Source: Candidatus Parcubacteria bacterium (GTDB taxonomy: Bacteria; Patescibacteriota; Minisyncoccia; UBA6257; 2-01-FULL-56-20). Taken from it: a stretch of 64,000 nucleotides of DNA. Where the stretch lies: contig DAHVRZ010000002.1 in the NCBI GenBank assembly GCA_027324805.1, positions 85,658 to 149,657 on the forward strand, written 5' to 3'. The notes beneath the pieces were generated by a model. That model saw only the letters and a list, made by a program, of their open reading frames with translations. It made no database searches and was not told the origin of the DNA. This document shows positions 1 through 64,000 of the stretch, piece after piece. The number at the start of each line of letters is the position of its first letter. Position 1 is the first letter of the stretch. The translations under genes and the position numbers were made by a program.

Positions 1-74
1 CACAATCGGCGATTCTTTTATTTGCGGCGCAAAGAATCCCGCCTTCTCGACACATCCGTAATCATCACATCATC

Positions 75-641
75 ATGGAACAAATCAAAGACAATCAACA
101 CGAATCAAAACGAGAACAGAAAAGTGCCGAGCGACAACGCTCCGCAAGAAAAAGATCATTCAACAGGTCGGCGAAGCGCGCGCTGATCATCCTCTTCGTC
201 GCCGTGGGCATATGGGGGTTATGGTACTGGGGTAGCAGCAATTCCTCTCCACAGACAACCCGGGCGCTGGCATTTTCCTGCACGACCGATACGCTCACGA
301 CATTCCACATCCATCCGCATCTCGTGATCACGATCAACGGCCAGGATCAGCAGATCCCGGCGGGGATCGGCAACAGCATCACATGCCTGCACCCAATCCA
401 TACCCACGATACCAGCGGGATGATCCATGTCGAATCGCCGTCGCCCCGCGATTTCACACTCGCCGATTTCTTCGCAGTTTGGGGCAAAACATTCAATCAC
501 AATCAAATTCTCAATTCCGTAGCAGATGCGAGCCATACGATCACGATGACCGTGAACGGCGTTCCGAGCCAGGACTTCGAAGACCTTGTTTTGCGCGACA
601 AAGACCAGATCGTTATTGCCTACGGCCCGACAAAACCATAA
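75..641 (+). CDS. Membrane-anchored hypothetical protein with His-rich motifs (HIHPH, HPIHTHD)
   Basis: ORF of 188 aa with a single N-terminal TM segment and HxHxH-type motifs. It is the first gene of a + strand unit that continues into the DsbA-like gene. No family recognised. Confidence 0.5.
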   Translation: MEQIKDNQHESKREQKSAERQRSARKRSFNRSAKRALIILFVAVGIWGLWYWGSSNSSPQTTRALAFSCTTDTLTTFHIHPHLVITINGQDQQIPAGIGNSITCLHPIHTHDTSGMIHVESPSPRDFTLADFFAVWGKTFNHNQILNSVADASHTITMTVNGVPSQDFEDLVLRDKDQIVIAYGPTKP

Positions 642-664
642 AATAAATAATATTCTTCAAAACC

Positions 665-1414
665 ATGGAACATCACGACACGCACCACGATGAGGCACAA
701 GAACTTTCTCCCGCCGCTCGCCATCGGCCTATAAATGATCGTTTTCTCCCGATCTCCATTCTTGTCGCGGCAATTTTGATCGGGGGAACGATACTTTTTG
801 CAACGCTCTACCGAGGAGGCAGCGTTGCTCCTGCTGGCGCAGCCCAAGCGGCCGTCCCGCCAATAAGCGCCGCTGACGCCGTATTGGGCAACCCGAACGC
901 CCCAGTCACACTCATAGAATACGGCGATTACCAGTGCCCGTTCTGCGGGAGGTTCTTCTCGGAAGCCCAGCCGCAGATTGTGAAAGACTATGTGGATACA
1001 GGAAAGGTAAAAATGGTTTTCCGTAATTTCGCTTTTCTCGGATCGGAATCCGTTGCGGCCGCAGAAGCTGCGGATTGTGCGGGAGACCAGAATAAATTAT
1101 GGGCGTACCACGATGCGCTCTACGCCGGAAAAGTGGCCGATTTCGCGAAAGGCGGCGGCGAGGATGATGGGTTCTTTAATAGGACGTTGTTCCTGAAGAT
1201 TGCCCAGCAAATAAACCTTAACATCCCGACATTCACGAGCTGCATCGATAGCAATAAATATGCAAATCGGGTCGCACAGGAAAAAACGGACGCGGCGGCA
1301 ATCGGCGTGAATTCAACGCCAACCGTCTTTATCAACGGGCAAGAAGTGCTCGGCGCCCAGCCCTATGCGGCATTCAAAACAGTGATCGACCTTGCATTGC
1401 AAAACAGTAAATAA
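665..1414 (+). CDS. DsbA-family thiol:disulfide oxidoreductase (thioredoxin fold, CPFC active site), membrane-anchored
   Basis: The YQCPFCGRFF CxxC motif sits in a DsbA-like context after an N-terminal TM helix. The 249-aa length is typical. Confidence 0.8.
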   Translation: MEHHDTHHDEAQELSPAARHRPINDRFLPISILVAAILIGGTILFATLYRGGSVAPAGAAQAAVPPISAADAVLGNPNAPVTLIEYGDYQCPFCGRFFSEAQPQIVKDYVDTGKVKMVFRNFAFLGSESVAAAEAADCAGDQNKLWAYHDALYAGKVADFAKGGGEDDGFFNRTLFLKIAQQINLNIPTFTSCIDSNKYANRVAQEKTDAAAIGVNSTPTVFINGQEVLGAQPYAAFKTVIDLALQNSK

Positions 1415-1416
1415 CC

Positions 1417-1992
1417 ATGGATGCCGCGCAGAAAAAATCACAAATGGGCGTTTGGAAAGGATTGCGCTACGTATTTGCGAAGATCGGCTATCTCGTTATC
1501 GCATCCATCGCAGCGGCGCTTGCGTTCGCCTTCGCAGTCTGGCTGCCGAATCTTCACCTCGTTGCGAGCACGCTCACACGATCCGACGCGCCTCTTATGT
1601 TGCGGCTGCAACTCCCGGTAACCCTTCTCGGCTCCATCGTCACGAATTTTAGCCCGTTTTCGGCAACTATGATCGTTACCCTCTCCATGCTTCTTGGGAT
1701 TGATACGGCACTCGTCGCATATCACACAAAGCAAAGGCTTGCAGGGAATTTCACTGGCGGCTTTGCCGCCGGAGCGGGTGGCATAGTCGCCGGAGTTCTC
1801 GGCATCGGATGCGCCGCATGCGGCTCCATTGTCGCCATGTCGTTCCTGCCCCTCGTGGGCGGCGCGGGGATTCTTGCGGCATTGCCACTCGGAGGAGGAG
1901 AGTTTGGTGTTCTCGGGATAATCCTTCTTGGCAGTTCTATCGCTATCCTCGCAAAAAAAGCGACGCAACCGCTCATTTGCGTCGAAGCGTAG
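1417..1992 (+). CDS. Polytopic membrane protein with intramembrane CAAC (CxxC) motif; candidate redox partner of the upstream DsbA-like protein
   Basis: The 191-aa ORF has 4-5 predicted TM helices with GIGCAACGS in one helix, and starts 3 nt after the dsbA-like stop. It matches neither DsbB nor VKOR by motif pattern. Confidence 0.55.
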   Translation: MDAAQKKSQMGVWKGLRYVFAKIGYLVIASIAAALAFAFAVWLPNLHLVASTLTRSDAPLMLRLQLPVTLLGSIVTNFSPFSATMIVTLSMLLGIDTALVAYHTKQRLAGNFTGGFAAGAGGIVAGVLGIGCAACGSIVAMSFLPLVGGAGILAALPLGGGEFGVLGIILLGSSIAILAKKATQPLICVEA

Positions 1993-2011
1993 ATGCGTAG
2001 ATGCCGCTCAA

Positions 2012-2401
2012 TTATGAAATGACCGTATCAACAACCCTTTTGAGCTTGTCTTCCACCGTGCTCGCAATATCGCCGAGCGCAGGATTATCCACCATACCCA
2101 TCGCAACCGTCGGCAGGATGGCGGACACGAACACGTTTCCTTTTTCCTCATAGACGACCACATTGCACGGAAGAAGTAAACCGATATCCTTCTCCGCCTG
2201 TAACGCCTTGAACGCGAACTGCGGATTGCACGCACCGAGTATGACGTAATTGTCGTACTCGACGTCCAATTTCTTTTTGAGCGTCGCTTTGACGTCGATT
2301 TCCGTTAATACGCCGAACCCTTCCCTCGCCAATGCATCCTTGGTCTTTTGAACCGCCTCGCCGAAGGAGATGGGGTATCGTTTTTTATAGCCGTAATTCA
2401 T
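2012..2401 (-). CDS. DUF302 family protein
   Basis: Reading from the internal start MNYGYKKRYPISFGEAV gives about 130 aa, typical for DUF302. The track's longer N-terminal extension runs into promoter sequence. Confidence 0.7.
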   Translation of the reverse strand: MNYGYKKRYPISFGEAVQKTKDALAREGFGVLTEIDVKATLKKKLDVEYDNYVILGACNPQFAFKALQAEKDIGLLLPCNVVVYEEKGNVFVSAILPTVAMGMVDNPALGDIASTVEDKLKRVVDTVIS

Positions 2402-2440
2402 GATTACATTATACCCCCTGTGGGTATTTCTGCAAAGCAG
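2402..2440 (-). promoter_or_regulatory. Sigma70-like promoter (TTGCAG-N16-TATAAT) with CsoR-type palindrome ATACCC-CCTGT-GGGTAT (2411..2427) overlapping the spacer and -10; near-leaderless start of DUF302 gene
   Basis: The minus-strand sequence reads TTTGCAGAAATACCCACAGGGGGTATAATGTAATC-ATG. The palindrome has the same arms as the two csoR-region operators. The -10 lies 6 nt from the ATG. Confidence 0.55.
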
Positions 2441-2453
2441 CCCGCAGAGCATA

Positions 2454-3752
2454 TCAGCTACTTATCACCACTCTCGCTACGCTATAAATCTCTTTCAGCG
2501 AATAGTGGGATGTAAAACTGATATTGTTCCCGTTCGCTACATAGGGATCTTGCATGAGATAATTGCCTTTACTCCCGCTCGTGAGGACGACGAAGTGCGT
2601 TCCGCCGAGGGCGTTCATGCCGATAATTATCGGGTGGCCAGCGGCAAGCATCGCGTCAATGACGGTGATCTTGCGCGCGGTGGTCGCTCCCCTCACGCTC
2701 GTGGCTTTCCGCGTGACGGTGACGCCATCCACGCCGATCGTCGCGAGTAGCAAGTCGGGAGAATACGCGGCAAAATTATCCGGGTCCGCATTGATGGTTG
2801 CGGGTGTCACATCCTTATATCCGTAATGCGTGAGCACCATCGCCACAGACGCGATAAGACAACCGGCGCTTGCAAGGGTATATTTCGTTCCATCGAGTGC
2901 ATTGCTCCCCCACGCCGTATCGCGCTGATTATAGTAACAGCCCGATGCGTCGCAGCTCGTTTGGTTCGCGAGCAGCTTTGAACCACCGGCATTCTGGGTG
3001 AAGGTCGAGAAGCTGTTGAGCTCCGCCTGCGCCGCCGCGAGCAGTTTCTGATATGTTGATTCCTGTGATTTTGTTTCTACAAGCAGCTGGCTTTTTGATT
3101 GCTCCGTCACGGCGAGTGATTGTTGTTGCGATGCTAGTGTCTGTTTTTGAAATGTCAGCGTTTCCTGTTTTTGCTTTGATGCAGCCTGTGAATCGGCAAG
3201 GTCGCCTTCCTGCACGCGCAACGTCTGCATTTGATCCTGAACAGCATTCTGCATCTTCAACGTCGCGTTGACGTCATTCCACATCGCAACAAGACTGCCT
3301 GATGAAAGCATCTGCACGATAAGTGGTTTGTCATCAGCTTTCTGAAGGCTTCGCAGATATCCTCCGAGCGCTGCCTGATCCGTATCGATCGTTTGCTTCG
3401 CCATAGTTATCGCCCCGCCCAATTGCTGGATTTGCGCCTGGGTGGTATTGATCTGCAACTGGGTAAGGGCGACCTGCGCCTGCACCTTACTACGCTCAAG
3501 ATCGAGCGCATTAATGGCGGCTTGGAGCGTCTTCTTGTCCGCACCGACTTTCTGAAGCTGCGCCTGGTATGTCGCGATCTCTTGATTAAGAGCGGCAATT
3601 TGCTGATTGTCCGTGCTAATCTGTTGCGCCTGCGTGGAAGTACTGCTCGTACTCGTTGCAGAGGCGATTGCCGCCGCATGGGAAATAGAAATACCCCACA
3701 CGGCTACGGCCATGAGAAATCCAAACCAAATAAAAAGAGATGGCCCACGCAT
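2454..3752 (-). CDS. Secreted coiled-coil protein with C-terminal papain-like C39-type (Peptidase_C39_2-like) cysteine peptidase domain; PcsB-like architecture
   Basis: Signal peptide, then about 250 aa of Q/A/L-rich coiled coil. The C-terminal domain carries SAGCLIASVAMVLTHYGY (catalytic Cys context) and GGTHFVVL (His). Confidence 0.65.
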   Translation of the reverse strand: MRGPSLFIWFGFLMAVAVWGISISHAAAIASATSTSSTSTQAQQISTDNQQIAALNQEIATYQAQLQKVGADKKTLQAAINALDLERSKVQAQVALTQLQINTTQAQIQQLGGAITMAKQTIDTDQAALGGYLRSLQKADDKPLIVQMLSSGSLVAMWNDVNATLKMQNAVQDQMQTLRVQEGDLADSQAASKQKQETLTFQKQTLASQQQSLAVTEQSKSQLLVETKSQESTYQKLLAAAQAELNSFSTFTQNAGGSKLLANQTSCDASGCYYNQRDTAWGSNALDGTKYTLASAGCLIASVAMVLTHYGYKDVTPATINADPDNFAAYSPDLLLATIGVDGVTVTRKATSVRGATTARKITVIDAMLAAGHPIIIGMNALGGTHFVVLTSGSKGNYLMQDPYVANGNNISFTSHYSLKEIYSVARVVISS

Positions 3753-3764
3753 GTTTGTTAACCG

Positions 3765-3941
3765 TTAGCAGCATCCGCCACCTTTTGATTTACGAGGTTG
3801 CTCTTTCTTAGTTAACAGCAGCCGATATTGATCCTTGCATCTCTCGGAATAGAATTGCTTGCCAAATCCTTTTGGATATTCTTGTCCATCTTTGAACTCC
3901 ATCCTGCAGATGGGACACTTTTTCTTGAAAATTTTGAACAT
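3765..3941 (-). CDS. Small Lys-rich zinc-ribbon-like protein (58 aa) ending in GGGCC
   Basis: This is the internal-ATG ORF MFKIFKKKCPICRMEF...GGGCC*. It is AT-rich with atypical codon usage and is wedged between the ICMT-like and PcsB-like genes. Weak support. Confidence 0.3.
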   Translation of the reverse strand: MFKIFKKKCPICRMEFKDGQEYPKGFGKQFYSERCKDQYRLLLTKKEQPRKSKGGGCC

Positions 3942-3955
3942 GTGTTTTTGATATT

Positions 3956-4490
3956 TTATTTCACTGATTTGTCTTTTCGCCTCCACCGCGGAATGAACGC
4001 GGGCGTTTGCGCCGCATAAGCATCCCATTCTCTGCCAAATGCCGCTTGCGCTTCCCTCTCTTCGGTTCGCGCGAGATGCACGTACATCCACAAAAGCACC
4101 GGAAACATGGCAAGCGTGAGAATGGTCGGCCACTGGAACAAGAATCCGAGCATAACGAGTATGAATGCCACGTATTGTGGATGGCGAATGCGGGCATACG
4201 GCCCTGCGGTTGCAAGCGTATGTTCTTTCTGCGCTTTATAGAGGACAGTCCATGCGTCCATTAAGAGGAATATCCCTATGCCGATCAGGATGTAGCTCAG
4301 AATATGGAACGGCCCGAAGTGTGAGCGGAAAACCATACATCTCAGTGAATAACGCGACGATGAATGCGGAGAATGCGCCGAACGATCGCCAATCGCGCGG
4401 CGTCTTCGGTTTTGTGAAGCTGAACGCGAACACGATGAAGATTGCGGAATTGATGATGACGAGCGGCCAGAGGCCATAACTGTTGTCCAT
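3956..4490 (-). pseudogene. Isoprenylcysteine carboxyl methyltransferase (ICMT)/phospholipid methyltransferase family gene split by a frameshift near 4311..4320
   Basis: The N-terminal part is ORF 4236..4490 (WRSFGAFSAFIVALFTEMYGFPLT). The C-terminal part is in another frame within 3956..4501 (GPYARIRHPQYVAFILVMLGFLF, the ICMT signature). The two frames share the DNA around ggcccg at 4311..4316. This is either a real pseudogene or a one-base sequencing indel. Confidence 0.6.
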
Positions 4491-4491
4491 A

Positions 4492-4815
4492 TCAGTGACA
4501 AGAGGAATGATCGTGTTTCATATCATGATGAGTTTCGGCCTTTGAGGATTGCTCATCGTCCGTAATGTGATTATCGTGCAGTACCTCATTGTGCGGCGGT
4601 TTCCGATGCCGCATCATCATGATGACGCACGCCACGAGAAGCACGAAAGCTATGAGCGGTAGGAATAATGCTGCTCCGCCGAACGCCGCGACACCGCCGC
4701 CCAAAAATAGGATGGCGAGAATCGGCACGGCGCAACAGGCGACCATCATCCACATCATTGAGGAGCCGTGGCCACCCTCATGATTGTGGTCACTATTGTT
4801 ACTTTGGTTGTCCAT
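4492..4815 (-). CDS. His-rich small membrane protein (2 TM), possible metal-binding
   Basis: The N-terminus is SDHNHEGGHGS and the C-terminus is HHDMKHDHSSCH, with hydrophobic helices between. The gene sits 1 nt upstream of the ICMT-like gene. Confidence 0.55.
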   Translation of the reverse strand: MDNQSNNSDHNHEGGHGSSMMWMMVACCAVPILAILFLGGGVAAFGGAALFLPLIAFVLLVACVIMMMRHRKPPHNEVLHDNHITDDEQSSKAETHHDMKHDHSSCH

Positions 4816-4847
4816 AGTTTAGTTTGATTAATTTCTTTACCAGACTT

Positions 4848-5321
4848 TTACTGCATGTTCCACGTGAACGTCCTCACTGCTACCCCACCGACGTTGCTTA
4901 CCGTGAGCGTTATCGTCTTTGGCGTCGACGATGGCGCAGGGAACGTAAGCGTGCCGTTGCGATGATGCCCACCTACAGCAGGGCCATCCCATGCGATGGA
5001 TGCAAGTGAGTCGCCACGATCATCGGTCAGTACGGCAACTTTCGTCATATCCATATCGAGACTGCCCATGTGGGTATCGATCCCAAAGTTGAACGTCCAC
5101 GTGCTTGTGCCGGGCGCGAGCGGCTGTGCGATGACTTCCGCCGTACCCTCGGAATTGGTCTGTGATTCGTAAGGCGACGATGCCGTGCCGGGTGCCTGCT
5201 GCGTTTGGCTTGCCGCTCCTCCATATTCCGTAGGCGTGCCCCTCGGTACGCTCAAAGCGTAGAGAAAAAACATCCCGGCAAGGACGGCAAGCCCAATAAG
5301 AGCGATGTTGATTTTCTTCAT
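4848..5321 (-). CDS. Secreted hypothetical protein with Met/His-rich patch (THMGSLDMDM, GGHH)
   Basis: Signal peptide at MKKINIALIGLAVLAGMFF. The motifs loosely resemble CopC-like Met-rich Cu(I) sites, but this is not diagnostic. Confidence 0.5.
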   Translation of the reverse strand: MKKINIALIGLAVLAGMFFLYALSVPRGTPTEYGGAASQTQQAPGTASSPYESQTNSEGTAEVIAQPLAPGTSTWTFNFGIDTHMGSLDMDMTKVAVLTDDRGDSLASIAWDGPAVGGHHRNGTLTFPAPSSTPKTITLTVSNVGGVAVRTFTWNMQ

Positions 5322-5761
5322 ATTGTGCGATGTTTGAATTTCATGATCCGACTGATCATATATGCGATGCCCACGAGGTTGAACGCGATCCCGACCCAGA
5401 AAAGCTGTACTTGGTATGCCCCAATGAATGACGCGAACGCACTCACCCCGAGAACCGGCAAGATGTTCACGAGATAATGGGCGCAGCAGGAGATCATCGC
5501 GCCCGTGGACGTTGTTCCTGTCACGGCAAGCATTTTCCCGCTCGGATCCTTGGTGTGAATCTCGGCCTTCAGATAGCTGTACAACCCGATCTGGATGCCA
5601 AACCCAACCGCGAGACTTCCGAGATAGTACCAGTAACTTGAGAACTGGCTCGCGGCAAATCCAACGCCGGAGATGAGACCGACGACCAGGAAATATGCGC
5701 CGACCAAAGCTAGCGTTGCGGCTGCTCCCTTCGCGATCGATGTGATGACGGTGCGGTTCAT
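5318..5761 (-). CDS. 4-TM membrane protein with CCAHY motif
   Basis: ORF of 147 aa that overlaps the downstream gene by 4 nt. No family recognised. Confidence 0.5.
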   Translation of the reverse strand: MNRTVITSIAKGAAATLALVGAYFLVVGLISGVGFAASQFSSYWYYLGSLAVGFGIQIGLYSYLKAEIHTKDPSGKMLAVTGTTSTGAMISCCAHYLVNILPVLGVSAFASFIGAYQVQLFWVGIAFNLVGIAYMISRIMKFKHRTI

Positions 5762-5762
5762 G

Positions 5763-6389
5763 TTAATTCATCTGCGCGAGTTCGCCCGCGATCTTGTCGT
5801 TGTCGATACCCATGTTTGGGTCGTCGAAGACATAGCGGACGATGCCCTGCTTGTCGATAAGGACGAACGTGTGGCCCGGGTACGAACCGTAATGCATGGA
5901 TGAGTTAACGGTAAGCATGCCGTACTCGTTCGATACGCTTTTGTCTGTGTCAAAGAGTACGGTTGCCGAGGCGAGCTGTGGCATCTTCTGGATCGCGCTT
6001 TGCCAATCCGACGGCTGATCGATCACCACCGAAAGCGCGACGGTATTCGAGCTATTGAGCTGCGGGAGTGCCACCATCTGATTCCAGCACGCCGGGTAGC
6101 ACATGATACCTTCGTTGAAGAACAGCACCACATCTTCCCCCTTCAGACTGTCATTCGTGTACGTCGTGCCGTTCCGGTCTTGAAGCGAGAATTGCGGGGC
6201 TGGTTTGCCGACGAGGTCGTTAGGCGATCCCACCGAAGCGGCTGCGCTCCCCGAATGCATGGGGTCGCCGCCCGCCTGTGGACTGCCGCTTCCGCGACTC
6301 AGCATGTAGATGCCGCCGATAACGAATGCCGCGATAGCGATGATCGCCACAATGGCGGTCACATTAGATTTTTTCTGATAGTTTTTCAT
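5763..6389 (-). CDS. TlpA/ResA-like thiol-disulfide oxidoreductase (redoxin, thioredoxin fold), membrane-anchored
   Basis: The VGKPAPQFSLQDRNG...VVLFFNEGIMCYPACWNQ motif places a CxxxC-type redox site in an AhpC/TSA-redoxin context. The start was moved to the internal MKNYQKK. Confidence 0.75.
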   Translation of the reverse strand: MKNYQKKSNVTAIVAIIAIAAFVIGGIYMLSRGSGSPQAGGDPMHSGSAAASVGSPNDLVGKPAPQFSLQDRNGTTYTNDSLKGEDVVLFFNEGIMCYPACWNQMVALPQLNSSNTVALSVVIDQPSDWQSAIQKMPQLASATVLFDTDKSVSNEYGMLTVNSSMHYGSYPGHTFVLIDKQGIVRYVFDDPNMGIDNDKIAGELAQMN

Positions 6390-6396
6390 GTTGGTT

Positions 6397-7257
6397 TTAT
6401 TTTTCTTTGTTTTGTTTAATTGCCATGGCCGTAAACCAGGCGAGAAGCCCAACGATCACAATCGCCCACACGAACTGCGGCACCCAGCCGATGAAGCGGT
6501 TGAGCGATTGCAAAATTTGCGTAATGAAGATGTCGACATCCACGGCCGTTGCCGAGTATCCCATCGGATTGTTCGCTGCCCATATGAGCGTGAAGGCACC
6601 CATGATGGTGAAGGTAGCTCCCGCTAAGAGGTCAGAGATCCGCGTCTTGAATTCCTTTCCAAACAGGGTGAACGTAAACGGCTTCCGCGCTTCGAAGAGG
6701 CGGTTCGTGAGTTTTGTGCGATCAATGATGGACGCCAAAATGAAGAGTGGCGTCACCATGCCGAGGACGTAGGCCAAGGTGTAGACGATGCCCCATGCGA
6801 AAGAACCCGGAAGCACGGAGAGCGCGAGCGCTCCAGCAAGAACAGGGGCGCAACAGGTCGTCGCGATGCCGGAGAATATGCCGAGGACGTAGACCGATGC
6901 CGCTGTTTCCTTCTCTTTCACTTCAAACTTAGGCTTCCACGATGACGGCATAGGTAATCGCTTCCCGAAAAAAAGTGAGATGCCCAGAGCGAGAAGCAAC
7001 AGACCTACAACCGTAAAGATCTCGTGGTGATAATGCCCGAAGAACGTGCTCAAGGACGAGAATCCCAGCCCGAGCGGCAAGAATATGGTCAGGATGCCGA
7101 GGAAGAAGATAAACGTCATGAGAAATACCTTCCGCCGCGTCTCAAAGATTGAGCCGAAATAGGAGGGCAGAAGAACGGTCACGCAGCAGGGCGCAAAAAG
7201 GGCAGCGATTCCCGCCACGAATGCCGCTATGAGTGATGTGCTGATGAGGAGTTCCAT
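6397..7257 (-). CDS. ccdA: CcdA/DsbD-family transmembrane thiol-disulfide electron transporter
   Basis: Polytopic membrane protein with FAPCCVTVLLP and TTCCAPVLAGAL motifs, the DsbD_2/CcdA-like Cys-in-TM pattern. It is adjacent to the redoxin gene. Confidence 0.7.
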   Translation of the reverse strand: MELLISTSLIAAFVAGIAALFAPCCVTVLLPSYFGSIFETRRKVFLMTFIFFLGILTIFLPLGLGFSSLSTFFGHYHHEIFTVVGLLLLALGISLFFGKRLPMPSSWKPKFEVKEKETAASVYVLGIFSGIATTCCAPVLAGALALSVLPGSFAWGIVYTLAYVLGMVTPLFILASIIDRTKLTNRLFEARKPFTFTLFGKEFKTRISDLLAGATFTIMGAFTLIWAANNPMGYSATAVDVDIFITQILQSLNRFIGWVPQFVWAIVIVGLLAWFTAMAIKQNKEK

Positions 7258-7262
7258 GGTCG

Positions 7263-7463
7263 TTATTGCAACCCACAACCGCTAGGCTGACCGTAGGATG
7301 GGGCTTGGTTTTGCGCTTGCGACGATGGCGCGGCAATCTGATTTTCCTGGGTTACCGCGTTAGCACCGAATGGCCGGAACGCATAGGCCCACGCCGTACC
7401 GACGATGATCACGAAGAGCGCACTACTGATGAACAGCCAGAAATTGTCATTGGTTGGTTTCAT
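7263..7463 (-). CDS. Small membrane-anchored protein ending in C-terminal ...SGCGLQ
   Basis: ORF of 66 aa with an N-terminal TM and a Q/A/S-rich tail. The C-terminal motif is shared with the upstream gene. Confidence 0.45.
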   Translation of the reverse strand: MKPTNDNFWLFISSALFVIIVGTAWAYAFRPFGANAVTQENQIAAPSSQAQNQAPSYGQPSGCGLQ

Positions 7464-7478
7464 GTTTTTTATTTCCGG

Positions 7479-8474
7479 TCATTGCACCCCGCAGCCGCCC
7501 GACGATTGCGTCTGCACCGGAGTGATTTTGTTTTCTATCTGCTGATACCCTTGCGCACTCGAATACGCGGCGCCGAGGACCGCCTTCGGATCCACCGCAC
7601 TCCAGTCTATGCCCTGGCTTTGGAAGTAGGTCGCGAGGGTCATATAGGTATCCGGGAACCAGTAGGAATTCACCGCGAGCGCGGCTTTATACATGTCCGT
7701 TTCCGAGACGCCCTGCGACGCCATGAGCTCGAGGAGGGCGAGCATTGCCATGCCGTGATTGCAGTCCGGGAAGTACGTAGAGTTGCCGCAACACGGGCGA
7801 TAGATATTCTGTGCAACGCGAACGACGAGCGCCTGCTGATCGGCCGTGAGCGTTATGAATTGATGTGCGCTATAGTGCGTCATCGCATCGCCGACCGAAA
7901 GCGTCCATCCGCCAGTCGAAGCAAAGTTCTTCGCGCTGCCGTATTGCGGATTTTGCATCGGACCGCTTGTGAGGATCGGATTGTTATTCCCAAGCCCAAG
8001 CGCCCATAGAAGATTCAGGATGACGCCGGAATTCTGTGGCGTGATGACGAGATCGCTGTTGTCCGTATTATCGAGAAGCGCTTGCATGTCGGGCGACAAC
8101 CCGCCACGCCGTGCGTACAATGCCTCAAATTGCGGCTCGTCGATTACGCCGCTGGAAACCAACTGCTTCCCCAGGTCGCCCCAACGTGCGGGCAACGTCA
8201 CGCCCACCGCCGGGATCACTTTTTCCTGAAGCGCAGAAACTGACGCGGTTTGCGTGGTCGTGGCCGAGGATCCTTTCGCCGAAAAAAGATTCTGACCTCC
8301 TGTTGATCTCTGGCTGCCGACATAAACGAACGCCGAAGCGATAAACAGTGCGGCAGCGAGAATACTAAGCGGCAAAAATAGATCTTTCCGGCCATCTTTT
8401 ACCGCTCCTTCCGGGAGAATATCTTCCGCCGGTTCCGATTCGTGATGATGTGGTTCGTGTTCCATATGATTCAT
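7479..8474 (-). CDS. Membrane-anchored His/Cys-rich protein (N-term HEPHHHE; RPCCGNSTYFPDCNHG) ending in ...SGGCGVQ
   Basis: ORF of 331 aa with a single TM. No family recognised; C-terminal Cys-x-x-x motif. Confidence 0.55.
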   Translation of the reverse strand: MNHMEHEPHHHESEPAEDILPEGAVKDGRKDLFLPLSILAAALFIASAFVYVGSQRSTGGQNLFSAKGSSATTTQTASVSALQEKVIPAVGVTLPARWGDLGKQLVSSGVIDEPQFEALYARRGGLSPDMQALLDNTDNSDLVITPQNSGVILNLLWALGLGNNNPILTSGPMQNPQYGSAKNFASTGGWTLSVGDAMTHYSAHQFITLTADQQALVVRVAQNIYRPCCGNSTYFPDCNHGMAMLALLELMASQGVSETDMYKAALAVNSYWFPDTYMTLATYFQSQGIDWSAVDPKAVLGAAYSSAQGYQQIENKITPVQTQSSGGCGVQ

Positions 8475-8477
8475 GCG

Positions 8478-8969
8478 TTATTCGTCGCAGCACGCGGCGA
8501 GTTTATTGACAAGCTCTTCGAATTGCGAGCTGCCTCTTGCTTCGTCTTTTATTTTCCGACCCGTAACTAGTTTCAATTTCAGCGCCCAAAAGATTGAATA
8601 TACCTTGTAGGCACCCTCAAATGTCTGCTTCGCACGCTGCTTCTCGCCTTCCGACTGCAACTTATTGCCAACCTCGATAAGGCGCATAGTCGTCGCAAGG
8701 AGGTGTTTTGCGATACACCACGTCTCGCCTTCATTTTCCGGCATCAACTGCGCGAGAAATTGTTTGCGTAACTCCCTGATCTCCTGCGCCGTATCGAAAT
8801 ACTCGTCTTTTTTTGTTTTTACACCGGTAAAAACAAAGTGTTCTTCGAGGCTCACGAGATTCATGACGGCAATGCTCAGATCTTCCGTCGTTGAAAGATC
8901 GACGCCCGCTTTCGCCTTGACCGATTCTATTCTTTTGAGGAACTCTTCCAGTGTTGGTTTTGTATTCAT
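8478..8969 (-). CDS. Hypothetical soluble protein (163 aa) ending AACCDE
   Basis: ORF in the tight minus-strand gene string, with no TM. Function unknown. Confidence 0.5.
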   Translation of the reverse strand: MNTKPTLEEFLKRIESVKAKAGVDLSTTEDLSIAVMNLVSLEEHFVFTGVKTKKDEYFDTAQEIRELRKQFLAQLMPENEGETWCIAKHLLATTMRLIEVGNKLQSEGEKQRAKQTFEGAYKVYSIFWALKLKLVTGRKIKDEARGSSQFEELVNKLAACCDE

Positions 8970-9054
8970 GGTAGTTTAATGGAATGATTGCGCACCAAAA
9001 AACCGCATTCCTGCGGTTTATGGCGCTACGAACGACACGGCGAATCTGGTTCGC

Positions 9055-9468
9055 TTAGGCGTTCATAGCGCAAAATAACGACGGATCACGCTTTTCAAGG
9101 AGAGATATCCAGCGATGCTGTTTACGGATGCCGTTCGCCTTCCCTTCGGTAACGATACCCAACCGGCGTTGTGTTATAAATGGCAGATCTGCGACGACAG
9201 AGACTGTAAGCCACGCGAAAACTGCCAATAAAGCCAAAAATGTAAAAGCTAATGAACTTACAATGCCGAGCGATGCCCCAAGGAGCGCGTTGATATGTAT
9301 TGTCGCGAATTGGAATGGGTTCATGCCGTTCACGCATTGCTGGCTCCCGGGAATCGCCGCGAGGCAATTCGCATGATTGCCCGCTCCCATATTGGCCATC
9401 GCAAAGCCGCCCGCCACGAGGGCAAGGACGGCTGTTAGGATGACCATGGTTGCGAGCGCCGATTTCAT
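9055..9468 (-). CDS. Membrane protein with extracytoplasmic Cys pair (HANCLAAIPGSQQC)
   Basis: ORF of 137 aa with a signal/TM segment and an internal TM. It lies directly downstream of csoR. Confidence 0.5.
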   Translation of the reverse strand: MKSALATMVILTAVLALVAGGFAMANMGAGNHANCLAAIPGSQQCVNGMNPFQFATIHINALLGASLGIVSSLAFTFLALLAVFAWLTVSVVADLPFITQRRLGIVTEGKANGIRKQHRWISLLEKRDPSLFCAMNA

Positions 9469-9469
9469 G

Positions 9470-9739
9470 CTATCTTCGTTGTGATAATTTATACACTTTC
9501 AAGATCTCGTCAGCGGCCTTTTTACCATGTCCTGCTTTCATCTGCATCGCTACGTGGGTAGCAAGATGATTCTCAAGGAGCAAGCCCTCAATGCCGGAAA
9601 GCGCCTGCTTGATAGCGGACGACTGCGTAATAACGTCAATACAGTACTTTTCCTCATCGATCATCTTTTCCAGGCCCTTGATCTGGCCTTTTACGATCTG
9701 TAATCGCCGCAGGGCTTTTTTCTTAATAACCTTATTCAT
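9470..9739 (-). CDS. csoR: CsoR/RcnR/FrmR-family (DUF156) metal-sensing transcriptional repressor
   Basis: ALRRLQIVKGQIKGLEKMIDEEKYCIDVITQSSAIKQALSGIEGLLLENHLATHV is a very close match to the family helix bundle. The sensory positions read Y-C ... H-x3-H. The start was placed at the internal MNKVIKKK, giving 89 aa. Confidence 0.8.
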   Translation of the reverse strand: MNKVIKKKALRRLQIVKGQIKGLEKMIDEEKYCIDVITQSSAIKQALSGIEGLLLENHLATHVAMQMKAGHGKKAADEILKVYKLSQRR

Positions 9740-9745
9740 ATCTTC

Positions 9746-9774
9746 ATGATACCCCTCTAGGGTATAAGTGTCAA
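9746..9774 (-). promoter_or_regulatory. Promoter of csoR operon: TTGACA-N17-TATCAT with operator palindrome ATACCC-CTCTA-GGGTAT (about 9749..9765) in the spacer; csoR ATG 6 nt after -10 (leaderless)
   Basis: The minus-strand sequence reads TTGACACTTATACCCTAGAGGGGTATCATGAAGAT-ATG. Coordinates are +/-1 nt. Confidence 0.6.
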
Positions 9775-9800
9775 ATAAACCATCCATAATGATATCCATT

Positions 9801-9813
9801 CCCTATGGTAGGG
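9801..9813. promoter_or_regulatory. Short palindrome CCCTA-TGG-TAGGG between the divergent promoters
   Basis: Seen directly in the intergenic sequence. Possibly an additional half-operator. Confidence 0.3.
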
Positions 9814-9841
9814 TTGACAACATACCCCTGCGGGGTATCAT
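9814..9841 (+). promoter_or_regulatory. Promoter of gene 9905..10246: TTGACA-N16-TATCAT with operator palindrome ATACCCC-TGC-GGGGTAT (9822..9838) in the spacer
   Basis: The sequence reads gggTTGACAacATACCCCTGCGGGGTATCATgg. It is divergent from and architecturally identical to the csoR promoter. Confidence 0.6.
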
Positions 9842-9904
9842 GGAGAGGTAAACGTATTGTGGATACATCAATAATAAAGGTCGTCAACGCAAAAGCAATT
9901 CATT

Positions 9905-10246
9905 ATGGAAGAACATACGCACGAATACGGTCATCACATATTGCTTCGCTGGGTACTCGGCATTCTTATTTTGGTCGTGGTCTTTTGGATGGGCGTCCAA
10001 GTGGGCGAGTTCAGAACCGCCTTCGGATACAGCTACGGAATGTGGCCGGGCATGATGGGGAATAATTACTACGGTGCCACTCCTTATCCTTATGGCTATC
10101 CGATGATGGGAGGATATTATTATGGAGGCCAGACTGCGGGTCCGTCCCAATCTACGACAACCACCGCGCCGACTTACTATTACGGCCCTGGCGGTATGAT
10201 GCAGGGGTATTATCAGAACGCACCACAAACGACCAGCGCAAAGTAG
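9905..10246 (+). CDS. Small membrane protein with His-rich N-terminus (EEHTHEYGHH) and Gly/Tyr/Met/Pro-rich low-complexity C-terminal tail
   Basis: ORF of 113 aa with one TM. The tail reads YGMWPGMMGNNYYG...YPMMGGYYYGG...GGMMQGYY. It is transcribed divergently from csoR from an operator-bearing promoter. Confidence 0.55.
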   Translation: MEEHTHEYGHHILLRWVLGILILVVVFWMGVQVGEFRTAFGYSYGMWPGMMGNNYYGATPYPYGYPMMGGYYYGGQTAGPSQSTTTTAPTYYYGPGGMMQGYYQNAPQTTSAK

Positions 10247-10315
10247 CCAGCGATAAAAGAAACCGTACCGGACATTTTATCCGATACCCGCTATGCTTAT
10301 ATCTGGGCGGCAAGC

Positions 10316-10344
10316 AAAAATCCCGCGATGAGCGGGCATTTTTG
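10316..10344. terminator. Bidirectional Rho-independent terminator (A5-TCCCGCGATGAGCGGGCA-T5)
   Basis: A hairpin at 10322..10336 is flanked by A- and T-tracts. It lies between the convergent genes 9905..10246 (+) and 10354..10581 (-). Confidence 0.55.
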
Positions 10345-10353
10345 TTCCTAATT

Positions 10354-10569
10354 TTATTCAATTCCCATCTTATCCAAGATGTGCGCCTCGATTTGGCGTA
10401 TCCGTTCCCTCGTAACTCCGAACGCCCTGCCGGTCTCTTCAAGGGTTCTCGATCGTCCGTCCGCAATGCCGAACCGCAACTCGAAAATCTGCATCTCCCG
10501 CGGGGTTAATTTCAGGACCTTCTTCATAGCCTTATATCGTTCAATGACGGCATCACGATCCCGTTTCAT
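10354..10569 (-). CDS. Stand-alone sigma-70 region 4 (HTH) domain protein, ~71 aa
   Basis: [48 protein letters not shown] is a classic sigma region 4.2 HTH. No regions 2 or 3 are present. A TATAAT at 10580..10585 overlaps the first ATG, so the mRNA is probably leaderless and starts at the second ATG (MKRDRD). Confidence 0.6.
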
Positions 10570-10597
10570 ATTGTTTATCATTATAGATTTATTTTAA

Positions 10598-10648
10598 AAA
10601 TTGGCTACTTTCTAACTACATCCAATAGCATCCGAAAGTAGCCAATTT
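10598..10648 (-). terminator. 15-bp perfect inverted repeat AAATTGGCTACTTTC / GAAAGTAGCCAATTT (21-nt spacer) overlapping the dcm stop codon, followed by T-run; terminator or protein-binding site
   Basis: Seen directly in the sequence. The large loop is atypical for an intrinsic terminator. Confidence 0.35.
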
Positions 10649-11636
10649 ATCCGCCAACGTCCCGTATCGCTCTCATCACTTCCGCCGCCACCTGCGGCAC
10701 AATGGCATTGCCCAAGGCTTTGATTCGCTCTACTCGGTGCTGTTTTACGGTGAGCTCGCATCCGTCCAGCCGGGCGGGAAGCCCATCATCCACTCGACAA
10801 AGATCGGTTGCAGCTTCAAGCCAGTCCGACCCTGCACCACCTCGCCAAAATTTGATTTTCCCCGGTCCGTATAGGAAGCCCTGCTGTCCTGCGCTTTGGG
10901 CGTAGGCAGGATTTCGTAGAGCCGCGGCAATATTTGCCCGAGCCGCGCGCCGTGCCGATCGCCAGTCCTCTTTGACTGCCGGAAAAATTGTCCGTTCCCG
11001 TAATGAACGGTCTTCGTGTATTCCGCGCCAACAACCTCGCTTGCGACCGGCGTGGGAAGCATCGTGGGCAACGATCCAGACCCGATCCCTCCGGTGCGGG
11101 GCTTCGACGGCACAAGCTGGAATAACAAACGATTGGACTTCGTAGTTTTGATCTTCCAGGTCAGATAGCACTTGGTCGAGCGCCAGGTTGATGATGCCAG
11201 CAACGTTCTCGCCAATGATCCAATGGGGCCGCGTTTCTTTGATAACTCTGAGCATTTCAGGCCAGAGATAACGGTCATCCAGTTTGCCTCGGCGCTTTCC
11301 GGCGAAACTGAAAGGCTGGCAAGGAAAGCCACCCGTGAGGAGGTCAAGTTGATAGCCTGCGGCAAGTTTATGCTGTGCTTGCTCCCCTTTTTCATTTGAG
11401 AGCTTTTGAGATTCGGTGTGAAGCTGTCCGACGCTGTGGGCGTCGGCAACAAGTCGTTCGATTGATAACTCCCTGATGTCATTGTAGATTTTCGCATGTT
11501 TGAAATTCTTTTTTATTATTGCTTGGCAGAATTTGTTGTTATCACAGAATCCGACGTTCTCATACTTGTCGCCCCACACCCATTGCGCGGCGAGTGCAAA
11601 TCCGCCGATGCCGGAAAAAAGATCGAGGTGTTTCAT
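10647..11636 (-). CDS. dcm: DNA (cytosine-5)-methyltransferase
   Basis: C5-MTase motifs are present: DLFSGIGG (I), GGFPCQPFS (IV), ENV (VI) and LGNAIVPQV (X). The 329-aa length is typical. No restriction endonuclease or Vsr gene is nearby. Confidence 0.85.
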   Translation of the reverse strand: MKHLDLFSGIGGFALAAQWVWGDKYENVGFCDNNKFCQAIIKKNFKHAKIYNDIRELSIERLVADAHSVGQLHTESQKLSNEKGEQAQHKLAAGYQLDLLTGGFPCQPFSFAGKRRGKLDDRYLWPEMLRVIKETRPHWIIGENVAGIINLALDQVLSDLEDQNYEVQSFVIPACAVEAPHRRDRVWIVAHDASHAGRKRGCWRGIHEDRSLRERTIFPAVKEDWRSARRAARANIAAALRNPAYAQSAGQQGFLYGPGKIKFWRGGAGSDWLEAATDLCRVDDGLPARLDGCELTVKQHRVERIKALGNAIVPQVAAEVMRAIRDVGG

Positions 11637-11637
11637 G

Positions 11638-11901
11638 TCATGTGATGCCCGGGATCTTGCTGTAGACCCACCGCACGACTTTGTAGCTGAAATAGCCCGC
11701 TTCGATCACGAGCACGATCCCGAACGTGATAAACAGCTCCGGTATGGGCAGAAAGATGTCGAACAGCGCGAGGTAGTTCCCCGCCTGCGTAAGTGTACCC
11801 GCGAGATTGACGGAAAGCGTCGCCACGGGCAATAGCGTGAGCGGGGCCGTGATGAGCTGGATGAGATATATGAAAATCTGTAGAAGCCAGTAGATGATCA
11901 T
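11638..11901 (-). CDS. Small polytopic membrane protein (87 aa)
   Basis: Hydrophobic ORF that overlaps the upstream gene by 4 nt (ATGA-type coupling). Confidence 0.45.
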   Translation of the reverse strand: MIIYWLLQIFIYLIQLITAPLTLLPVATLSVNLAGTLTQAGNYLALFDIFLPIPELFITFGIVLVIEAGYFSYKVVRWVYSKIPGIT

Positions 11902-13226
11902 AGCGTGATGTGTTGCACGAAGCGCAATATCCAGAATCCAAGCATGAGGATCAGCATGAAGGATATTCCTGCCCTCAGCGGATCGAGCACCGACGAAAAG
12001 GCGGCGTAGGTGGTCGTACTCATGAGCGTGCTCGTGTTTGTACCTTCCTGAAAGTCCTGGAACGCCGTAATAATGATCTTCGCGTAGCCGAACGGTATCC
12101 GGTTGCCGAGATTGCCCCAGATTCCGTTGAAGGAATCAAAAAGGGCCGCCTGCTCCGACGTGTTCGGAATAAAGAGATTGCACCCTGCTTGTTCGAGATT
12201 GCCCACCGGATCATTAAGGAAGGTCGAGGTGGTGAATTGGCAGTTTGCGGGCGTCGAGGACGTTTCCCCGCCGCCGAAATTGAACATGCCATTAGGAAAT
12301 GGCGCAAAGGCGGGCGCGTTGTTGCTGATCGTGAAGCTGATGACCGACCCCGTGATGTCGAAATTCGTCGAGGTGTTCGCCACTTCGAGATCGGCGTACC
12401 ACACGCTCGAACTCGGCCCCTGCGGAGTGAGGAATTGGTAGGTTTGTGGAATCTTGAGCTCGGTGTCCGTGCCGGGCGGAAGATCGGTGTAGGTGGTCGA
12501 TGCGGCGAGCGTAAGGTTGCCCGGACCCGTGCCGAAGTGGACGGTTACGACCCCGCTCTGAGTGCTCGTCGAATTGTTCGAGAGATAAAAATCCCAATTC
12601 GGGAATTGCCCGATCACCGCGCCATCGAAAGGCTGGAGGAACACAGGCTGCACGAGTTCCTGGATGGAGTTCACGTAGAAGATCTGCCAGTAGGTGCTGC
12701 CGTCGGTCGGCAATGATTCTCCCACGCCACAGGTATAGCCGTTGTAATAGAAAAAAGTGAGATAGATCGGCGTCGCCTGGGTAATGCTCAAAGTCGGCAC
12801 GAATGAATTGGAATTGGCATTCCATACCGTGCTCATCGGGCCGTACGTGTTGCCGTACGGCGCCTGGCTCGCTCCCGCATAGCTGCTGCCGAAACCGCCC
12901 GCGCATCCGCCGCCCGTACCCACACCGCCATGCGTGAGGACGTGCCCGCCGGCCGACCATCCGGCATACGGGCCGTTGTAACTGAGCTCCGGATCGGTGC
13001 TTGTCCCATTGATCGAGACCATGATGCCACCGGGCAGGTCGTACCCGCCGAAGCCGAGCTGCACCTTGTGCCAGTCGATCACGAGGTTGCCGTTCTGGTC
13101 GAGGTAGATCGAATCGGGCTGGACGTAGGTCGAGGGCGCCGTGATGCTGAACGCGAGCGCGTCATGCGACGAGAATATGAAAATGCCGAGGAGCGCGGCG
13201 AGGCCGACAAAAATATATTTCTTCAT
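11898..13226 (-). CDS. Secreted Gly/Thr/Asn-rich 442-aa protein with signal peptide and C-terminal TM anchor (type I membrane protein)
   Basis: Signal peptide at MKKYIFVGLAALLGIFIFSSHDALA and a beta-rich low-complexity ectodomain with scattered Cys. The C-terminus is AGISFMLILMLGFWILRFV. No family recognised. Confidence 0.6.
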   Translation of the reverse strand: MKKYIFVGLAALLGIFIFSSHDALAFSITAPSTYVQPDSIYLDQNGNLVIDWHKVQLGFGGYDLPGGIMVSINGTSTDPELSYNGPYAGWSAGGHVLTHGGVGTGGGCAGGFGSSYAGASQAPYGNTYGPMSTVWNANSNSFVPTLSITQATPIYLTFFYYNGYTCGVGESLPTDGSTYWQIFYVNSIQELVQPVFLQPFDGAVIGQFPNWDFYLSNNSTSTQSGVVTVHFGTGPGNLTLAASTTYTDLPPGTDTELKIPQTYQFLTPQGPSSSVWYADLEVANTSTNFDITGSVISFTISNNAPAFAPFPNGMFNFGGGETSSTPANCQFTTSTFLNDPVGNLEQAGCNLFIPNTSEQAALFDSFNGIWGNLGNRIPFGYAKIIITAFQDFQEGTNTSTLMSTTTYAAFSSVLDPLRAGISFMLILMLGFWILRFVQHITL

Positions 13227-13254
13227 GGTGGTGGGCGGGGAAATTCCATGTTTG

Positions 13255-13506
13255 TTATTGCCCGCGGTGGCGGATCGCGCTGATCACGAATTCGACGACG
13301 ACGAGCGCGAGAAGGACGCCGATGATGAGCGACATGTACCCCTCAAGGCTCGTGAGAAGCGCGGTCGCTTGGGCGAGAATGTCGCCCGTGAGGTTGGACG
13401 GAAGCACGATGGTGTCGCTCGCCGTTTGCGCAAAAACGAAAGCAGGCGCAAAAAAGGCCAGCGAAACCAGCGATGAAACTGTGATAAATATTTTCTTCAT
13501 GCGCAT
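13255..13506 (-). CDS. VirB2/TrbC-like pilin-type small protein (signal peptide + C-terminal hydrophobic segment), paralog 1
   Basis: The 83-aa ORF MKKIFITVSSLVSLAFFAPAFVFAQTASD...MSLIIGVLLALVVVEFVISAI has type-IV-secretion pilin-like topology. The call rests on topology only. Confidence 0.45.
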   Translation of the reverse strand: MRMKKIFITVSSLVSLAFFAPAFVFAQTASDTIVLPSNLTGDILAQATALLTSLEGYMSLIIGVLLALVVVEFVISAIRHRGQ

Positions 13507-13572
13507 ACGTGAAGGGACGCCTCACTGCATCCCCTCGCCTATGGGCTCTAGGTAGGGCGGCAAAACCGATAC

Positions 13573-13845
13573 CTAGTGAGCGCGGGCTCGCGACTTCGGC
13601 AACAAGCCGATGACCTGCTTCGCGAAGTAGAACACGAGCGGGATCGCTGCGGCGACCACGACGAGGCCTAAAATGCCCTGATCCGTGAAGATGTTGGACA
13701 CCGAGGCCAGGAGGTCCGTAACCGTCGAGGACGGCACCGTCAACGCTCCCGCCGGGATCGACTGCGCGTGCGCGGCCGCGACGGCAACGATGCCGAGGAT
13801 GGTAGCGCCTGCGCCAGAAACCCACATGGAAATTTTCTTGACCAT
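13573..13845 (-). CDS. VirB2/TrbC-like pilin-type small protein, paralog 2
   Basis: MVKKISMWVSGAGATILGIVAVAAAHAQS...TDQGILGLVVVAAAIPLVFYFAKQVIGLL. The track's ORF begins at a TTG codon 19 codons upstream, and the ATG start at MVKK is preferred here. Confidence 0.45.
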   Translation of the reverse strand: MVKKISMWVSGAGATILGIVAVAAAHAQSIPAGALTVPSSTVTDLLASVSNIFTDQGILGLVVVAAAIPLVFYFAKQVIGLLPKSRARAH

Positions 13846-13885
13846 GGTTGTGTTAATTGGTTTATATTTGCGACCTTTATTTTTC

Positions 13886-14011
13886 TCATAGCCAGATGTC
13901 AATGAAAGTGAAGAAGAACGCGTGCAGCGTCGTCGCTGCGAACAGGAGCAAAATCCACGAGGGATTCACCACCTGCGACCACGCGAGGAATATTTGATCG
14001 AGCGGCTGCAT
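13886..14011 (-). CDS. Tiny membrane peptide (41 aa) MQPLDQIFLAWSQVVNPSWILLLFAATTLHAFFFTFIDIWL
   Basis: Hand-translated, since it falls below the track's length cutoff. Its start overlaps the upstream stop (TGATG). Confidence 0.35.
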   Translation of the reverse strand: MQPLDQIFLAWSQVVNPSWILLLFAATTLHAFFFTFIDIWL

Positions 14012-14166
14012 CAGTGATTGAACCCGTCATTTTTGACCACGACCTTGAGCCACTTGTCTCCCGTGATACCGAGGAATATCCCCACCACGCCGTCAACGAG
14101 CGCCACGATGCAGAAATCGAGGGCGAACGTGAGCAGGATAAGTGCGATGAAATACTGGAAGGTCAT
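14011..14166 (-). CDS. Tiny membrane peptide (51 aa) MTFQYFIALILLTFALDFCIVALVDGVVGIFLGITGDKWLKVVVKNDGFNH
   Basis: Hand-translated. Its start overlaps the upstream stop with an ATGA overlap at 14163..14166. Confidence 0.4.
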   Translation of the reverse strand: MTFQYFIALILLTFALDFCIVALVDGVVGIFLGITGDKWLKVVVKNDGFNH

Positions 14167-14327
14167 GCGGGTTGAATATGGTTATGGTCGTCGTCAATCG
14201 GCTCGTAGTGATAATCGTCATCTCCGTCATCGTCGGCATTTTCGTCAACCGACCAGATGAGCGCGAACATGACGAGCATGAGAGAAAGCGCGCCGGACCA
14301 GAAGCCGTTGAAAAAATCCCAATTCAT
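14163..14327 (-). CDS. Small membrane peptide (54 aa) with acidic/His tail (MNWDFFNGFWSGALSLMLVMFALIWSVDENADDDGDDDYHYEPIDDDHNHIQPA)
   Basis: Track ORF 14163..14348, trimmed to the internal ATG that forms an ATGA overlap with the upstream peptide's stop. Confidence 0.45.
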   Translation of the reverse strand: MNWDFFNGFWSGALSLMLVMFALIWSVDENADDDGDDDYHYEPIDDDHNHIQPA

Positions 14328-14467
14328 TTTCCAAGTAATTTTTGCCACCAGGACTTTTTCGGCGGGACGTAGAATCCCATCGGGCGCGGCGGGCGCTTGA
14401 GCGCCGCGAGGCGCTTTGCGAGCCAGTACAAGATGACGAAACCGATGATGGTAAGGATAGGTGTCAT
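14324..14467 (-). CDS. Tiny membrane peptide (47 aa) MTPILTIIGFVILYWLAKRLAALKRPPRPMGFYVPPKKSWWQKLLGK
   Basis: Hand-translated. It starts 9 nt after the stop of the Cys-rich peptide. Confidence 0.4.
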   Translation of the reverse strand: MTPILTIIGFVILYWLAKRLAALKRPPRPMGFYVPPKKSWWQKLLGK

Positions 14468-14476
14468 GGTGGTGAT

Positions 14477-14638
14477 CTAATCTTCTTCGTCATCAATTTC
14501 CTCATCGTCTTCGTCGTCATCATCCAGATCGTCTTCGACATCGCCCAATTCATCGCCATATCCTTCATGGCAATGGCAGTTGCAAATATCCGGGCCATCA
14601 CAGAAATCGGGGTTGGAACAAATTGAGCAGACGATCAT
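14477..14638 (-). CDS. Cys6His2-rich peptide with poly-acidic tail (53 aa): MIVCSICSNPDFCDGPDICNCHCHEGYGDELGDVEDDLDDDDEDDEEIDDEED
   Basis: Hand-translated, with no internal stop. It is the first ORF after the AT-rich leader and has a metallothionein-like or zinc-knuckle-like Cys spacing. Confidence 0.4.
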   Translation of the reverse strand: MIVCSICSNPDFCDGPDICNCHCHEGYGDELGDVEDDLDDDDEDDEEIDDEED

Positions 14639-14677
14639 GATTCCATTTTGAAGCGGTCGTTAAAAAGTTTCCGCGGG

Positions 14678-14725
14678 GCCAAAGTGTGCATAACTGCCGA
14701 AAAGGAATTTATCCACACTTTGGCA
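14678..14725. repeat. 11-bp perfect inverted repeat GCCAAAGTGTG ... CACACTTTGGC (26-nt spacer) in operon leader
   Basis: Seen directly in the sequence at 14678..14688 and 14715..14725. Confidence 0.6.
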
Positions 14726-14743
14726 TTGGAAACAAAAACCGAA

Positions 14744-14852
14744 AGGGGCAAATATAAATACAGACTACACAGAAAGGAAGACGAGGAACTACAGAAAAAC
14801 GAGGAAGGGGCAAATCTTAATTAATTAAGAAATTAATTATATATTTGCCCCT
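14744..14852. repeat. Three AGGGGCAAAT boxes: direct at 14744..14753 and 14806..14815, inverted at 14843..14852 (next to a candidate -10 TATAAT at 14836..14841 on the minus strand)
   Basis: Seen directly in the sequence. The pattern is iteron or operator-like, in an AT-rich stretch of about 270 bp. Confidence 0.55.
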
Positions 14853-14870
14853 ATACAAGATAAAGAAAAA

Positions 14871-14900
14871 TCCGCCTGATATGGACAGGCGGATTTTCTT
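14871..14900 (-). terminator. Rho-independent terminator (TCCGCCTG-loop-CAGGCGGA + T-tract) after the winged-helix regulator gene
   Basis: An 8-bp GC-rich stem with a T-tract on the minus strand. It has an A-tract on the other side and may work in both directions. Confidence 0.6.
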
Positions 14901-14911
14901 GGAGCGTACCG

Positions 14912-15223
14912 TTAAAACTTGATCCGGTAGTAGGTCGCCTTCTTGAAAAAGCCTGATCCTTTTTTTGGATCTTTGAAGGTCGTTGTCCATTGCTGCAAAA
15001 ATCCTTTTTTGACGAGGATATTTTTTGCGATTCGGGCACCTTTGTAACTCATCCCAAGTTTCAATGCTATTTTCTGGAGCTCGACAATTTTTGGCACGCG
15101 GATGTTACCGATCTCCTCGACGAACGCCTGGTATACGCGCGTTTGCCTATCCGTGAGCCGCCGCAGTAGCACGGATCGCGTGGCCGCGCTCGACACTTCG
15201 CCGAGAGGGATAAATCCTTCCAT
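14912..15223 (-). CDS. Winged-helix transcriptional regulator (TrmB/MarR-like wHTH), 103 aa
   Basis: LTDRQTRVYQAFVEE...IVELQKIALKLGMSYKGARIAKNILVKKGFL matches the wHTH pattern. The gene lies between the rplK terminator and the leader of the peptide/pilin operon. Confidence 0.5.
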   Translation of the reverse strand: MEGFIPLGEVSSAATRSVLLRRLTDRQTRVYQAFVEEIGNIRVPKIVELQKIALKLGMSYKGARIAKNILVKKGFLQQWTTTFKDPKKGSGFFKKATYYRIKF

Positions 15224-15408
15224 GATTTTTTGGCGTTATCGCCCTTGCACACGCACGACAAAGGATGGGGATCAGCTCCCCCTCTCTGCCGAAGTGATAA
15301 ATCTTGCGACACCGACGATCGCATCGCGCGCATGTTTCCCAACGGGAAAATCGTTTTCTGTCCTTTTGCATCTCATAGGGGCGATTATTTTTCCGACCTT
15401 TGGATGCA

Positions 15409-15436
15409 ACAAAAAACCAGTCAGTAATGACTGGTT
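15409..15436 (-). terminator. Rho-independent terminator of rplK: 9-bp stem AACCAGTCA/TGACTGGTT with GTAA (GNRA) tetraloop + T-tract
   Basis: Seen directly in the sequence, 65 nt downstream of the rplK stop. Confidence 0.6.
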
Positions 15437-15500
15437 TCCGCCGGAGTACCCAATGATAATTTTTGGGAAACTCCGATTTTTACAGACTTTTTAGATTACG

Positions 15501-15926
15501 TTAGCCCTCAACAGTGATTCCCATATTCTTCGCGGTACCCGCAATGATGCGCTCCGCCGCGTCGAGATTGTCCGTATTGAGGTCCGGCAGTTTGCGCTCC
15601 GCGATCTTGCGGACATCCGCTTTTGTGACCGTTCCCACTTTGCTCTTCAAGGAATCCGCAGCACCTTTCTCAATATGCGCAGCTTGTTTAAGGAGCGCTG
15701 ATGCCGGCGGGGTCTTCAGAATGAAAGAGAATGAACGATCCTCATAGATCGTTATCTCCGCAGGAACCACGTCGCCCTTCATATCCTTTGTGGCGTCGTT
15801 GAACTGTTTGCAGAACTCCTGGATGTTGATGCCCTGGGGACCGAGCGCGGTACCCACCGGAGGCGCAGGATTCGCGCCGCCCGCGGGGAGTTGGAGCTTC
15901 AAGACGGTTTTAATCTTCTTGGCCAT
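15501..15926 (-). CDS. rplK: 50S ribosomal protein L11
   Basis: [43 protein letters not shown] is a canonical L11 N-terminus. The length is 141 aa. Confidence 0.95.
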
Positions 15927-16004
15927 GGTATTTGATAACGTAAGGTATAATAACCGATATTTTCGGTTTAAGCAAGAGCATGCAACGACGTGCTTATTCT
16001 CCTC

Positions 16005-16520
16005 TTAAAACGGGATATCCTCCGGTTTTATCTCTTCGTCTTCAAGGTTGATCACGGGGATATCGTCCAGCGACGGCGTATCGGTACCCTTTGATGCATC
16101 GCTGCCCGGCTGCGCCCCGCCGGCGGGAGCACCTGCCCCTGCACCGCCGCGAAAGCCGCCTCCCTGCCCTCCCCCCCCGCCAGGGCCGCCCATCGGACGC
16201 GGACCGAGTTGGAAGCGCTCACACATAATCTCCGTCGTTTTGCGCTGCTGACCCTGCTTGTCGGTCCAACTGCGCGTCTGAAGGCGCCCTTCGACGAGCA
16301 CCGTCGATCCTTTTGTAAGATATTGCCCGGCAATCTCGGCTTGGCGACCCCAGATCACGACATTATGAAACTCGGTCTCCTCCTGTCGGGCGCCCGCCTT
16401 GTCGGTCCAGGTGCGGTTCGTGGCGACGCCTATCGTGACGACCGACTGGCCGCCCGGGGTCGTACGAAGCTGGGGATCCGCCGTCACGCGGCCTACGATA
16501 ATAGCTTTATTGAAATCCAT
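16005..16520 (-). CDS. ssb: Single-stranded DNA-binding protein
   Basis: An OB-fold N-terminus, a Gly-rich linker and the acidic C-terminal tail ...DDIPF. Confidence 0.9.
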   Translation of the reverse strand: MDFNKAIIVGRVTADPQLRTTPGGQSVVTIGVATNRTWTDKAGARQEETEFHNVVIWGRQAEIAGQYLTKGSTVLVEGRLQTRSWTDKQGQQRKTTEIMCERFQLGPRPMGGPGGGGGQGGGFRGGAGAGAPAGGAQPGSDASKGTDTPSLDDIPVINLEDEEIKPEDIPF

Positions 16521-16609
16521 GAGATAAGTGAGGGTTATTGGTTTTGTTCGACCCCTTTATGCTACCACTATACGCTAAAATTTCCCTTAGGAAAAGGTGA
16601 GTCTCCGAT

Positions 16610-16636
16610 AAAACAAAACAGCCCCTTGCGGGGCCG
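16610..16636 (-). terminator. Rho-independent terminator after rpsF (GCCCC-GCAA-GGGGC hairpin + TGTTTTGTTTT)
   Basis: Seen directly in the sequence. The same hairpin core recurs at 30741..30754. Confidence 0.55.
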
Positions 16637-16645
16637 TTTTCCTCA

Positions 16646-17116
16646 TTATCCGAGTATCTCTTCGAGCTTCTTTTCGAGTGCCTCGTTGCTGAGCGGCTTC
16701 GGCGCCGCGGGGCGCGGCTCGGCCGCAGGACGCGTCGCGGAAGGCGAATAGCGTTCCACCGGCGCGGAACCGGGAATGCCTTTGGTAGACGCAACACGGA
16801 GCGAAGGCTTCGGAAGCTTGACGACAAGGGAGCGCAGAACGTCGGCACGGAGGCCGAGATCGTGCTCGAGCGCCTTCACTTCATCGCCGTAGGCTTTGAA
16901 TGTGACGCTTGCGAAAACGCCTTCCTTGTGACCCTTGACCTCATATGCCATGGCGAGCCGCTTGGCGCGCGCCTCTGACGTGATTTCTACCTTATGTTCC
17001 GCGAGGAGCGCAATCACGCCCGGAAGATCCTCCTCCTGGCGGATCAGAATGCCGAGCTCGTATTCCTTTTTATCCTTTTCTTCGTTGGTCATATGGATGA
17101 AAGCAACGTTGGTCAT
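16646..17116 (-). CDS. rpsF: 30S ribosomal protein S6 with Pro/Ala-rich C-terminal extension
   Basis: YELGILIRQE...KRLAMAYEVKG...LEHDLGLRADVLRSLVVKL matches the S6 pattern. Linkage to ssb is conserved. Confidence 0.75.
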   Translation of the reverse strand: MTNVAFIHMTNEEKDKKEYELGILIRQEEDLPGVIALLAEHKVEITSEARAKRLAMAYEVKGHKEGVFASVTFKAYGDEVKALEHDLGLRADVLRSLVVKLPKPSLRVASTKGIPGSAPVERYSPSATRPAAEPRPAAPKPLSNEALEKKLEEILG

Positions 17117-17162
17117 TGTACCCGAAGCGGAACGGAATGTCCAGCACGGGCGTCATTCTTTT

Positions 17163-20100
17163 TTAGGCACTCGCTTCGGCCATTTCTTCCTCTTCCTGGA
17201 TCTCTCCTTCGTGGAGGATCACATCGGGCGAAAGGTCCTGCTTACCCGCAGGGATGAGCCGCCCGATAATGACATTTTCCTTGAGACCGCGAAGTTTATC
17301 GATCTTGCCCTCAATGGCGGCCTTCACGAGCACGCGCGAGGTATCCTGGAAGGATGCCGCAGAAAGGAACGACTCTGCAGAAAGCGCGATGCGCGTAATG
17401 CCAAGGAGCGTCTCATCCGCCTTCGCAGGCTTGCCGCCTTCCTTCTTGATCAGGCGGTTCACCTCAAGGAAGCGGGACTTCTCGACGATCTCGCCCATCA
17501 CAAAGTCCGGCGCGTCGCCCGCCTCGCGGATCTTCACGCGCGAGAACATCTGCCGCACGATCATTTCAATATGCTTGTTGTTGATGGAAGCGCCTTCCGA
17601 AGCGTAGATCTTCTGCACCTCGTTCACGATATACCGGCCCACCGCCGTCATTCCCCTGTGCTCGTAGAGCTCATGGATGTCGAGGTTACCTTCCGAAAGA
17701 CGGTCACCCTTCGTCACCTTGTCGCCCGCCTGCATGAAGAGCACCGTGCCGCGGGGTACGCTCACGTCCGTCGCCTTGCCTTTCTTGCCCTCGGGGATGA
17801 AGCGCACCACCTTGAGCGTGCCCTTCTCCTCGATCTTGTCCACTACCCCGTCGAAGGGAGCCAGGATGGCTCGTCCCTTCGGGGCACGGGTCTCGAAGAT
17901 CTCCTCCACGCGAGGGAGACCGTGCGTGATGTCGGCACCGGCGACGCCTCCCTGGTGGAAGGTACGCATGGTGAGCTGGGTGCCCGGTTCGCCGATGGAC
18001 TGTGCAGCGAGCACGCCCACCGCAGTACCCAGGGCCACCTTCTTGTTGCTGCTAAGGTCCAAACCATAACATTTGGCACAAATACCGTAGAAGGTCTTGC
18101 AGGTGATCGGCGAACGCACGATGACGCTCTCCACCTTTTCAGCCGCATCGATCGCCTCGGCGATCTCGTGGTCGATCGTTTCGCCCGCGCGGATGAGTAT
18201 CTTGTTCCCCGACTTCACGTCATCAAGCACCGTGCGGGAGAAAAGCCTTGACGCAAAGCTCTGATTGAACTCCTTGCCGTCGGCGCGCGAGATCTCGATG
18301 CCTTCCTTCGTGTGGCAGTCATCCTCGCGGATCGTAAGGTCCTGCGCAACATCCACGAGGCGTCGCGTAAGATAGCCGGCCTGTGCGGTCTTGAGCGCCG
18401 TGTCGGTCGTACCTTTGCGGGCGGCGTGGGTCATAATGAAGTACTCCAGAATGGAAAGGCCTTCTTTGAACGATGCCTTGATCGGGAGCTCGATCGTCTC
18501 GCCTTTCGGGTTCTGCACGAGACCCTTCATACCCATCATCTGAATCGGCTGGGACCATGAACCGCGGGACCCGGAATTGACGATCTGATAGATCGAGTTG
18601 TCCTCGGGGAAGATGTCCGCGATGAGCTTTGCGAGATCGTTCTTCGTCTTCTCCCACACGCTGATCACGCGCGAGCGGCGCTCGATCGGCGTAAGCAGAC
18701 CTTCCGCGTACTGTTCGTGAATGAGCTCAACCTCTTTGTCCGCTTTCGCCACCATTTCCTTCTTCTGCGGAGGAACGATGAGATCCGCTATTGCCCATGT
18801 GATGCCGGAAGTGGTCGCCATGTCATATCCGAGCTGTTTCACCCTGTCGATGACATCGCGCGTGGCGTCCATGCCGTGCAATTCGAACACGCGGGCGAGG
18901 ATCGCGTTGAGCTTCTTCTTCGTCACGAGATCGTTGTAGAACGGCACGGTACCGTCGAGCGCTTTGTTGAAGATAAGGCGGCCTGCGGTCGTCTCGACGT
19001 CGATCTCCCGTATCCTGAGCGGCGTATGAAGCGTAATCTGTCCGAAATGATACGCGAGCATTACCTCGTCGTAGTCGGTGAACCAGCGGATTGCAGCCCC
19101 TTCGGGAAGCTTCTCTATGCGCGTCATATAGTAGCTGCCGAGCACAACATCATTCCACGGGCCGGGAATGAGGTCACCCGTCGCCGGCTTCAGGAGATTC
19201 TTGCCTGCGGACATAATGTCGCGGGCCTCCTCTTGTGCCGCATCGGAGAGCGGGAGATGCACGGCCATCTGGTCGCCGTCGAAGTCCGCGTTGAATGCGG
19301 CGCAGACGAGCGGCGGAAGCTTGAGCGCAAGACCTTCAACGAGCTGCGGACGGAATGCCTGCACCGAAAGACGGTGGAGCGTCGGCGCGCGATTGAGGAG
19401 CACGTGCTTGTTTTTGATGATCTCTTCGAGGATGGCGAGCACTTCGGATGTGTGCTCTTCCATGAAGCGGGATGCGGAGCGCATGTTGTGCGCAAGTCCG
19501 CGCTTGATGATCTCGCTGATGACGAACGGGCGGAAAAGTTCGAGGCCCATGCGCTTCGGGATGCCCATCTCGTCGATCTTAAGCTTCGGACCGACCACGA
19601 TCACGGAGCGGCCGGAATAATCCACGCGTTTGCCGAGCAGGTTCTGACGGAAGCGGCCCTGTTTGCCCTTGAGCATGTCGGCGAGCGAACGGAGCGGACG
19701 GCGCTGTGCGGACATCTGCTGGGTGCCGAAGCGCGCCGAGTTGTCGATGAGCGCGTCCACCGCCTCCTGGAGCATGCGCTTCTCGTTGCGAACGATGACG
19801 TCCGGCGCCTTGATCTCAAGGAGTTTCTTCAGGCGGTTATTGCGGTTGATGACGCGGCGATAAAGGTCGTTGAGGTCCGAGGTCGCATAGCGGCCGCCGT
19901 CGAGCGCCACCATCGGACGAAGGTCCGGCGGGAGCACCGGGAGCATGGTCATGATCATCCATTCCGGGCGCTGGCCGTTGCGGACCATGGACTTGAACAT
20001 CTTGAGGCGGCGGAGCAGCTTCGACTGCGCCATCGGGTCGCGGGCGCCTTCGAGTTCCTTCTCGATTCCGACGATCTCCTTCTTGAGGTCCATCTTGTCG

Positions 20101-23100
20101 AGGATCTGCTGGACCGCTTCGGCGCCGCTCGAAGCCTTGAAGATATTGCCGAACTTGCGCGAAAGCGTGAAATATTCGTTCTCCGAGAGGATCTGGCCGA
20201 TGCGGAGCTTCTCGAGATACTCCTTCGTGGTGTCGGCGGCCTCCATGATCTCCCCTTTCACCTCCTTGTCCTTGTTGCCGACGGTCTTCAGCTTGCCCTT
20301 CAGCTCGCGCTCCAATTCCTCGAGCGCGGCCTTGCGGTTCTCTTCTTTTATCTCGGTAATGATATATGCGGAATAGTAGATGACGCGCTCAAGCTTCTGT
20401 GCAGACACATCGAGCGCGAGCGAAAGCCGCGACGGGATGCTCTTGAGGAACCAGATGTGCGAAACCGGCGTCGCAAGCGCGATATGGCCGATGCGTTCGC
20501 GGCGGACGGCCGCGCGCGTCACTTCGACGCCGCACTTGTCGCAGACCACGCCTTTATAGCGGATCCTGCGATATTTACCGCAGTAGCACTCATAATCCTT
20601 CGTGGGACCGAAGATGCGCTCGCTAAAGAGGCCGTCCTTCTCCGGACGCTGGGTGCGGTAGTTGATGGTCTCCGGCTTCGTGACCTCGCCGTGCGACCAG
20701 CGGAGAATATCCTCCGGCGACGCAACGCTTATCTTGAGCGCCGAGAAATTGTCCTTGCGCTCCGCTTCCGATTCATAGAGCGGCTGAATGTTGAAGCCGA
20801 GCGATTTGAGTTCGTTCACGAGCACATTGAACGACGCAGGGACATTCGGCTCCTTGATCTGTTCGCCGCGGATGATCGATTCGTACGCCGCCGCACGGCC
20901 GACCACGTCGTCGGATTTGATGGTGAGCATCTCCTGGAGCGTATGGCGCGCGCCGTAGCCTTCGAGCGCCCACACTTCCATTTCTCCGAAACGCTGGCCG
21001 CCGAACTGTGCCTTGCCGCCGAGCGGCTGTTGGGTGATCAAAGAGTAAGGACCGATCGAACGCATGTGCGCCTTGTCTTCCACGAGATGGTTCAGTTTGA
21101 GCATGTAGATCTGCCCGACCATGACGCGGTTCTGGAACGCCTCGCCCGTGCGACCGTCAAAAAGCTTCACCTTGCCGTCCTCCGGGAGGCCGGCCTTCCT
21201 GAGCTCTTCGCGGATATCCGCTTCGGTCGCCGAGTCGAGACCCGGCGTGATCGCGCGGTAGCCGAGCCTTTGCGCGGCCCAACCAAGGTGTGTTTCAAGA
21301 ATTTGCCCGAGGTTCATACGGGATACGACGCCAAGCGGGTTCAATATGATGTCCACCGGCGTGCCATCCTCAAGGTACGGCATGTCCTCCACGGAACGCA
21401 CCTGCGAGATGACGCCTTTGTTGCCGTGACGTCCGGCGAGCTTGTCGCCCGCCTGCACCTTGCGGAGCTCGGCGATCTCCACCTGGATGCGGCGGATGAT
21501 GCCCGGCTCGAGCTTATCGCCGCGCTCGCGATCGAATATCTTCACGTTCACGACGCGTCCCACCTTGCCGTGGGGAAGCGTAAGCGACGTATCTTTTACA
21601 TCGCGCGCCTTCTCGCCAAAGATGGCGCGGAGCAGGCGCTCTTCGGATGTAAGCTCGGACTCGCCCTTCGGCGATATCTTGCCGACGAGGATATCCCCCG
21701 CCTTCACCTCCGCGCCGATGCGGACGATGCCTTCCTCATCGAGGTTCTTGAGTTTGTCCTCCGAAACGTTCGGAATATCATAGGTGGTCACTTCGGGACC
21801 GAGCTTCGTGTCGCGCACATCGCAGGAATATTCGTCGATGTGGATCGAGGTAAAACGGTCCTGCTGGACGACACGCTCGGAGATGATGATGGCGTCCTCG
21901 AAGTTCGCGCCCTCCCATGAAACAAAGGATACGAGGAGGTTCTGGCCGAGCGCGAGGATGCCGTTTTCGATGGACGGACCGTCCGCGAGGATCTGGCCTT
22001 TCTTCACCGTTTCGCCGCGCACCACAAGCGGCTTCTGCGAGATGCAGGTGAACTGGTTGGAACGCTTGAACTTCTCGAGAATGTAGGTCTTGGTCGCCTT
22101 TTCGTACTTCACTTTGATATGACTGCCATCGGCCTCCATCACCTCCCCCGATCCTTCCGCGAGAATGACGTATCCCGAATCGAGCGCCACTTTCTCTTCC
22201 TGGCCGGTCGAGACGTACGGCGCGTCAGGGCGCACGGACACTACGGCCTGCCGCTGCATGTTCGAACCCATGAGAGCGCGGTTCGCGTCGTCATGCTGGA
22301 GGAACGGGATGAGCGAGGTCGCGACCGAGATGAACTCGTTCGGCGCGATATCGATGAAATCCACTTCGTTCGGCACAACCGTTCCCGGCTCGCCCTTGAT
22401 GCGGGTCTCAAGCGCCGTACCCAAGAGCTTTCCCTTTTCGTCACGCGGCGTGCCCGCGTGCGTGATCTTGTATTTTTCCTCTTCGGAAGCGTCCATCCAG
22501 ACGATCTCGTCCGTCACGACGCCGTTCTTTACGCGCGCGTACGGCGCCTCAAGGAAGCCGAAATCGTTGATGCGGGTATAGCTTGCAAGATAGTTGATAA
22601 GACCCACATTCGAACCTTCCGGCGTCTGAATCGGACAGATGCGGCCGTAATGGGAACGATGCACGTCGCGCACTTCGAACGATGCGCGTTCACGCGTAAG
22701 GCCGCCGGGGCCGAGGGCCGAGATGCGGCGCTTGTGTTCAAGCTCGGCAAGCGGGTTCACCTGGTCCATGAACTGCGAAAGCTGGGACGAGGCGAAGAAT
22801 TCCTTGATGACCGCCGCGATCGGGCGGAAATTCACGAGCTGGGCCGGCTGGAGCGAATCTTTGTCCTCTGTGGACATGCGGTCCTGGATGATGCGGCGGA
22901 GGCGCGCGAGACCGATACGGAGGCGTCCCTGGAGCAGCTCGCCCACCGCCTTCAGGCGGCGGTTGCCGAGATGGTCGATATCATCCGGCTCTGCTTCGGG
23001 TTCGTTGTTCAGTTTGATGATCTCTTTCACGATGGCAATAAGGTCCTCTTTTTCGAGGAGCTTCGTGCTCCGCTTGCGATCCAAATCAAGCCGCTGGTTC

Positions 23101-23915
23101 ATTTTGTAACGGCCGACCTCGGAGAGATCGTAGCGATCGGGGCGCTCGAACATCGCCGCAATGAGGTTGCGCGCGGTCTCGGCATTCGCCGGGTCGCCGG
23201 GACGGAGGCGGCGATAGATCTCGACATACGATTCGTCGGCATCTTTCGCGACGTCCTTCCTGATCGTCGTCTCTATATATTTGATAAGGCCTTCATCCGA
23301 ACCGGCGAACGCCTTTTTGATATCTTCGGTCGTCATGCCGAAGATGCGCAAAAGGTCCGTCACCGGAACTTTGCGGTGGCGGTCGATCTTCACGCTGATC
23401 TCACCGCTGATGTCGGTCTCGAACTCGAGCCACGCACCGCGATTCGGAATGATCTTCGCCCCGAAAAGCTGGTGACCGCGATACGGCACCGAGGTGAAGT
23501 ACACGCCCGGCGAACGGACGAGCTGGGAAACGACGACGCGCTCCACGCCGTTGATGATGAACGTGCCGCGGCCCGTCATGATCGGGAAGTCGCCGAAGTA
23601 GACCTCCTGCTTCATCTCGCGGCCCGTGCGGTTGTTCACAAGACGGAGGGTGCAGCGGAGCGGCGCTTCATAGGTCGCCTCCTTGTAGCGCGCGGTGGTC
23701 TCGTCATATTTCGGCTCATCGAAACGATAGTCCGAAAAATAAAGCTCGAACTCCTTGCCGGTATGGTCGCGGATCGGGGAAATCTCTTCGAGTAATTCAT
23801 TAAGGCCCTTCTTAAGGAACCACTCGTAGGAGTTCAGCTGCGCTTCGTTGAGATTGAACGGCGAGATGAGGGGTTTTGATTTTGCGAAACTCTTTGTGGA
23901 GGCGAATTTGGCCAT
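17163..23915 (-). CDS. rpoBC: DNA-directed RNA polymerase beta-beta' fusion (RpoB fused to RpoC), 2250 aa
   Basis: The N-terminus is RpoB (MAKFASTK...). After about 1100 aa the ORF runs through ...SLGFNIQPLYESEAERKDNFSALKISVASPEDILRWSHGEVTKPETINYRTQRPEKDGLFSERIFGP...YECYCGKYRRIRYKGVVCDKCGVEV, the RpoC N-terminus with its zinc finger, with no stop codon between. Confidence 0.9.
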   Translation of the reverse strand: MAKFASTKSFAKSKPLISPFNLNEAQLNSYEWFLKKGLNELLEEISPIRDHTGKEFELYFSDYRFDEPKYDETTARYKEATYEAPLRCTLRLVNNRTGREMKQEVYFGDFPIMTGRGTFIINGVERVVVSQLVRSPGVYFTSVPYRGHQLFGAKIIPNRGAWLEFETDISGEISVKIDRHRKVPVTDLLRIFGMTTEDIKKAFAGSDEGLIKYIETTIRKDVAKDADESYVEIYRRLRPGDPANAETARNLIAAMFERPDRYDLSEVGRYKMNQRLDLDRKRSTKLLEKEDLIAIVKEIIKLNNEPEAEPDDIDHLGNRRLKAVGELLQGRLRIGLARLRRIIQDRMSTEDKDSLQPAQLVNFRPIAAVIKEFFASSQLSQFMDQVNPLAELEHKRRISALGPGGLTRERASFEVRDVHRSHYGRICPIQTPEGSNVGLINYLASYTRINDFGFLEAPYARVKNGVVTDEIVWMDASEEEKYKITHAGTPRDEKGKLLGTALETRIKGEPGTVVPNEVDFIDIAPNEFISVATSLIPFLQHDDANRALMGSNMQRQAVVSVRPDAPYVSTGQEEKVALDSGYVILAEGSGEVMEADGSHIKVKYEKATKTYILEKFKRSNQFTCISQKPLVVRGETVKKGQILADGPSIENGILALGQNLLVSFVSWEGANFEDAIIISERVVQQDRFTSIHIDEYSCDVRDTKLGPEVTTYDIPNVSEDKLKNLDEEGIVRIGAEVKAGDILVGKISPKGESELTSEERLLRAIFGEKARDVKDTSLTLPHGKVGRVVNVKIFDRERGDKLEPGIIRRIQVEIAELRKVQAGDKLAGRHGNKGVISQVRSVEDMPYLEDGTPVDIILNPLGVVSRMNLGQILETHLGWAAQRLGYRAITPGLDSATEADIREELRKAGLPEDGKVKLFDGRTGEAFQNRVMVGQIYMLKLNHLVEDKAHMRSIGPYSLITQQPLGGKAQFGGQRFGEMEVWALEGYGARHTLQEMLTIKSDDVVGRAAAYESIIRGEQIKEPNVPASFNVLVNELKSLGFNIQPLYESEAERKDNFSALKISVASPEDILRWSHGEVTKPETINYRTQRPEKDGLFSERIFGPTKDYECYCGKYRRIRYKGVVCDKCGVEVTRAAVRRERIGHIALATPVSHIWFLKSIPSRLSLALDVSAQKLERVIYYSAYIITEIKEENRKAALEELERELKGKLKTVGNKDKEVKGEIMEAADTTKEYLEKLRIGQILSENEYFTLSRKFGNIFKASSGAEAVQQILDKMDLKKEIVGIEKELEGARDPMAQSKLLRRLKMFKSMVRNGQRPEWMIMTMLPVLPPDLRPMVALDGGRYATSDLNDLYRRVINRNNRLKKLLEIKAPDVIVRNEKRMLQEAVDALIDNSARFGTQQMSAQRRPLRSLADMLKGKQGRFRQNLLGKRVDYSGRSVIVVGPKLKIDEMGIPKRMGLELFRPFVISEIIKRGLAHNMRSASRFMEEHTSEVLAILEEIIKNKHVLLNRAPTLHRLSVQAFRPQLVEGLALKLPPLVCAAFNADFDGDQMAVHLPLSDAAQEEARDIMSAGKNLLKPATGDLIPGPWNDVVLGSYYMTRIEKLPEGAAIRWFTDYDEVMLAYHFGQITLHTPLRIREIDVETTAGRLIFNKALDGTVPFYNDLVTKKKLNAILARVFELHGMDATRDVIDRVKQLGYDMATTSGITWAIADLIVPPQKKEMVAKADKEVELIHEQYAEGLLTPIERRSRVISVWEKTKNDLAKLIADIFPEDNSIYQIVNSGSRGSWSQPIQMMGMKGLVQNPKGETIELPIKASFKEGLSILEYFIMTHAARKGTTDTALKTAQAGYLTRRLVDVAQDLTIREDDCHTKEGIEISRADGKEFNQSFASRLFSRTVLDDVKSGNKILIRAGETIDHEIAEAIDAAEKVESVIVRSPITCKTFYGICAKCYGLDLSSNKKVALGTAVGVLAAQSIGEPGTQLTMRTFHQGGVAGADITHGLPRVEEIFETRAPKGRAILAPFDGVVDKIEEKGTLKVVRFIPEGKKGKATDVSVPRGTVLFMQAGDKVTKGDRLSEGNLDIHELYEHRGMTAVGRYIVNEVQKIYASEGASINNKHIEMIVRQMFSRVKIREAGDAPDFVMGEIVEKSRFLEVNRLIKKEGGKPAKADETLLGITRIALSAESFLSAASFQDTSRVLVKAAIEGKIDKLRGLKENVIIGRLIPAGKQDLSPDVILHEGEIQEEEEMAEASA

Positions 23916-23996
23916 AGTTATTAAAAGGTTTATTTTGTCAACACCCCAACGCGCAAAAAACGGCCTATCCCTTCTTTGTTTTCTCGAGGGATTCCG

Positions 23997-25037
23997 TTAC
24001 CGATTGCTTTCTAAGTATTTAACTCTATTTGCTGTTTGTTCGTCAAGGGTCTTGGCGAATATGGTTTTTCCTGTTGCCGGGTCGCTCAGGTAATACCAAT
24101 ACGGGGAATTCTGGGGGTGGAGCGCTGCCACGATCGAGGAAGTTCCCGGATTCCCTATAGGACCGGGTGGCAGTCCCCCATATAGGTATGTATTGTAATG
24201 TGATTTTATTTTGAAGTCAAGCGCGGCAAGCGTCGGACAAGACGTGACAAACGAAGACTGGGTGCCTGTATTTTCTTCCATGAGCTTCGCATAACAAACC
24301 GTTGCATCCACGCCGAGCGGCATCCCCGCCTTCTCCCTCTTAAGCAGGATTCCCGCCACTATCTCGCGATCCTGCTGATCCGAAACCTCCTTTTCGAGTA
24401 TGGATGCGACTGTAAGTGCCCGTTCCTCCGCCGCCTGTCCCGCCGTCGTTGACGCATCGACACCCGCCGCAGCGAGCAGCGGTTCCGCTTTTGAGGCAAA
24501 ATTGTTCTCCATCTCCTTCACCACGGAGGTCGCGGTCGATCCGGTGTAGAACCGATAGGTATCCGGGAAAAGCCGCCCTTCAAGATCCCCTTGCGTACCC
24601 GATTCCTGGAGTGCCACGAGGGATCCCGGTTTTATGACAAGCGCCGCGCTCAAAATGGCGTCCACCTGATAGATATTCGATCCCTCGGGGATGGTGACAG
24701 TCGTCTCATCGGCGGCGCCGGCGGTGATGGCATCAACGATCTCTCCTGCGGACATCGCGGGATCCAGCCGGTACAGTCCCGGCTTTATCGCAAGTGCGCG
24801 GCCGCCGAGGAGCGCATAGGCATCGAATGCTGCTGCCGAGCGGATGAGGTGTGCCGCGGCGAGGCCATCCGCGACGGTCCGAAATCCTTCTCCCTGCGAA
24901 ACCTCAAACGTCGTCGATGCGGCGTTCTGTGCATCCGCCGGCGAAAGTTCGTACAGGAACATCCCCACACCGGCGGTAATGACGATAAGCACCACGGCAG
25001 CGATCCATCCCGTTTTTTTCCATCCGATTGCATCCAT
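23997..25037 (-). CDS. mltG: Endolytic murein transglycosylase MltG (YceG family)
   Basis: An N-terminal TM and the LFPDTYRF and YNTYLYGGLPPGPIGNPG signature motifs. Confidence 0.85.
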   Translation of the reverse strand: MDAIGWKKTGWIAAVVLIVITAGVGMFLYELSPADAQNAASTTFEVSQGEGFRTVADGLAAAHLIRSAAAFDAYALLGGRALAIKPGLYRLDPAMSAGEIVDAITAGAADETTVTIPEGSNIYQVDAILSAALVIKPGSLVALQESGTQGDLEGRLFPDTYRFYTGSTATSVVKEMENNFASKAEPLLAAAGVDASTTAGQAAEERALTVASILEKEVSDQQDREIVAGILLKREKAGMPLGVDATVCYAKLMEENTGTQSSFVTSCPTLAALDFKIKSHYNTYLYGGLPPGPIGNPGTSSIVAALHPQNSPYWYYLSDPATGKTIFAKTLDEQTANRVKYLESNR

Positions 25038-25051
25038 GGGAGATTGCTATT

Positions 25052-26101
25052 TTAGGCAAGCCTTTTTCTTATCGAGTTTATGACCGCGAGCATGAACCCA
25101 TCAGCAAGCATGCTCGATCCGCCGTAGCTCAAAAACGGGAACGTGACGCCGACAACGGGAGTGAGTCCTGTCGCCGAGCCGGCGTTCAAGAGGAATTGCG
25201 TGGCAAACATGATCGCCGTCCCCATGCAGACGAACTTCTCGAAGTTCTGGTCGGCAAGCATGCCGATGCGCAGGATCTGGAATACAAGAAAAAAGAACGC
25301 TGCACACACAAGGAGCGCGCCGACAAGACCCCACTCCTCCACCACCGCCGAAAACATGAAATCCTCCGTCGGCTCCGAAAGGAACCCGAGCTGGGTCTGC
25401 GTTCCCTGTCCATACCCCTTGCCGAACCATCCCGAATCGCCGATCGCGACCTTCGACTGGATCACGCTGTAGTTGATGCCAAGCGTATTCTCCTGCGGAG
25501 CAAGATATCCGGCGATGCGGGCGCGCTGATACCCTTTGAGCGCGAAGTTCCACGCCAGAACGCCGACGAGGATGAGCACGATGAGCGCGACGGCAACGCG
25601 CCGGAACGGAAGCCCGAGAAATATAAGAAATCCGAACCATACCGAGAAGAAAATGATCGCGGAACTGAGGTCGGGCAGCTTGATCGCGATCGCCGCAGGA
25701 ATAATAAAAAACACGAACGACGTAAGGATCGTCTGCCAGCGCGCGATCGCAAGATGCCGCCTGCTGAAGTAGTTTGCAAAAAGAAGAATAAGCGCGATCT
25801 TCATGAACTCCACCGGCTGAAGCGTGAACGGGCCGATCACGATCCAACTGTGGGTATTGCGGACGAGCGGCGACGCGACGAGCGCGACGAGCATTAATAA
25901 TCCCGCAGCACCGTAGATGCCCCATACCACCCACCGCGAATTGAATACGCTCCGCACATCCACTCTCATAAAGAGGACCACGAGGCATGCGGCGAGCGCC
26001 ACCCATACGATCTGGAATATGAACAAATGGAGAGAGAGCGTCGAGAGCAGGATGAGTCCCATGCCTACAAGGACGCCCGCCGGAAGGAAGAGTGCAAGCA
26101 T
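25052..26101 (-). CDS. SEDS-family peptidoglycan glycosyltransferase (FtsW/RodA)
   Basis: Ten TM helices. The C-terminal VGVTFPFLSYGGSSMLADGFMLAVI matches the SEDS signature. Confidence 0.85.
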   Translation of the reverse strand: MLALFLPAGVLVGMGLILLSTLSLHLFIFQIVWVALAACLVVLFMRVDVRSVFNSRWVVWGIYGAAGLLMLVALVASPLVRNTHSWIVIGPFTLQPVEFMKIALILLFANYFSRRHLAIARWQTILTSFVFFIIPAAIAIKLPDLSSAIIFFSVWFGFLIFLGLPFRRVAVALIVLILVGVLAWNFALKGYQRARIAGYLAPQENTLGINYSVIQSKVAIGDSGWFGKGYGQGTQTQLGFLSEPTEDFMFSAVVEEWGLVGALLVCAAFFFLVFQILRIGMLADQNFEKFVCMGTAIMFATQFLLNAGSATGLTPVVGVTFPFLSYGGSSMLADGFMLAVINSIRKRLA

Positions 26102-26127
26102 ACGCTTAAATCCCGAATATAATACCT

Positions 26128-26853
26128 TTATTTGAGCCCGTAGACAACCACCTGACTCTTCGTCGGATCGATCGAACCGGTCTGCGGATACGAAACGGAG
26201 AAGTTCACGATCTGGTCCGGTGCTACATCATTGAGCTCCGTCTGCGACGCACCGGCCGGGCTGCCGTCGGTACCGACGAATATGACATCTACAAAGACGT
26301 AATGCGTCACGGAAAGATTGGCGTTCGTGATCTCACCTCCCACCGATACGGTCGATGACGTCCCTCCCACGGTAAGGTTTTCGGTCGTGAACGCCGGGAT
26401 CGTTCCCAGCGATGACGTCGCGGTCCAATAGGCATCCTTTACCGAGAGACTCACGCTCACGGGCGGTTGGGAAACCTCCACATTCGGCACTACGAGATAT
26501 TTCGTCTGGCCGGCATATATGAATGAATTCTCGGGTATGGACTGCAGGATCGTTCCCGACGAATCCTCAAGATCGATCGAATAATCGAAATACGAAACGG
26601 CATAATCCGAATCGGTATCCTGGACCTGCGCGAGGAACGTGTAGTGTCCCGGCGATGAAAGGAACGTCACCACGGGCGACACGGAGATCGGCGCGGTGCT
26701 CGTCGGCGCGCAGGTACTCGCGGTACACGGCGCAACGGCAGGCGCGGAAGGGACAAAAAGCCTCACCGCAAACCATACGATCGCAATGAATACGGCCCAA
26801 AGAACGAGATAGAACATACCGTAAACGATCTGCTTCGCACGCCTCGTGGACAT
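26128..26853 (-). CDS. Membrane-anchored extracytoplasmic hypothetical protein
   Basis: An N-terminal TM followed by a Ser/Thr/Val-rich beta-like domain. The start was moved to MSTRRAKQ. Confidence 0.5.
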   Translation of the reverse strand: MSTRRAKQIVYGMFYLVLWAVFIAIVWFAVRLFVPSAPAVAPCTASTCAPTSTAPISVSPVVTFLSSPGHYTFLAQVQDTDSDYAVSYFDYSIDLEDSSGTILQSIPENSFIYAGQTKYLVVPNVEVSQPPVSVSLSVKDAYWTATSSLGTIPAFTTENLTVGGTSSTVSVGGEITNANLSVTHYVFVDVIFVGTDGSPAGASQTELNDVAPDQIVNFSVSYPQTGSIDPTKSQVVVYGLK

Positions 26854-26876
26854 ATGTCCATTATACGGCAAGATGA

Positions 26877-27470
26877 ATGATGATAAAATGGATGGGAAGG
26901 CGGTCCCCCAATTCCATCAAACCTTTTATTCCAATGCTTGCATTGACCATCGCCGCGTATGCCATCGGGATCGTCCTCTTGGGATGCGGAGGCGCGATTT
27001 TGATATCGATGCAGATCGCGCGGAAGAGCGCGGCGCCGTACTTCCCAAGCTCCGCGGAAACGGTGCGCCTCGCGCTTCGCACCGCAGAACTCAAACCCAA
27101 GGAAACATTCTACGACCTCGGTGCCGGCACCGGACAGGCGCTCGTGATCGCCGACAAACAATTCGGCGCGCATGCGATCGGCTCCGAGATAAGCCTGCTC
27201 CCCTACCTTATCGCAAAGCTCAGGATATTCTTTATGCGTTCGAAGGCGCACGTAACATTTGAAAATCTCTTCACGCAGGACGTGCGTGACGCCGATGTCG
27301 TTTTCTGCTTTCTCGCCGAACGCGTCCTCGGCCGCGTAGCGGACAAACTTAAACGCGAACTGAAACCCGGCGCGCGCGTAGTGAGCTATGCGTTCACCCT
27401 TCCCGGCATGACGCCGGACGCGGCCATTCCCGTGCATGGCGCGTGGAACCTTTACCTTTACCGCATCTAG
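26877..27470 (+). CDS. Class I SAM-dependent methyltransferase with N-terminal TM segment
   Basis: Motif I reads FYDLGAGTGQALVIA. The length is 197 aa. Confidence 0.65.
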   Translation: MMIKWMGRRSPNSIKPFIPMLALTIAAYAIGIVLLGCGGAILISMQIARKSAAPYFPSSAETVRLALRTAELKPKETFYDLGAGTGQALVIADKQFGAHAIGSEISLLPYLIAKLRIFFMRSKAHVTFENLFTQDVRDADVVFCFLAERVLGRVADKLKRELKPGARVVSYAFTLPGMTPDAAIPVHGAWNLYLYRI

Positions 27471-29398
27471 GATTCTTCGCCGCGGATCGCCTCCTTCACA
27501 AGCCCTTCAACCAGCGTGTCGATTTCGATCGAGGCCACGGCGACCACCTTATCGGCGCCGCCGTAATAAACAAACAATCTGCCGCGGACCACGGCCGCGC
27601 CGCACGGGAAGACCACGTTCGAAACAATGCCGTTCTTTTCATATGGCATCTTTGGTTCGAGAAGCGGATCGTGCGTCCGGTAAAGAATCTTCCTCGGGTC
27701 GCGCTTATCGAGGAGAGCCGCACGAACATTGTAATGACCTGTGCGCTTTGAGATGCCATGATAGAGCAGAAGCCAGCCGTAGCGCGTCTCGATGGGAGGG
27801 GCTGTAATGCCGATGCGCCGCGAGTCCCATGCCGTTTCGCGCGGGCGCATGAGGATTTCGCCGTAAAGTTCCTTGCCGTCCGCGAACGAAAGATCGTCAA
27901 CTTTATCTATCCATATCTCCGAACCAAGCCGATGCAGGAACACGTATTTTCCTCCTATCTTTTTTGAAAAAAGCGCCGTATCTTTATCATCCTTGCCTGC
28001 CGGTGAGATCAGCTTCGGCGCCGCCCATTTCTCCCAGCGATGCGCAAGGAAATCCTTCATGCCGATCGAGGTGAATGCGACGCGCGGCGGATCCTTTCCA
28101 TCATACGCCGCATAGCACATAAAGAGCGTGTCGCCTATTTTTGTTATACGCGGGTCTTCGCAGCCGGAATTCCCTCCCGGCACCTTCTTGGCCTCAAAAT
28201 CCGCGCGCGGTACGTATGCAGGCCTAGGCAGGCGCTCGTCGATCGTCACGCCGTCGCGCGACGATGCATAACCGATCACCGACGTATTATCCTCTCCCAT
28301 CGCACGATACAGGATGTGAACCTTCCCGCCCTCGTAGATCGCCGCAGGATTGAATGTCGCCTTCGCCTCCCATGCGTGCGACGCGATGGGCTCGATGATG
28401 GGATTCCCCTCCGCACGTTTCAATTCCCGGTCCACGGTGAACTTCAGCTGGGCTATAAGGGACTTCTTGTTGAACGTCGCCATGCAGGATGTCGTATCCG
28501 CGGCGCCATAATAAAGATGGATGTTCGGGCCTTTTGCGAGAGCCCCCGAAGGGAAGACGATGCGCGGCACGCGGCCATAGCATTCGTACTCCTCCTGCGG
28601 CACAAGGAGCGGCCGCTTCACCTCGCCCACGATCTTCCGCGGATCCTTGAGATCAAGGAGCGCCGCCTGGATACCGAATGTCGGCGGCGGGGAGAAATAA
28701 TTGAATATATAAGAATAGAAAAAGAGCCATCCGTCCTTTGTTTTTATGGGGGCCGAACCCACTTCGATATGGTCCTTATTATCGTTCCGCTCGATGCCGA
28801 TCGCGTGGTCGTCGAGATGCGCATACCAATCGTCCCAATATTCCCTCGACCATATATCCTCTATTTCATCGAAGAGCGCAATGCAGACCCGCGACGGCGG
28901 ATGATCGGTATTCACCGTCAGGATGGCCGCGATCTTTCCACCGATACGCTCAGGAAAGAGCGCCATCGCCTTCGCATTAAACGGCGTCACAAGATGCTTT
29001 TCATCCACCGATCCAAAATCTTCCGTAATGGCGACGGCGACCTTGATCCCGTCCGCAGAGAACTCGGAAACAGCCGTATAAAATATATAAAATTTCCCCT
29101 CGAATTCCGTGACGCGCGGATCCTCGCAACCGAACCGTTCCCAGGGCGCGTCGGGCGCCACCAGTTCTTCGCGCGGCCCGCGGAAATCCGCGCCGTTCGG
29201 TCCTGCCGTATGGCCTATCGTCGACACCTCGACCTCCCGTCCGTCCACGATCCTTTTCGCGCCGGCGGCGCGGAACAGCAGATGGGTCTTGCCGCCGTAT
29301 TCGACCGCACATGGATTGAAGGTCGCCTCCGATTGCCACGGCGACGACGGGTCGGGCATCACTATCGGATTTTCCGGAGATCGTTTAGCGCCGGACAT
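27467..29398 (-). CDS. Tandem double GH130-like (DUF377) glycoside hydrolase/phosphorylase, 643 aa
   Basis: Two repeats of the NP...ATFNP..Y.GGK.HLLYRA.G....IGYA.S.DG block, one at the N-terminus and one at residue ~330. Beta-propeller glycosidase family. Confidence 0.7.
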   Translation of the reverse strand: MSGAKRSPENPIVMPDPSSPWQSEATFNPCAVEYGGKTHLLFRAAGAKRIVDGREVEVSTIGHTAGPNGADFRGPREELVAPDAPWERFGCEDPRVTEFEGKFYIFYTAVSEFSADGIKVAVAITEDFGSVDEKHLVTPFNAKAMALFPERIGGKIAAILTVNTDHPPSRVCIALFDEIEDIWSREYWDDWYAHLDDHAIGIERNDNKDHIEVGSAPIKTKDGWLFFYSYIFNYFSPPPTFGIQAALLDLKDPRKIVGEVKRPLLVPQEEYECYGRVPRIVFPSGALAKGPNIHLYYGAADTTSCMATFNKKSLIAQLKFTVDRELKRAEGNPIIEPIASHAWEAKATFNPAAIYEGGKVHILYRAMGEDNTSVIGYASSRDGVTIDERLPRPAYVPRADFEAKKVPGGNSGCEDPRITKIGDTLFMCYAAYDGKDPPRVAFTSIGMKDFLAHRWEKWAAPKLISPAGKDDKDTALFSKKIGGKYVFLHRLGSEIWIDKVDDLSFADGKELYGEILMRPRETAWDSRRIGITAPPIETRYGWLLLYHGISKRTGHYNVRAALLDKRDPRKILYRTHDPLLEPKMPYEKNGIVSNVVFPCGAAVVRGRLFVYYGGADKVVAVASIEIDTLVEGLVKEAIRGEES

Positions 29399-30656
29399 TG
29401 CGTGAAGTTCGGGTCATGGTTGGTTCTGTCGCGAGCTGCGGGGCACCGTGTGCCTTGAGCTCACGGAGGAATATTTGGAGATCGGCCATTGCGACGCAGG
29501 TCACCGCATCGGCGCCTCCATAATAGACAAAGAGTTCGCCGTCCTTGATCACCGCGCCGCAGGAATATACGACGCCGGACTTATAGCCGTTGTTCTCATA
29601 CCCAAAATCCGGTTCGAGGATCGGCGATCGCGTACGGTATCGTATCTTCGTCGGATCGTCGAGGTCGAGGAGCATCGCGCCAAGCTTGTAACGGTTCGGA
29701 TCCTTGAGATCCATCGCATGATACAGGAGAAGCCATCCGTCGTCCGTCCTGAGCGGCGGCGGCCCCACGCCGCGGATCCAACCATCCCATACCCCCTCCC
29801 TCATTTTCACCTTGTCATTGGAAGGCCGGCTGCTCTTTATATATTCTTCGGGAGCAAAATCCAGCGAGTCACGGTATTCGACGAGGATCTCCGGCGTGAC
29901 GCCGTGCAGTATCGCGAACTTGCCGTGGATCTTTTCCGGAAAGATCACCCAGTTCTTGTGGATCTCCCCCGGCGGCGATATGAGCGCCGGCTTCCGCCAT
30001 TTCCATCGCTTGTTCAAGAAGTCCTCGAGTCCGATCGAAGAAAGCGCTATGCGGACGGATCCCCAGCCGTCGAACGCCGTATACGTGAGATAGACGCGTC
30101 CCTCGAGGAGCGTGAGACGCGGATCCTCGGCACCGCCATTCCATCCGCCGCCGGAAAGATATGCCGGCGCCGGGACGGCACGGTCCTTTTCGGGCACCAT
30201 CTCCTTCGTGGTATGCGGCATATACGCCGGCTCACTTGCGCGCTCGTCGAGCGTCATGCCGTCGCCGCTTGCAGCATAGCCGAGAACGGAAACATCATCA
30301 CCGCCGATCGCACGGTAGAGAAGGTGTATGCGATGGTCGGCATAGACGGCGCCGGGATTGAATGTCGCTTTCATCTCCCACCAATTACCGCTCCGCGGTT
30401 CTATAATAGGATTGCTTTCATGCCGCTCGAGCCGGTGCGGCAGCGGTCTGTCGGGATGCGCGGTCGCGGCACGGCGTTCGACTGCTTTTAAAAGCGCACG
30501 CCGCCGGCGCATAAGCGTCGACGGCGTTGCATTTTTTTTCTTTCCGGCTACCGAAGCTGGCCTCTTTCCTGCAGGGGTCTTCCGTGCGTTCTTTCTCTGG
30601 GGAGATTTCGTGGACGGCATTTCAAAGAGAGTGGATACGACTAAACCGCCGACCAA
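29385..30656 (-). CDS. GH130-like (DUF377) glycoside hydrolase/phosphorylase, single domain, basic N-terminal tail
   Basis: ESNPIIEP...EMKATFNPGAVYADHRIHLLYRAIGGDDVSVLGYAASGDG. The true start is uncertain, and the first ~60 residues are Arg/Lys/Ala-rich. Confidence 0.7.
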   Translation of the reverse strand: MVGGLVVSTLFEMPSTKSPQRKNARKTPAGKRPASVAGKKKNATPSTLMRRRRALLKAVERRAATAHPDRPLPHRLERHESNPIIEPRSGNWWEMKATFNPGAVYADHRIHLLYRAIGGDDVSVLGYAASGDGMTLDERASEPAYMPHTTKEMVPEKDRAVPAPAYLSGGGWNGGAEDPRLTLLEGRVYLTYTAFDGWGSVRIALSSIGLEDFLNKRWKWRKPALISPPGEIHKNWVIFPEKIHGKFAILHGVTPEILVEYRDSLDFAPEEYIKSSRPSNDKVKMREGVWDGWIRGVGPPPLRTDDGWLLLYHAMDLKDPNRYKLGAMLLDLDDPTKIRYRTRSPILEPDFGYENNGYKSGVVYSCGAVIKDGELFVYYGGADAVTCVAMADLQIFLRELKAHGAPQLATEPTMTRTSRNVRR

Positions 30657-30736
30657 ATGGGCCTACGTTCGTATTATATACCCGAACGAAAGCTGAGCGA
30701 CCCTTTTCCTGTGGATAAAAAGCTGCGTCACCGCAC

Positions 30737-30760
30737 AAAGGCCCCTTGCGGGGCCTTTGT
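30737..30760 (-). terminator. Hairpin AAAGGCCCC-TTGC-GGGGCCTTT + short T-run (terminator of gene 30775..31230)
   Basis: Seen directly in the sequence. The T-tract is weak. Confidence 0.45.
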
Positions 30761-30774
30761 TATACATGCGGATA

Positions 30775-31230
30775 TTACTGCCCCGAAGACGCGTTTGTGG
30801 GAGCCTGACCTCCTCCGGGAGAGCTCCTGAAGAAGCCTCCGTTGCCGATCTCGATCGACGATGCGGTCACACTTCCGTCGGAGTTTTGCGTACCCCTAAC
30901 CGTGATATTCGATCCCGTCGCAACCTTTGAGATGGAAACATTCGTAGGCTCGGTAATTGGCGTGGAGCTCGAATACAGCACCACTTCGGAATTGCCGTTC
31001 TGAAGCTGAAGCGTTATGTCGGAGCCGCTGATCGCGGACACCTGTCCCTGAAAAACGCTCCCCGAAGAACCGGCCCTGAAGCCTCCGCGCGTGGAGGAGG
31101 AGTATCCGCTGTTCGCAAACTGCCCATTCCCTCCCACAGCCATCCCCTTTCCCCAGAAAATACCCGCTACAAGCGCGGCCACCGCCACTACGGCCCAGAT
31201 ACCATGCGTTTTGTATTTCATTTTACTCAT
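30775..31230 (-). CDS. Membrane-anchored Gly/Ser-rich extracytoplasmic protein (151 aa)
   Basis: An N-terminal TM, directly downstream of the ABC permease gene. Confidence 0.5.
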   Translation of the reverse strand: MSKMKYKTHGIWAVVAVAALVAGIFWGKGMAVGGNGQFANSGYSSSTRGGFRAGSSGSVFQGQVSAISGSDITLQLQNGNSEVVLYSSSTPITEPTNVSISKVATGSNITVRGTQNSDGSVTASSIEIGNGGFFRSSPGGGQAPTNASSGQ

Positions 31231-31245
31231 GATTCATACCGACCT

Positions 31246-32493
31246 TTATTCGTACCGTAATGCCTCGATCGGATTCAGGCTTGCCGCGCGCCGCGCGGGA
31301 TAGTAGCCGAACACGATACCGATTGCGGCCGAAACGAAAAATGATAGGAGGATATACGGGACCGAAACGGTGGTCGTGATGCCGGCGAAGAGCGATATCA
31401 GGAAAGCGCCGATCCATCCGCACACGATGCCGATCACCCCTCCCGTGAACGTGAGCATCACCGATTCCGCAAGGAACTGAAGCGTGATATCGCTTTTCTT
31501 CGCGCCGATCGCCTTTCGCAGACCGATCTCGCGCGTACGCTCGGTGACGGTCGTAAGCATCATGTTCATGATGCCGATGCCGCCGACAAGGAGCGAGATC
31601 GCGGCTATGGCCGCAAGGAGCGTGGTGAATGTCCCCGTCACGGATGACGCGGCCGATACGATGCTCGCCTGGTTAAGTACGGTGAAATCCGCCTGTGTCG
31701 GATCGCTGATACCGTGACGCTCGAGAAGGAGCGACGTGATGTCATTCTGTACCTGCGTCATCGACTGCTCCGTCGAAGCCTCAACGTCAACCTCCGTAAG
31801 ATATCCGGTATTTCCGAGAAGGTAATGCTGGGCCGCTCCGAGCGGCACATAGATCACATCGTCCTGGTTGTTGAACCCGCTCCCCCCTTTCGAGACCGTC
31901 ACGCCGATTACCGTGAACTGCGTTCCCTTTATCTGTATCGTCTGACCGATCGCCATGTCGGGCGTGGCGCTCGCGTTCGTGCTCGGCGCAAAAAGATCCT
32001 GAAGCACCGTTGGCCCGATCACGGCCACGCGGTTCGAATTCGTGACATCCGTATCACTGAAGAAGCTTCCCGTGTCCACGGACACATTCCTCACCTGTTC
32101 GTACGCCGGCGTCGTGCCGATCACATTCGTATTCGTGTTGTTCGCCTTATAGATGGTCTGATAGCGGCCGCTCACCTCGGGCGCCACTGCGGCGACGTTC
32201 TGCACGTCCGCCGCGATCGCGGCGGCATCATCGGGAGTGAGCGTCTCGCTGCTGCCTGCCGCCGAGCGGACCGTTGTCCCTATCGATTTCGTCGCACCCG
32301 GTATGACCATCACGAGGTTCGCGCCAAGCGATTCGATGTTCGCCTGCACCGCGGCCTGCGATCCTTGGCCGACGGCTACGAGTGCGATCACGCTTGCGAT
32401 GCCGATAACGATACCGAGCATCGTCAAGCCCGACCGTACTTTGTTCACGGTCACCGCGCTATAGGTCTCTTCAAAAAGGTCCCGTGTCGTCAT
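31246..32493 (-). CDS. ABC transporter permease, MacB/FtsX family
   Basis: N-terminal TM, a large periplasmic domain and a C-terminal FtsX-like 3-TM bundle (…REIGLRKAIGAKKSDI…). Confidence 0.85.
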   Translation of the reverse strand: MTTRDLFEETYSAVTVNKVRSGLTMLGIVIGIASVIALVAVGQGSQAAVQANIESLGANLVMVIPGATKSIGTTVRSAAGSSETLTPDDAAAIAADVQNVAAVAPEVSGRYQTIYKANNTNTNVIGTTPAYEQVRNVSVDTGSFFSDTDVTNSNRVAVIGPTVLQDLFAPSTNASATPDMAIGQTIQIKGTQFTVIGVTVSKGGSGFNNQDDVIYVPLGAAQHYLLGNTGYLTEVDVEASTEQSMTQVQNDITSLLLERHGISDPTQADFTVLNQASIVSAASSVTGTFTTLLAAIAAISLLVGGIGIMNMMLTTVTERTREIGLRKAIGAKKSDITLQFLAESVMLTFTGGVIGIVCGWIGAFLISLFAGITTTVSVPYILLSFFVSAAIGIVFGYYPARRAASLNPIEALRYE

Positions 32494-33224
32494 ATAGGTA
32501 TCTCTTTTTCGTTGCGCGCGATCCTTTTGTGCTCATTCTTCTCGTCGCTCACAATGTTCCCATCCCGGATGTGGATGATGCGGTCGGCATGCTCGGCCAC
32601 GTACGGCTCGTGCGTGATGAGAATGATCGTCTTCCCCTGTCCCCTATTAAGCGATTGGAACGTATGGAGGACGATCTCGCCCGTCTTCGAATCAAGGTTG
32701 CCGGTCGGCTCATCGGCGAGAATGAGCGCCGGATTGTTCACGAGCGACCGCGCGATCGCCACACGCTGCATCATGCCTCCCGATAACTGGTTCGAATAGT
32801 ACGGCCAGAACGCTTCGGGGAACGCCGCGTCGGCGAGGGCCTTCTGGGCCACCGTGACGCGTATTTCCTTCGGTATGTTCGCGTAGACGAGAGGCAGTTC
32901 CACGTTGCGGAGCACGCTCGTCCGCGGCAGTAGGTTGAATGCCTGAAACACAAATCCTATCTTCTCGCGGCGGATGTCCGCAAGCTCTTCGTCGGAAAGT
33001 TTCGAAACGTCCTTTCCATCCAGAAAGTATTCGCCGCTCGTCGGTGTGTCGAGAGCGCCCAGAATATGCATGAGGGTGGATTTTCCCGATCCTGACGGAC
33101 CCATCACGGCAACGAACTCCCCCTCCTTTATGGAAAAGGTTATGCCCTTGAGAACAGTGACTGCCGTATCGCCGGTGCCATACACTTTTTTAATGTCCCT
33201 GCATGCGATGATATCTTCCTTCAT
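32490..33224 (-). CDS. ABC transporter ATP-binding protein (MacB-type ATPase)
   Basis: Walker A (GPSGSGKST), the LSGGMMQRVAIAR signature and Walker B (ILADEPTGNLD). Confidence 0.9.
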   Translation of the reverse strand: MKEDIIACRDIKKVYGTGDTAVTVLKGITFSIKEGEFVAVMGPSGSGKSTLMHILGALDTPTSGEYFLDGKDVSKLSDEELADIRREKIGFVFQAFNLLPRTSVLRNVELPLVYANIPKEIRVTVAQKALADAAFPEAFWPYYSNQLSGGMMQRVAIARSLVNNPALILADEPTGNLDSKTGEIVLHTFQSLNRGQGKTIILITHEPYVAEHADRIIHIRDGNIVSDEKNEHKRIARNEKEIPI

Positions 33225-33247
33225 TTATGATGTTTGTGATTGGGCGA

Positions 33248-35059
33248 TCAGCCACCGCCGCCGGACGGGCCGCGGCCGCGGCCAAGCAATTGGAATGCGC
33301 TGCCACTTGAAGCGGACGCAGTGGTCTTCGAGGACGACCCCTTGATCGTCTGCGTAACGACCTGATCACCCACGCTCAGACCCGACGTGATCTCGGTCAT
33401 CGTGTCATTCGAGATGCCGACCGTGACGGATACCCGTTTTGTACCCTGCGGGAGCTCGGTTCCGGAGGCCGCCGCCGCAAGATCCGCCGCGGAAAGCTGC
33501 GTCGCCGGCTCGGTCACATAGCTCGTACCGCTCACCGTTGTCACGGCCGCGTTCGGTACCGTAATGACGTTCTGCGCCGTCTGGGTCACGATATTTGCCG
33601 TAACACTCATACCCGGTTTTACCTGCATACTGCTCGTTGTATCCGCGGACTGGGAAAATCCGACCTGTACGTTATAGCTCACCACCCCCTGGCTCACCGT
33701 ACCCACCGGATCGATCTCGACGACCGTTCCCGCAAGGGAAAGTCCGTTGATCGCGTCGAAGGTGAGCGTAGCCGGGTCGCCCACCTCGACCTTCGCCGCA
33801 TCGATCTCGTTCAATGTCACCTCGGCAACCTCGCCGTCGCCGACGATCGTTATCGCATTGGATCCCGGCGTCTCACCCACCGTCGCGCCGATGGCCGATA
33901 TCACGCCGGCGATCGGAGCGCGCACTGACGTATTCGCAAGATTCTGCTGGGCCGTCGTCAGATTGTTTTGCGCGCTTTGCACGCTGATCTGCGCCGAAAG
34001 GGTCTGAGTCTGCGTCGGACCCGCAACGAGTTCCGCAAGCGTCTCGCTCGCCTGCTCGAGTGACGCCTCATTATTCGCAAGGGTGTTTTTGTCGTTCGTG
34101 ATGCCCGTGATCGTGCTCTGCACGCCCGATACGGCGGTCGTCACGGTGTTCGTATATGTATCGAAATTGTTCTGGAGCGTATTCGTGATCGCGGGCAGGG
34201 GCTTGGTACTGCTCGATACCGGATAGCTGTTTACAATATACGTAAGAAAATCCTTGCTTGCCTTCACTGCCGCGCTCACCGTATTCGCGGTGTTGTAGGT
34301 TTCGGCGAAGAGCGCGTCGAGCGACTGCGTGCTTGATGCCTGCGTGGTCGCATGGTAATCCACAAGGTTCTTCTCATATGCGGCGGCGGCGGCCTGATAG
34401 GTTGCCTGCACCTGATTCTTATACGGAAGCACCGCAGCCTGCATGTAACTCGGCATGAGGCCCACGTATGCATCGGGATCGTTCTGGGTCGCGTTGAGAT
34501 CATTGCCCTGCACAAAGTTCTGGAGCCCGGTCATCACCGTCTGAAGATTCGCGAATGTACCGCCGAGATCCTGGAATCCACTCACATAATCCTGCGCGAC
34601 CGTCGTCGAAGCGGTGACGATGTTCGTCTGCCCCTGCCGCACCGCATTCTGATCGGACAGGAGCGTCGAGGTCGTCACTTGCTGCAGTTCATCGAGCGAA
34701 AGCTGTGCATTCTGCAGCGAAAGCTGGTCTGCGCGCACCGCCTGTTCCTCGTTCGTCGAATCGAGTTGCATCAGAAGCTGGCCCTGCGACACGTGCTGCC
34801 CCACTTTGACCGGGATTGATGTCACGGTCTCGGTGACTTTCGGCGTCACGTCGATCGTCGTCCCCGCCTGGACCTGACCCGTTCCCGATACGGACGAGAT
34901 GATCGAACCCTGCGATGCCGCTTCGACGATATATTTCGTGGGCGTTACCGTTGCATATGCGGCCTGATACCAATAGTACCCCGTCGCCGCAAGCGCGATT
35001 ACGACAACGGCCGAGATTATTCTATGCGCACGCATATACAGTTTTAATTTTGTGAACAT
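33248..35059 (-). CDS. Periplasmic adaptor / membrane-fusion protein (HlyD/MacA family), unusually long (603 aa)
   Basis: An N-terminal TM, a lipoyl/beta-barrel region and a very long coiled-coil hairpin. The C-terminus is Gly-rich. Confidence 0.75.
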   Translation of the reverse strand: MFTKLKLYMRAHRIISAVVVIALAATGYYWYQAAYATVTPTKYIVEAASQGSIISSVSGTGQVQAGTTIDVTPKVTETVTSIPVKVGQHVSQGQLLMQLDSTNEEQAVRADQLSLQNAQLSLDELQQVTTSTLLSDQNAVRQGQTNIVTASTTVAQDYVSGFQDLGGTFANLQTVMTGLQNFVQGNDLNATQNDPDAYVGLMPSYMQAAVLPYKNQVQATYQAAAAAYEKNLVDYHATTQASSTQSLDALFAETYNTANTVSAAVKASKDFLTYIVNSYPVSSSTKPLPAITNTLQNNFDTYTNTVTTAVSGVQSTITGITNDKNTLANNEASLEQASETLAELVAGPTQTQTLSAQISVQSAQNNLTTAQQNLANTSVRAPIAGVISAIGATVGETPGSNAITIVGDGEVAEVTLNEIDAAKVEVGDPATLTFDAINGLSLAGTVVEIDPVGTVSQGVVSYNVQVGFSQSADTTSSMQVKPGMSVTANIVTQTAQNVITVPNAAVTTVSGTSYVTEPATQLSAADLAAAASGTELPQGTKRVSVTVGISNDTMTEITSGLSVGDQVVTQTIKGSSSKTTASASSGSAFQLLGRGRGPSGGGG

Positions 35060-35084
35060 TATGGAAAGAAGTGAATATTGATTA

Positions 35085-35624
35085 TCACTGCCCGGTCACG
35101 ACGGACGTGGACACCGATGCCGGAACCCGATCCGGAACCTGCTGTGTCGGCTCGGTCAGCTGGGGAATCGACGAACTCCCCGTAAAAACCCTTATAAAGC
35201 GTGCAAGTACCTGTCCATGGCCATTCGGATCGCCTATGACGACGATCGTATTGCCCGGGATCACATCCGTAAGCGGGATGGTTTTATTCTCTTCGCGTAT
35301 CATTGTTCCCCCGTCCACCACCACCCATCCCTCGTCGCCGCTCGGCCCTTCCACCGAGATGACGGAGCTCGAGGGATCGACGCCAAGCACGGTTCCGGCC
35401 ATGCCGTATTGGTTGAGCGGCGGCGGGCCGCCGGGCATCACATCCGCCATCATTGATACGCCTCCCCGGAAGTTCGCAAGATAGTCCCTGCCGAAGTGAG
35501 ATGCAAAAATACCCTGCCGATATCCGACGGCCATGCCCGCCCCAAACACAACGAACACTGTCGCAGTGCCACCGACGATCCAAAGTATGGCGCGGGTCTT
35601 TTTCGAATTCAGGATGGTATTCAT
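35085..35624 (-). CDS. Membrane-anchored hypothetical protein
   Basis: The start was set at MNTILNSKKTR. One TM. Confidence 0.45.
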   Translation of the reverse strand: MNTILNSKKTRAILWIVGGTATVFVVFGAGMAVGYRQGIFASHFGRDYLANFRGGVSMMADVMPGGPPPLNQYGMAGTVLGVDPSSSVISVEGPSGDEGWVVVDGGTMIREENKTIPLTDVIPGNTIVVIGDPNGHGQVLARFIRVFTGSSSIPQLTEPTQQVPDRVPASVSTSVVTGQ

Positions 35625-35643
35625 GGGTATCGGAACTATTATC

Positions 35644-36081
35644 TTAGCGGGAGGCGGAGAACCTACGCCGCTCGACCGCCGAAAACTCATCAAACATCGC
35701 TGCGACCGACCATATCGCGAACGCGACACCACCGAATATCGCCGCGGCCGAGAACAACGGGAATGTCTCTATCATCGAAAGGAGAAATTCCGGCAGATTT
35801 GCGGCTATAAGGGAAAAGTCGGAGAAAAGAAGAGAACCGAACTGGAGGAATCCGCTTTGAGCAAGGCCTGTACGGAAGTCACCGAACCCGGCCCAGATCA
35901 CGAGAAGCGATATGCCGAACACACAGACCGTCGCCACGATCTTGATAATAAGATTCCTCTGCTCCCGGCGCTCTATGCGGACGAGTATCGCCTGCGCCAA
36001 ACCCATCGGAGGTTCCGGAATTTCTCTATTGGAAAAAAATTGCTCGTAATTCTTCATGGCGCCGGCGCCGTGCCGTTTCAT
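35644..36081 (-). CDS. Putative anti-sigma factor-like membrane protein
   Basis: A small membrane protein immediately downstream of an ECF sigma gene. The start is uncertain, and MKNYEQ at 36057 is also possible. Confidence 0.4.
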   Translation of the reverse strand: MKRHGAGAMKNYEQFFSNREIPEPPMGLAQAILVRIERREQRNLIIKIVATVCVFGISLLVIWAGFGDFRTGLAQSGFLQFGSLLFSDFSLIAANLPEFLLSMIETFPLFSAAAIFGGVAFAIWSVAAMFDEFSAVERRRFSASR

Positions 36082-36166
36082 CCTATATACGATATGTCCC
36101 TTTATTTGGGTGCGAAAACAAAAACGCCCGGGGAAACCGGGCGCATATAGAATAAGGTCGCACCGC

Positions 36167-36862
36167 TCAGAACGAGAAATCCTCGCGGGTACCGCCAATC
36201 GCCTTCTGGAGCAGCGCCAGGCCACGCCGGTGTTTGCTTTTTATCGTATCGATAGGTTCCTCGAGTATTTCCGCGATCTCGCGGAATTTGAGATGTTCGC
36301 CGTAGCGAAGCGTGAGCACGGTGCGGTAGGAAGGCGCAAGTCCCTGTAGAACCCCTTCAAGATGAGCCTTCATCTGCCTTTTTTCGAGCGCTTCGTCGGG
36401 GAGATCCGCTCCTTCGGATTCCGAAAGATAAGGCGCCAGGAACGTATCAAGATCACCATCCCCTTCTTCGATCTTGGAGAACAGCACCGGCCTCTTTTTT
36501 TTCAGAAAATCGAGCGCCGTGTTTTTCGCTATGGTAAGCAACCACGTCCTGAAATTGCGATTCACGTCGAATTTCTTGATATACTTCCATGCTTTAATGA
36601 ACACTTCCTGTACGACGTCGTTCGTGTCGTCGACGTTCTGCAGATAGCGGTACGTGAACTTGTACGTCATGGAAAGGTGCCGTTCAAGGAGCGCCGCAAA
36701 ACTGCCTTCGTCTCCGCCAAGGAATGATTCGATGAGTACGCGATCGGTCTCGCCGGCATATTCGCGCGCGACCGCGCCGAGATCCCTGCCTATTTCCCCC
36801 GCACGCGAACGCCCCGCGAGCGCGGCAAAGAACGGCATATCATTTTCGAGCCGATGTTCCAT
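36167..36862 (-). CDS. ECF-type sigma-70 family RNA polymerase sigma factor
   Basis: Region 2 reads DVVQEVFIKAWKYIKKF and region 4 reads LKFREIAEILEEPIDTIKSKHRRGLALL. Confidence 0.8.
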   Translation of the reverse strand: MEHRLENDMPFFAALAGRSRAGEIGRDLGAVAREYAGETDRVLIESFLGGDEGSFAALLERHLSMTYKFTYRYLQNVDDTNDVVQEVFIKAWKYIKKFDVNRNFRTWLLTIAKNTALDFLKKKRPVLFSKIEEGDGDLDTFLAPYLSESEGADLPDEALEKRQMKAHLEGVLQGLAPSYRTVLTLRYGEHLKFREIAEILEEPIDTIKSKHRRGLALLQKAIGGTREDFSF

Positions 36863-36877
36863 AATAACGTCACCTTA

Positions 36878-37342
36878 TCACATCCCTCCCGATCCGTCAC
36901 CCTTCGAATACAGCCCCGTGAGCAGTGCCTTCCCCACCACCCTCCCTTCCATGGATTCCATCAGATCATTCACCGATGACCCTTCGGGAATATCGATTGG
37001 TCCCGCAACCGCATACAGCCTGAACTCGTAATGATGGAAGTTGCCGGGCGGCGGGCATGGCCCCATATAACCGATCCTTCCTGCGCCATTTTTCCCCTCC
37101 ATCGCACCCGGCGGCACGCTCTCCTCTTTGATGAGCACCGTTCCGGGATCGATGTTCCATACCACCCAATGAACGAACCCTCCTTCAATGGGAGCGTCGG
37201 GATCGTGGACGACAAGCGCAAGCGAACCTGCCTCGGGCGGGACGTTCTGGATCTGCAACTCCGGATTGATATCGCCCCCCTCGCAGGTGAACTTGCGCGG
37301 AATAGGATCCCCTTCGGCGAAAGACGGACTTGTAATGATCAT
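36878..37342 (-). CDS. YbhB/YbcL (PEBP/RKIP) family protein
   Basis: FTCEGGDINPELQIQ...HHYEFRLYAV matches the PEBP motif. The start was moved to MIITSPSF. Confidence 0.75.
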   Translation of the reverse strand: MIITSPSFAEGDPIPRKFTCEGGDINPELQIQNVPPEAGSLALVVHDPDAPIEGGFVHWVVWNIDPGTVLIKEESVPPGAMEGKNGAGRIGYMGPCPPPGNFHHYEFRLYAVAGPIDIPEGSSVNDLMESMEGRVVGKALLTGLYSKGDGSGGM

Positions 37343-37367
37343 CGTGTTGGTATGTATCGGATCATTA

Positions 37368-37706
37368 TTATGATTTTTTCGAATATTCGTCATATTCGCG
37401 ACGCATCGCGGCGAGCACGGCCGCGGCCCGGGGCTTTGTCACCCCCGGATAGCGCCAGGCGCTTATGACGCGCCGCTCTTTTGGCCCGTCCTGCACCATC
37501 ACCCAGATCTCCTGCGTCCAGGCATCTTTCGATTTGAGCGATGACGGCTGCATGACCGCGACCGTCCTCGGCGCGACCCCTTCCTCGGTGCGCCGCGGCG
37601 AATGGAGCACGCGCCGGACGCGCGCCGGCGACAGCCGGTACTGCCGCATCTTCACCTGTGCGTGAACGGTCCATTCGAGCTGTACCGGTCCCTTTACGAT
37701 CGGCAT
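37368..37706 (-). CDS. Hypothetical small protein (112 aa)
   Basis: Only the part downstream of the PGI stop is likely real; the track's upstream extension is Arg-rich junk. Confidence 0.35.
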   Translation of the reverse strand: MPIVKGPVQLEWTVHAQVKMRQYRLSPARVRRVLHSPRRTEEGVAPRTVAVMQPSSLKSKDAWTQEIWVMVQDGPKERRVISAWRYPGVTKPRAAAVLAAMRREYDEYSKKS

Positions 37707-37752
37707 GTGATCATTATATTCCGGAGCGATCAATAAAATCCGAAGACGGCGC

Positions 37753-38724
37753 CTAGCGCGCGATGAGCTTTTTGAACTCTTCCACCATCGGCACCTGTTC
37801 CGGTTCCGTTCCGTACATTTTTGCCGTATAATAGGCCGTCCAGTCGGCGAGATTGAGCGCATTGAATATCTTTCCGATGCGCGTCTTGCCCTGAAGAAGC
37901 ACCACGTCCGTCTTGAACCCGCGGTCGCGGTAAAGTTTCTCAAGTACGTTCATGCGCTTCGTGATTCTCCGATCATCATCGCCGTCCTTTAGGATGACAA
38001 AGTGAAAGTTGCGGGAGATCGCGGTCGCTTTCGCTTTGGCATCGAAGCCGGTCATTTCGTTGTGATTAAGCTCTGGCACCACATTGAAGAATGCCGGGAT
38101 CTTTCCCGTCTCGTTGAATTTGATCTTCCAATTGTATGCGACCGCCCCGTTTCTGTCCGACGTATAAATGACGGGCACGTTGCCGTAAAGTTTGCGTGCA
38201 AGCTCTTTCGCCCGGTGCTCCTCCTGGATCGGATGGAGTTGATTCACGAGCGTCTTCGTTTCCGCAAGCAGAGCCTTCTCCCCCATGAGCGCGAGCGTCG
38301 CCCTGAGCATGCGCGGCGTCTCCATGCGCGGCTGGATATTCATGTGCGGGATCTGCACATACGGGATTTTGTTCTTTATTGCGAGCGAAAGGAGCTTGCC
38401 GTGGGAGGCGACCACCGCCATCGAGAGCTTCTTCGCCTTTGCAGCAGCGAATGCGTCAACCACCTCCTCCGTATTGCCGGAATACGAGCTTAGAATGACG
38501 AGCCGGTCCTTAAGGTCCTTGTCGGCCAGCTTCGGCAGGCCGTAATCCGACCATACGACGAGGTCCAGTTCCGGATGCCATATCTTGATAAGGTCGGCCG
38601 CAAGGTGCGATCCGCCCATTCCGATCACCAAAAACTTGGCGTATTTCTTGAGTTTTCCGGCATTTTCGACGACGGGTTCGTACTCGAACTGCTTATTGTA
38701 GGTTTTGATGTCGTTCGGCAGCAT
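37753..38724 (-). CDS. Bifunctional phosphoglucose/phosphomannose isomerase (SIS domain, archaeal-type PGI/PMI)
   Basis: LVIGMGGSHLAADLI...ILSSYSGNTEE matches the SIS signature. About 323 aa from MLPNDIKTYNKQF. Confidence 0.7.
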   Translation of the reverse strand: MLPNDIKTYNKQFEYEPVVENAGKLKKYAKFLVIGMGGSHLAADLIKIWHPELDLVVWSDYGLPKLADKDLKDRLVILSSYSGNTEEVVDAFAAAKAKKLSMAVVASHGKLLSLAIKNKIPYVQIPHMNIQPRMETPRMLRATLALMGEKALLAETKTLVNQLHPIQEEHRAKELARKLYGNVPVIYTSDRNGAVAYNWKIKFNETGKIPAFFNVVPELNHNEMTGFDAKAKATAISRNFHFVILKDGDDDRRITKRMNVLEKLYRDRGFKTDVVLLQGKTRIGKIFNALNLADWTAYYTAKMYGTEPEQVPMVEEFKKLIAR

Positions 38725-38797
38725 TCCTCTATTATACGCCCGATCGGCCCATTTCGTGCGCAAAGCTGTGGATTGCCGCCTGGATCCGATTTTTGCC

Positions 38798-41308
<2,511 letters not shown>

Positions 41309-41342
41309 GGATTACATTATACTACGCCCGGAATCGGTACTC

Positions 41343-42035
41343 TTATGCACTGTCTCCGGAATGTATGGAATAACCGTAACCATATATCGTTTTTATCATC
41401 CTTTGCGATTCCGGCCTTCCGCGATCGATTTTGGCCCGCAAAAAGCTGATATGGACATCCACCGTGTTCGTGAAGGCATCCGCGTCCGCATTCCATATAT
41501 GCCTAAAGATCGCATCCCGTGCGACCGGAACACCGGCGTTGCGCATGAGATACTCCAAAAGATCGAATTCCCTGCGGCCCAGCGCAAGCTGTTTTCCCTC
41601 CCGCATTACTCTGCGGGAGGCCGCTTCGAGGGTAATATCCCCGACCGCAAGCACCGTTCCCACCACTTTCTTCTCCCGCCGCAAAAGCGCGCGCAAGCGA
41701 GCAAGGATCTCGACCATCGCGAACGGCCTCGCTACGCAATCGTCCGCGCCAAGGTCAAGCACAAGCGCTTTCGATACGGGCGACGTTTCCGGTGAAATCA
41801 CAAGGATCGGCAATCCTGCGCCTCGCTCCCGGAGCATGCGGATCGTCTCAAACCATCCTTCTTCCATCTGTCCGCTTCCCAGATCGATCACCGCCGCATC
41901 GCATTTCCCCTTTTTTTCGCACTCCCGAAATTCTCCGCCGGAAGCGGCGCCTTCCGCGGAAAAATTTCCACCTCGCAATCCTTTCATCAAGGAATCCCTT
42001 GCCGCTCCATCATCTCCCGCAACCAATATGCGCAT
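41343..42035 (-). CDS. OmpR/PhoB-family response regulator
   Basis: A receiver domain (ILVAGDD..., D in AAVIDL) and a C-terminal winged-helix (…TNTVDVHISFLRAKI…). No histidine kinase gene is adjacent. Confidence 0.8.
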   Translation of the reverse strand: MRILVAGDDGAARDSLMKGLRGGNFSAEGAASGGEFRECEKKGKCDAAVIDLGSGQMEEGWFETIRMLRERGAGLPILVISPETSPVSKALVLDLGADDCVARPFAMVEILARLRALLRREKKVVGTVLAVGDITLEAASRRVMREGKQLALGRREFDLLEYLMRNAGVPVARDAIFRHIWNADADAFTNTVDVHISFLRAKIDRGRPESQRMIKTIYGYGYSIHSGDSA

Positions 42036-42147
42036 GGTTTTTATCAAACTACCGCATATTACTTCAAGAAATCATAAAGATTTTATGAACGACATCAAAA
42101 AAGGCACGGCAGTACTGCCGTGCCTTTTCCGATGCCGGAGCTATCGC

Positions 42148-42693
42148 TTACTTCCCTGCAGGGTTCGACACTGAGACGAGCGTGATCGTAAAGTGGAGCG
42201 TTGAATTTGCCGGAATGGGCCCGTTGGCCTGCGACCCGTATCCGAGTGCCGGAGGGATCGTGAGCTCGCGAACGCCGCCCACGCGCATACCGAGCACGCC
42301 GAGATTCCATCCTTCAATGACGCCTCCGGGTCCCGAGTTGCCCAGAGTAAAACTGAACGACTGGCCGTGCGACGCCGAGCTGTCGAAAACGGTGCCGTTA
42401 TCGAGTTTGCCGACATACTCGACGGTCACCATATCGCCGTTCTCGGCGACCGTTCCCGTACCGACCGTAAGGTCCTTTATCTGAAGTCCATCCATGGATT
42501 GTGATGATGTTACGTTTGTTGATGTTGCCGATGATGCAGCCGAAGCCTGCGTCTGCGGATTCGACGCCTGATCCGCGACGGTTGCCGGAATATTGGAAGG
42601 GTTGTTGATATTGGTGTTCACATACCACGATGCAACACCGATGATTACCGCCCCAAGCACCACGAACGCCGCAATAAGGAGTCCCTGTTTCAT
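42148..42693 (-). CDS. FKBP-type peptidyl-prolyl cis-trans isomerase, membrane-anchored
   Basis: VTVEYVGKLDNGTVFDSS...GVIEGWNLGVLGMRVGGVRELTIPPALGYG matches the FKBP domain. Confidence 0.8.
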   Translation of the reverse strand: MKQGLLIAAFVVLGAVIIGVASWYVNTNINNPSNIPATVADQASNPQTQASAASSATSTNVTSSQSMDGLQIKDLTVGTGTVAENGDMVTVEYVGKLDNGTVFDSSASHGQSFSFTLGNSGPGGVIEGWNLGVLGMRVGGVRELTIPPALGYGSQANGPIPANSTLHFTITLVSVSNPAGK

Positions 42694-42729
42694 AAAGTTT
42701 TTGGTTATGAAATTTATTTTTATTTTGAC

Positions 42730-43053
42730 CTATGATATCTTCGCACCCGGCGGCACATCACCCCCCGGCAGAAGCAATACCGGTGCTTCATCGGCACCGT
42801 GGGCCGCAAGAAGCATCCCCCGACTCTCGTGTCCCATGAGCATGCGCGGTTCGAGGTTCGCGATGATCACGACCTTCTTACCCACCAGGCTTTCCGGCTC
42901 ATAATGCTTCGCTATCCCCGAAAGGATCTGCCGCGGTGCCTCTTCGCCGAGGTCAACATTAAGTTTGAGCAGTTTTTCGGATCCTTCCACGCGCTCCGCA
43001 GAAGTGATCTCGCCCACGCGGAGGTCGGCATTCTTGAATTCATCGATTGTCAT
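42730..43053 (-). CDS. tRNA-binding protein CsaA/Trbp111-like (EMAP/MetRS C-terminal-like OB fold)
   Basis: DLRVGEITSAERVEGSEKLLKLNVDLGEE..RQILSGIAKHYEPESLVGKKVVIIANLEPR. Confidence 0.75.
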   Translation of the reverse strand: MTIDEFKNADLRVGEITSAERVEGSEKLLKLNVDLGEEAPRQILSGIAKHYEPESLVGKKVVIIANLEPRMLMGHESRGMLLAAHGADEAPVLLLPGGDVPPGAKIS

Positions 43054-43125
43054 ACGCGAAATGATATCACAGAACCCCGGCACGCGGAAGCGGCGCGGCA
43101 AGCGTGCACAGTATGATTTCGGGTA

Positions 43126-44226
43126 CTAGAGACCAATGGACGACGTTGCTATAGGAAGGGTCACCGTGACACCGGTCCCTCCCCCGCCGTTCCTGGCATT
43201 GGCATTGCCGTTGCCATTACCGCCGTCGCCGTCCGAGCCATCAGCACCGCTTCTTCCGCCGTTATCATTTCCATATACCGATGCCGAAGGAAGCGAAGGA
43301 GCGGGATTCTCCGTGGAAGATGTCATCGTCCCGGAAGCGTACGTATCGACGAAGACGGGGGCTTCGGTCCCGATCGCCGTCGAAGTGGCGGTCGACAACA
43401 TATTCTCCGACGTATCCCCGTGCACATAATGGTCTTCTTTTATCCGAATCTGGATCTTATCGTGGAAATCCGCGGGTATGGAGACGGATGCATTTGACGG
43501 CACCGACGATGACGCGGAATCGGCGGATGCCGCTTCCGCTCCCGTTACCGCGGCGCAATCGGCGGATGCCGCCGCCGAAAGCGTTTGATTCACCCGCAAA
43601 CGCTCCCCGATGCTGATCTCGTCGCCGTATCCCCTCCCGCCATGATCCGAAGACGATTCCATCGTCGAGGAAACCGACATCGGCGCCGGTGACACGATAC
43701 TGCAGAATGACGAGAGCGCTTCGCCCTTCAAATGAACGTGTGCGGCAGCGACGATGGAACTGCTCACTTCGCTATCCATATTGCTGGTAAGGTTTGCGAC
43801 GAGCGGCGCATATGCCGCGGCATCCGGGCTCGCCGTGAGCGCATTGATCTCCTGCGCGCGGCGCGCGGCGAAAGAAAGCTCGAGCGCCGGCTTCACCGAA
43901 GCCGGCGCGACGGCGAGGCTCACGTTTTCGGCGAGGCGCTTCAGCGGATAGAGCATGTTCGTCGGAGCGACATTCCGCACATCCGCATACACCGACGTTG
44001 CCGCAACGATCCCAAATGCGGCGGCCCCTGCACCCACGACTTTCCATACCGTACCCCAGGCCTCCCGACGTTTTTCTAAAAACCCGACTCCCTCCCTTCG
44101 GAAGGACTGATGCGCATCATAGGAACTCAAAAAACGCCGCTTCGCTCCTTCGGCAAAACGCCGGTCGGGCATAAGCGATTCCGTGATTTCCCGGCGAAGC
44201 TTTTTTGTTTTTTTGAACCATTTCAT
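43126..44226 (-). CDS. Membrane-anchored Ser/Thr/Ala-rich protein, putative anti-sigma factor partner
   Basis: Directly downstream of ECF sigma 44263..44823, with a single TM near residue 60 and a low-complexity ectodomain. Confidence 0.45.
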   Translation of the reverse strand: MKWFKKTKKLRREITESLMPDRRFAEGAKRRFLSSYDAHQSFRREGVGFLEKRREAWGTVWKVVGAGAAAFGIVAATSVYADVRNVAPTNMLYPLKRLAENVSLAVAPASVKPALELSFAARRAQEINALTASPDAAAYAPLVANLTSNMDSEVSSSIVAAAHVHLKGEALSSFCSIVSPAPMSVSSTMESSSDHGGRGYGDEISIGERLRVNQTLSAAASADCAAVTGAEAASADSASSSVPSNASVSIPADFHDKIQIRIKEDHYVHGDTSENMLSTATSTAIGTEAPVFVDTYASGTMTSSTENPAPSLPSASVYGNDNGGRSGADGSDGDGGNGNGNANARNGGGGTGVTVTLPIATSSIGL

Positions 44227-44262
44227 AATGCGCGTACAATTAAAATTTTGTGCGGCAGGCCA

Positions 44263-44823
44263 TCATGCCGCGTCACCGAATTCCTTTCTTACCTTTTCCT
44301 TGACGCGCAGCGCGGCGACACGGAGCGATCCCTCCGATTTCGCAAGCACGACGGCAATATCCTTGTATGGCATTTCCACCACGTATCTCAGCTCGAAAAG
44401 TTCTCGTTCCTCATATTGGAGCGTGGCGAGAAAATCCTTCAGCTTACCGTATCTTATCCTCTCCTCCACATTGGGCATCTCGGTCACGGCCATTCCCTCA
44501 ACCACATCATCTTCGAAAGACGAAAACGGCGCCGCTTTCTTTTCCCGATAATAATCAATGAGGACGTTGCGTGCCATTTGCCAGAACCATACCGTGAATC
44601 GTCCACGGCCTTTATTGAACGTTTCCACCTTTTCCACGAGTTTCAAAAATATATCCTGTGCGAGGTCCTCGGCGACCTCTTTCTTCCCCGTTCTTGCGAA
44701 AAGGAACCCGTACACTTTCGGCAGAAGTTCGTCATAAAGCTCGCCTGCGGCCTTGCGGTCACCCCGCTTCATCCGCAACGCGAGCTTGGTAAGACGATCC
44801 GCTGTCAAAATAGTACGTTCCAT
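44263..44823 (-). CDS. ECF-type sigma-70 family sigma factor
   Basis: Region 2 (EDLAQDIFLKLVEKVETF) and region 4 (YKDIAVVLAKSEGSLRVAALRVKEKV). Confidence 0.8.
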   Translation of the reverse strand: MERTILTADRLTKLALRMKRGDRKAAGELYDELLPKVYGFLFARTGKKEVAEDLAQDIFLKLVEKVETFNKGRGRFTVWFWQMARNVLIDYYREKKAAPFSSFEDDVVEGMAVTEMPNVEERIRYGKLKDFLATLQYEERELFELRYVVEMPYKDIAVVLAKSEGSLRVAALRVKEKVRKEFGDAA

Positions 44824-44950
44824 AGGAAATACGCACGGTCACGCGATTTGTTACGGTATGTATAACGGATCGGAAATGACGTTGGTTTCGTCATTTTTTT
44901 AAAAAATAAAGGCGGTAAATACGCAGGGTCGAAGCGGGTAACATCAGCCA

Positions 44951-47026
44951 TCAAGACCCGCTTCCTATCTTTTGCAATGTGAGGTCAACGACCAGTCGGC
45001 CGGGCGTGCTCGTCGAATCATAGATGAAGCTCGCCAAGCCATTCTCGGCAAAGATATAGCCGAGCGGCGCATCCACCTCGACCTTATATTCCCCTTTCGC
45101 GCCGGAAGGACGCTCAAGCACGAACTCGTATTGCGCTCCATCGGAAGGAACGGCATACAGCGGATGCGAGTAATCGAACGTGACCTGCGTCGAACTTGCC
45201 GCATACGTACGGTCCCATACCGAAAACACCTCCTTCCCCGGGTCGACACCCTGCGCCGCACTCCCCGCAGGAGCGCTCCCGTCGCGCACCGCGACTGCGG
45301 GATAGGAGAATATCTGGGCAGTACTGGACTGCATCGCCCAAAGGAGCGGATCGGTCGAATAACCGTTCCGCGCATAATTTATCGGCTGCGCAACCTTTTT
45401 CACAAACCCTCCGTTCTCGTCCTCGAGCGTACTCCCCAGAGGAACGAACATCTGGAGATAGTCCTGATTCGTCGTGCGATACCACCAATCCGCACGGGGC
45501 GCCGCGTCGCCGTGATGGGCACGGGTGATCGCAACGTGGTCGGTCGCAGTGCCGTCCGCGCCCAACTGGACCGTCCATGCGACGGTCGACGAAACATAAA
45601 GTTCCGACTTGTCGCTGTTTACATCGGTGTTCGATACCGCAAGATAATCGCCGTTGAAATTTTGCGGGAATCGGAACTCGTCCCCTGCCGCACCCACCGT
45701 CCGCAGGAACGTTTCGATATCCGGATTCTTGAAATATATCATCGCATCCTTGTTCCCGACCCAATCGAATGCCAGGTTCAATAATTGCTGCTGGGTATCC
45801 GGCCCTGCCGAAGCGAGCTTCGCAAGCGCCGTCTGCCATAGGACGCCGATCACGCTTTTGGGCGACGAAACCGCCGCTTTCCCTTTTGCCTGACCTTCCT
45901 GCACTATCGCCTGTATCTGCTCCGTGAGGCCGTCCGCGGTGAAGATCGTCGAAGTCGGTGCATCCTTCGCAGGGACAATGCCGAGCTCCGCGTCAGGAAT
46001 GGACACGGGACCGGTGAGCGAGAGGATATCCTGCGCCGCCCGGGGCGTAAGCGCGATGGCGGCATCGAACGTCGTCGATGATGCTCCATACAGTTTCGAC
46101 TGTTCAAAGAGCGCGATCGTCTCCGATGCCGACGTCGGAAAATCGAAGAACCAGTTGCCGTCCGCGGGGCGCCATCCGGTCCCCTCAAGCATAAGCGGCA
46201 CGGGCGGCACGATCTTCCCGCCGAACGCCGCGTCCGCTTCCGCGACATCGTGCACCGAAATTCCCGTGATCGCTCCGCCGCGCACCGAAACATCCGCATA
46301 ACTTCCAATAAACCCGCCTCCGGGCCTCATCTCAGACGGATTCTCAAGGAGTACCAGCACGTGATGCGTTATTGAAGTATCCGCGAACCAGGGAATGAAC
46401 GCATCCAGAAACTTCTCGGCTCCTCCGATCTCCGTGCGGAATGCAAGATAATCCGTACCGCCCGTCTGCGGCACCGCTATCCCGAGTGCACCCAGTTCCG
46501 CGGTCGCATTCGAAAGTTTGCCCATGTCGTCATTTATCCCGGCGAGGGACGTCCTTATATTCTCGAGGTCCCCTACAAGCGAGGTCGTTGTTGCATACTG
46601 CATGGGTGCGGCGGCCGCAGAGGATGATGATTCATTCGCATTCCCGACCGGCATTGACGCAAGCACGCTCCAAAGATCATTCTCAGCACTTCCAATATTC
46701 TGTGTAAGGGAAAACATCCTTCCCGAGAGGTCGCTCCATGCGCCGGCCGCGCCGCTGCCTCCCGAAATAACCGACGCGACCATACCGATCCATCCCGACG
46801 GGCTGCCGCCCTGCGCCGAAAATTCCTTTTCCGCCGAAACGATATCAAAACTGCGGAGATCCTCGACGCCCGCTTTGAGGGATGCTTCGCGCGTCGAAAC
46901 GGCGGTTGCAAGTTCGCGGCGCGCGATCACGTACGATGCGCCGAACCCGGCAACAAAAAATACAATAAGACCCGCGGCGGCCCAAACAATTCCGCGCGGG
47001 AGAGGACGCCTGCGCCGAGGCGACAT
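44951..47026 (-). CDS. DUF4012 domain-containing membrane-anchored protein
   Basis: HVLVLLENPSEMRPGGGFIGSYADV is characteristic of DUF4012. The start was set at MSPRRRRPLP, because the track's longer start would overlap the divergent GT39 gene. Confidence 0.7.
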   Translation of the reverse strand: MSPRRRRPLPRGIVWAAAGLIVFFVAGFGASYVIARRELATAVSTREASLKAGVEDLRSFDIVSAEKEFSAQGGSPSGWIGMVASVISGGSGAAGAWSDLSGRMFSLTQNIGSAENDLWSVLASMPVGNANESSSSAAAAPMQYATTTSLVGDLENIRTSLAGINDDMGKLSNATAELGALGIAVPQTGGTDYLAFRTEIGGAEKFLDAFIPWFADTSITHHVLVLLENPSEMRPGGGFIGSYADVSVRGGAITGISVHDVAEADAAFGGKIVPPVPLMLEGTGWRPADGNWFFDFPTSASETIALFEQSKLYGASSTTFDAAIALTPRAAQDILSLTGPVSIPDAELGIVPAKDAPTSTIFTADGLTEQIQAIVQEGQAKGKAAVSSPKSVIGVLWQTALAKLASAGPDTQQQLLNLAFDWVGNKDAMIYFKNPDIETFLRTVGAAGDEFRFPQNFNGDYLAVSNTDVNSDKSELYVSSTVAWTVQLGADGTATDHVAITRAHHGDAAPRADWWYRTTNQDYLQMFVPLGSTLEDENGGFVKKVAQPINYARNGYSTDPLLWAMQSSTAQIFSYPAVAVRDGSAPAGSAAQGVDPGKEVFSVWDRTYAASSTQVTFDYSHPLYAVPSDGAQYEFVLERPSGAKGEYKVEVDAPLGYIFAENGLASFIYDSTSTPGRLVVDLTLQKIGSGS

Positions 47027-47198
47027 AAGCGACCCCTGGCGATCATTCTCCGAAGCATCCCTTCCTCCCGCGAACGTTTTTACAAGTTCGTCCGCGCGGA
47101 TCTCTTCGTCAAGATGCGGCGTTTGCAGCCGCCTTTTTGGAATTTCACGGTTTTCCGGCATGTACAGGTATAGTGTACCATTGCTATACTGTTTTTAT

Positions 47199-49208
47199 AT
47201 GCCTACCTTCAAAAAACTCACCTCCGCGTGGGCCGTCACCGCGCTTTTTCTCATCTGCGCGGCATCGTTCGGTCTCATGTTTTGGGCCTCGCAGACCGAT
47301 TCCCCCATCATTGACGAACAGGCACACATTCCCGCAGGATACGGATACGTCAGCCTTCTCGATTACCGGTTGAATCCCGAGCATCCCCCGCTCGTGAAGG
47401 CGCTCGCGATGCTCCCTGTCTATCTTTTCGTGCATCCGACATTCCCCGCCACAAGCACGGCATGGACGAACGAAGTGAACAGCGAATGGAATGTTGGTTA
47501 TGACTTCCTTTATCGTTCCGGCAACAACGCAAACGCCATTGTCCAGGTGGGCCGTATCATGCCGATCCTCCTTACGATCCTCACCGCCATTCTCGTCTGG
47601 TTTCTCGCGCGAAGGATCATGGGTGCATTATGGGCGCTCCTCCCGGCCTTTCTTTTTGCGCTCGATCCCACAGTGCTCGCTCACGGACACTATGTGACGA
47701 CCGATGTCGGCGCGGCATTCGGCGTCGTCCTTTCGCTCATATTCTTCTTACGCTTTGTCGAAAAACCTTCCACAAAGAACCTCTGGCTCTCAGGGATCGC
47801 GTTCGGCGTCGCCCAGCTTGCCAAATTCTCCTCACCGCTCCTCGCGCCGTTCTTTATCTTTCTCGGTATCGTGCTCTGGCTGCGCGACATCGTCCCGCAC
47901 TGGCGCACGACCGAACGCGCGCGGCGCGCGGCGCTCTTTTGGCGACGATTCGGATGGTGGGCCGGCAGGATCGCGCTCATTTTCATCATTGGTTATGTAG
48001 TCATCGTCTATCCGGTCTACTTCCTCTTCACCGCCGGCGAACCCATCGCCAAACAGGCGTATGATACTCAATACATCCTCGGCACCGCCGCCGGCGGGCC
48101 GACCGTCCAGGGCGCGCTGTGCCACGGCATGCGCTGCCTCGACGATCTCGACGTCTGGATGTCCCACCATTATGCGACCCGGCCCCTCGCACAATATATG
48201 CTCGGCGTCCTTATGGTGCTTCAGCGCATCACCGGCGGGAATAGGATCTATTTCCTCGGCGAGGTGCGCAACTTCGGCGGCTGGATCTATTTCCCGCTGA
48301 TATTCCTCCTTAAAGAACCGATCCCGACGCTCATCATCGTGATCCTCGGATTCCTTCTTGCCTCCTGGTGGACGCTCCGCACCATGCGCGCCCGGGCGCG
48401 GGCGGTGCGGATGAACGGCGCGGCGAACTCCGGACGCACCCCCTGGCAGGCATGGGGAGGCCAGTTCGGCGATTACATCACCCGCCACTTCGATGAATTT
48501 TCGATGGCATCGTTCGTCGTCCTTTACTGGGGCATCAGCATGCATACGGAACTCGACATCGGCATCCGCTATCTCCTGCCGACCATTCCCCTCATCTTCA
48601 TCCTTGCCGCCGGCGTGTGGCGCAAATGGATCATGAACATTGACCTCTCGACCATCGGCACGGCCGTGCGCGGGGTAGGCGCCGCCGCCGCAAAATACGT
48701 ATTCCTCATCGCGCTCCTCTCGTGGTTCCTTCTTGAAGTGCTTTTCGCCGCACCGCACTTCCTCTCCTACTTCAACGAGTTCGGCGGCGGCACCTGGGGC
48801 GGCTATCACTTTGTGACCGACTCGAACTACGACTGGGGCCAGGATCTCCTCCGCCTGCAATCATTCGTGGACGCCCATCCGGAGATCAACACGATCGCCG
48901 TGGACTACTTCGGCGGCGGCGACCCTTCTTACTCTATGCCCGGCAAAACGGTTGCATGGTCATCTTCCATGGGCAACCCCGCGGACCAAGGCATCCACTG
49001 GCTTGCGGTCTCGGTGAACACGCTCGAACTCGCCACCCAGCCGCTCGCGCCCGGCATGACGCGGAACGCTTCGGACACGTACTCGTGGCTCACCGCACTC
49101 CGTCCGCCCGCCGATGCCTCGGGCACCTGGCTCGGCGGCGGCATGGGCAATCTTCCGACGCCGGATTATCGGATCGGCACATCCCTCTTCGTATACCATC
49201 TCCGGTGA
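47199..49208 (+). CDS. GT39/PMT_2-family (GT-C) phospholipid-carrier-dependent glycosyltransferase (ArnT/Pmt-like)
   Basis: DEQAHIPAGYGY, a polytopic N-terminal domain and a C-terminal periplasmic domain. The start is at MPTFKK; the track's upstream extension overlaps the divergent gene. Confidence 0.8.
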   Translation: MPTFKKLTSAWAVTALFLICAASFGLMFWASQTDSPIIDEQAHIPAGYGYVSLLDYRLNPEHPPLVKALAMLPVYLFVHPTFPATSTAWTNEVNSEWNVGYDFLYRSGNNANAIVQVGRIMPILLTILTAILVWFLARRIMGALWALLPAFLFALDPTVLAHGHYVTTDVGAAFGVVLSLIFFLRFVEKPSTKNLWLSGIAFGVAQLAKFSSPLLAPFFIFLGIVLWLRDIVPHWRTTERARRAALFWRRFGWWAGRIALIFIIGYVVIVYPVYFLFTAGEPIAKQAYDTQYILGTAAGGPTVQGALCHGMRCLDDLDVWMSHHYATRPLAQYMLGVLMVLQRITGGNRIYFLGEVRNFGGWIYFPLIFLLKEPIPTLIIVILGFLLASWWTLRTMRARARAVRMNGAANSGRTPWQAWGGQFGDYITRHFDEFSMASFVVLYWGISMHTELDIGIRYLLPTIPLIFILAAGVWRKWIMNIDLSTIGTAVRGVGAAAAKYVFLIALLSWFLLEVLFAAPHFLSYFNEFGGGTWGGYHFVTDSNYDWGQDLLRLQSFVDAHPEINTIAVDYFGGGDPSYSMPGKTVAWSSSMGNPADQGIHWLAVSVNTLELATQPLAPGMTRNASDTYSWLTALRPPADASGTWLGGGMGNLPTPDYRIGTSLFVYHLR

Positions 49209-49275
49209 TACGTTGACTATATTTTTCAAAAACGCTTTAATCGTGACAGTTGAAGCTCTTTGACGGGAGGATGAT

Positions 49276-49506
49276 ATGCCCCGGAGGTTTTTCGGAATCG
49301 TTGTGCGGATATTCTTCTTCGGGTGCCAGCTTTTGATGGAGATCGGCGCCGGTGCGATGGCCATCATGATCCTATGGGCCGTTTTTGGAAGCAATATTCC
49401 CCCATCCACAATCCTCGACTACCTTGCCTATCTGACCGTGGCGATCGCCGTTTTCTTCGCCGCCATCTTCAGCTGGCACATGACATTCCGCAAGCGGAAG
49501 ATATGA
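49276..49506 (+). CDS. Small membrane protein (76 aa)
   Basis: Two predicted TM helices, followed by a strong terminator. Confidence 0.4.
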   Translation: MPRRFFGIVVRIFFFGCQLLMEIGAGAMAIMILWAVFGSNIPPSTILDYLAYLTVAIAVFFAAIFSWHMTFRKRKI

Positions 49507-49514
49507 CGAACGAC

Positions 49515-49544
49515 GGCATCTCTGATCCCAGAGATGCCTTTTTT
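49515..49544 (+). terminator. Rho-independent terminator GGCATCTCTG-ATCC-CAGAGATGCC-TTTTTT
   Basis: A perfect 10-bp stem plus T6, seen directly in the sequence. Confidence 0.7.
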
Positions 49545-50409
49545 ATTTATAGAAAACCCTGTCTTGGGTCCTGCAGTCCACATATTGGAGCTTATCGAAG
49601 CCGGCCTGTCCTGCGAGCTGTTCGAGTACGGGAAGGTAATCGTTTGCCGGAAATCGAAGACTGAACTCGATCACGGGGCCGGCGACCGTCTGTGCATCCA
49701 CCTCTTCAAGTGAAAGGTCGCGAAGATCTATTTCCCTCACACCGATGCCGGTCGCGCGGAGCACGTCCATTACGGAAATGAAATTTGCGTTGAACTCTTC
49801 CGGGAGCACCGTGTTTCCCAGACCCCTGTCGGCCTGGGAATAATCATTCACCACGAAGATGAGATTCCCTTGCGTGCTGAGCGACTTCTGGAAAAGCACG
49901 CCGTCGCCGTCGAACCAATAGCATTGGCCGCTTCCGCCAACCTCAGGAACGGAAGATGATGAAGAAAATGAGACCTGCGCCGCCCCCTTCGGCAGGAAGC
50001 ACCATATTCCGAACGACTGTCGCTCCGTGGCGGCGATCGTCACGGTATGCGAGAAATAATCCTTGGAGACCGTCAAACCGGACAGTTCCGGCGCAAGCGC
50101 GAGCGTTGACGAAGGCACCCGATCGGGCCACGCAAACATATTCTTCCAGCCAAGCATGGCGCCAAGCCAGCCCGTCGTCATCGTTCCGGAAGGGTCCGCC
50201 TGCACGATGGCAATCACGTCGGCGGCCGCCATATCGGGTGCACCGGTCACGGCGACGCGCGCCACGCTGAAAAACGGGGCCCGCATCATGAACCACGCCA
50301 CTCCGAAAAATATAAAGTAGAGGACGAACACCGCAAGCGCGCTGAAAACCCAGCGCCTCATTCTTTTGCGCCGCTTTCTTTTCTCGGAAACGTACGGGGC
50401 GATCTGCAC
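49543..50409 (-). CDS. FtsQ/DivIB-like cell division protein (POTRA)
   Basis: A basic N-terminus, a TM, then VARVAVTGAPDMAAADVIAIV in the POTRA position. Moderate support. Confidence 0.55.
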   Translation of the reverse strand: MQIAPYVSEKRKRRKRMRRWVFSALAVFVLYFIFFGVAWFMMRAPFFSVARVAVTGAPDMAAADVIAIVQADPSGTMTTGWLGAMLGWKNMFAWPDRVPSSTLALAPELSGLTVSKDYFSHTVTIAATERQSFGIWCFLPKGAAQVSFSSSSSVPEVGGSGQCYWFDGDGVLFQKSLSTQGNLIFVVNDYSQADRGLGNTVLPEEFNANFISVMDVLRATGIGVREIDLRDLSLEEVDAQTVAGPVIEFSLRFPANDYLPVLEQLAGQAGFDKLQYVDCRTQDRVFYK

Positions 50410-50439
50410 CTCTCTATTCTACTATGACACCATCGTCTT

Positions 50440-51297
50440 CTACCACTTTCCCGAAAGCACAAAATCGCGGAATGCTTTCATCACCGCCTTCGTGACCGGG
50501 CCCGGCATCCCATTGCCGATCGGCGCACCGTCCATGTGGACTACGGGCATCACCTCCTTATTGCTCGCCGCAAGAAACATCTCGCCTGCTCCCTTCAATT
50601 CATCGAACGAGAAGTCCCGCTCCTCCACCGGGATGCCTGCGGACGGAAGAATCTCCAAAAGCACGCCGCGCGTCACGCCTCCGAGGATGTTCGACTTCGG
50701 CGTCACGAGCTTCCCGCCGATCACCGCGAAAATATTGCACGTGGAACCTTCGTATACCTGCGCATCATCGTAATAGACCGTTTCAATGGCGCCCTGCTTG
50801 GCCGCTTCCTGGGCCTTTTTCACACCCTCTATATAATTGTTCGACTTCGCTTCGGGCGCATAGCGGCGGAACTTATCCGTCACCACCGCGACCCCCTCCG
50901 TATAGTGCGTCGCCGGGAACTCGTAATCCTTCCGCGGGTCAATAAGGATCGCTATCGTCGGCTGTTTCTCCGGCAGGAGCGTATGCGACGCGCCGCCCGA
51001 CAGGACGATCTTGATCGCCTTCTCCCCGCCATCCGCATTCGCGGCAAGCGCCTGCATGACCCACCCATGCACCTGCTCCTTGCTCCACGGCACCGCAAGG
51101 CCGATGAGCTCCGCCGACCGGAACAGCCGGTCAATATGACGGTCGAGATAGAACGGTTTTTGCCCGTTGTACGTTATCAGAAAGTCGAACACCGCAAAGC
51201 CGCGCATGAAGCCGAGGTCGCGGACGGAAACGACAAGTTCGCCCTCTTTCACCAGCCTCCCATCCAGGAAATGCGTCGCTGTTCCCGCGTCGTTCAT
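50440..51297 (-). CDS. Class IV PLP-dependent aminotransferase (branched-chain / D-amino-acid aminotransferase)
   Basis: ...GVTRGVLLEI... and a catalytic-Lys context (EAKSNNYIEGV). The length is 285 aa. Confidence 0.8.
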   Translation of the reverse strand: MNDAGTATHFLDGRLVKEGELVVSVRDLGFMRGFAVFDFLITYNGQKPFYLDRHIDRLFRSAELIGLAVPWSKEQVHGWVMQALAANADGGEKAIKIVLSGGASHTLLPEKQPTIAILIDPRKDYEFPATHYTEGVAVVTDKFRRYAPEAKSNNYIEGVKKAQEAAKQGAIETVYYDDAQVYEGSTCNIFAVIGGKLVTPKSNILGGVTRGVLLEILPSAGIPVEERDFSFDELKGAGEMFLAASNKEVMPVVHMDGAPIGNGMPGPVTKAVMKAFRDFVLSGKW

Positions 51298-51308
51298 GAT
51301 GATGGTTT

Positions 51309-52589
51309 TTATGCTCCGATTATTTGTTTTCCGACGTATTTCTGCAGTACCTCCGGAATCTCGACGGCGCCTTCGGGCGTCTGATAATTCTCAAGGATGG
51401 CGATAAAGATGCGCGGCGACGGGAGCGCGGTGTTGTTGAGCATGTAGACGAACTTGCGCTCGCCCGTCTTCGGATCGGCATATTTGACGTTCAGGCGGCG
51501 CGACTGCCAATCGGTGAAGTTACTCGCCGATCCGGTCTCCGCCCAGCGGTTCATGCCCGGAAGCCACGCCTCGATATCAAACGCGCGATATTTTCCCGCG
51601 CTCATGTCGCCGGAACAGATCGCAAGCCGGCGGTACGGCAGGCCGAGCTCTTCATGCATCTCGCCGGAAATGCCGGTCATCTCGTCCTGCAGTTTATTCG
51701 CAAGCTCGATATCCGCGGGTGCGAGCACCACTTGTTCCACCTTCATGAATTCGTGTACGCGATAAAGTCCCTTCACGTCTCTGCTATAGCTCCCGATCTC
51801 GCTTCGGTAGCACTGGCTGTAACCGCACAGCTTGAGCGGAAGCTTTTCCGCCGGCACCGTTTCGTCGGCATAGTATGCGAGGAGGGACGGCTCGGCCGTT
51901 CCCACGAGGAACTTCTGATCCTTGCTCTTCTCCCCTGTTACCTCCTTGTCGGAGGTCGCCACCTGGTAGATCTCATCCACCTCGGGATCGTACTCGGTCC
52001 CTTTGAAATATCCCGATCCGAAAAGCGGGAATCCTTTGACGAGCGTCGGCGGGATCATGGGCGCAAATCCCTTCTCTATCAGTTTATTGAGGGCATACAT
52101 CATGATACCCATCTGAAGAAGAACGCCGTCATTCTTCACATAATAGCCGCGGAAGCCGCCCACCTTCGTACCGCGGTCGAAGTCGAGGATATCGAGCGAA
52201 GTGCCGAGCTCGACATGCGTCTTCGGTGTGAAGTCGAATTTCCTTGGCTCGCCCCAATGATAAATATCCTTATTGTCCTCATCGCTCTTCCCCACCGGCG
52301 TATCGGGCGAGATCACGTTCGGCACGCGCGCCATGAGTTCGGCAAATCTCTGTTCGATCGGCTTCAGTTTTTCCTCCTGTTCTTTGAATTTTTCCTTGAG
52401 GGCCGCACCGGTCTCGCGATCTTTCGCCTTCTTCTGTTCCGCGCGGACCGCTTCCGCCGCCGCCATGAGTTCGCGGCGTTCGGCATCAACCTTCAGAAGC
52501 TCGTCAATGATCGCGGGGTCTATATTCTTTTTCGCGGCGGCGTCCCTCACCGCATCCGCATTCTCGCGGATGAATTTGATGTCCAGCAT
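51309..52589 (-). CDS. serS: Seryl-tRNA synthetase
   Basis: An N-terminal coiled-coil arm and class II motifs. The start is at MLDIKFIREN. Confidence 0.9.
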   Translation of the reverse strand: MLDIKFIRENADAVRDAAAKKNIDPAIIDELLKVDAERRELMAAAEAVRAEQKKAKDRETGAALKEKFKEQEEKLKPIEQRFAELMARVPNVISPDTPVGKSDEDNKDIYHWGEPRKFDFTPKTHVELGTSLDILDFDRGTKVGGFRGYYVKNDGVLLQMGIMMYALNKLIEKGFAPMIPPTLVKGFPLFGSGYFKGTEYDPEVDEIYQVATSDKEVTGEKSKDQKFLVGTAEPSLLAYYADETVPAEKLPLKLCGYSQCYRSEIGSYSRDVKGLYRVHEFMKVEQVVLAPADIELANKLQDEMTGISGEMHEELGLPYRRLAICSGDMSAGKYRAFDIEAWLPGMNRWAETGSASNFTDWQSRRLNVKYADPKTGERKFVYMLNNTALPSPRIFIAILENYQTPEGAVEIPEVLQKYVGKQIIGA

Positions 52590-52638
52590 AGGAGTATCAT
52601 AGCGCAGGAATGCCCGTTTTTTCAACTTTATAGAATAT

Positions 52639-53022
52639 TTGCCTTTTTGCGATACAATGAAGGCAATGCCGGGAAAAGCGAAAAAGCCCAGTCTCAAGGA
52701 AACCTATCTGAAGGAACTCGCACGGCGCGGGAAGGAGTCGCACGTGTACCGCAAATACCAGCTCATGGGCCTTGAGATATCACAGACCCTCCGCGACGAA
52801 CGGCACAAAGCGCTCTATATAAAACTTGCCAAAGAAAGCGACGGCGACCGCCTGCTTGCGCTCGCAAAGGACGTCGCCTCGCGCGACGACGTGAAGAACA
52901 AAGGCGCCTACTTTATGGCGATCCTCAAAAAAGAATCTTCAGCGCGGATCGAGGCTACCGAAAAAGCAGAGAAGGAGAGGAAAGGAAAAACCGCCGGGAA
53001 TGGACAAAAGAACAGCAAATAA
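52639..53022 (+). CDS. Hypothetical Lys/Glu-rich protein
   Basis: ORF divergent from serS. No family recognised. Confidence 0.4.
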   Translation: MPFCDTMKAMPGKAKKPSLKETYLKELARRGKESHVYRKYQLMGLEISQTLRDERHKALYIKLAKESDGDRLLALAKDVASRDDVKNKGAYFMAILKKESSARIEATEKAEKERKGKTAGNGQKNSK

Positions 53023-53036
53023 GTTTTAATAATCCC

Positions 53037-53546
53037 ATGCCGACCCCTCACGTGCCCCCGGAGATGATGCTCATCGCCGATAAAAAAGGCGAAAAGATCC
53101 TGCGTAAAAAGACGGCGGCGTTCGATTTCTCCCGGTTCACGCCGAAGGACATCCGCGACCTCGTCGCGCGGATGCGCCGGATCATGCGCGAAGCGAACGG
53201 CATCGGACTTTCCGCGAATCAGATCGGTCTCGACCTCAAAATGTTCGTGGCCGAGGTGCCCGATGCGCAGGGCGGCCTCAAGTTCTATGCCATCTTCAAT
53301 CCCGAACTTGAAAAGGCGAGCAAGGAGACCGTGATCGCCGAGGAAGGCTGTCTCAGCATCCCCGGAAAATTCGGCGATGTCGGGCGCGCGCAGCAGGTCA
53401 CATTGAAGGGACAGGATAGGAACGGCCGTCCAGTGAAGATCAAAGCATGGGGACTCCTCGCGCGCGTATTCCAGCATGAGTGCGATCATCTGAACGGCAC
53501 GGTGTTCACCGACCACGCAAAGAAGGTCCACGATGAAACGGTCTGA
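53037..53546 (+). CDS. def: Peptide deformylase
   Basis: The GIGLSANQIG, EGCLSIPG and HECDHLNG motifs. Confidence 0.9.
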   Translation: MPTPHVPPEMMLIADKKGEKILRKKTAAFDFSRFTPKDIRDLVARMRRIMREANGIGLSANQIGLDLKMFVAEVPDAQGGLKFYAIFNPELEKASKETVIAEEGCLSIPGKFGDVGRAQQVTLKGQDRNGRPVKIKAWGLLARVFQHECDHLNGTVFTDHAKKVHDETV

Positions 53547-53556
53547 CGATGGCACA

Positions 53557-54417
53557 ATGAACTACGTTTTCTTTGGAACTCCGCGGTTCGCAGCGATCGT
53601 GCTCCAGAAACTGATCGGCGCCGGAATGCCGCCCGTAGCCGTCGTCTGCAATCCCGACCGTCCCGTCGGACGGAAGAAGGTCATCACCCCCCCGCCCGTC
53701 AAAGTGCTTGCGATCGCGCACGGCATCGCGGTGCTCCAGCCGGAGCGGCTCGACGCCGGATTCATAAAGACGCTCCGCGATCTTGCACCGGACGTATTCA
53801 CCGTCGCCGCGTACGCCAAAATAATTCCTCAAGCTGTGCTTGACATTTCCCGCCTCGGCACGCTCGGTACGCATCCCTCGCTCCTTCCCCGATACCGCGG
53901 GGCATCGCCGATCCAGTCGGCGATCCTCCACGGCGACCGCGAGACCGGCGCCACCATTTATCTGATGGATGCAAAGGTGGACCACGGACCCATCCTTGCG
54001 CAGGAAGCGCTCGCGTTCGATGCAGACAAGGAAAATTATCTTTCGCTCGAAGAACGGCTTGCGGAACTTTCGGGCACACTGCTCGCCGGCGTCCTTCCGC
54101 AATTCCATGCCGGAACGGCCGAAACACGCGTGCAGGACGATGCCGCGGCAACCTTCACGAAAAAATTCACAACCGAGGACGGCTTCATTTCCGACGAGGA
54201 TTTCCGCACCGCCGAAAGCAATGACGGGAACGGCACGGACCCGGGAGCCGCCCGCACCCTGCTCCACAAGATCAATGCGCTCAATCCCGAACCGGGCTGT
54301 TGGACCATGCGCGGCGGCAAGCGCATAAAACTCCTCGAGGCGAAACTCGACGGGCACGGCGCACTCGCGGTCACCGTCATCCAGGAAGAAGGCCAACGGC
54401 CGAAGCGCATTGCATAG
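53557..54417 (+). CDS. fmt: Methionyl-tRNA formyltransferase
   Basis: VFFGTP..., the HPSLLPRYRGASPIQ SLLP motif, and conserved def-fmt linkage. Confidence 0.9.
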   Translation: MNYVFFGTPRFAAIVLQKLIGAGMPPVAVVCNPDRPVGRKKVITPPPVKVLAIAHGIAVLQPERLDAGFIKTLRDLAPDVFTVAAYAKIIPQAVLDISRLGTLGTHPSLLPRYRGASPIQSAILHGDRETGATIYLMDAKVDHGPILAQEALAFDADKENYLSLEERLAELSGTLLAGVLPQFHAGTAETRVQDDAAATFTKKFTTEDGFISDEDFRTAESNDGNGTDPGAARTLLHKINALNPEPGCWTMRGGKRIKLLEAKLDGHGALAVTVIQEEGQRPKRIA

Positions 54418-54501
54418 CGGAAACGGGCCGCTTTTTGACTAATCATTTCCGTCACGCTATGGTGACGACAGTCCGCTTGGCGTTTTTACGGAGGTACCAT
54501 C

Positions 54502-55005
54502 ATGATCGTCGGCAGTATCGAGTTTTGGAACGCGTACGATGCGTTCTTCAATGAAGCCCATCTTAAAGAATTCACGGAGGGATCGCGGTCCCCGCTGGTA
54601 AGCGACCTGTGCACAGCACTCGCCACCGCGCACTATACGGGAGAGCTCCACAAGCTCATCCGCCCCGATCGCGGATGGCATATCATCAATGCCTGGGTCG
54701 CGCTCCGGGGGGAATATCTGCGCGATGAGGTCGGTCATCCCGTCATCACGGTACGGCAGGGCGACGTGATCGTCGTGCAGCACCAATGGGACCGCGACGT
54801 CTTCATCACTCATTGTCCCGCCACGGAATGCATATGCGGAGCGATCTTCGGGGGCATGCGCCGGTGGCCGGAGTCGTTCGGCACGTTCATGCCGCTTTTT
54901 TCCCAGGCGTCCATACTGGCATGCATCCAGCTCAGGCTCACCAAGAATCATAACGAAGGCATGGATGCCGCCTTCAAGGAAGCGACTGCGTGGAATTGGC
55001 CGTAA
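54502..55005 (+). CDS. Hypothetical protein (167 aa)
   Basis: ORF only; contains a CPATECIC Cys cluster. Confidence 0.4.
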   Translation: MIVGSIEFWNAYDAFFNEAHLKEFTEGSRSPLVSDLCTALATAHYTGELHKLIRPDRGWHIINAWVALRGEYLRDEVGHPVITVRQGDVIVVQHQWDRDVFITHCPATECICGAIFGGMRRWPESFGTFMPLFSQASILACIQLRLTKNHNEGMDAAFKEATAWNWP

Positions 55006-55093
55006 CGAGGCCTTTTTCAAAACCCATCACCACAAGAGATCGGCTTTCACCGATCTCTTTTTTGTTCCTTTCCGTTCCACCCGGTTGCGGCGC

Positions 55094-55729
55094 TTATTTC
55101 GCCTCTTTGTATTTTTCCTCCACCTTGCTCCAATCAACCACGTTCCACCAATCGCCGATGTAACCCTTGCGATCGGCATTGTGCTTGAGATAGTAGGCGT
55201 GCTCCCACACATCGAGGCAAAGCACGGGTTTTTGTTTCTTTGAAAGCGGACTGTCCTGATTTGCAGTGGAGGCTACCGCAAGCTTGCCGTCGGTGCCGAT
55301 GACGAGCCACGCCCATCCGGAACCGAACACGCCCGTCGCGGCCTTTTCGAATGCCGCTTTAAACTCCGCAAACGCACCAAACGTATCCGTGATCGCCTTG
55401 CCGACCTCCCCCGCCGGTTCCGCATTCGGATTCGCTTTCGACGCCGCCACGGCCTCGGGGCTCATGATCGTCCAGAAGAACGAATGGTTCACGTGGCCGC
55501 CACCGTGATTGCGCACCGCGGTGCGGATATCCTCCGGCACGCCGTCAATGTCCGCGAGGAGTTCCTCGAGCGGCTTATCCGCGATTTCGGGATGCTTCTC
55601 GAGTGCGGCGTTCAGGTTGTTCACGTATGCCTGATGATGTTTTGTATGATGGATCTCCATCGTCCTCGCATCAATGAACGGCTCGAGCGCATCGTACGCA
55701 TACGGCAATTTTGGAAGTTCGTATTTCAT
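55094..55729 (-). CDS. sodA: Fe/Mn superoxide dismutase
   Basis: [33 protein letters not shown] and DVWEHAYYL. Confidence 0.9.
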
Positions 55730-55751
55730 ATTTTTATTCAATGTTCAATGA

Positions 55752-56237
55752 TTAATGGTGACCGTGTCCTCCTCCCCCTCCTCCCTTCGATCCGCCGCCG
55801 GACGGCTTGGATGGCGCCTTTGCGGGCGCCGCGCCATGGGAATCGCCGCCGCCCTTTTTGCCGTCCTTCCCGATTTTTATTTTCTTGACCCCATACGAGA
55901 ATCCAAGGAGTCCCGCGAACAGTCCGACCTTGAGGACCTTTTTGAAGAAATTCCATCCGGCCTTGAAGACTTTTCCGATTTTTCCCCAGCCCGCACCGCC
56001 ACCACCGGTCTGCGCATTTACCTCCGCATTCGCATCCGCGACACTCAGCTCATTGTGCGGACCCTCCGCTCCCAATATCTCCTGCCTCAAGGCGGTCATC
56101 TTTTCCGCCGGGGATCCCGTCTCGACGCCAGAAGCATGAGTCTCCGCCCTTTCTCCATGCGAATCCTCCACGCGTTTCATATTCGCCATCGCTTCGGGAT
56201 CCGGGGGAAGAATTTCCGGCTTTTCTAGTTTTTCCAT
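55752..56237 (-). CDS. Hypothetical protein with amphipathic/TM segment and Gly/Lys-rich C-terminus ending GGGGGGHGHH
   Basis: ORF upstream of and co-oriented with sodA. Confidence 0.45.
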   Translation of the reverse strand: MEKLEKPEILPPDPEAMANMKRVEDSHGERAETHASGVETGSPAEKMTALRQEILGAEGPHNELSVADANAEVNAQTGGGGAGWGKIGKVFKAGWNFFKKVLKVGLFAGLLGFSYGVKKIKIGKDGKKGGGDSHGAAPAKAPSKPSGGGSKGGGGGGHGHH

Positions 56238-56341
56238 GTCATTCGTATCGGTTTCGATCCGGGACCTTTGCCCGGTATCCTTGTCACGTATTCCTTTATA
56301 TAATACATTACACGGAGCGCTTTCTCCATCGCGCTCTTTCT

Positions 56342-56412
56342 TGGGGGATCGTCTAATGGTAGGACAGCGGCCTTTGAAGCCGTGAATCCAGGTTCGAATC
56401 CTGGTCCCCCAG
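56342..56412 (+). tRNA. tRNA-Gln (anticodon UUG)
   Basis: Hand-folded. The acceptor pairs TGGGGGA with TCCCCCA. There is a D-arm, an anticodon stem GCGGC/GCCGT with loop CUUUGAA, and a T-arm CCAGG-TTCGAAT-CCTGG. The discriminator is G and no CCA is encoded. A U1-A72 pair is typical of bacterial tRNA-Gln. Confidence 0.8.
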
Positions 56413-56431
56413 CATCTGATATACTATCTTC

Positions 56432-57262
56432 ATGCCTCCCCGCCTCATACTTTTCGAGGAATATGCGAAGATCGCGGTGATCTCCCTTGCGGGACTCGTC
56501 ATGCTCATCGGCGGCGGGATCGCCCTTTCCTGGTACAACGGCCAGCAACCCGCGCCGTGCAATGTTGCGGACATCACCCTTTACGGCACGCTTGTCTACT
56601 ATCCGAGCGAGAACAGCGGTGCGGCCTCGAGCGCCGCAGGCGACGGGACGCTCGACCAGACGGCGGCCGAAGACGTGCGGCAGCAGATCGAACAGGCCAA
56701 TGCCGATCCGAACATCAAAGCGATCCTTCTCCAGATAGACTCCCCCGGCGGCGATCCTGTCGCCGGCGAAGACATCGCGGACGCCCTGAAGCAGTCCGGC
56801 AAGCCGACGGTGGCGTTCGTCGCCGACGAGGGAACCTCGGCAGCGTACTGGGCGGCGACGGGCGCCAACGCGATCTTCGCGTCGGCGGATTCCGCGCTCG
56901 GCGACATCGGCGTGACGAACTCATATCTCCAACAGACGCAGCAGGACACCGCGAACGGCCTTCAATTCATCTCGATCACCGCCGGACCGTACAAGGATAT
57001 GGGCAACCCCGACTCTCCGCTCACGCCCGCCGAAAAGGACCTTCTTCAGCGCGACGTCAACATCACCTACCGGAACTTCGTCCAGCAGGTCGCCGCAAAT
57101 CGGAACCTTTCCGTGGCAAGCGTGACGGCGATCGCCGACGGCTCATCCATGCTCGGCCAGATGGCGCTCCAGAACGGACTCATTGACCACATCGGGAGCA
57201 TTTATGATACCGAGGATTATCTCGCCAAGAAGATCGGCGGCCCCGTTACGCTCTGCCAATAA
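56432..57262 (+). CDS. sppA: Signal peptide peptidase SppA (S49 family, 36K type)
   Basis: An N-terminal TM, LLQIDSPGG and the catalytic Ser/Lys regions. Confidence 0.8.
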   Translation: MPPRLILFEEYAKIAVISLAGLVMLIGGGIALSWYNGQQPAPCNVADITLYGTLVYYPSENSGAASSAAGDGTLDQTAAEDVRQQIEQANADPNIKAILLQIDSPGGDPVAGEDIADALKQSGKPTVAFVADEGTSAAYWAATGANAIFASADSALGDIGVTNSYLQQTQQDTANGLQFISITAGPYKDMGNPDSPLTPAEKDLLQRDVNITYRNFVQQVAANRNLSVASVTAIADGSSMLGQMALQNGLIDHIGSIYDTEDYLAKKIGGPVTLCQ

Positions 57263-57992
57263 GCAATTGTTTTTGCAGGAATTCCCCTATCGCCTCGTTC
57301 ACGGCCGCAATCGCCTCCGGATAATACCGATAGTCGTGCGCGGCATCTATTATCCTGAACATTTTCGGTTCGGGAACCGAATCGTAGATCTCCCGGACTT
57401 TCTGCGATGAAATGAACTCGTCCTGCGTCGCGGAGATCATGAGCTTCGGCTTGGTGCATTGCCGAAGCACCGCGAGCGGATCGAATTGTTTTGCATCCTC
57501 CCAGTAACTGAGCGGCAGCCTGAACTCCTTCTGTTCCTCGGTTTCGCGGCCGCCCGGCGGCATGTCGCGGCGCGATATCTGGAAACCGATTTTGAGCTCA
57601 TCTTCCGCGGGCAATGAAGGCATGCTGTAGTTCGAAAGGATGAGCACGATGCCCGTCACGGCGGGATTTGCATTGGCAAGTATCGCCGCAGTGCCTCCGC
57701 GGCTGTGCCCCAGAAGCAGTGTCGGCTTGTTCCCGAAATACGAAATCAACTCTTCGATTGATCTGATATAGTTCGCGGTCGTATACATCCCCATATCGCC
57801 CGGACTTTCCCATGTACCCGGCGGATCGAAGGCGATGGCATAGTATCCCCGCGCCGCAAGATATTCGGCATGGCTCACGAAATTTGCATAGTCCTTCGTA
57901 TCGAGCCTTCCGGGAATAAGGATGGCGAGCTTGCCGGCGCTCTCCTCCCCTCTTGCGAGAACCGCGAGCTCAAATGATGCCGTACGGATCAT
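57246..57992 (-). CDS. Alpha/beta hydrolase
   Basis: The LLLGHSRGG nucleophile elbow. The start was trimmed to MIRTASF to avoid overlapping bcp. Confidence 0.7.
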   Translation of the reverse strand: MIRTASFELAVLARGEESAGKLAILIPGRLDTKDYANFVSHAEYLAARGYYAIAFDPPGTWESPGDMGMYTTANYIRSIEELISYFGNKPTLLLGHSRGGTAAILANANPAVTGIVLILSNYSMPSLPAEDELKIGFQISRRDMPPGGRETEEQKEFRLPLSYWEDAKQFDPLAVLRQCTKPKLMISATQDEFISSQKVREIYDSVPEPKMFRIIDAAHDYRYYPEAIAAVNEAIGEFLQKQLLIGRA

Positions 57993-57999
57993 GAAAATG

Positions 58000-58485
58000 T
58001 TATATATCCTTCCGCCCCGAAAATTCGCCGAGGTCCGCGAGCACCTGGGCCGCATGGACCTCCGGTTTTACGTCCTCATATACCTTCCTCACGACGCCAT
58101 CCGGACCTATGAGAAACGATGTGCGCAGCGTTCCTTCGTACTCGTGTCCCATCATTTTTTTCTTCCCCCATACGCCGTACGCGCGGACGACCTCCTTTTC
58201 CGTATCGGCAAGAAGCGTAAACGGCAGGCCGTACTTTTCCGCGAATTTCCCGTGGCTCGCCACGGAATCGACGCTCACGCCGAAGACGACGGCATCGAGC
58301 CTGCCAAAATCAGGGAATGCATCGCGGATCATGCATGCTTCCTTCGTGCACCCCGGTGTGTCGTCTTTGGGATAAAAATACAGGAGGACCCACCGGCCTC
58401 TTTCGCCGGACAGCGTATGCGGCCTACCATCCTGGTCGGGAAGAGTAAAATCCGGCGCCCGTGAACCCTGTTTGAGGATGGCCAT
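58000..58485 (-). CDS. bcp: Thioredoxin-dependent thiol peroxidase (Bcp/PrxQ peroxiredoxin)
   Basis: GSRAPDFTLPDQDG...LYFYPKDDTPGCTKEAC. Confidence 0.85.
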   Translation of the reverse strand: MAILKQGSRAPDFTLPDQDGRPHTLSGERGRWVLLYFYPKDDTPGCTKEACMIRDAFPDFGRLDAVVFGVSVDSVASHGKFAEKYGLPFTLLADTEKEVVRAYGVWGKKKMMGHEYEGTLRTSFLIGPDGVVRKVYEDVKPEVHAAQVLADLGEFSGRKDI

Positions 58486-58513
58486 GTTTCTTATTACCTT
58501 TTTTCCCTGCGTT

Positions 58514-60286
58514 TTATTCCCCCGCATTCATCGCGGCCCGCGTGCCGGGGCCTACGTAACCCGCCGCTTTAATGCCATGCGCCGCCTGATATGCCTTGAC
58601 CGCCTGCTCGGTCGCCGTACCGAAATAGCCCGTGGCCGTGCCGGTGAAGAATCCTTTCGCCGCAAGATAGTTCTGGAGGTCCTCCACCTGCGTACCCGTC
58701 GAACCAACATCAAGGAATTCGGTGAAGTCATACGAGGAAGATCGGGAAGAGGCCGACGTACTCCCCGTATTGGACGCCGTCCCCGACGATGCAGTGAGCG
58801 CATTCGCCGCCTGCGTGAGCGTCGTCGCCATGGACTGGAGCTGGGTCACCATCTGCGCGAGCTGGGACTGCACGGACTGTATCGCGGCGAGGAGCGTCGC
58901 GTTGGACGCGGATCCCCCCGAACTTGCAGTGCCGGAATTGGCTGCCGTCACCGTCGCGTAGATCGTACTGCAGTTCCCGCCGGATGCGCATACGGTGATT
59001 GATGCCGAACCCGCGCTCTCGCCGGTGAGTGTAAGCGTGCTCCCGTTCACGCTCCCCTGCAGGATGTTCGCATTCGCCGTGGCGGAAACGTAATAGGATG
59101 ACGCGCCGGAAAGCGAAACGCTGTAGGTCTGACCCGCCACAACGGTCGGGTTTGTCACGCCGAATGTCACATATCCGCCAGATGAGGATCCGTTCACCGT
59201 CACAGTGAAAGTGCCACAGCCGTTCGATGCCGAACATACGGTGATCGTCGCCGAGCCGCTCGCTTGGCCCGTAAGCGTGATCGTATTACCGCTTACGGAT
59301 TGCGAGACCGCGCTCGGATTCGTGTTGCCCGTCACATAATATCCGGAACCGCCGGATACCGTGAGCGTGGTTGCCTGCCCCACCGTGAGCGTCGGATTCG
59401 TATTGCTGAAATAGAGCGAACCGCTCGACGACGTGGTGCCGGTCGTCACATACAGCGTACCGCATCGCCCGTTCGAGTCGCACACGGTGATGTTCGCCGA
59501 ACCGAGCGCGGAACCGTAGAGCGTGATCGTACTGCCGGAGAGCACCGCGGAAACGTCGGATGGATTCGAATTGTTCGTGACGGAATAGCTGCCGCTGCCG
59601 CCCGAGACCGTCACGGTCGTGTTCTGCCCCTGCGCGATCGTGATATTGTTCTGACTGAACGACAGCACGCTCCCCGACTGCACCGTAACGGCAAGCCCGA
59701 TGCAATTCGATGCCGTTCCCGTATAGCAGATGTTCGCCACGGTGCCGCCGGTTTGGCTGCCGGTGACGGTGATCTGCGTCCCGCTCACGCTCACGGTTGC
59801 GATCGAAGGATTGGCATTCGACGCCATGTAGAGCGGCGCCGAACCGTTTGTCTCGTAGAGCGTCGCCTGCTGGCCGAGTCCGACCGTGACCGAGGTCTGG
59901 CTCAGGGTCGGCGTGCCCGAAGGCGTGGGCCACGGCTGCATCACCGACTGCGCACCATCCACCACGACATACACATTGTTGCCGGAGATAATTCCGTAGG
60001 ACGACGCGTTCACGGTCGTCGTGAAGTAGCCGGCCGAGTTCGTTGAACCGAGCGTCGTCACTTGCATCCCCGACGCGCTTGCGACGTTATAATAGAACAT
60101 CACGCTCTGATTCGCGTCGCCGTTCACGCTCACCTGCACCGAACCGCCGGACAGACTCGAGAGGGAGAGCGTCGGCGTGACGGCGGCAAATGCGGATTGG
60201 ACGGCCGCGAATGCTCCAAAAAGCATAAGGATTGTCGGCACCGCGAGGGCTTTGATTGTTTTTTTAGTGAAGAACGAAGAGATCAT
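58514..60286 (-). CDS. Cell-surface tandem-repeat protein with C-terminal peptidoglycan-binding (PG_binding_1-like) domain
   Basis: A signal peptide, about 5 tandem ~70-aa Ser/Thr/Gly-rich repeats each with a conserved Cys pair (ITVCxSNGxCGT), a Q/A/T-rich linker, then a PGBD-like tail (DLQNYLAAKGFFTGTATGYFGTATEQAVKAYQAAHGI). Confidence 0.7.
   Translation of the reverse strand: MISSFFTKKTIKALAVPTILMLFGAFAAVQSAFAAVTPTLSLSSLSGGSVQVSVNGDANQSVMFYYNVASASGMQVTTLGSTNSAGYFTTTVNASSYGIISGNNVYVVVDGAQSVMQPWPTPSGTPTLSQTSVTVGLGQQATLYETNGSAPLYMASNANPSIATVSVSGTQITVTGSQTGGTVANICYTGTASNCIGLAVTVQSGSVLSFSQNNITIAQGQNTTVTVSGGSGSYSVTNNSNPSDVSAVLSGSTITLYGSALGSANITVCDSNGRCGTLYVTTGTTSSSGSLYFSNTNPTLTVGQATTLTVSGGSGYYVTGNTNPSAVSQSVSGNTITLTGQASGSATITVCSASNGCGTFTVTVNGSSSGGYVTFGVTNPTVVAGQTYSVSLSGASSYYVSATANANILQGSVNGSTLTLTGESAGSASITVCASGGNCSTIYATVTAANSGTASSGGSASNATLLAAIQSVQSQLAQMVTQLQSMATTLTQAANALTASSGTASNTGSTSASSRSSSYDFTEFLDVGSTGTQVEDLQNYLAAKGFFTGTATGYFGTATEQAVKAYQAAHGIKAAGYVGPGTRAAMNAGE
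58880..59720. repeat. Intragenic tandem coding repeats (~210-nt units, about 4-5 copies)
   Basis: Repeated protein blocks map to this DNA span. The DNA repeats are imperfect. Confidence 0.5.
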
Positions 60287-60389
60287 ATATGTAGCGTTTA
60301 TTTAAAGGGCCTTTGGGGGGATCTTTCTACCTCTACTATAGTATACGCCTTTTTGACCGCGGAACGTTCCACCGGGAATCTCGTTCGAT

Positions 60390-60424
60390 AAACAAAACAC
60401 CGCTCCGGATCGCCGGGAGCGGCG
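60390..60424 (-). terminator. Terminator after DEAD-box helicase gene (imperfect GC hairpin + TGTTTTGTTT)
   Basis: Seen directly in the sequence. It has the same T-tract style as the rpsF terminator. Confidence 0.45.
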
Positions 60425-60455
60425 TTATTTGGGCCATACTATGGAAACTCCTGCC

Positions 60456-61730
60456 TTAACGGTACCGTCCGCCGGGGCGGCGCGGGCTGTTGCGGCTGCG
60501 CGGCGCCGGTCCACTGCTCCGGCTTTCGCGGCCGCGTCCCGAAGGCCTCGATCCGCCGCGGGGCGAATATGGCGTGAACCGTGCGGGGGCCCGAGGCTCG
60601 AGCCGTGCGGGCGGAAGCTGAGGAAGCTTCGATTGCGGAAGCGCGACGCGCATCACGCGCTCGATATCCTGCACGTCGCGCCGCTCGTCGGGCATGGCAA
60701 AGGAGATGGCGTGCCCCGCGGCGCCCGCGCGCGCGGTGCGGCCGATGCGATGGACGTAATCCTCCGGCGTTGACGGAAGGTCGTAATTGATGACGAGCTC
60801 GATCCCCTTTACGTCTATGCCGCGCGCCGCGATGTCGGTCGCCACGAGCACGCGATACCTGCCGTTCTTGAATCCTTCGAGCGCTTCGCGCCGCTGGTTG
60901 AGCGACCGGTTCGAATGGATCTCCGCGGCGGTGTGCCCGATGTGCCGCGCAAGCGCGGCGATGCGCTTCGCCCCGAACTTGGTGCGCGTGAAGACAAGCA
61001 CCGAGCCGCGGTATTCGCCGAGCACGCTCTCGAGGAGGCGCGGCTTATCGTTTTTCGATATGAAGAAAAGCTCCTGCGTCGCCCTGGCGGCCGCGGTGCC
61101 GGGCGGTGCGATCTCGATGCGGATCGGAAGCTTCATGTACGAGTTCGCGAGCTTCACGATGCCATCGGGCATCGTCGCCGAAAAGAGCATCGTCTGCCGC
61201 TTGTCCGCCGGCGGCACTTCCGCAAGGATGCGCTTGAGCTGGGGAGCGAAGCCCATGTCGAGCATGCGGTCCGCCTCGTCGAGGACGAGGATCGAAACGC
61301 GCTTCAGCGAGATCGTCTTCTGTTCGAGATGATCAATGATGCGTCCCGGCGTACCGATCACGACCGACGGCCCTCGACGCAGCTGATCGAGCTGGCGCCC
61401 CATCGGCGCACCGCCGATCAGAAGCGCGGTACGGATGCCGAGCGGCCCGCCCACTTTAATGAAGGTCTCCTCCACCTGGAGCGCGAGCTCGCGCGTCGGA
61501 AGGATGACGAGTCCCTGCGTACCCTGTACGCACGCCTGGATCATGGGAATGCCGAACGCAAGCGTCTTCCCGGTCCCCGTCTGCGCGAGACCCATAACGT
61601 CCTTGCCCTCGAGGCCCGCCGGGATCGCCTTCACCTGGATCGGCGTCGGTACCTTAAACCCTATCTTATCGAGGATAGCGAGAATATTCGGCGCGATGCC
61701 GAGACCGTAAAAATCGGGATTATGTTCCAT
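60456..61730 (-). CDS. DEAD-box ATP-dependent RNA helicase with Arg/Ser/Pro-rich C-terminal tail
   Basis: Q-motif/PTPIQ, AQTGTGKT, VLDEADRMLDMGF and SAT. Confidence 0.9.
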   Translation of the reverse strand: MEHNPDFYGLGIAPNILAILDKIGFKVPTPIQVKAIPAGLEGKDVMGLAQTGTGKTLAFGIPMIQACVQGTQGLVILPTRELALQVEETFIKVGGPLGIRTALLIGGAPMGRQLDQLRRGPSVVIGTPGRIIDHLEQKTISLKRVSILVLDEADRMLDMGFAPQLKRILAEVPPADKRQTMLFSATMPDGIVKLANSYMKLPIRIEIAPPGTAAARATQELFFISKNDKPRLLESVLGEYRGSVLVFTRTKFGAKRIAALARHIGHTAAEIHSNRSLNQRREALEGFKNGRYRVLVATDIAARGIDVKGIELVINYDLPSTPEDYVHRIGRTARAGAAGHAISFAMPDERRDVQDIERVMRVALPQSKLPQLPPARLEPRAPARFTPYSPRGGSRPSGRGRESRSSGPAPRSRNSPRRPGGRYR

Positions 61731-61752
61731 ACCTGTTTACCCTATCACGGAA

Positions 61753-63597
61753 TCACGCCTGATGGAAACCGCCGGCCTGGATGCTCCAGAGTTTGTGGTA
61801 CAGGCCGTTGTCCGCGAGCAGTTCCTTGTGCGTTCCCTGCGCGACGATGTCGCCGTGCTCGATGACGACGATATGGTCCATTTTCATGATCGTGGAAAGC
61901 CGGTGCGCGATAACGATCACCGTTTTCCCCTCCATAAGGGTTCGAAGCGCGTCCTGGATGAGCGCCTCCGATTCGGAATCGAGCGACGACGTCGCCTCGT
62001 CGAGGACGAGGATCGGCGCGTCTTTGAGTATCGCCCGCGCGATCGCGACGCGCTGACGCTCGCCGCCCGAAAGCTTCACTCCGCGCTCCCCCACGAACGT
62101 ATCGTACTTCTCCGGAAGCCCTTCGATGAACTCCTGGCAGTGCGCTTTCTTCGCCGCCTCCATCACCTCCTCATCCGTTGCACTGCGGCGTCCATAGCGG
62201 ATGTTCTCCATAAGCGTGCGGTGGAAAAGGATCGGCTCCTGCGGAACGAACGCAATCGCTTCGCGCAGGCTGTCCTGCGTGACCCCCGCGATATCCTGGC
62301 CATCAATCTCGATCCTTCCGCCAACGACGTCATAGAGGCGCAGGAGGAGCTTCGTCACCGTCGTTTTCCCGGCGCCCGAAGGGCCGACGAGTGCAAGCTT
62401 CTCGCCGCCGCGGACCGTAAGGTTGAAATTGCGGAGGATCGGTTTGTCCTCATAGAAATGGAACTGCACATCGCGGAACGCTATCTCGCGATTCGTCACG
62501 CGGAGCGCCTCCGCGCCCGGACGATCGGTCACGCCGTGCGGCGCTTCGAGGATCTCCATCATTTCGACCGCGTCCGCGAACGCGTCATGGAAACGCCGTA
62601 TCTGCATGCTTATTCCCGTCAGCTGGCTGAAAAGGCCGATGAGATAGCTCTGGATGAGCACAAAGTCACCGACCGTGATGAGCCCTTTCTGCCAATACAC
62701 GACCGCGCCATACAGAAGGCCGATGTTGATGCCCACGATGAGGATGCCTTGGACGGACCATATCAGCTCGTCGGCGTTCCACGAACGCATCGTCGCTTTC
62801 CGCCAAAGCTCGACGACGCCCCTGAAGAGTCCGCCCTCATAGGCGCTCCCCGAAAAGAGGGCGATCGTGTTCTGGTTCGAGATCGCATCAGCGAGCGTTC
62901 CCGTCATTTTACTGTCAGCCTCCGATCGCGCGACGCGGAGCGGACGGCGGAGATGCGCGACGTATATCTGAAATGCTATGAAGCATGCGATCCATACCGC
63001 GAGCGCGACCCCGAGCACATGGTTGCGGAGGAAAAGCACCGTCACCGCGCCGACAGCGAACACGGCCGTCGGGAAGAACGCGAGCATCACGTTGTCCATG
63101 ATCGTCTCGAACGCCCCGGCGAACTTGCTCACCCGCCGCGTGAGCGTACCGCCGAAATGCGATACGAAAAACTGGTAGGAATGCCCGATGAGATAATCAA
63201 ATGCGGACGCCGAAAGGTCGGCCATCCCCCGCGATTCGAGGTGGATGATGCTGTATGTCTGCACGCGCTGGGCGATCCAGCCGACGATCGAAAGCGCCGC
63301 GATGATAATGACAAGAGTGATAAGCTTTTGAAATACCGCAGGCGTCCCCGGCCCGGCGGCAACGGCATTGAAAAGCTCCTTCATATAGAGCGGCGAGATG
63401 ATGCCGGCGATCTGCGCGCCGAGCGCTCCCATAAAAACGAGCGTGAACAGCACCCAGTGCTTGCGTACCTCACCCGCATACATGCGGAAAATATCCCTCG
63501 TGCGTATAAGGGGTTTTGCGGGCGCCGCTGCGGCACTTTTTGGTGCCGGGTCTTTCGGCGCGCTTTCCGCCGGAGATGGGGTTATTTTCTTTGTCAT
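61753..63597 (-). CDS. ABC exporter, fused permease-ATPase (MsbA-like)
   Basis: A 6-TM domain plus an NBD with LSGGERQRVAIARAILKDAPILVLDEATSSLD. The start was set at MTKKITPSP. Confidence 0.85.
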   Translation of the reverse strand: MTKKITPSPAESAPKDPAPKSAAAAPAKPLIRTRDIFRMYAGEVRKHWVLFTLVFMGALGAQIAGIISPLYMKELFNAVAAGPGTPAVFQKLITLVIIIAALSIVGWIAQRVQTYSIIHLESRGMADLSASAFDYLIGHSYQFFVSHFGGTLTRRVSKFAGAFETIMDNVMLAFFPTAVFAVGAVTVLFLRNHVLGVALAVWIACFIAFQIYVAHLRRPLRVARSEADSKMTGTLADAISNQNTIALFSGSAYEGGLFRGVVELWRKATMRSWNADELIWSVQGILIVGINIGLLYGAVVYWQKGLITVGDFVLIQSYLIGLFSQLTGISMQIRRFHDAFADAVEMMEILEAPHGVTDRPGAEALRVTNREIAFRDVQFHFYEDKPILRNFNLTVRGGEKLALVGPSGAGKTTVTKLLLRLYDVVGGRIEIDGQDIAGVTQDSLREAIAFVPQEPILFHRTLMENIRYGRRSATDEEVMEAAKKAHCQEFIEGLPEKYDTFVGERGVKLSGGERQRVAIARAILKDAPILVLDEATSSLDSESEALIQDALRTLMEGKTVIVIAHRLSTIMKMDHIVVIEHGDIVAQGTHKELLADNGLYHKLWSIQAGGFHQA

Positions 63598-63640
63598 GGT
63601 TACTGCATCATTACGAATATACGTAGTATAATGGATATTA

Positions 63641-64000
63641 ATGAAACTTATCAAAAGGATATTCCCTTTCGCCATCATTTTTTCGATCATCTTCGTCTTC
63701 ATACGGCACAGCACGTTCTATGACACGCGCGTCCTTGTGGAAAGCCTCACCGGCGTCCAGACGCTCTTCGGCGCGATCGGCATCATCTTCAGCATCATCG
63801 CGGCGTTCGTGATCCAAAAGGAATGGGAGCAGTGGAACGCCCTTGTGGATGCCGTGAAGGGCGAGGTGGACGGCCTCGAGAAGCTCTATCTCTGGTCCAA
63901 TAATTTTTCTCCCGACATCCGGGAAAAAGTGCACGGGAACATCGCCGATTATCTCCGCCTCATCATAAAGGAAGGCTGGCAGCTCAGCGAACGCGGCGAG
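63641..64000 (+). CDS. Partial ORF (5' end only) encoding a membrane protein; runs off window end
   Basis: Hand-translated as MKLIKRIFPFAIIFSIIFVFIRHSTFYDT...GAIGIIFSIIAAFVIQKEWEQW..., with no stop before 64000. Confidence 0.4.
   Translation, partial: MKLIKRIFPFAIIFSIIFVFIRHSTFYDTRVLVESLTGVQTLFGAIGIIFSIIAAFVIQKEWEQWNALVDAVKGEVDGLEKLYLWSNNFSPDIREKVHGNIADYLRLIIKEGWQLSERGE

Follow-up and report, generated by a model that had tools for sequence, protein, structure and literature searches.

Near the start of the window, by which is meant the whole 64-kb stretch of DNA analysed, from an ultra-small bacterium of the Parcubacteria, lie three genes on the same strand that encode a His-rich membrane-anchored protein, a DsbA-like thiol oxidoreductase and a 191-aa polytopic membrane protein (Table 1). 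All three, including the His motifs of the first, the CPFC of the second and the GIGCAACGS of the third, were correctly recognised in the initial annotation, which had also given the gap between the latter two genes as 3 nt. The spacer is in fact 2 nt, between the end of the DsbA-like stop codon at 1414 and the ATG at 1417, and 2 nt is likewise the most frequent distance at related loci; the two genes would form a tight operon, probably with translational coupling. A scan of promoters and terminators returned counts within shuffle expectation. Beyond this cassette, CsoR, DsbD_TM, Redoxin and DUF302 proteins are encoded in the window. No DsbB is encoded within the 64 kb, nor is any ScsB, with only a short DsbD_TM protein being present.

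Table 1. Features of the cassette and of the surrounding island, with positions in the window
Feature	Position	Strand	Basis or remark
188-aa membrane-anchored protein with extracytoplasmic His-rich domain (HxHP ... PxHTHD..G..HxE); proposed third member of the module	75..641	+	23 nt upstream of the DsbA-like ORF
Membrane-anchored DsbA/ScsC-like thiol oxidoreductase, 249 aa	665..1414	+	N-terminal TM anchor and Pfam matches
CPFC active-site codons of the DsbA-like protein	935..946	+	Direct sequence reading; invariant in homologue alignment
191-aa polytopic membrane protein, undescribed family	1417..1992	+	Without Pfam/NCBIfam match; AlphaFold2 model; charge pattern
CAAC (C132, C135) where the third hydrophobic helix ends, within GIGCAACGS	1810..1821	+	Sequence and conservation
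C188, third invariant cysteine, in short tail after Lys180-Lys181 past the last helix	1978..1980	+	Conservation
DUF302 protein, convergent with the cassette	2012..2452	-	Pfam DUF302, E 2e-25
Second thiol module of the same island	5318..8474	-	Pfam DsbD_TM, E 9.5e-13; AhpC-TSA/Redoxin, E 5e-15
137-aa two-TM protein with cysteine-bearing loop	9055-9468	-	Weak family member, E 8.6e-6
CsoR-family metal-sensing repressor	9470-9799	-	Pfam Trns_repr_metal, E 8e-23

The 249-aa DsbA-like protein matches the Pfam families Thioredoxin_4 (E 7e-37, 127.6 bits against a cut-off of 23.2) and DSBA (E 4e-15, 56.6 bits against a cut-off of 25.6). Alongside its active site, which is kept as CPFC in 70 of 74 cassette-linked homologues, it possesses a cis-Pro loop (G-T218-P219, with T218-P219 invariant in homologue alignments), a GAQP motif and a second conserved cysteine pair, C138/C193. 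Its nearest solved relatives are BdbD (3eu3, E 2.8e-20), an actinobacterial DsbA (4pwp) and the DsbA of S. aureus (3bci), and on the strength of these matches, the HMMs, the CPFC and the cis-Pro loop it belongs to the DsbA/Thioredoxin_4 family. Solved ScsC and DsbG structures are matched only at around 1e-5 (2e-5 to 2e-4 for ScsC), so that the catalytic domain lies nearer to BdbD than to ScsC. Of the features that define ScsC proteins, the window protein has the copper context, carries a TM anchor and is without the ScsC_N domain by Pfam. The nearest named model, the NCBIfam Rcas_1661 thioredoxin-like (seleno)lipoprotein, scores 152.3 bits, which is below its curated cut-off of 190, and membership is not assigned. 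In two high-GC relatives (loci L166 and L168), the upstream partner combines a catalytic core of the same clade with the Pfam ScsC_N trimerisation domain (E 6.6e-9), a domain characteristic of enzymes of the isomerase type, which are kept reduced. ScsC proteins of the trimeric kind isomerise disulfides and also bind Cu(I) (PMC8900818, PMC10907172), the latter very tightly (PMC8900818).

The 191-aa membrane protein contains exactly three cysteines: C132 and C135 of the CAAC motif, and C188. Whilst the first two had been taken as its only conserved cysteines, an alignment of 146 diverse family members reveals that the third is also retained, in 141 of them. Within the same set, C132, C135 and P157 are present in every sequence, E162 in 145 and N45 in 133, and all six residues are retained in divergent members of the family; indeed, C188 is kept even where such members have lost the WLPN and TNF motifs. 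Across 269 sequences the CxxC motif occurs as CAAC in 211, CASC in 31 and CSAC in 10, with other variants being rarer, and divergent members display CPAC, CPSC, CVSC or CTFC. It is absent from a single sequence, a fragment that ends inside the motif, and thus shows no sign of having been lost. The family is large, comprising 1601 clusters at 50 % identity (E<1e-3), mostly from Patescibacteria.

With regard to topology, the AlphaFold2 model of the protein (pLDDT 86.6, pTM 0.78) places the CAAC at the end of a helix spanning residues 116-135, followed by two short helices. The arrangement we infer has both termini inside, with four spans and, at residues 136-156, a short stretch that is kinked or re-entrant. 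Lys+Arg counts are highest at the N-terminus (2.7), in the loop at 102-115 (3.7) and around and after C188 (~1.8+0.8), against values of at most 0.7 for the loops at 45-59 and 157-161, and 1.4 for helix 60-79. In one lineage the C-terminus is fused to a SAM-methyltransferase (P0231); this fusion recurs on 12 contigs, which rules out an artefact. A further long variant, P0212, has a chimeric appearance and was left out. The fused methyltransferase has no cysteines and bears no specific resemblance to metal(loid) methyltransferases. Because of this charge distribution, and of the recurrent fusion, the tail carrying C188 is predicted to face the cytoplasm.

No Pfam or NCBIfam family matches the 191-aa protein, there is no consistent Pfam match across its 146 relatives, and seven divergent members return no match in Pfam or NCBIfam at E≤1. 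The same is true of a PDB sequence search with the protein, and of a Foldseek comparison of its model with the PDB. It was initially suggested that the protein is of neither the DsbB nor the VKOR type, and this holds for the window protein and its 146 relatives. For DsbB (PF02600) there is no Pfam match in any of these sequences, no Foldseek match to solved DsbB, and a probability of 0.2 % in an hhalign comparison with DsbB sequences from the same loci, such that homology is rejected; across the 146 sequences, no outside loop carries a conserved cysteine, whereas DsbB has a CxxC in periplasmic loop 1 and a further Cys pair in loop 2. VKOR (PF07884) gives no Pfam, PDB sequence or fold match, and the loop cysteine pair that VKOR has in addition to a CxxC at the start of TM4 is lacking. 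MauE (PF07291), which was compared by Pfam HMM and by description, is not matched in any of the 146 members, and differs in harbouring a CXC in the TM3-TM4 loop rather than a CxxC inside a helix. Neither DsbD_TM nor CcdA (PF02683, PF13386) is matched by Pfam or Foldseek, and homology to DsbD_TM is rejected by an hhalign probability of 0.2 % against the window's own DsbD_TM family. There is, then, no sequence, profile or fold similarity to these proteins; CcdA, moreover, is built of 2x3 helices with one cysteine per repeat, whereas the protein described here has approximately four spans, no internal repeat, and a CxxC plus one cytoplasmic cysteine.

A resemblance in motif is found in the mercury proteins, as the GxGCAAC is identical to that of the first transmembrane helix of MerC. 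Despite this, MerC (PF03203) is matched by neither Pfam nor NCBIfam, MerT has no Pfam match in the 146 members, and hhalign aligns only the 9 residues of the motif to MerC, with a probability of 10 %. Homology to MerC is consequently rejected and the functional analogy kept, although the MerC alignment behind this comparison is shallow (≥71 % identity) and a very remote relationship is still conceivable. The two proteins also differ in architecture, with MerC having its CAAC in the first helix and a C-terminal cytoplasmic cysteine pair, as opposed to a CxxC in the third helix and a single C188.

In the closest loci, which come from 213 matching GTDB species, a DsbA-like gene is directly upstream of the membrane-protein gene, on the same strand, in 68 of 85 under a strict call. 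Seven of the nine loci in which it was called as lying elsewhere are artefacts of naive ORF starts, and after correction a CPFC DsbA-like gene is directly upstream in ~75 of the 81 loci with room for one. The pairing is far beyond chance and makes the DsbA-like protein a near-obligate genomic partner of the membrane protein. The reverse association is weak: among close CPFC DsbA-like genes in metagenomes, 54 of the 69 with room are without the membrane protein, and the genes downstream of them are varied. An obligate reciprocal pairing is therefore rejected and, because of the asymmetry of this linkage, the membrane protein resembles an accessory acquired for some particular condition. Distant family members without a DsbA-like neighbour also exist (L054, L061, L172 and L173). 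In nine to eleven loci a separate DsbB and a second DsbA occur in the same gene string, the active site of this second DsbA being CEAC in the two loci whose sequences were read (L053 and L079). A DsbB-DsbA pair beside the cassette is the pattern of two complementary systems.

The third gene of the cassette encodes a 188-aa protein with the motifs FHIHPH and HPIHTHD, for which no Pfam, PDB or named homologue was found. H78, H80, H109, H111 and H118 are at least 97 % conserved amongst its homologues and E120 is conserved in 90 %, whilst its cysteines are not conserved. Of 85 loci, 39 have a homologue, in most cases immediately after the membrane-protein gene, and in three loci (L050, L059 and L078) a second DsbA-like domain, bearing CEAC, is joined to the His-rich one. 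The 137-aa two-TM protein is a weak member of a family whose genes stand ahead of the DsbA-like gene in 39 of 80 loci. Within the second thiol module, the order of transcription is a 331-aa protein with a Cys motif, a CcdA-like DsbD_TM protein, a Redoxin (CYPAC) and, last, a four-TM protein of 147 aa whose third helix holds an SCC; this gene order recurs in L003. An ArsR-regulated version of the cassette, at L170, includes a protein with a faint DUF302 match and a glutaredoxin domain.

Within ±4 kb of 80 loci, Cu P-type ATPases are found in 32, CsoR in 18, multicopper oxidases in 16, DUF305 proteins in 11 and cupredoxins in 8, with at least one of these five copper gene types occurring in 51 of the 80. 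By these neighbours, the pair sits mostly in copper-resistance islands. We propose that the DsbA-like, membrane and His-rich proteins form the core of a putative copper-stress envelope module that would be widespread in Patescibacteria and occasionally transferred to Proteobacteria. On the envelope thiol chemistry of these bacteria, a literature search found no paper joining DsbA, disulfide and 'Candidate Phyla Radiation', and a search on DsbA in Patescibacteria returned none with DsbA among the matches listed.

Outside the cytoplasm, enzymes of the thioredoxin fold rely on a membrane protein to link them to an oxidant or to a cytoplasmic reductant. Our preferred reading, to which we give a probability of about 40 %, is tentative: the membrane protein may be a transmembrane cysteine relay serving a ScsC-like enzyme in copper stress, most likely by supplying electrons. 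The CxxC, predicted to lie in the third membrane helix on its outer half, would be within reach of the CPFC domain, and the invariant C188 would face the cytoplasm. Reducing equivalents, as the most likely cargo, might then pass from a cytoplasmic thioredoxin or glutaredoxin to C188, from there to C132/C135, and finally to the CPFC. Kept reduced in this way, the DsbA-like enzyme could undo wrong disulfides generated by copper catalysis, or hold Cu(I). Oxidation would presumably be spontaneous in oxidising, copper-rich surroundings, and reduction would require a path through the membrane. The family with its invariant residues, its linkage to the DsbA-like gene, the copper context and the missing homology to known partners are observations; that the two proteins touch, which way the flow runs and what is carried are, like the topology, what we infer. 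Such a relay would do for its partner the same job as ScsB, DsbD and CcdA do for ScsC, DsbC and ResA, by means of a non-homologous protein. As in the ScsB/ScsC, DsbD/DsbC and CcdA/ResA systems, the gene of an extracytoplasmic thioredoxin-fold protein lies beside that of a membrane protein with intrabilayer cysteines; also shared are the copper-stress setting, the ScsC_N domain in relatives of the partner, and coexistence with a separate oxidative DsbA-DsbB pair. Several observations sit less comfortably with electron supply. A single cytoplasmic cysteine is an unusual point of electron entry, with DsbD and CcdA needing none. A reductant may, furthermore, already exist, as a CcdA-like protein lies beside a Redoxin in the window and in some loci, and L168 has a gene for DsbD_TM plus thioredoxin beside its ScsC-like gene. 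The catalytic domain is nearest to oxidases (BdbD, the MdbA-type DsbA and the DsbA of S. aureus), and a small thiophilic cargo would account at least equally well for the fused methyltransferase and for the neighbours rich in His and Cys.

Such a cargo is central to a live rival, anticipated in the initial annotation as an unrelated thiol-metal membrane protein, which we consider possible if somewhat unlikely. Here, the DsbA-like protein would act as a metallochaperone, with Cu(I) or another soft metal passing from its CPFC to the intramembrane CxxC, near Asn45 and Glu162, and on to C188 in the cytoplasm; flow could also run outward, loading secreted copper proteins. In MerP, MerT and MerC, cysteine stations are found in the outside partner, the membrane and the cytoplasm, and the three stations of the present pair mirror these. 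By analogy, the design would be that of MerP to MerT/MerC to MerA, a copper counterpart built from unrelated parts. The shared GxGCAAC, the invariant polar residues N45 and E162 in or near the membrane, and a position in metal islands under metalloregulators (CsoR or ArsR in this case) all favour such a conduit, as do the copper-gene neighbours, the adjoining His-rich and Cys-rich surface proteins, the fusion of His-rich and DsbA-like domains, the cytoplasmic methyltransferase joined to the tail in one lineage, and the very tight binding of Cu(I) by ScsC proteins (PMC8900818). Against it, the likeness to MerC is confined to the motif and none of the 146 members is matched by the Pfam models of MerC or MerT, the DsbA-like protein retains every catalytic feature of a redox enzyme, down to the cis-Pro loop, the fused methyltransferase is neither cysteine-bearing nor specifically like those acting on metal(loid)s, and import of copper under copper stress needs a rationale. 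The pair also differs from the Mer system in that its outside partner has a DsbA rather than an HMA fold, and that it lies among copper genes rather than beside merA or merR.

The opposite redox role would make the protein a DsbA re-oxidant of a new class, comparable to DsbB, VKOR and MauE, in which the CxxC would oxidise the CPFC and pass electrons to a quinone or other acceptor; this is in our estimation unlikely. The initial proposal of an undescribed DsbA partner stands insofar as the family is new and nearly always linked to a DsbA-like gene; it is the re-oxidant function that is not borne out as first framed. In favour of that function are a tight and probably translationally coupled operon, as in bdbDC or VKOR-DsbA arrangements, a small protein with roughly four helices whose cysteine motif lies close to the outer face, the kinship of the DsbA-like domain to known oxidases, and the lack of a DsbB in the window. 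In the placing of that motif, towards the outer end of helix three, and in its invariant Glu, the protein resembles the description of MauE, which has a single CXC with no second pair, and is reported to stand in for DsbB in E. coli (bioRxiv 10.64898/2026.03.05.709764). One cysteine motif can therefore be enough, and the earlier argument from a missing second pair is a weak one. Weighing against re-oxidation, the invariant cytoplasmic cysteine is left unexplained, as a DsbB-type oxidant does not need one; canonical DsbB-DsbA pairs are present in the same gene strings; the context is one of copper islands, not housekeeping genes; relatives have a partner bearing ScsC_N; most close CPFC DsbA-like proteins have no membrane partner; and Pfam HMMs show no likeness to DsbB, VKOR or MauE, nor are the solved DsbB and VKOR folds matched. 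Patescibacteria are, in addition, reported to be without electron-transport chains (PMC7507113). Quite unlikely, in our view, is that the membrane protein has no relay role, being a client of the DsbA-like enzyme, an unrelated neighbour, or a sensor or anchor of the module. This would suit the one-sided linkage, in which the membrane protein needs the DsbA-like gene and not the reverse, and the distant members without such a neighbour. It also has a precedent in ScsA of Salmonella, a protein of the copper-induced scs operon, which also encodes DsbA-like proteins, with a CX2C predicted to be membrane-buried and no known redox role (PMC10907172), albeit that ScsA is described as having a lipobox and two predicted helices, with the CX2C situated towards the N-terminus. 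The invariance of the CxxC, the cytoplasmic Cys, the Pro and the Glu over more than 1000 clusters nevertheless speaks for a site of catalysis or transport and against a passive client, and a cysteine pair within a membrane helix would be a poor DsbA substrate.

The 191-aa protein is thus a member of a large family that has not been described before; the family is new, and the kind of system is known. Few connectors of this sort are known to us, namely DsbB, VKOR, the DsbD/CcdA/ScsB group and, from a 2026 preprint, MauE. If the re-oxidant reading were true, it would provide a fourth, non-homologous class of DsbA re-oxidant, in bacteria reported to lack respiratory chains. The family numbers at least 1600 clusters at 50 % identity, is unannotated, has no Pfam model or solved relative, and is concentrated in the tiny-genome Patescibacteria. 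Should the cysteine relay prove true, it would represent a different structural solution for moving electrons or copper through the membrane via cysteines, and would put names to the four or five 'hypothetical' gene families of which a common copper-defence island consists.

At its left end the window carries three ORFs on a single strand, whose products are all labelled 'hypothetical protein' at NCBI in Parcubacteria group bacterium 21-58-10. In Pfam, the 249 aa product of the second hits Thioredoxin_4 (E 7e-37) as well as DSBA (E 4e-15). Amongst solved structures it is nearest to BdbD of B. subtilis (E 2.8e-20) and to the DsbA proteins of actinobacteria and S. aureus; for ScsC and DsbG the match is at about 1e-5 only. 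The initial annotation had paired this gene with the third, encoding a 191 aa membrane protein, and was accurate as to both ORFs and their CPFC and GIGCAACGS motifs. The spacer is 2 nt rather than the 3 nt given there, and the CxxC does not comprise the only conserved cysteines of the membrane protein, as a third, C188, is present in 141 of 146 relatives.

Features of the window and of related loci (window positions unless a locus is named)
Feature	Position	Strand	Remarks
188 aa ORF	75-641	+	window ORF reading
DsbA-like ORF, 249 aa	665-1414	+	hydrophobic N-terminal anchor, DsbA-type domain
CPFC of DsbA-like protein	935-946	+	sequence reading
Membrane protein ORF, 191 aa	1417-1992	+	motif GIGCAACGS
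CAAC of 191 aa protein	1810-1821	+	sequence reading
C188 of 191 aa protein	1978-1980	+	C-terminal tail; sequence reading
DUF302	2012-2452	-	Pfam
Secreted 432 aa protein	2454-3752	-	long Gln-rich coiled-coil, C-terminal papain-like C39/C70 peptidase domain
ICMT/PEMT-like membrane methyltransferase	3956-4501	-	10-nt overlap with 107 aa gene
107 aa membrane protein	4492-4815	-	His-rich N-/C-terminal tails, HNHEGGH ... HHDMKHDH
Redoxin (CYPAC) and four-TM Cys-pair protein	5318-6452	-
CcdA-like DsbD_TM protein	6397-7278	-	APCC / TCCAP
Second thiol module	5318-8474; L003 7782-10558	- (window)
CsoR-family repressor	9470-9799	-
CsoR and 137 aa two-TM protein	9055-9799	-	137 aa follows CsoR; outer loop with cysteine
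C5 DNA methylase	10647-11636		within first 16 kb
RpoB-RpoC fusion	17163-23915	-	single 2250 aa ORF
Anchor-DsbA-His fusion	L050 4584-5789; L059 4573-5766; L078 2493-3686		directly downstream of membrane gene
Cys-rich surface protein	L009 2171-2764; L061 4576-5154; 25 other loci		about 195 aa
ArsR/SmtB-regulated cassette (P0231)	L170 4126-7146		12 contigs

The 191 aa protein has no match in Pfam or NCBIfam, and none of the 472 relatives returned by a word-indexed search carries a Pfam domain. An exhaustive profile search expands the family to 1601 clusters at 50 % identity (E<1e-3), 987 of them at E<1e-10 and nearly all of 175–200 aa. Across an alignment of 146 sequences (mean identity about 33 %), C132, C135 and P157 are each found in 146/146, E162 in 145, G131 and G136 in 144 and N45 in 133. 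Loss of the CxxC in orthologues, raised initially as a possible refutation, is not seen: amongst 269 family sequences the motif reads CAAC (211), CASC (31), CSAC (10) or rarer variants, the lone exception being a fragment that ends within it. Divergent members, found in metagenomes beside DsbA-like genes, display CPAC, CPSC, CVSC or CTFC, and neither WLPN nor TNF remains at their N-termini; the CxxC is retained throughout, as is the C-terminal Cys, and 'LPFxGxE' is missing only from the CTFC member, the most divergent. The view that the protein is neither DsbB nor VKOR is borne out by HMM searches, with no consistent match to DsbB, VKOR, MauE, DsbD_TM, MerC, MerT or other Pfam families in the 146 members, nor to any Pfam family in seven divergent members searched at E≤1. 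Profile–profile comparison gave probabilities of 0.2 % for DsbB and 0.2 % for DsbD_TM (profiles from the same loci), and of 10 % for MerC, spanning the 9-residue motif only; homology to all three was rejected, for MerC on a shallow alignment (at least 71 % identity). The AlphaFold2 model, built on a deep alignment, is good (pLDDT 86.6, pTM 0.78). Searched against the PDB with Foldseek it gave no match (best E-value 1.5), and a PDB profile search returned nothing either.

Mean Lys+Arg content across the family is 2.7 in the N-terminus, 3.7 in loop 102–115, 1.4 in helix 60–79 and 1.8 in the ten positions preceding C188 (Lys180–Lys181 included), with 0.8 after it; segment 45–59 and loop 157–161 are poor in charge. 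In one lineage a SAM-methyltransferase is fused behind C188, a fusion taken as real because it is present on 12 contigs, and other C-terminal extensions are rich in Arg/Lys. Charge distribution, fusion and extensions together indicate an N-in, C-in protein of four spans, in which the CxxC would occupy the outer half of helix 116–135, or its outer end, and C188 would be cytoplasmic. Two short helices predicted after helix 116–135 (137–147 and 150–155) look re-entrant or kinked in the model.

With one genome scanned per GTDB species, relatives of the membrane protein occur in 213 species, the best 80 of which are almost all Patescibacteria, alongside a few Beta-/Gammaproteobacteria MAGs, one Bdellovibrionales MAG and one 'archaeon'. 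Loci were chosen by similarity to the query, such that percentages apply to close relatives, and their ORFs were called naively. A DsbA-like gene adjoins the membrane gene, directly upstream and co-oriented in 68/85 loci, most commonly 2 nt away. It was scored elsewhere in nine, seven of which overlap the membrane ORF (naive ORF starts), with one about 460 nt upstream (L036) and one where the nearest is directly downstream (L053); four more loci lack room, L079 has the gene directly downstream and three have none, one of these being masked. CPFC is present in 70/74 linked DsbA-like proteins, which have in common an invariant Thr–cisPro, the motif GAQP and a second cysteine pair. The linkage is one-sided: amongst the 80 metagenome loci closest to the window DsbA-like protein by similarity (nearly all CPFC), the membrane gene is directly downstream in 12, elsewhere in 3 and absent from 54 with room for it, the genes downstream of those without it being varied and including thioredoxin reductase, glutaredoxin-like proteins and Cu-ATPase. 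Distant members of the membrane family can also stand alone (L054, L061, L172 and L173).

When all ORFs within ±4 kb were clustered for 80 non-redundant loci, the neighbours included Cu-type P1B ATPase (32 loci), CsoR (18), multicopper oxidase (16), DUF305 (11), DsbB (9), cupredoxin (8), HMA-DsbD_2 (7) and DsbD_TM (6). Taking every type except DsbB and DsbD_TM as copper-type, 51/80 loci have at least one, and amongst the 44 loci with full flanks 32 do; the gene context of the cassette is copper. In several operons the cassette is followed at once by a canonical DsbB together with another DsbA (the latter with active site CEAC in L053 and L079), and therefore two parallel systems coexist. The catalytic core (SDFECPFCK ... 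GKVAWVYRHFPLD ... GAQPY) is shared by the partner encoded upstream in the high-GC relatives L166 and L168, where a signal peptide and Pfam ScsC_N trimerisation domain (E 6.6e-9) replace the TM anchor; L168 additionally carries a divergent DsbD_TM+thioredoxin gene. Trimeric ScsC proteins are Cu(I)-binding disulfide isomerases of copper resistance (PMC8900818; review PMC10907172).

A relative of the 188 aa His-rich protein is found in 39/85 loci, mostly directly behind the membrane gene, with H78, H80, H109, H111, H118 and E120 conserved and cysteines variable. Three loci encode a fusion of TM anchor, second DsbA-like domain (CEAC or CEVC; Thioredoxin_4 E 2e-25) and His-rich domain, which ties the latter functionally to DsbA-fold proteins. 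An unannotated two-TM 'CC'-loop protein directly precedes the DsbA-like gene in 39/80 loci, and an unannotated Cys-rich surface protein (PCCCKCWRW) directly follows the membrane gene in 27/80. The latter displays SCC..., PCCCKCWRWYVYGG and a C-terminal DGCGG, is not encoded in the window, and may either bind Cu(I) through thiolates or be a client rich in disulfides. The methyltransferase fusion, of class-I SAM type and predicted cytoplasmic, belongs to a cassette ordered ArsR, weak-DUF302 + glutaredoxin protein, YgaP-like TM protein, DsbA-like protein and membrane protein–methyltransferase.

In the window, the secreted 432 aa protein lies between the cassette and the remaining copper/thiol island; the ICMT/PEMT-like gene likewise occurs at the edge of L166. 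The second thiol module comprises a 331 aa 'PCCGNSTYFPDCNHG' protein, CcdA-like DsbD_TM, Redoxin and a 147 aa four-TM protein, in a gene order identical to that of L003, a 'Saccharibacteria' MAG. Neither the 331 aa nor the 147 aa protein has a Pfam match; the latter has 'SCC' in its third helix and resembles the 191 aa family in layout (two TM helices, positive loop, Cys pair in TM3). The 137 aa protein belongs, weakly (E 8.6e-6), to the two-TM family upstream of DsbA-like genes. GC content in 2-kb windows is 0.49–0.58 over the first 16 kb (0.49–0.55 in 7/8, 0.58 at 12–14 kb) and 0.55–0.62 over 16001–64000, and because it is below that of the rest of the window, the island, together with the C5 DNA methylase, looks horizontally acquired. 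No tRNA genes occur in the first 20 kb, and neither DsbB nor a second DsbA-like gene within the 64-kb window. The RpoB-RpoC ORF has Pfam Rpb2 domains at residues 21–1043 and Pfam Rpb1 domains at 1055–2172.

We read the membrane protein as a transmembrane cysteine relay serving an outside DsbA/ScsC-like enzyme, because such a neighbour is needed, a Cys pair is predicted within the membrane and a Cys in the cytoplasm, and copper-defence genes stand alongside. Its cargo would be reducing equivalents for the outside enzyme, a reading favoured tentatively (probability roughly 0.4) because the ScsC-type partner and the coexisting DsbB–DsbA pairs point to a reductive/isomerase arm, because reduction, unlike oxidation, is impossible without a conduit, and because repair of copper-catalysed mis-oxidation would suit an accessory restricted to copper islands. 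The strongest rival, which we consider rather unlikely, is a conduit for Cu(I) or soft metals: its three cysteine stations and GxGCAAC motif are reminiscent of MerP/MerT/MerC, the polar residues N45 and E162 are invariant (at the frequencies noted), His-rich and Cys-rich proteins adjoin, and a cytoplasmic enzyme is fused to the tail in one lineage.

Less probable again is the DsbB-like oxidant initially suggested, against which the cytoplasmic cysteine and the gene context count, as does the report that Patescibacteria are without respiratory chains (PMC7507113); some of these genomes nevertheless contain DsbB itself. The lack of a second cysteine pair, remarked upon at the outset, is no argument against an oxidant, since a recent report has MauE, with its four TM helices and one CXC, standing in for DsbB (bioRxiv 10.64898/2026.03.05.709764). 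A passive client or ScsA-like accessory takes up the small remainder. Of the papers searched, none combines DsbA, disulfide and 'Candidate Phyla Radiation', and for DsbA with Patescibacteria, DsbA was absent amongst the top matches listed. As a kind of system, the pairing of a thioredoxin-fold enzyme with a membrane thiol partner for copper defence is already known; the membrane protein family described here is new to the databases queried.

Follow-up and report, generated by a model that had tools for sequence, protein, structure and literature searches.

A putative copper-responsive CsoR switch acting on three operator-in-spacer promoters in a Patescibacterium

Characterized CsoR repressors bind DNA as tetramers, two per operator. 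The canonical Cu(I)-CsoRs hold the metal through the X-Y-Z ligands Cys-His-Cys (C36, H61 and C65 in the Mtb protein), and a second shell of Tyr and Glu (Mtb Y35 and E81) couples copper binding to DNA release. Members of this PF02583 fold family are three-helix proteins of roughly 90 aa, and those other than CsoR carry hallmarks of their own. The Ni/Co sensor RcnR of E. coli has a W-position His3 together with the N-terminal amine and a type 1 operator, TACT-G6-N-AGTA; the formaldehyde sensor FrmR forms a cross-link between Pro2 and Cys35; and the persulfide sensor CstR of S. aureus has two conserved cysteines (x-C-x-C).

Type 2 CsoR boxes are exemplified by Corynebacterium glutamicum (ATACCCCnnnGGGGTAT) and Bradyrhizobium liaoningense (TATACCCCTACCGGGTATA; TATACCCnnnnnGGGTATA at csoR-cueA). 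In both organisms the box overlaps the -10 element, csoR is autoregulated with divergent promoters, and a CsoR with C-H-C ligands directly controls a copper ATPase; the B. liaoningense csoR mRNA is leaderless, its RACE start being the A of the ATG (PMC5057107). The Streptomyces type 2 consensus is ATATACCCCTNAGGGGTATAT, in which the TAC-N9-GTA dyad is essential. The CsoR of S. lividans, a C-H-C protein extended at its N-terminus, controls a regulon of three operators through this box (csoR, copZA1 and copZA2) and contacts DNA through R-L-x-R and Gln residues; leaderless geometry is not reported in the portion of the source from which these Streptomyces statements are drawn (PMC3902906). Thermus thermophilus CsoR TTHA1719 (PDB 3aai; SSN cluster 17) is of the x-C-H-H type, with His at Z, an accepted copper-sensor variant, and has copA/copZ neighbours (PMC8643695). 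Its operator, CCCCACCCCACCTGGGGTGGGG, is not a TAC-N9-GTA box (PMC10318464).

The window analysed here, a 64-kb stretch of Patescibacterium DNA, contains three palindromes of the type 2 kind (Table 1). Direct reading of the DNA found all three where the sequence-only reading had placed them, each in TAC-N9-GTA form. The pattern ATACCC-N3-5-GGGTAT has exactly three matches in the 64 kb, which are these boxes, whereas 100 shuffles gave 0.00 on average; the looser TACCC-N3-7-GGGTA returns the same three only, with 0.07 expected. By a PWM derived from 78 homologous sites, the next-best site in the window scores 6.7 bits, within the shuffle maxima of 0.9-15.5. The palindromes are non-random, and all three lie in promoters, against a chance expectation of 0. 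Each is a G/C-tract pseudopalindrome with the TAC-N9-GTA dyad and promoter overlap, in agreement with the published type 2 operator (PMC5057107, PMC3902906).

Table 1. Features of the csoR locus (window coordinates; operon membership is predicted)
Feature	Coordinates	Strand	Description
CsoR box 1 (ATACCCCCTGTGGGTAT)	2411..2427	none	ATACCC-CCTGT-GGGTAT; 25.2 bits by PWM
CsoR box 2 (ATACCCCTCTAGGGTAT), predicted csoR promoter operator	9749..9765	none	ATACCC-CTCTA-GGGTAT; 22.6 bits by PWM
CsoR box 3 (ATACCCCTGCGGGGTAT)	9822..9838	none	ATACCCC-TGC-GGGGTAT; 23.5 bits by PWM
PcsoR	9774..9746	-	TTGACA-17-TATCAT; 11/12 sigma-70 matches; box fills spacer and gives TAT of -10
Divergent promoter	9814..9841	+	TTGACA-16-TATCAT; 11/12 sigma-70 matches; box in spacer
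P(DUF302)	2436..2408	-	TTGCAG-16-TATAAT or TTTGCA-17-TATAAT; 10/12 matches; box in spacer
DUF302 gene, 129 aa	2012..2401	-	PF03625 E=1.8e-25; own box 1 promoter
Secreted coiled-coil / C39-like peptidase gene	2454..3752	-	PF13529 E=3.2e-7; 12 nt after 58-aa gene
58-aa Cys-rich protein	3765..3941	-	distal operon
ICMT-like gene, frame disrupted	3956..4490	-	distal operon
107-aa His-rich membrane protein	4492..4815	-	distal operon
157-aa secreted protein	4848..5321	-	distal operon
147-aa membrane protein	5318..5761	-	distal operon
Membrane-anchored AhpC/TSA-Redoxin (TlpA-like) protein	5763..6389	-	PF00578 E=5.4e-15; found in 14 csoR loci
CcdA/DsbD-type thiol-disulfide transporter	6397..7257	-	PF02683 E=9.5e-13; found in 18 csoR loci
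66-aa membrane protein, SGCGLQ end	7263..7463	-	homologs in L001-L003
331-aa protein	7479..8474	-	His-rich N-terminus, one TM helix, extracytoplasmic domain, C-terminal GGCGV tail
163-aa cytoplasmic protein	8478..8969	-	invariant C85, H89, C-terminal CC-x-E; uncharacterized family
137-aa membrane protein, two extracytoplasmic Cys	9055..9468	-	csoR partner; 12 csoR loci by tblastn
csoR, 89 aa	9470..9739	-	PF02583 E=4.1e-23; x-C33-H58-H62, Y32, E78
113-aa membrane protein	9905..10246	+	His-rich N-terminus, one TM helix, Met/Tyr/Gly-rich outer tail; monocistronic

The placement of a box in the spacer of three near-consensus promoters, as first proposed, holds with only minor differences in coordinates and spacing. 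In the first 14 kb, PcsoR and the divergent promoter match sigma-70 better than any other site; like P(DUF302), they were scored against the E. coli consensus. The gap from the -10 to the ATG is exactly 6 nt for both csoR (ATG at 9739) and DUF302 (ATG at 2401), as had been noted for two of the three promoters. So short a gap suggests a leaderless message, and both mRNAs are predicted to be of this kind; neither gene has a Shine-Dalgarno (SD) sequence, and an SD-like core precedes only 4 of the 67 window genes. The divergent gene starts about 57 nt 3' of the expected transcription start, and its mRNA is predicted to have a leader.

This arrangement is widely conserved. Of 80 related Patescibacteria loci, representing about 80 species, 78 have a box no more than 60 nt 5' of csoR, and the box stays with the gene while the flanking DNA diverges. 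The -10 overlaps the right arm in all 78, the last TAT of the box being the start of the -10; a -35 stands at 16-18 nt in 68 of them, and the distance from the -10 to the start codon is 6-9 nt in 72, of which 39 have exactly 6 nt. In 756 kb of locus sequence strict boxes number only 86, and almost all of them stand at csoR; the additional ones keep the geometry and are found 5' of copA/copB, small membrane proteins or a csoR paralog. The divergent promoter with its box recurs in locus L003. Perfect inverted repeats can form hairpins, and the palindromes might in principle be chance products of GC-rich spacers, structural hairpins in DNA or RNA, or targets of a different protein. The zero chance expectation, the co-occurrence with csoR and the identity of the boxes to footprinted CsoR boxes make such an origin highly improbable; moreover transcription is predicted to start 3' of the palindromes, which would therefore be absent from the RNA. 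Very probably the repressor of the CsoR family that is encoded next to box 2 uses them as its operators, and they form with it a copper-responsive switch.

The repressor is of the CsoR type, as had been claimed. It scores 82 bits against the PF02583 (Trns_repr_metal) profile over residues 6-83, the cut-off being 22.8, and matches 10 family members in the PDB. Its best relatives there are Cu(I)-CsoRs (1e-13 to 4e-11; the matches include 2hh7, 4m1p, 4adz and 3aai), whereas InrS, FrmR and CstR match at 2e-6 or worse. Y32 and E78 align with Mtb Y35 and E81 and both are invariant in homologs. The ligand set departs from the canonical one in having His at Z, and Y-C-H-H with a Glu at C+45 is found in 119 of 120 homologs. 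His at Z is shared with Thermus TTHA1719, which has an additional His5 that the window protein lacks; in phmmer that protein matches less well (4e-11) than the Mtb and Geobacillus CsoRs do, so the common His may be convergent. R11/R12-L13 and Q39 are counterparts of the S. lividans DNA-contact residues (PMC3902906). In one database entry csoR is over-extended to 109 aa, a gene-call error.

The N-terminus reads MNKV. Residues 2-3 vary among homologs and are never a conserved His; residue 2 is Asn here and E, K, D or N elsewhere. Lacking His3 and Pro2, the protein can have neither the six-coordinate site of RcnR nor the FrmR cross-link, and its single Cys, likewise the only one in 111 of 119 homologs, leaves no Cys-Cys bridge of the CstR type. 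An RcnR-type Ni/Co sensor was rejected on the N-terminus and the type 2 operator, a CstR persulfide sensor on the one Cys and the His at Z, and FrmR on residue 2.

A broader alternative keeps the repressor and operators as described and supposes that in the cell the protein responds to something other than copper, or to copper among other things. It might be a broad metal sensor for Ni, Co or Zn, or might detect a thiol-reactive species connected with the operon's extracytoplasmic redox genes. C-H-H at X-Y-Z is common to RcnR, and a Thermus CsoR reportedly binds several metals, Cu, Zn and Cd among them (as cited in PMC5057107). The operon holds many thiol-redox proteins, neither copA nor copZ is present in the 64-kb window, and DUF302 occurs in sulfur modules under CsoR-family regulators, including those of the CstR type (PMC6305408). 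This alternative is nonetheless unlikely, given the features that set the window family apart from RcnR, FrmR and CstR: the invariant Tyr/Glu second shell typical of Cu-CsoRs, the N-terminus and single Cys described above, an operator of type 2 rather than type 1 (PMC3902906), and neighbours that are copper P1B-ATPases and not RcnA, NiCoT or sulfur genes. Of the candidate effectors, copper has the strongest support from this comparison. Among the effectors listed at the outset (Cu(I), Ni(II), Co(II) and persulfide), persulfide and RcnR-type Ni/Co sensing are disfavoured. Metal selectivity is uncertain, and the response may extend beyond copper: a His replaces the Cys at Z, and the Thermus C-H-H protein answered several metals in vitro.

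The targets differ from those of the C. glutamicum, B. liaoningense and S. lividans systems. Behind csoR lies a long predicted operon that encodes three conserved but uncharacterized proteins, a thiol module made up of CcdA and a redoxin, and small proteins rich in Cys, His and Met. The 137-aa protein has no match in Pfam or NCBIfam; a gene of about 138 aa stands 3' of csoR in L081, L085, L086 and L087, and the L081 copy is a homolog with 28% identity. The 163-aa protein has 2807 homologs, with 72% mean column identity in the alignment, no Pfam family and an AF2 model of low confidence. The 331-aa protein belongs to an uncharacterized family of more than 6800 homologs with no Pfam entry, whose extracytoplasmic domain carries an invariant RPCCGN..FPDCNHGMAM; its AF2 model (pLDDT 78.5) has no Foldseek match among solved PDB structures. 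All five distant homologs sampled are in csoR clusters with a P1B-ATPase near. The SGCGLQ end of the 66-aa protein is a tail motif common to the 331-aa protein. The distal genes (3765..5761) are tightly packed and no strong intergenic terminator was detected among them; the C39-like peptidase gene is possibly read through from PcsoR.

Two further genes have promoters of their own. The DUF302 gene is followed by a terminator-like hairpin at 1984..1961, and DUF302 genes occur near csoR in L004, L057 and L074 and directly 3' of the 331-aa homolog in L086. The 113-aa gene is followed by a terminator-like hairpin at 10322..10336, and its L003 homolog, 77% identical, has its own box.

The "small CsoR-type regulon" originally proposed thus stands as a set of three promoters, but is better described as one version of a csoR island conserved throughout the phylum, where a copper ATPase is usually present too. 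At least 34 of the 80 loci carry a DKTGT P1B-ATPase of the CPC/YN/MxxSS or CPH/YN/MSxST type no more than about 3 kb 3' of csoR, and further loci share this linkage; the ATPases are CopA/CopB-like with HMA or HMBD domains. No P1B-ATPase (DKTGT) or CopZ was found within the 64-kb window, so the canonical effector is missing from the local regulon. Tentatively, the cluster could be an undescribed Patescibacteria-wide copper-defence machinery made up of the 137-, 163- and 331-aa core, the CcdA/redoxin relay and DUF302, although the chances are somewhat against it. If so, being under CsoR control with no linked ATPase in this organism, it may serve envelope copper or copper-damaged thiols rather than cytoplasmic efflux.

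A mechanism can be outlined, in which DNA binding, copper response, transcription start sites and operon extent are predictions from sequence. With no metal, apo-CsoR would occupy each TAC-N9-GTA box. Because the box spans the -35/-10 spacer from end to end and runs three bases into the -10, bound repressor would block RNA polymerase at all three promoters. Cu(I) would bind at the subunit interface through Cys33, His58' and His62', the Tyr32/Glu78 second shell would relay the signal, and DNA affinity would fall. Derepression would then turn on csoR along with the same-strand genes that extend for ~7.7 kb behind it. DUF302 would be induced from its separate promoter, as would the monocistronic Met/Tyr-rich membrane protein. 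The csoR and DUF302 transcripts would begin at the A of the ATG or within 1-2 bases of it.

The switch is of an ordinary, well-understood kind, here in an uncultured ultra-small bacterium of a little-studied phylum. It provides a confident and experimentally accessible regulatory assignment, one repressor, one 17-bp box and three promoters, for a phylum whose transcriptional control is almost entirely uncharacterized. The -35/box/-10/ATG module, kept in about 80 species, suggests a portable copper-inducible leaderless expression cassette for the emerging genetics of Patescibacteria. Regulon membership and synteny tie DUF302 and three large uncharacterized families to copper homeostasis, and these uncharacterized families, which accompany csoR throughout the phylum, are the most novel loose end.

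Three 17-bp palindromes of the ATACCC..GGGTAT type, all within a TAC-N9-GTA frame, are present in the window as the sequence-only reading described them. A search of the 64 kb with that reading's pattern gives these three sites and no others; 100 dinucleotide-preserving shuffles average 0.00, which marks the motif as non-random. A looser pattern recovers the same three boxes with 0.07 expected. With a position weight matrix (PWM) derived from other genomes (78 homologous sites), their scores are 25.2, 23.5 and 22.6 bits. The whole-window PWM scan found no weaker operators above noise, the next best position reaching 6.7 bits and shuffled maxima ranging from 0.9 to 15.5. Because of this gap, the three boxes would be the sole candidate operators of their kind in the window.

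Features of the window (positions relative to the window; promoters called by a consensus scan over its first 14 kb; box sequences read directly)
Feature	Position	Strand	Remark
Three-gene group	75..1992	+	188-aa His-rich secreted protein, DsbA-like thioredoxin, 191-aa membrane protein with TM CxxC
Hairpin and T-run	1984..1961		terminator
csoR and array behind it	9739 down to 2012	-	all genes on one strand
DUF302 start	2401	-	ATG
DUF302 box	2411..2427		ATACCC-CCTGT-GGGTAT
DUF302 promoter	2436..2408	-	10/12 matches
ICMT/PEMT-like gene	3956..4511	-	end of csoR array
331-aa protein	7479..8474	-	csoR array
163-aa protein	8478..8969	-	csoR array
csoR	9470..9739	-	89 aa; ATG at 9739
csoR promoter	9774..9746	-	TTGACA-17-TATCAT; 11/12 matches, joint first rank
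csoR box	9749..9765		ATACCC-CTCTA-GGGTAT
Start of 109-aa csoR entry	9799	-	ATG
Divergent promoter	9814..9841	+	TTGACA-16-TATCAT; 11/12 matches, joint first rank
Divergent box	9822..9838		ATACCCC-TGC-GGGGTAT
Tiny ORF ATGGAGAGGTAA	9840		rejected start
Leader of 113-aa gene	9848..9904	+	~57 nt
113-aa gene start	9905	+
Sigma-70 region 4 ORF	10354..10581	-	75 aa; PF04545, E=1.7e-15
Dcm-type cytosine methylase gene	10647..11636		adjoins preceding ORF
rpoB-rpoC fusion	17163..23915	-	2250-aa ORF
Gene with leaderless-type promoter	51309..52589	-	TTGAAA-18-TATGAT-6-ATG

The boxes lie, as proposed, between the -35 and -10 elements. At all three promoters the spacer is taken up entirely by the 17-bp box, whose final TAT provides the first three bases of the -10. 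The csoR start is a conserved ATG giving 89 residues, the length of most homologs, and the DUF302 homologs align from residue 1. The 6 nt claimed between -10 and ATG at two of the three promoters is exact at csoR and DUF302, which would put the first transcribed base, at the usual distance, on the A of the start codon. A leader precedes the third gene, and in it a ATAAAGGTCG(T/C)CAAC stretch is kept in L003, the sole homologous locus. The tiny ORF at 9840 was rejected as a leaderless start: it shares bases with the -10 and precedes the point where transcription is expected to begin. A public protein identical to the window csoR product (P0001), found on 12 contigs, is 109 residues long and starts upstream of the promoter and box; this form would traverse the promoter and, judging from the conserved 89-aa form, is an over-extended gene call.

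No GGAGG-like sequence was found upstream of any of the operon genes, and among the window's 67 crude gene calls only 4 have an SD-like core at -18..-5. Shine-Dalgarno initiation appears from these sequences to be unused by the genome, which makes leaderless starts more plausible. Start codons in the window are typically preceded by A-rich sequence, and a further good leaderless-type promoter lies ahead of the gene at the far end of the table.

The 89-aa protein matches the PF02583 profile, Trns_repr_metal, with E=4e-23. Its best matches among PDB sequences are Cu(I)-sensing CsoRs, from M. tuberculosis (2hh7, E=1e-13), Geobacillus (4m1p, E=1.6e-13), S. lividans (4adz, E=2e-12) and T. thermophilus (3aai, E=4e-11); InrS, FrmR and CstR-like chains match at E=2e-6 or worse. 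In sequence alignment Cys33, His58 and His62 fall on the M. tuberculosis ligands C36, H61 and C65, and its second-shell residues Y35 and E81, an allosteric pair, align with Tyr32 and Glu78. The Y-C-H-H plus Glu set is found in 119 of the 120 best database homologs; there is only one Cys in 111, and a conserved His3 or Pro2 in none. RcnR requires His3, FrmR Pro2 and CstR two Cys, and the x-C-H-H pattern (Thermus CsoR, SSN cluster 17) is classed as a copper-sensor variant (PMC8643695).

By the source names of its database relatives, the organism belongs to the Patescibacteria (Paceibacteria/Parcubacteria). Scanning a single genome from each species gave 535 relatives, of which the best 80 csoR-bearing loci were examined. 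Nearly every one of these 80 has the upstream layout TTGACA-N3-5-ATACCCC-N3-GGGGTAT-nAT-N6-9-ATG, and 78 have a box at most 60 nt from the csoR start. The right arm of the box begins a TAnnnT hexamer in all 78, with a -35 (at least 4/6 matches, 16-18 nt spacing) in 68. The gap from -10 to start codon is 6 nt in 39 of them, 7 nt in 8, 8 nt in 20 and 9 nt in 5. Information content is about 2 bits over both box arms and drops sharply in the flanks. Across the 756 kb of these best 80 loci there are no more than 86 strict boxes, almost all of them at csoR. Extra boxes keep the promoter geometry unchanged; they lie upstream of P1B-ATPase genes (L009, L011, probably L006/L007 and L067), of small membrane proteins (L015, L016) and of a second csoR paralog, behind which His-rich and ICMT-like genes follow (L012). 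The distance between the two divergent boxes is 73 bp in the window, 44 in L003, 50 in L016 and 115 in L011, and because of this variation cooperative looping between them was rejected. In a diverged sub-lineage (L081, ~3400..3460; L087, 3430..3470), in which the L081 CsoR is 46% identical and retains C-H-H, a non-palindromic G-tract box, TAGGGGGAGGG(A/G)GTA, replaces the palindrome. Its position between TTGAC(A/G) and the -10 is kept, and the ATG gap is still 6 nt.

Known operators are of the same type. PMC3902906 gives the Streptomyces CsoR target as ATATACCCCTNAGGGGTATAT, with binding abolished by any base swap in the TAC/GTA dyad, and three operators of this type in S. lividans. The C. glutamicum box is ATACCCCnnnGGGGTAT; in B. 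liaoningense the box TATACCCCTACCGGGTATA overlaps the -10 elements of the divergent csoR-cueA pair, and by RACE csoR transcription starts at the A of the start codon (PMC5057107). Thus the window boxes, their placement and the leaderless geometry each have direct experimental precedent in these systems. The Thermus C-H-H protein has the ligand set of the window CsoR but a different site, CCCCACCCCACCTGGGGTGGGG (PMC10318464), whereas the Corynebacterium and Streptomyces operators resemble the window box; the window therefore combines Thermus-like ligands with a Corynebacterium/Streptomyces-like operator. By title and abstract, the ten papers listed, out of 17 that name both CsoR and Patescibacteria, are surveys or concern unrelated topics. 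Box type, adjacent repressor family and comparative loci together support the proposal of CsoR-type operators and a small regulon. By these features the system is a standard autoregulated CsoR switch whose predicted operators occupy promoter spacers; the host is a Patescibacterium and the ligands are of the C-H-H variant.

The three proposed targets, the csoR operon, the DUF302 gene and the divergent membrane protein gene, each lie behind a boxed promoter and are its probable targets. Junctions in the csoR array are short or overlapping, with no strong intergenic terminator before the hairpin. The array encodes 137-aa membrane, 163-aa cytoplasmic and 331-aa extracytoplasmic proteins, a 66-aa protein with a GCGxQ tail as in the 331-aa protein, a CcdA/DsbD_TM transporter with a membrane-anchored redoxin, four small Cys/His/Met-rich membrane or secreted proteins, an ICMT-like gene and a C39-like secreted protein. 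Behind csoR, the first five of these families are found again in 10-20 of the best 80 of 535 loci. The ICMT-like gene is split over two frames around 4300..4330, residues 1-64 of the L010 homolog in frame -3 and 100-219 in frame -1 with ~35 residues missing, which points to a pseudogene or to a fault in the assembly. DUF302, with its own boxed promoter, is near csoR in three other loci (L004, L057, L074), none of which has a box in the 80 nt upstream of it; in L086 it directly follows a 331-aa homolog. A dedicated DUF302 box is seen in the window only, among the loci compared. The third target is monocistronic and encodes a 113-aa protein with a His-rich N-terminus, one TM helix and a Met/Tyr/Gly-rich tail; its box is kept in L003. 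The three-gene group converging on the DUF302 terminator lacks a CsoR box; it recurs in the neighbourhood of csoR in 9-13 further loci.

A DKTGT P-type ATPase is encoded at most ~3 kb downstream of csoR in 34 of the best 80 of 535 loci, usually by the gene that follows it. Ten of the 34 have the CPC...YN...M(A/S)xSS signature and are of CopA type; most of these ten carry a GMxCxxC domain at the N-terminus. The other 24 have CPH and YN (18 MSxST, CopB type; 5 MSASS; 1 neither), most with His-rich or YxCPMHP (HMBD) N-termini. Both types are copper-exporter classes in the established P1B classification. Residue pattern and linked ATPase classes make Cu(I) the best-supported candidate effector. 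The response may be wider than Cu(I) alone, since the Thermus C-H-H protein is reported, in work cited in PMC5057107, to respond to several metals. Neither motif scans nor tblastn, for which the queries were 37 large ORFs (34 DKTGT) lying behind csoR in related loci, found a copper ATPase in the 64-kb window. Lone GDGIND and CPCAL matches were rejected, being on opposite strands with CPCAL inside the fused rpoBC ORF. In that ORF beta runs in frame with beta'. The ORF adjoining the methylase gene carries the sigma-70 region 4 domain alone.

Several partner families are uncharacterized. Pfam (E up to 10) and NCBIfam gave nothing credible for ten unassigned window proteins. The 331-aa family has >6800 members and no Pfam domain, with invariant RPCCGN..FPDCNHGMAM and a C-terminal GGCGV. 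Its AF2 model has a confident core (161 residues at pLDDT >=90), and Foldseek against PDB gave no match with E<2. Each of five sampled homologs at 56-61% identity (loci L081-L087) is part of a csoR cluster and has a P1B-ATPase close by. Of these clusters, four start with csoR, a ~138-aa gene, in three cases DUF1573 and a 259-aa gene, a ~160-aa gene and the 331-aa family, and continue with optional CcdA, redoxin or DUF302 and then the ATPase; in the fifth (L083) the 331-aa gene is directly followed by csoR. The 163-aa family (2807 members, 72% mean column identity) has invariant Cys85, His89 and a CC-x-E end; its AF2 model, at pLDDT 61.7, is too uncertain for structure search. Conservation of the 163-aa protein is unusually high: in L081 it reaches 81% identity, CsoR only 46%. 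Synteny and regulon membership tie both families to copper homeostasis. Disulfide isomerisation in the periplasm by Dsb/Scs systems serves copper tolerance, and as a lead, a CcdA and redoxin thiol relay under copper control would resemble that role.

The finding is of modest interest in three respects: a local regulon without an ATPase, uncharacterized protein families that travel with csoR, and the conservation across the phylum of the whole module of promoter, predicted operator and probable leaderless start.

Follow-up and report, generated by a model that had tools for sequence, protein, structure and literature searches.

Our analysis suggested, with a probability of roughly 65%, that the long gene string headed by csoR in this uncultured Parcubacteria-type (Patescibacteria/CPR) bacterium forms the accessory part of a copper-stress island under CsoR control, in which efflux would be combined with a CcdA-fed envelope module that handles thiols and Cu(I). 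An initial annotation of the window, i.e. the whole 64-kb stretch of DNA analysed here, had reported that no canonical pump or chaperone accompanies csoR. This holds within the window, where neither Pfam searches of the large ORFs nor tblastn (best E 0.35) detected a P-type ATPase. However, a CopB-type ATPase and an HMBD protein lie to the left of window position 1 on identical contigs, and their absence is an artefact of the window edge. The system is a canonical CsoR-pump regulon whose accessory set is unusually large and specific to the lineage. Its architecture, its linkage with a pump and CcdA, and the conservation of its Cys/His motifs were established in silico; which metal is handled, which way electrons and metal travel, and what the individual accessory proteins do we infer from the sequences.

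Two contigs extend leftwards from the window, L085 being 100% identical to positions 1-11231 and L084 99.98% identical to positions 1-11414. They place a copper ATPase and a 55-aa HMBD protein (HMBD55) 1.6-1.9 kb left of window position 1. The ATPase (739 aa, HMBD plus E1-E2 ATPase, L085 82-2340) has the features of the P1B-3 (CopB-type) class: CPH (ACPHALGLA), GYNVFAIP (GYNxxxxP), MSASS, DKTGT, two HMBD motifs, and His-rich N-terminal stretches. HMBD55 consists of a zinc-ribbon type HMBD (PF19335, 1.9e-13) with a GGCCG tail, and no island protein matched the ferredoxin-fold HMA domain with MxCxxC that characterises CopZ. In this strain the pump is transcribed apart from the string, whose end lies about 5.6 kb away. 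Since it lies 1.6 kb outside the window, the puzzle of a "pump-less" regulon disappears.

The repressor gene, csoR (9470-9739, minus strand; ORF open up to 9799), encodes 89 aa and belongs to the CsoR/RcnR family, as first annotated (PF02583, 4e-23; 7.7e-23 and 4.1e-23 for the DUF156 four-helix-bundle domain). Its nearest PDB relatives are the Cu-CsoRs 2HH7, 4M1P, 4ADZ, and 3AAI (E 1e-13 to 4e-11). Alignment to 2HH7 did not give the x-C-H-C fingerprint of M. tuberculosis CsoR (C36, H61, C65) but C-H-H (C33, H58, H62), with His at the position of Cys65, as in T. thermophilus CsoR (3AAI; aligned residues 4-84, E 3.7e-11). Among the CsoRs of related islands, 28/37 have the CHH set and 9/37 have CHC. 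The T. thermophilus protein is a copper-responsive repressor of the cop operon; the regulon content differs here, and the extra N-terminal His (H5) reported in the Thermus protein is not evident if the start is at 9739.

Analysis of promoter elements revealed a palindrome, ATACCCC-N3-GGGGTAT, between the −35 and −10 elements of four promoters: those of the csoR operon, the divergent gene GY113, the DUF302 gene, and the ATPase operon. A perfect box, ATACCCCTGCGGGGTAT (9822-9838), lies in the plus-strand promoter TTGACA(9814)-16-TATCAT(9841). This promoter faces GY113 (9905-10246, plus strand), whose product has a His-rich N-terminus, one TM helix, and a Gly/Tyr/Met/Pro-rich outside tail. The second box (9749-9765, one mismatch) falls between the two elements of the promoter TTGACA(9774)-17-TATCAT(9746) on the minus strand, and these positions back the annotated csoR start at 9739. 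Because the ATG lies only 6 nt past the −10 element, the csoR mRNA is probably leaderless. The third box (2411-2427, one mismatch) is in the promoter TTTGCA(2436)-17-TATAAT(2408), 6 nt before the ATG of DUF302, and a fourth predicted operator, a perfect site, is found at the off-window ATPase promoter in L084. All of the boxes sit in the spacer of a sigma-70-like promoter (10-11/12). The window contains three boxes against 0.10 expected, and L084 contains four against 0.03 expected, three of which are the window sites again. Of the 80 related loci, 25 also have boxes (upstream of csoR in 21, the ATPase in 10, and DUF302 in 2, L034 and L043). A GC-rich inverted repeat overlapping the promoters of both csoR and the copper exporter is what is found in Cu(I)-sensing CsoR systems, and the operator here, ATACCCCnnnGGGGTAT, is identical to the published CsoR box of Corynebacterium glutamicum (PMC5057107). 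Copper should release CsoR from these predicted operators.

The string itself comprises about 14 tightly packed minus-strand genes, running from csoR at 9739 to 2012. The ORF check recovered all ten genes described in the initial annotation, on the minus strand, together with the motifs it had listed (HEPHHHE...RPCCGNSTYFPDCNHG, CCAHY, and the CC tail). One small gene had been overlooked, at 3765-3941 (minus); it encodes a 58-aa Cys-rich protein (CPIC...C...C) ending in GGGCC, and the gene calls of L085 and L086 include it. A single tight same-strand arrangement was supported, with most junctions being the 1-15 nt gaps or overlaps first described, except for 85 nt between the genes of TM137 and S163 and 32 nt between those of Sec157 and His107 (see below). 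The suggested continuation to a peptidase was also borne out: the string runs through a coiled-coil protein with a Peptidase_C39_2 domain in Pfam (2454-3752, minus) to its last gene, DUF302 (2012-2401, minus; PF03625, 2.4e-25), which has its own CsoR-box promoter. Downstream of it is a terminator-like hairpin with a T-run (1961-1984, minus); the intergenic gaps of the string contain no such site. The peptidase, present in only 2/80 related loci, is probably a co-transcribed passenger.

In Pfam and NCBIfam searches, known families were matched by the repressor (PF02583), CcdA (DsbD_TM), the redoxin (AhpC-TSA/Redoxin), and the methyltransferase (ICMT), and the other six genes matched none. The island products are marked by vicinal Cys-Cys pairs, with nine pairs in 4364 residues versus one in 16657 residues elsewhere in the window (about 34-fold enrichment; Fisher p 5.7e-6), whereas the Cys content of the island itself would predict only 1.1. 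Within the accessory families the Cys/His motifs do not vary.

The CcdA-type thiol-disulfide transporter (6397-7257, minus; PF02683, DsbD_TM, 9.5e-13) has conserved vicinal Cys pairs in TM1 (APCC) and TM4 (TTCCAP), a variant of the one-Cys-per-helix scheme of its family. The next gene encodes a membrane-anchored redoxin (5763-6389, minus; AhpC-TSA 5e-15, Redoxin 9e-14). The early label "TlpA-like" was right as to the thioredoxin-fold family but not as to the active site: the CxxC of TlpA/ResA is replaced by CxxxC (CYPAC), which is conserved in 15 homologues; His166 and His173 are conserved too. The redoxin CxxxC and the CcdA CC pairs are atypical for electron-transfer proteins and could serve metal binding instead.

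The signature gene of the island encodes P331 (331 aa; 7479-8474, minus). It has a His-rich cytosolic N-tail, one TM helix, and an outside domain of about 270 aa with invariant C228, C229, C238, and H240 (CC-x8-C-x-H) and a tail Cys, C328 (GGCGV). No fold or sequence relative of known function was found for it, and the Cys3His pattern points to possible Cu(I) binding. TM66 (7263-7463, minus) is a TM-anchored peptide whose end, GCGLQ, resembles the P331 tail; it is kept only in the closest relatives. S163 (8478-8969, minus) is cytosolic, with invariant H44, W84-C85, H89, and C-terminal C160-C161 (CCDE). It has 2807 homologues in several candidate phyla, and the best 120 of the 2807 are 71-100% identical. 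TM137 (9055-9468, minus), starting 1 nt after csoR, is a 2-TM protein with conserved C35, C45, and H58 in its outward loop. TM147 (5318-5761, minus) is a polytopic membrane protein with an invariant C92-C93-x-H95 within a TM helix. It is always paired with Sec157 (4848-5321, minus), an Ig-like beta-sandwich protein that is anchored by its N-terminus and in which H84 and GGHHR (H119, H120) are invariant. P331, S163, TM137, and TM147/Sec157 each have thousands of CPR homologues, and none of them has a Pfam or PDB relative.

The tail of the string includes His107 (4492-4815, minus), a His-rich protein with two TM helices, the first of which holds a CC pair, and an ICMT-family membrane methyltransferase (3956-4501, minus). 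The latter matched PF04140/PF04191 (ICMT/PEMT) at 1.2e-9 and 7.3e-8, and NCBIfam isopcys_mtase at 1.8e-12, under the cut-off of that model. On the plus strand, a loosely linked oxidative-folding block (75-1992) encodes HxH188, DsbA (Thioredoxin_4), and TM191, which has a membrane GCAACG motif. In other lineages the P331 domain occurs in one protein with a membrane CxxC domain resembling TM191, and one such fusion adjoins CcmH/DUF1573, PCYCGC, cupredoxin/COX2, and P-type ATPase genes.

We then compared 80 Patescibacteria loci holding P331, 23 of them at least 18 kb long. A Cu-type ATPase was found in 53/80, in 51 cases on the same strand, and in 20 of the 23 long loci; the motif classes of neighbouring pumps were CPC (19), CPH (14), and CPD (10). 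In L008, L009, L018, and L062 the whole string ends directly in the ATPase. CcdA or a CcdA-like 259-aa protein was present in 64/80 loci, both together in only 2, and DUF1573 and CsoR were present in 52/80 and 35/80, respectively. S163, TM137 (22/80), and TM147/Sec157 each occurred in 20-28% of the sampled loci, as in a modular cluster. ICMT and His107 were found in 7/80 each, and TM147/Sec157, His107, ICMT, and DUF302 keep the same order in L004, L008, and L018. Of most interest in this operon are several widespread, unnamed Cys-rich envelope families that accompany copper pumps.

The following mechanism is proposed. Rising cytosolic Cu(I) would cause the C-H-H CsoR to leave its four operators, de-repressing the CopB-type (CPH) ATPase operon, the long csoR operon, DUF302, and GY113. 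The ATPase would pump copper out, and the long operon would provide, at the external face of the membrane, a layer that is reducing and binds Cu(I). In this layer the CcdA-type transporter may pass cytoplasmic electrons to the membrane-anchored CxxxC thioredoxin-fold protein. The redoxin would deliver them to the Cys3His/Cys-tail ectodomain of P331 and to its companions, so that their thiols stay reduced. These thiols might then bind or hand on the extruded Cu(I), and/or undo copper-catalysed disulfides. The cytosolic CC-tail proteins S163, the 58-aa protein, and HMBD55 may provide CopZ-like buffering or delivery. A bolder version, which we offer only tentatively and think doubtful as a whole, is that P331 with S163, TM137, TM147/Sec157, and the CC-pair CcdA forms an unrecognised trans-membrane Cu(I)/thiol relay, which throughout the Patescibacteria would stand in for CopZ, CusF/CopC, and multicopper oxidases. 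In this version P331 would have a Cys3His ectodomain of new fold and a Cys tail that swings; it would dock on copper P-type ATPases, take over extruded Cu(I), and be recycled by electrons from CcdA.

Known CsoR copper-efflux regulons (B. subtilis csoR-copZA, M. tuberculosis cso, and C. glutamicum) share with this island the PF02583 repressor and boxes both at the promoter of csoR itself (autoregulation) and at that of a Cu P-type ATPase. They differ from it in the C-H-C ligands of their repressor; here the pump is of CopB type (CPH) with HMBD zinc-ribbon N-domains, no ferredoxin-fold CopZ is found, and about 14 extra genes, mostly of unnamed families, occupy the csoR operon. In the Scs system (ScsABCD) of Salmonella, Proteus, and Caulobacter, a copper-stress-induced DsbD/CcdA-type conduit feeds thioredoxin-fold envelope proteins, which bind Cu(I) or repair copper-damaged thiols. 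The module proposed here would work alike, but no sequence relationship is detectable beyond DsbD_TM and thioredoxin folds; moreover, the present host is a monoderm, CsoR takes the regulatory place of CpxR, and P331, a family with no known fold, would be the main client. Another related arrangement is the TlpA-ScoI pair of Bradyrhizobium, in which a thioredoxin-fold reductant anchored in the membrane maintains the reduced state of the Cys in an extracytoplasmic copper protein. The redoxin of the window has the CxxxC spacing of Sco, but the proposed purpose here is defence at high copper, not oxidase assembly.

That the genes form a self-contained, pump-independent CsoR regulon handling metal in the envelope only, as first read, now appears highly improbable. 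Other parts of that first reading stand: the products are thiol-redox and Cys/His-rich envelope proteins, and a role in handling metal at the envelope, or in oxidative folding protected by metal, agrees with the comparative data. The window lacks ATPase, CDF, and CopZ genes, and 3 of the 23 related loci of at least 18 kb have no ATPase within 10 kb. However, the contigs 99.98-100% identical to the window put the ATPase and HMBD55 next to it under an identical operator, so this is not a pump-less CsoR regulon, and in the majority of related loci the pump gene is co-oriented. The string might instead be only partly a functional unit, with a core (csoR, TM137, S163, P331, CcdA, and redoxin) and unrelated co-oriented passengers. 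We regard this as possible but not probable. The rarity of the peptidase, ICMT, and His107, the internal promoter before DUF302, and the 85-nt and 32-nt gaps would agree with it; the terminator-free gaps and the repeated gene order of L004, L008, and L018 would not. In copA-cupredoxin-DUF2933-ICMT clusters of Alteromonas and other Gammaproteobacteria, too, a small His/Cys-rich 2-TM protein followed by ICMT is the recurrent tail of a copper ATPase cluster (PMC8478169). The regulator there is MerR-type rather than CsoR, and the likeness of His107 to DUF2933 is positional and architectural only, with no match to the DUF2933 model at E up to 0.1.

Two other readings concern the purpose of the system. 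Copper supply or cuproprotein maturation (Sco/PCuAC-like), with P331, the CxxxC redoxin, and the Ig-like His proteins passing Cu to extracytoplasmic enzymes, seems rather unlikely. The redoxin here has Sco-like CxxxC spacing and a conserved downstream His, and the TM191-P331 fusion beside cupredoxin/COX2, PCYCGC, and CcmH genes points the same way. Yet the redoxin has no significant similarity to Sco/SenC (no PF02630 match at E up to 0.1; ScoI, Blr1131, at E 0.37 or worse, 0.37-0.67), and no cuproenzyme gene was found among the Pfam-scanned window ORFs and island genes. CsoR logic turns genes on at high copper, and the partner gene is an exporter under the same regulation. A response to a different thiophilic agent (Ag, Hg, Cd, Zn, or reactive sulfur species), with the CC-pair membrane proteins as Mer-like carriers, we likewise judge unlikely. 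In the mer relay (MerP, MerT, MerF, and the C-terminal CC of MerA), vicinal Cys pairs pass a soft metal, and the island shares such pairs in TM helices and flexible C-terminal tails. Thermus C-H-H CsoR responds to several metals, DUF302 is frequent in sulfur-metabolism contexts, and His107 gave a sub-threshold match to MerE (E 0.046; 13.7 bits, where the model requires 80). Against this, MerA, MerR, and MerP are absent from the island, the pumps are of Cu classes (CPH, CPC), the operator equals the copper CsoR box, and in the sensor the metal-ligand His is retained, while the second Cys, the hallmark of the persulfide sensor CstR, is missing.

Very few stress systems have been annotated in Patescibacteria, which are ultra-small, abundant, and for the most part uncultured. 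The copper-stress island indicates that they use the classical logic of CsoR and a P-type ATPase, with four to six conserved unnamed families wired in. They offer well-defined candidates for new proteins of copper binding or thiol repair, and thousands of metagenomic genes would be better annotated if the families had names. Their biochemistry could show how surface thiols are shielded from copper in a monoderm cell, which has no periplasm.

Analysis of the minus strand from 9739 to 2012 revealed a tight gene string headed by csoR, and in this the initial annotation was right apart from small corrections. The repressor gene (ORF 9470-9799, likely start 9739; CsoR/RcnR family, PF02583-type, Pfam 7.7e-23) is followed by TM137 (9055-9468), S163 (8478-8969), P331 (7479-8474) and TM66 (7263-7463), all named with their lengths in aa, a CcdA-type protein (6397-7257; Pfam DsbD_TM, 9.5e-13), a thioredoxin-fold protein, the redoxin (5763-6389; Pfam AhpC-TSA 5e-15, Redoxin 9e-14), TM147 (5318-5761), Sec157 (4848-5321), His107 (4492-4815), an ICMT-family methyltransferase (3956-4501; Pfam 1.2e-9), a 58-aa Cys-rich protein (3765-3941), a coiled-coil/Peptidase_C39_2 protein (2454-3752) and a DUF302 protein (2012-2401; Pfam 2.4e-25), which closes the string. 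The junctions are mostly overlaps or gaps of 1-15 nt, the exceptions being TM137-S163 (85 nt) and Sec157-His107 (32 nt). No terminator-like site was found in the intergenic gaps, and a terminator-like hairpin with a T-run lies 3′ of DUF302 at 1961-1984. The 58-aa gene had been overlooked. It is called in two contig records (L085 and L086), and its product, MFKIFKKKCPICRMEF...GGGCC, encoded between ICMT and the peptidase, has the pattern CxxC...C...C with a vicinal-Cys tail. The Pfam and NCBIfam searches on every gene left six of the original ten and most of the extra genes without a family. Only five assignments are backed by Pfam (repressor, CcdA, redoxin, ICMT and DUF302), and the remaining products of the string matched neither collection. 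An Rfam scan of 1-10600 gave no RNA family.

The CsoR box, ATACCCC-N3-GGGGTAT, was found three times in the window against 0.10 expected by chance, as a perfect copy at 9822-9838 and with one mismatch at 9749-9765 and 2411-2427. A fourth copy, also perfect, is located off the window in the promoter of an ATPase operon. The palindrome is letter-for-letter identical to the CsoR box of Corynebacterium glutamicum (PMC5057107). All four boxes occupy spacers of strong sigma-70-like promoters, each with its final TAT opening the −10 hexamer: TTGACA(9774)-17-TATCAT(9746) (11/12) drives csoR, TTGACA(9814)-16-TATCAT(9841) (11/12) the divergent GY113, TTTGCA(2436)-17-TATAAT(2408) (10/12) DUF302, and TTGACA-18-TATATT (11/12, in L085) the ATPase operon. 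The csoR mRNA is probably leaderless, because its ATG is only 6 nt past the −10. The 113 aa encoded by GY113 (9905-10246, plus strand) run from a His-rich N-terminal stretch, MEEHTHEYGHH, through a single TM helix into a low-complexity outside tail rich in Gly, Tyr, Met and Pro, and match no Pfam family. Given the perfect box and the strong promoter in front of it, GY113 probably belongs to the regulon as well.

Among solved structures, the window CsoR comes closest to copper sensors, those of M. tuberculosis, Geobacillus, Streptomyces and Thermus (E 1e-13 to 4e-11). It aligns a Cys and a His with C36 and H61 of the M. tuberculosis protein and a His with C65, so that its triad is C-H-H instead of the strict C-H-C, as in the copper-responsive CsoR of T. 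thermophilus. Of the CsoRs in sister islands, 28 have CHH and nine have CHC, so that both variants serve the same gene set. A CstR persulfide sensor was ruled out by the missing second Cys and the retained His ligands, and an RcnR/Ni-Co regulon by the copper-type operator and pumps. Operator, regulon logic and pump type point to copper; the effector is possibly also silver or other soft metals.

The initial annotation had described a CsoR regulon without a pump, and no P-type ATPase was detectable in the 64-kb window. The window DsbA protein, used as a query, was present on 22 public contigs, and the three of these that were read are 99.98-100% identical to the left end of the window. L085 3942-15172 corresponds to window 1-11231 at 100%, and L084 9337-20750 to window 1-11414 at 99.98%. 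Both extend leftwards through four genes, encoding a 138-aa protein, a Lycopene_cyc-domain membrane protein (L085 2711-3421; PF18916, 7e-17), a 64-aa Cys-rich protein (L085 2511-2705; YCCLECG...CEAWCGEHRSC) and a 55-aa HMBD protein, HMBD55 (PF19335, 1.9e-13; tail GGCCG), to an HMBD/E1-E2 ATPase of 739 aa, with 1641 bp between its end and window position 1. This ATPase contains ACPHALGLA, GYNVFAIP, MSASS, DKTGT, two HMBD motifs and His-rich stretches, a set which we take to be of the CopB/P1B-3 copper type by the established P1B classification. Its operon begins with the Lycopene_cyc-domain and 64-aa proteins; the close relative L003 likewise has a Lycopene_cyc-domain gene ahead of the ATPase. 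In this strain, pump and string are set apart by the peptidase and the oppositely oriented DsbA block. On the evidence of these contigs, the pump-less premise is an artefact of the window edge.

P331 has more than 6800 homologues without a Pfam domain, forming 728 clusters at the 50% identity level; the best 120 are 53-100% identical, and every source name among them is Patescibacteria. In 80 distinct loci from a genome scan, with ORFs classed by phmmer against the window proteins, a Cu-type ATPase was found in 53, of which 51 have it on the same strand and 44 have it within 3 kb; of the 23 loci of at least 18 kb, 20 have one. A DUF1573 protein with a conserved CxC occurs in 52 of the 80, a divergent 259-aa CcdA-like protein with HPC and FPC motifs in 40 and the window-type CcdA in 26; either CcdA type is present in 64, both together in only two. 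CsoR was found in 35 loci, TM137 in 22, S163 in 21 and the redoxin in 14, while TM147 (17) and Sec157 (16) always come together. The CsoR box was present in 25 loci, before csoR (21 sites), the ATPase (10) or DUF302 (2).

In several loci the same long string runs straight into the pump. The order in L008 is DsbA, TM191, CsoR, TM137, S163, P331, CcdA, redoxin, TM147, Sec157, DUF302, His107, ICMT and ATPase, with boxes ahead of csoR and of the ATPase; a similar order is seen in L009, L018 and L062, and in L001 the P331 stop is overlapped by the ATPase start. Pumps beside P331 homologues carry CPC (19), CPH (14) or CPD (10). The window therefore shows a copper island, modular and phylum-wide, in one of its several layouts. 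The ten ATPases with CPD in the transport helix (VIACPDALGLA) are those of L008, L018, L031, L034, L038, L040, L063, L065, L071 and L080; we know of no described P1B subgroup with this motif.

P331 starts with an N-tail that is cytosolic and His-rich, followed by a single TM helix and an outside domain of about 270 aa. Its YRPCCGNSTYFPDCNHGMAMLGLLELMA is nearly invariant, and C228, C229, C238, H240 and the C328 of the terminal GGCGV are invariant. The AF2 model is confident (pLDDT 81.5), and no neighbour was found in the PDB by fold or by profile. S163 lacks a TM segment. Its homologues, about 163 aa long, number 2807, and identity is 71-100% for the best 120; H44, W84-C85, H89 and C160-C161 are invariant. 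Sec157 is an anchored Ig-like sandwich with an invariant H84 and GGHHR; its AlphaFold2 model (pLDDT 81) matches generic Ig-like beta-sandwiches at E 6e-3 or worse, none of them copper-related. The profiles of S163 and Sec157 found nothing among PDB sequences. TM147 has an invariant CC-x-H inside a TM helix, and the window CcdA has conserved CC pairs in TM1 and TM4. The redoxin has CYPAC (CxxxC) together with conserved His; among solved proteins it finds only weak Prx-like, TlpA and DsbE matches, with ScoI not significant. Vicinal CC dipeptides number nine in the island's 4364 residues against one in the 16657 elsewhere in the window (Fisher p 5.7e-6); the island's own Cys content would lead one to expect only 1.1 in the island. 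The nine occur in eight proteins, in four of which they sit at the C-terminal tail.

About a dozen of the 150 listed P331 cluster representatives are 460-550 aa long, with the P331 domain C-terminal. In the five that were read (P0412, P0415, P0422, P0445 and P0394) this domain is fused to an N-terminal polytopic domain with a GCPxCG motif, which is homologous to TM191 (BLASTP 2e-5 across the motif). TM191 (1417-1992, plus strand), downstream of DsbA, is a polytopic protein in which the motif GCAACG is conserved; it matches no Pfam family. By sequence, the fusion is a Rosetta-stone link, and TM191 may be a DsbB/VKOR-like or metal-conducting partner. One fusion adjoins CcmH/DUF1573, PCYCGC and cupredoxin/COX2 genes and a P-type ATPase. 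A SHOCT-domain gene separates csoR from TM137 in the closest relative (L003 8249-9004), and another directly precedes a TM191-P331 fusion (L087 113-361). In the same plus-strand block as TM191, HxH188 (75-641) is an anchored outside protein with His clusters (HIHPH...HPIHTHD), without a Pfam family, found in 9 of the 80 loci.

The whole island is flanked by paralogous small-gene segments 78-80% identical to each other (L084 88-694 and 989-1436 against window 13858-14470 and 14787-15232). A phage-type integrase and a Fic protein are encoded just past the ATPase (L084 1884-2756 and 3460-4545), and a C-5 DNA methylase at window 10647-11636. The island may lie in or beside an integrative element. 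Other genes of the window include a 75-aa protein with sigma-70 region 4 only, immediately past GY113 (10354-10581, minus; PF04545, 1.7e-15), an 836-aa fusion of glucose-6-phosphate dehydrogenase (G6PD_N, G6PD_C) and 6-phosphogluconate dehydrogenase (NAD_binding_2, 6PGD) at 38798-41308 (minus), and a 2250-aa ORF at 17163-23915 (minus).

Our in silico analysis thus delineated a CsoR regulon with four operator-promoters and a copper exporter among its members, a linkage of P331 with Cu pumps and with a CcdA-type conduit that looks obligatory in the loci compared, and thiol and imidazole motifs invariant on both membrane faces. At high copper, CsoR would be released and the pump would expel Cu(I). 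CcdA would pass reducing equivalents to the CxxxC redoxin in the window arrangement. In other arrangements the recipients would be DUF1573 CxC domains, a case resembling a split DsbD. The Cys3His site and Cys tail of P331 would thereby stay reduced, and reduced P331 could take up Cu(I) or pass it along, resolve disulfides that arise by copper catalysis, or combine the two activities. The HMA CopZ, which is absent, could be replaced by S163, HMBD55 and the 58-aa protein as cytosolic CC-tail buffers or chaperones. The His107 and ICMT pair mirrors the DUF2933 and ICMT tail of Alteromonas copA clusters (PMC8478169). In function, the Scs system and the TlpA-ScoI pair would come closest; assignment to either family is not supported.

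A truly pump-independent system is contradicted by the ATPase just past the left edge on contigs that match the left end of the window at 99.98-100%. A role in copper supply or maturation is suggested by the Sco-like CxxxC of the redoxin and by the cupredoxin context of one TM191-P331 fusion, but it is hard to reconcile with the CsoR logic and with an exporter as partner. The effector may also be a different thiophilic agent (Ag, Hg, Cd or reactive sulfur species), as C-H-H sensors can be promiscuous; the pumps, however, are of copper classes, and a mer system was ruled out as no Mer proteins are encoded. The string may include passengers, the peptidase being the most likely one.

No description of the island was found in the literature on Patescibacteria/CPR with copper, CsoR or CcdA. 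The initial annotation's observation and interpretation both stood in part, without the pump-less premise: in place of an anomalous regulon, the sequences indicate a CsoR/copper-ATPase island of canonical type, whose large accessory module consists of uncharacterised families found widely in Patescibacteria. The island's regulatory and efflux logic is ordinary. As candidates for new copper/thiol biochemistry, P331, S163 and their partners are well defined and open to testing.
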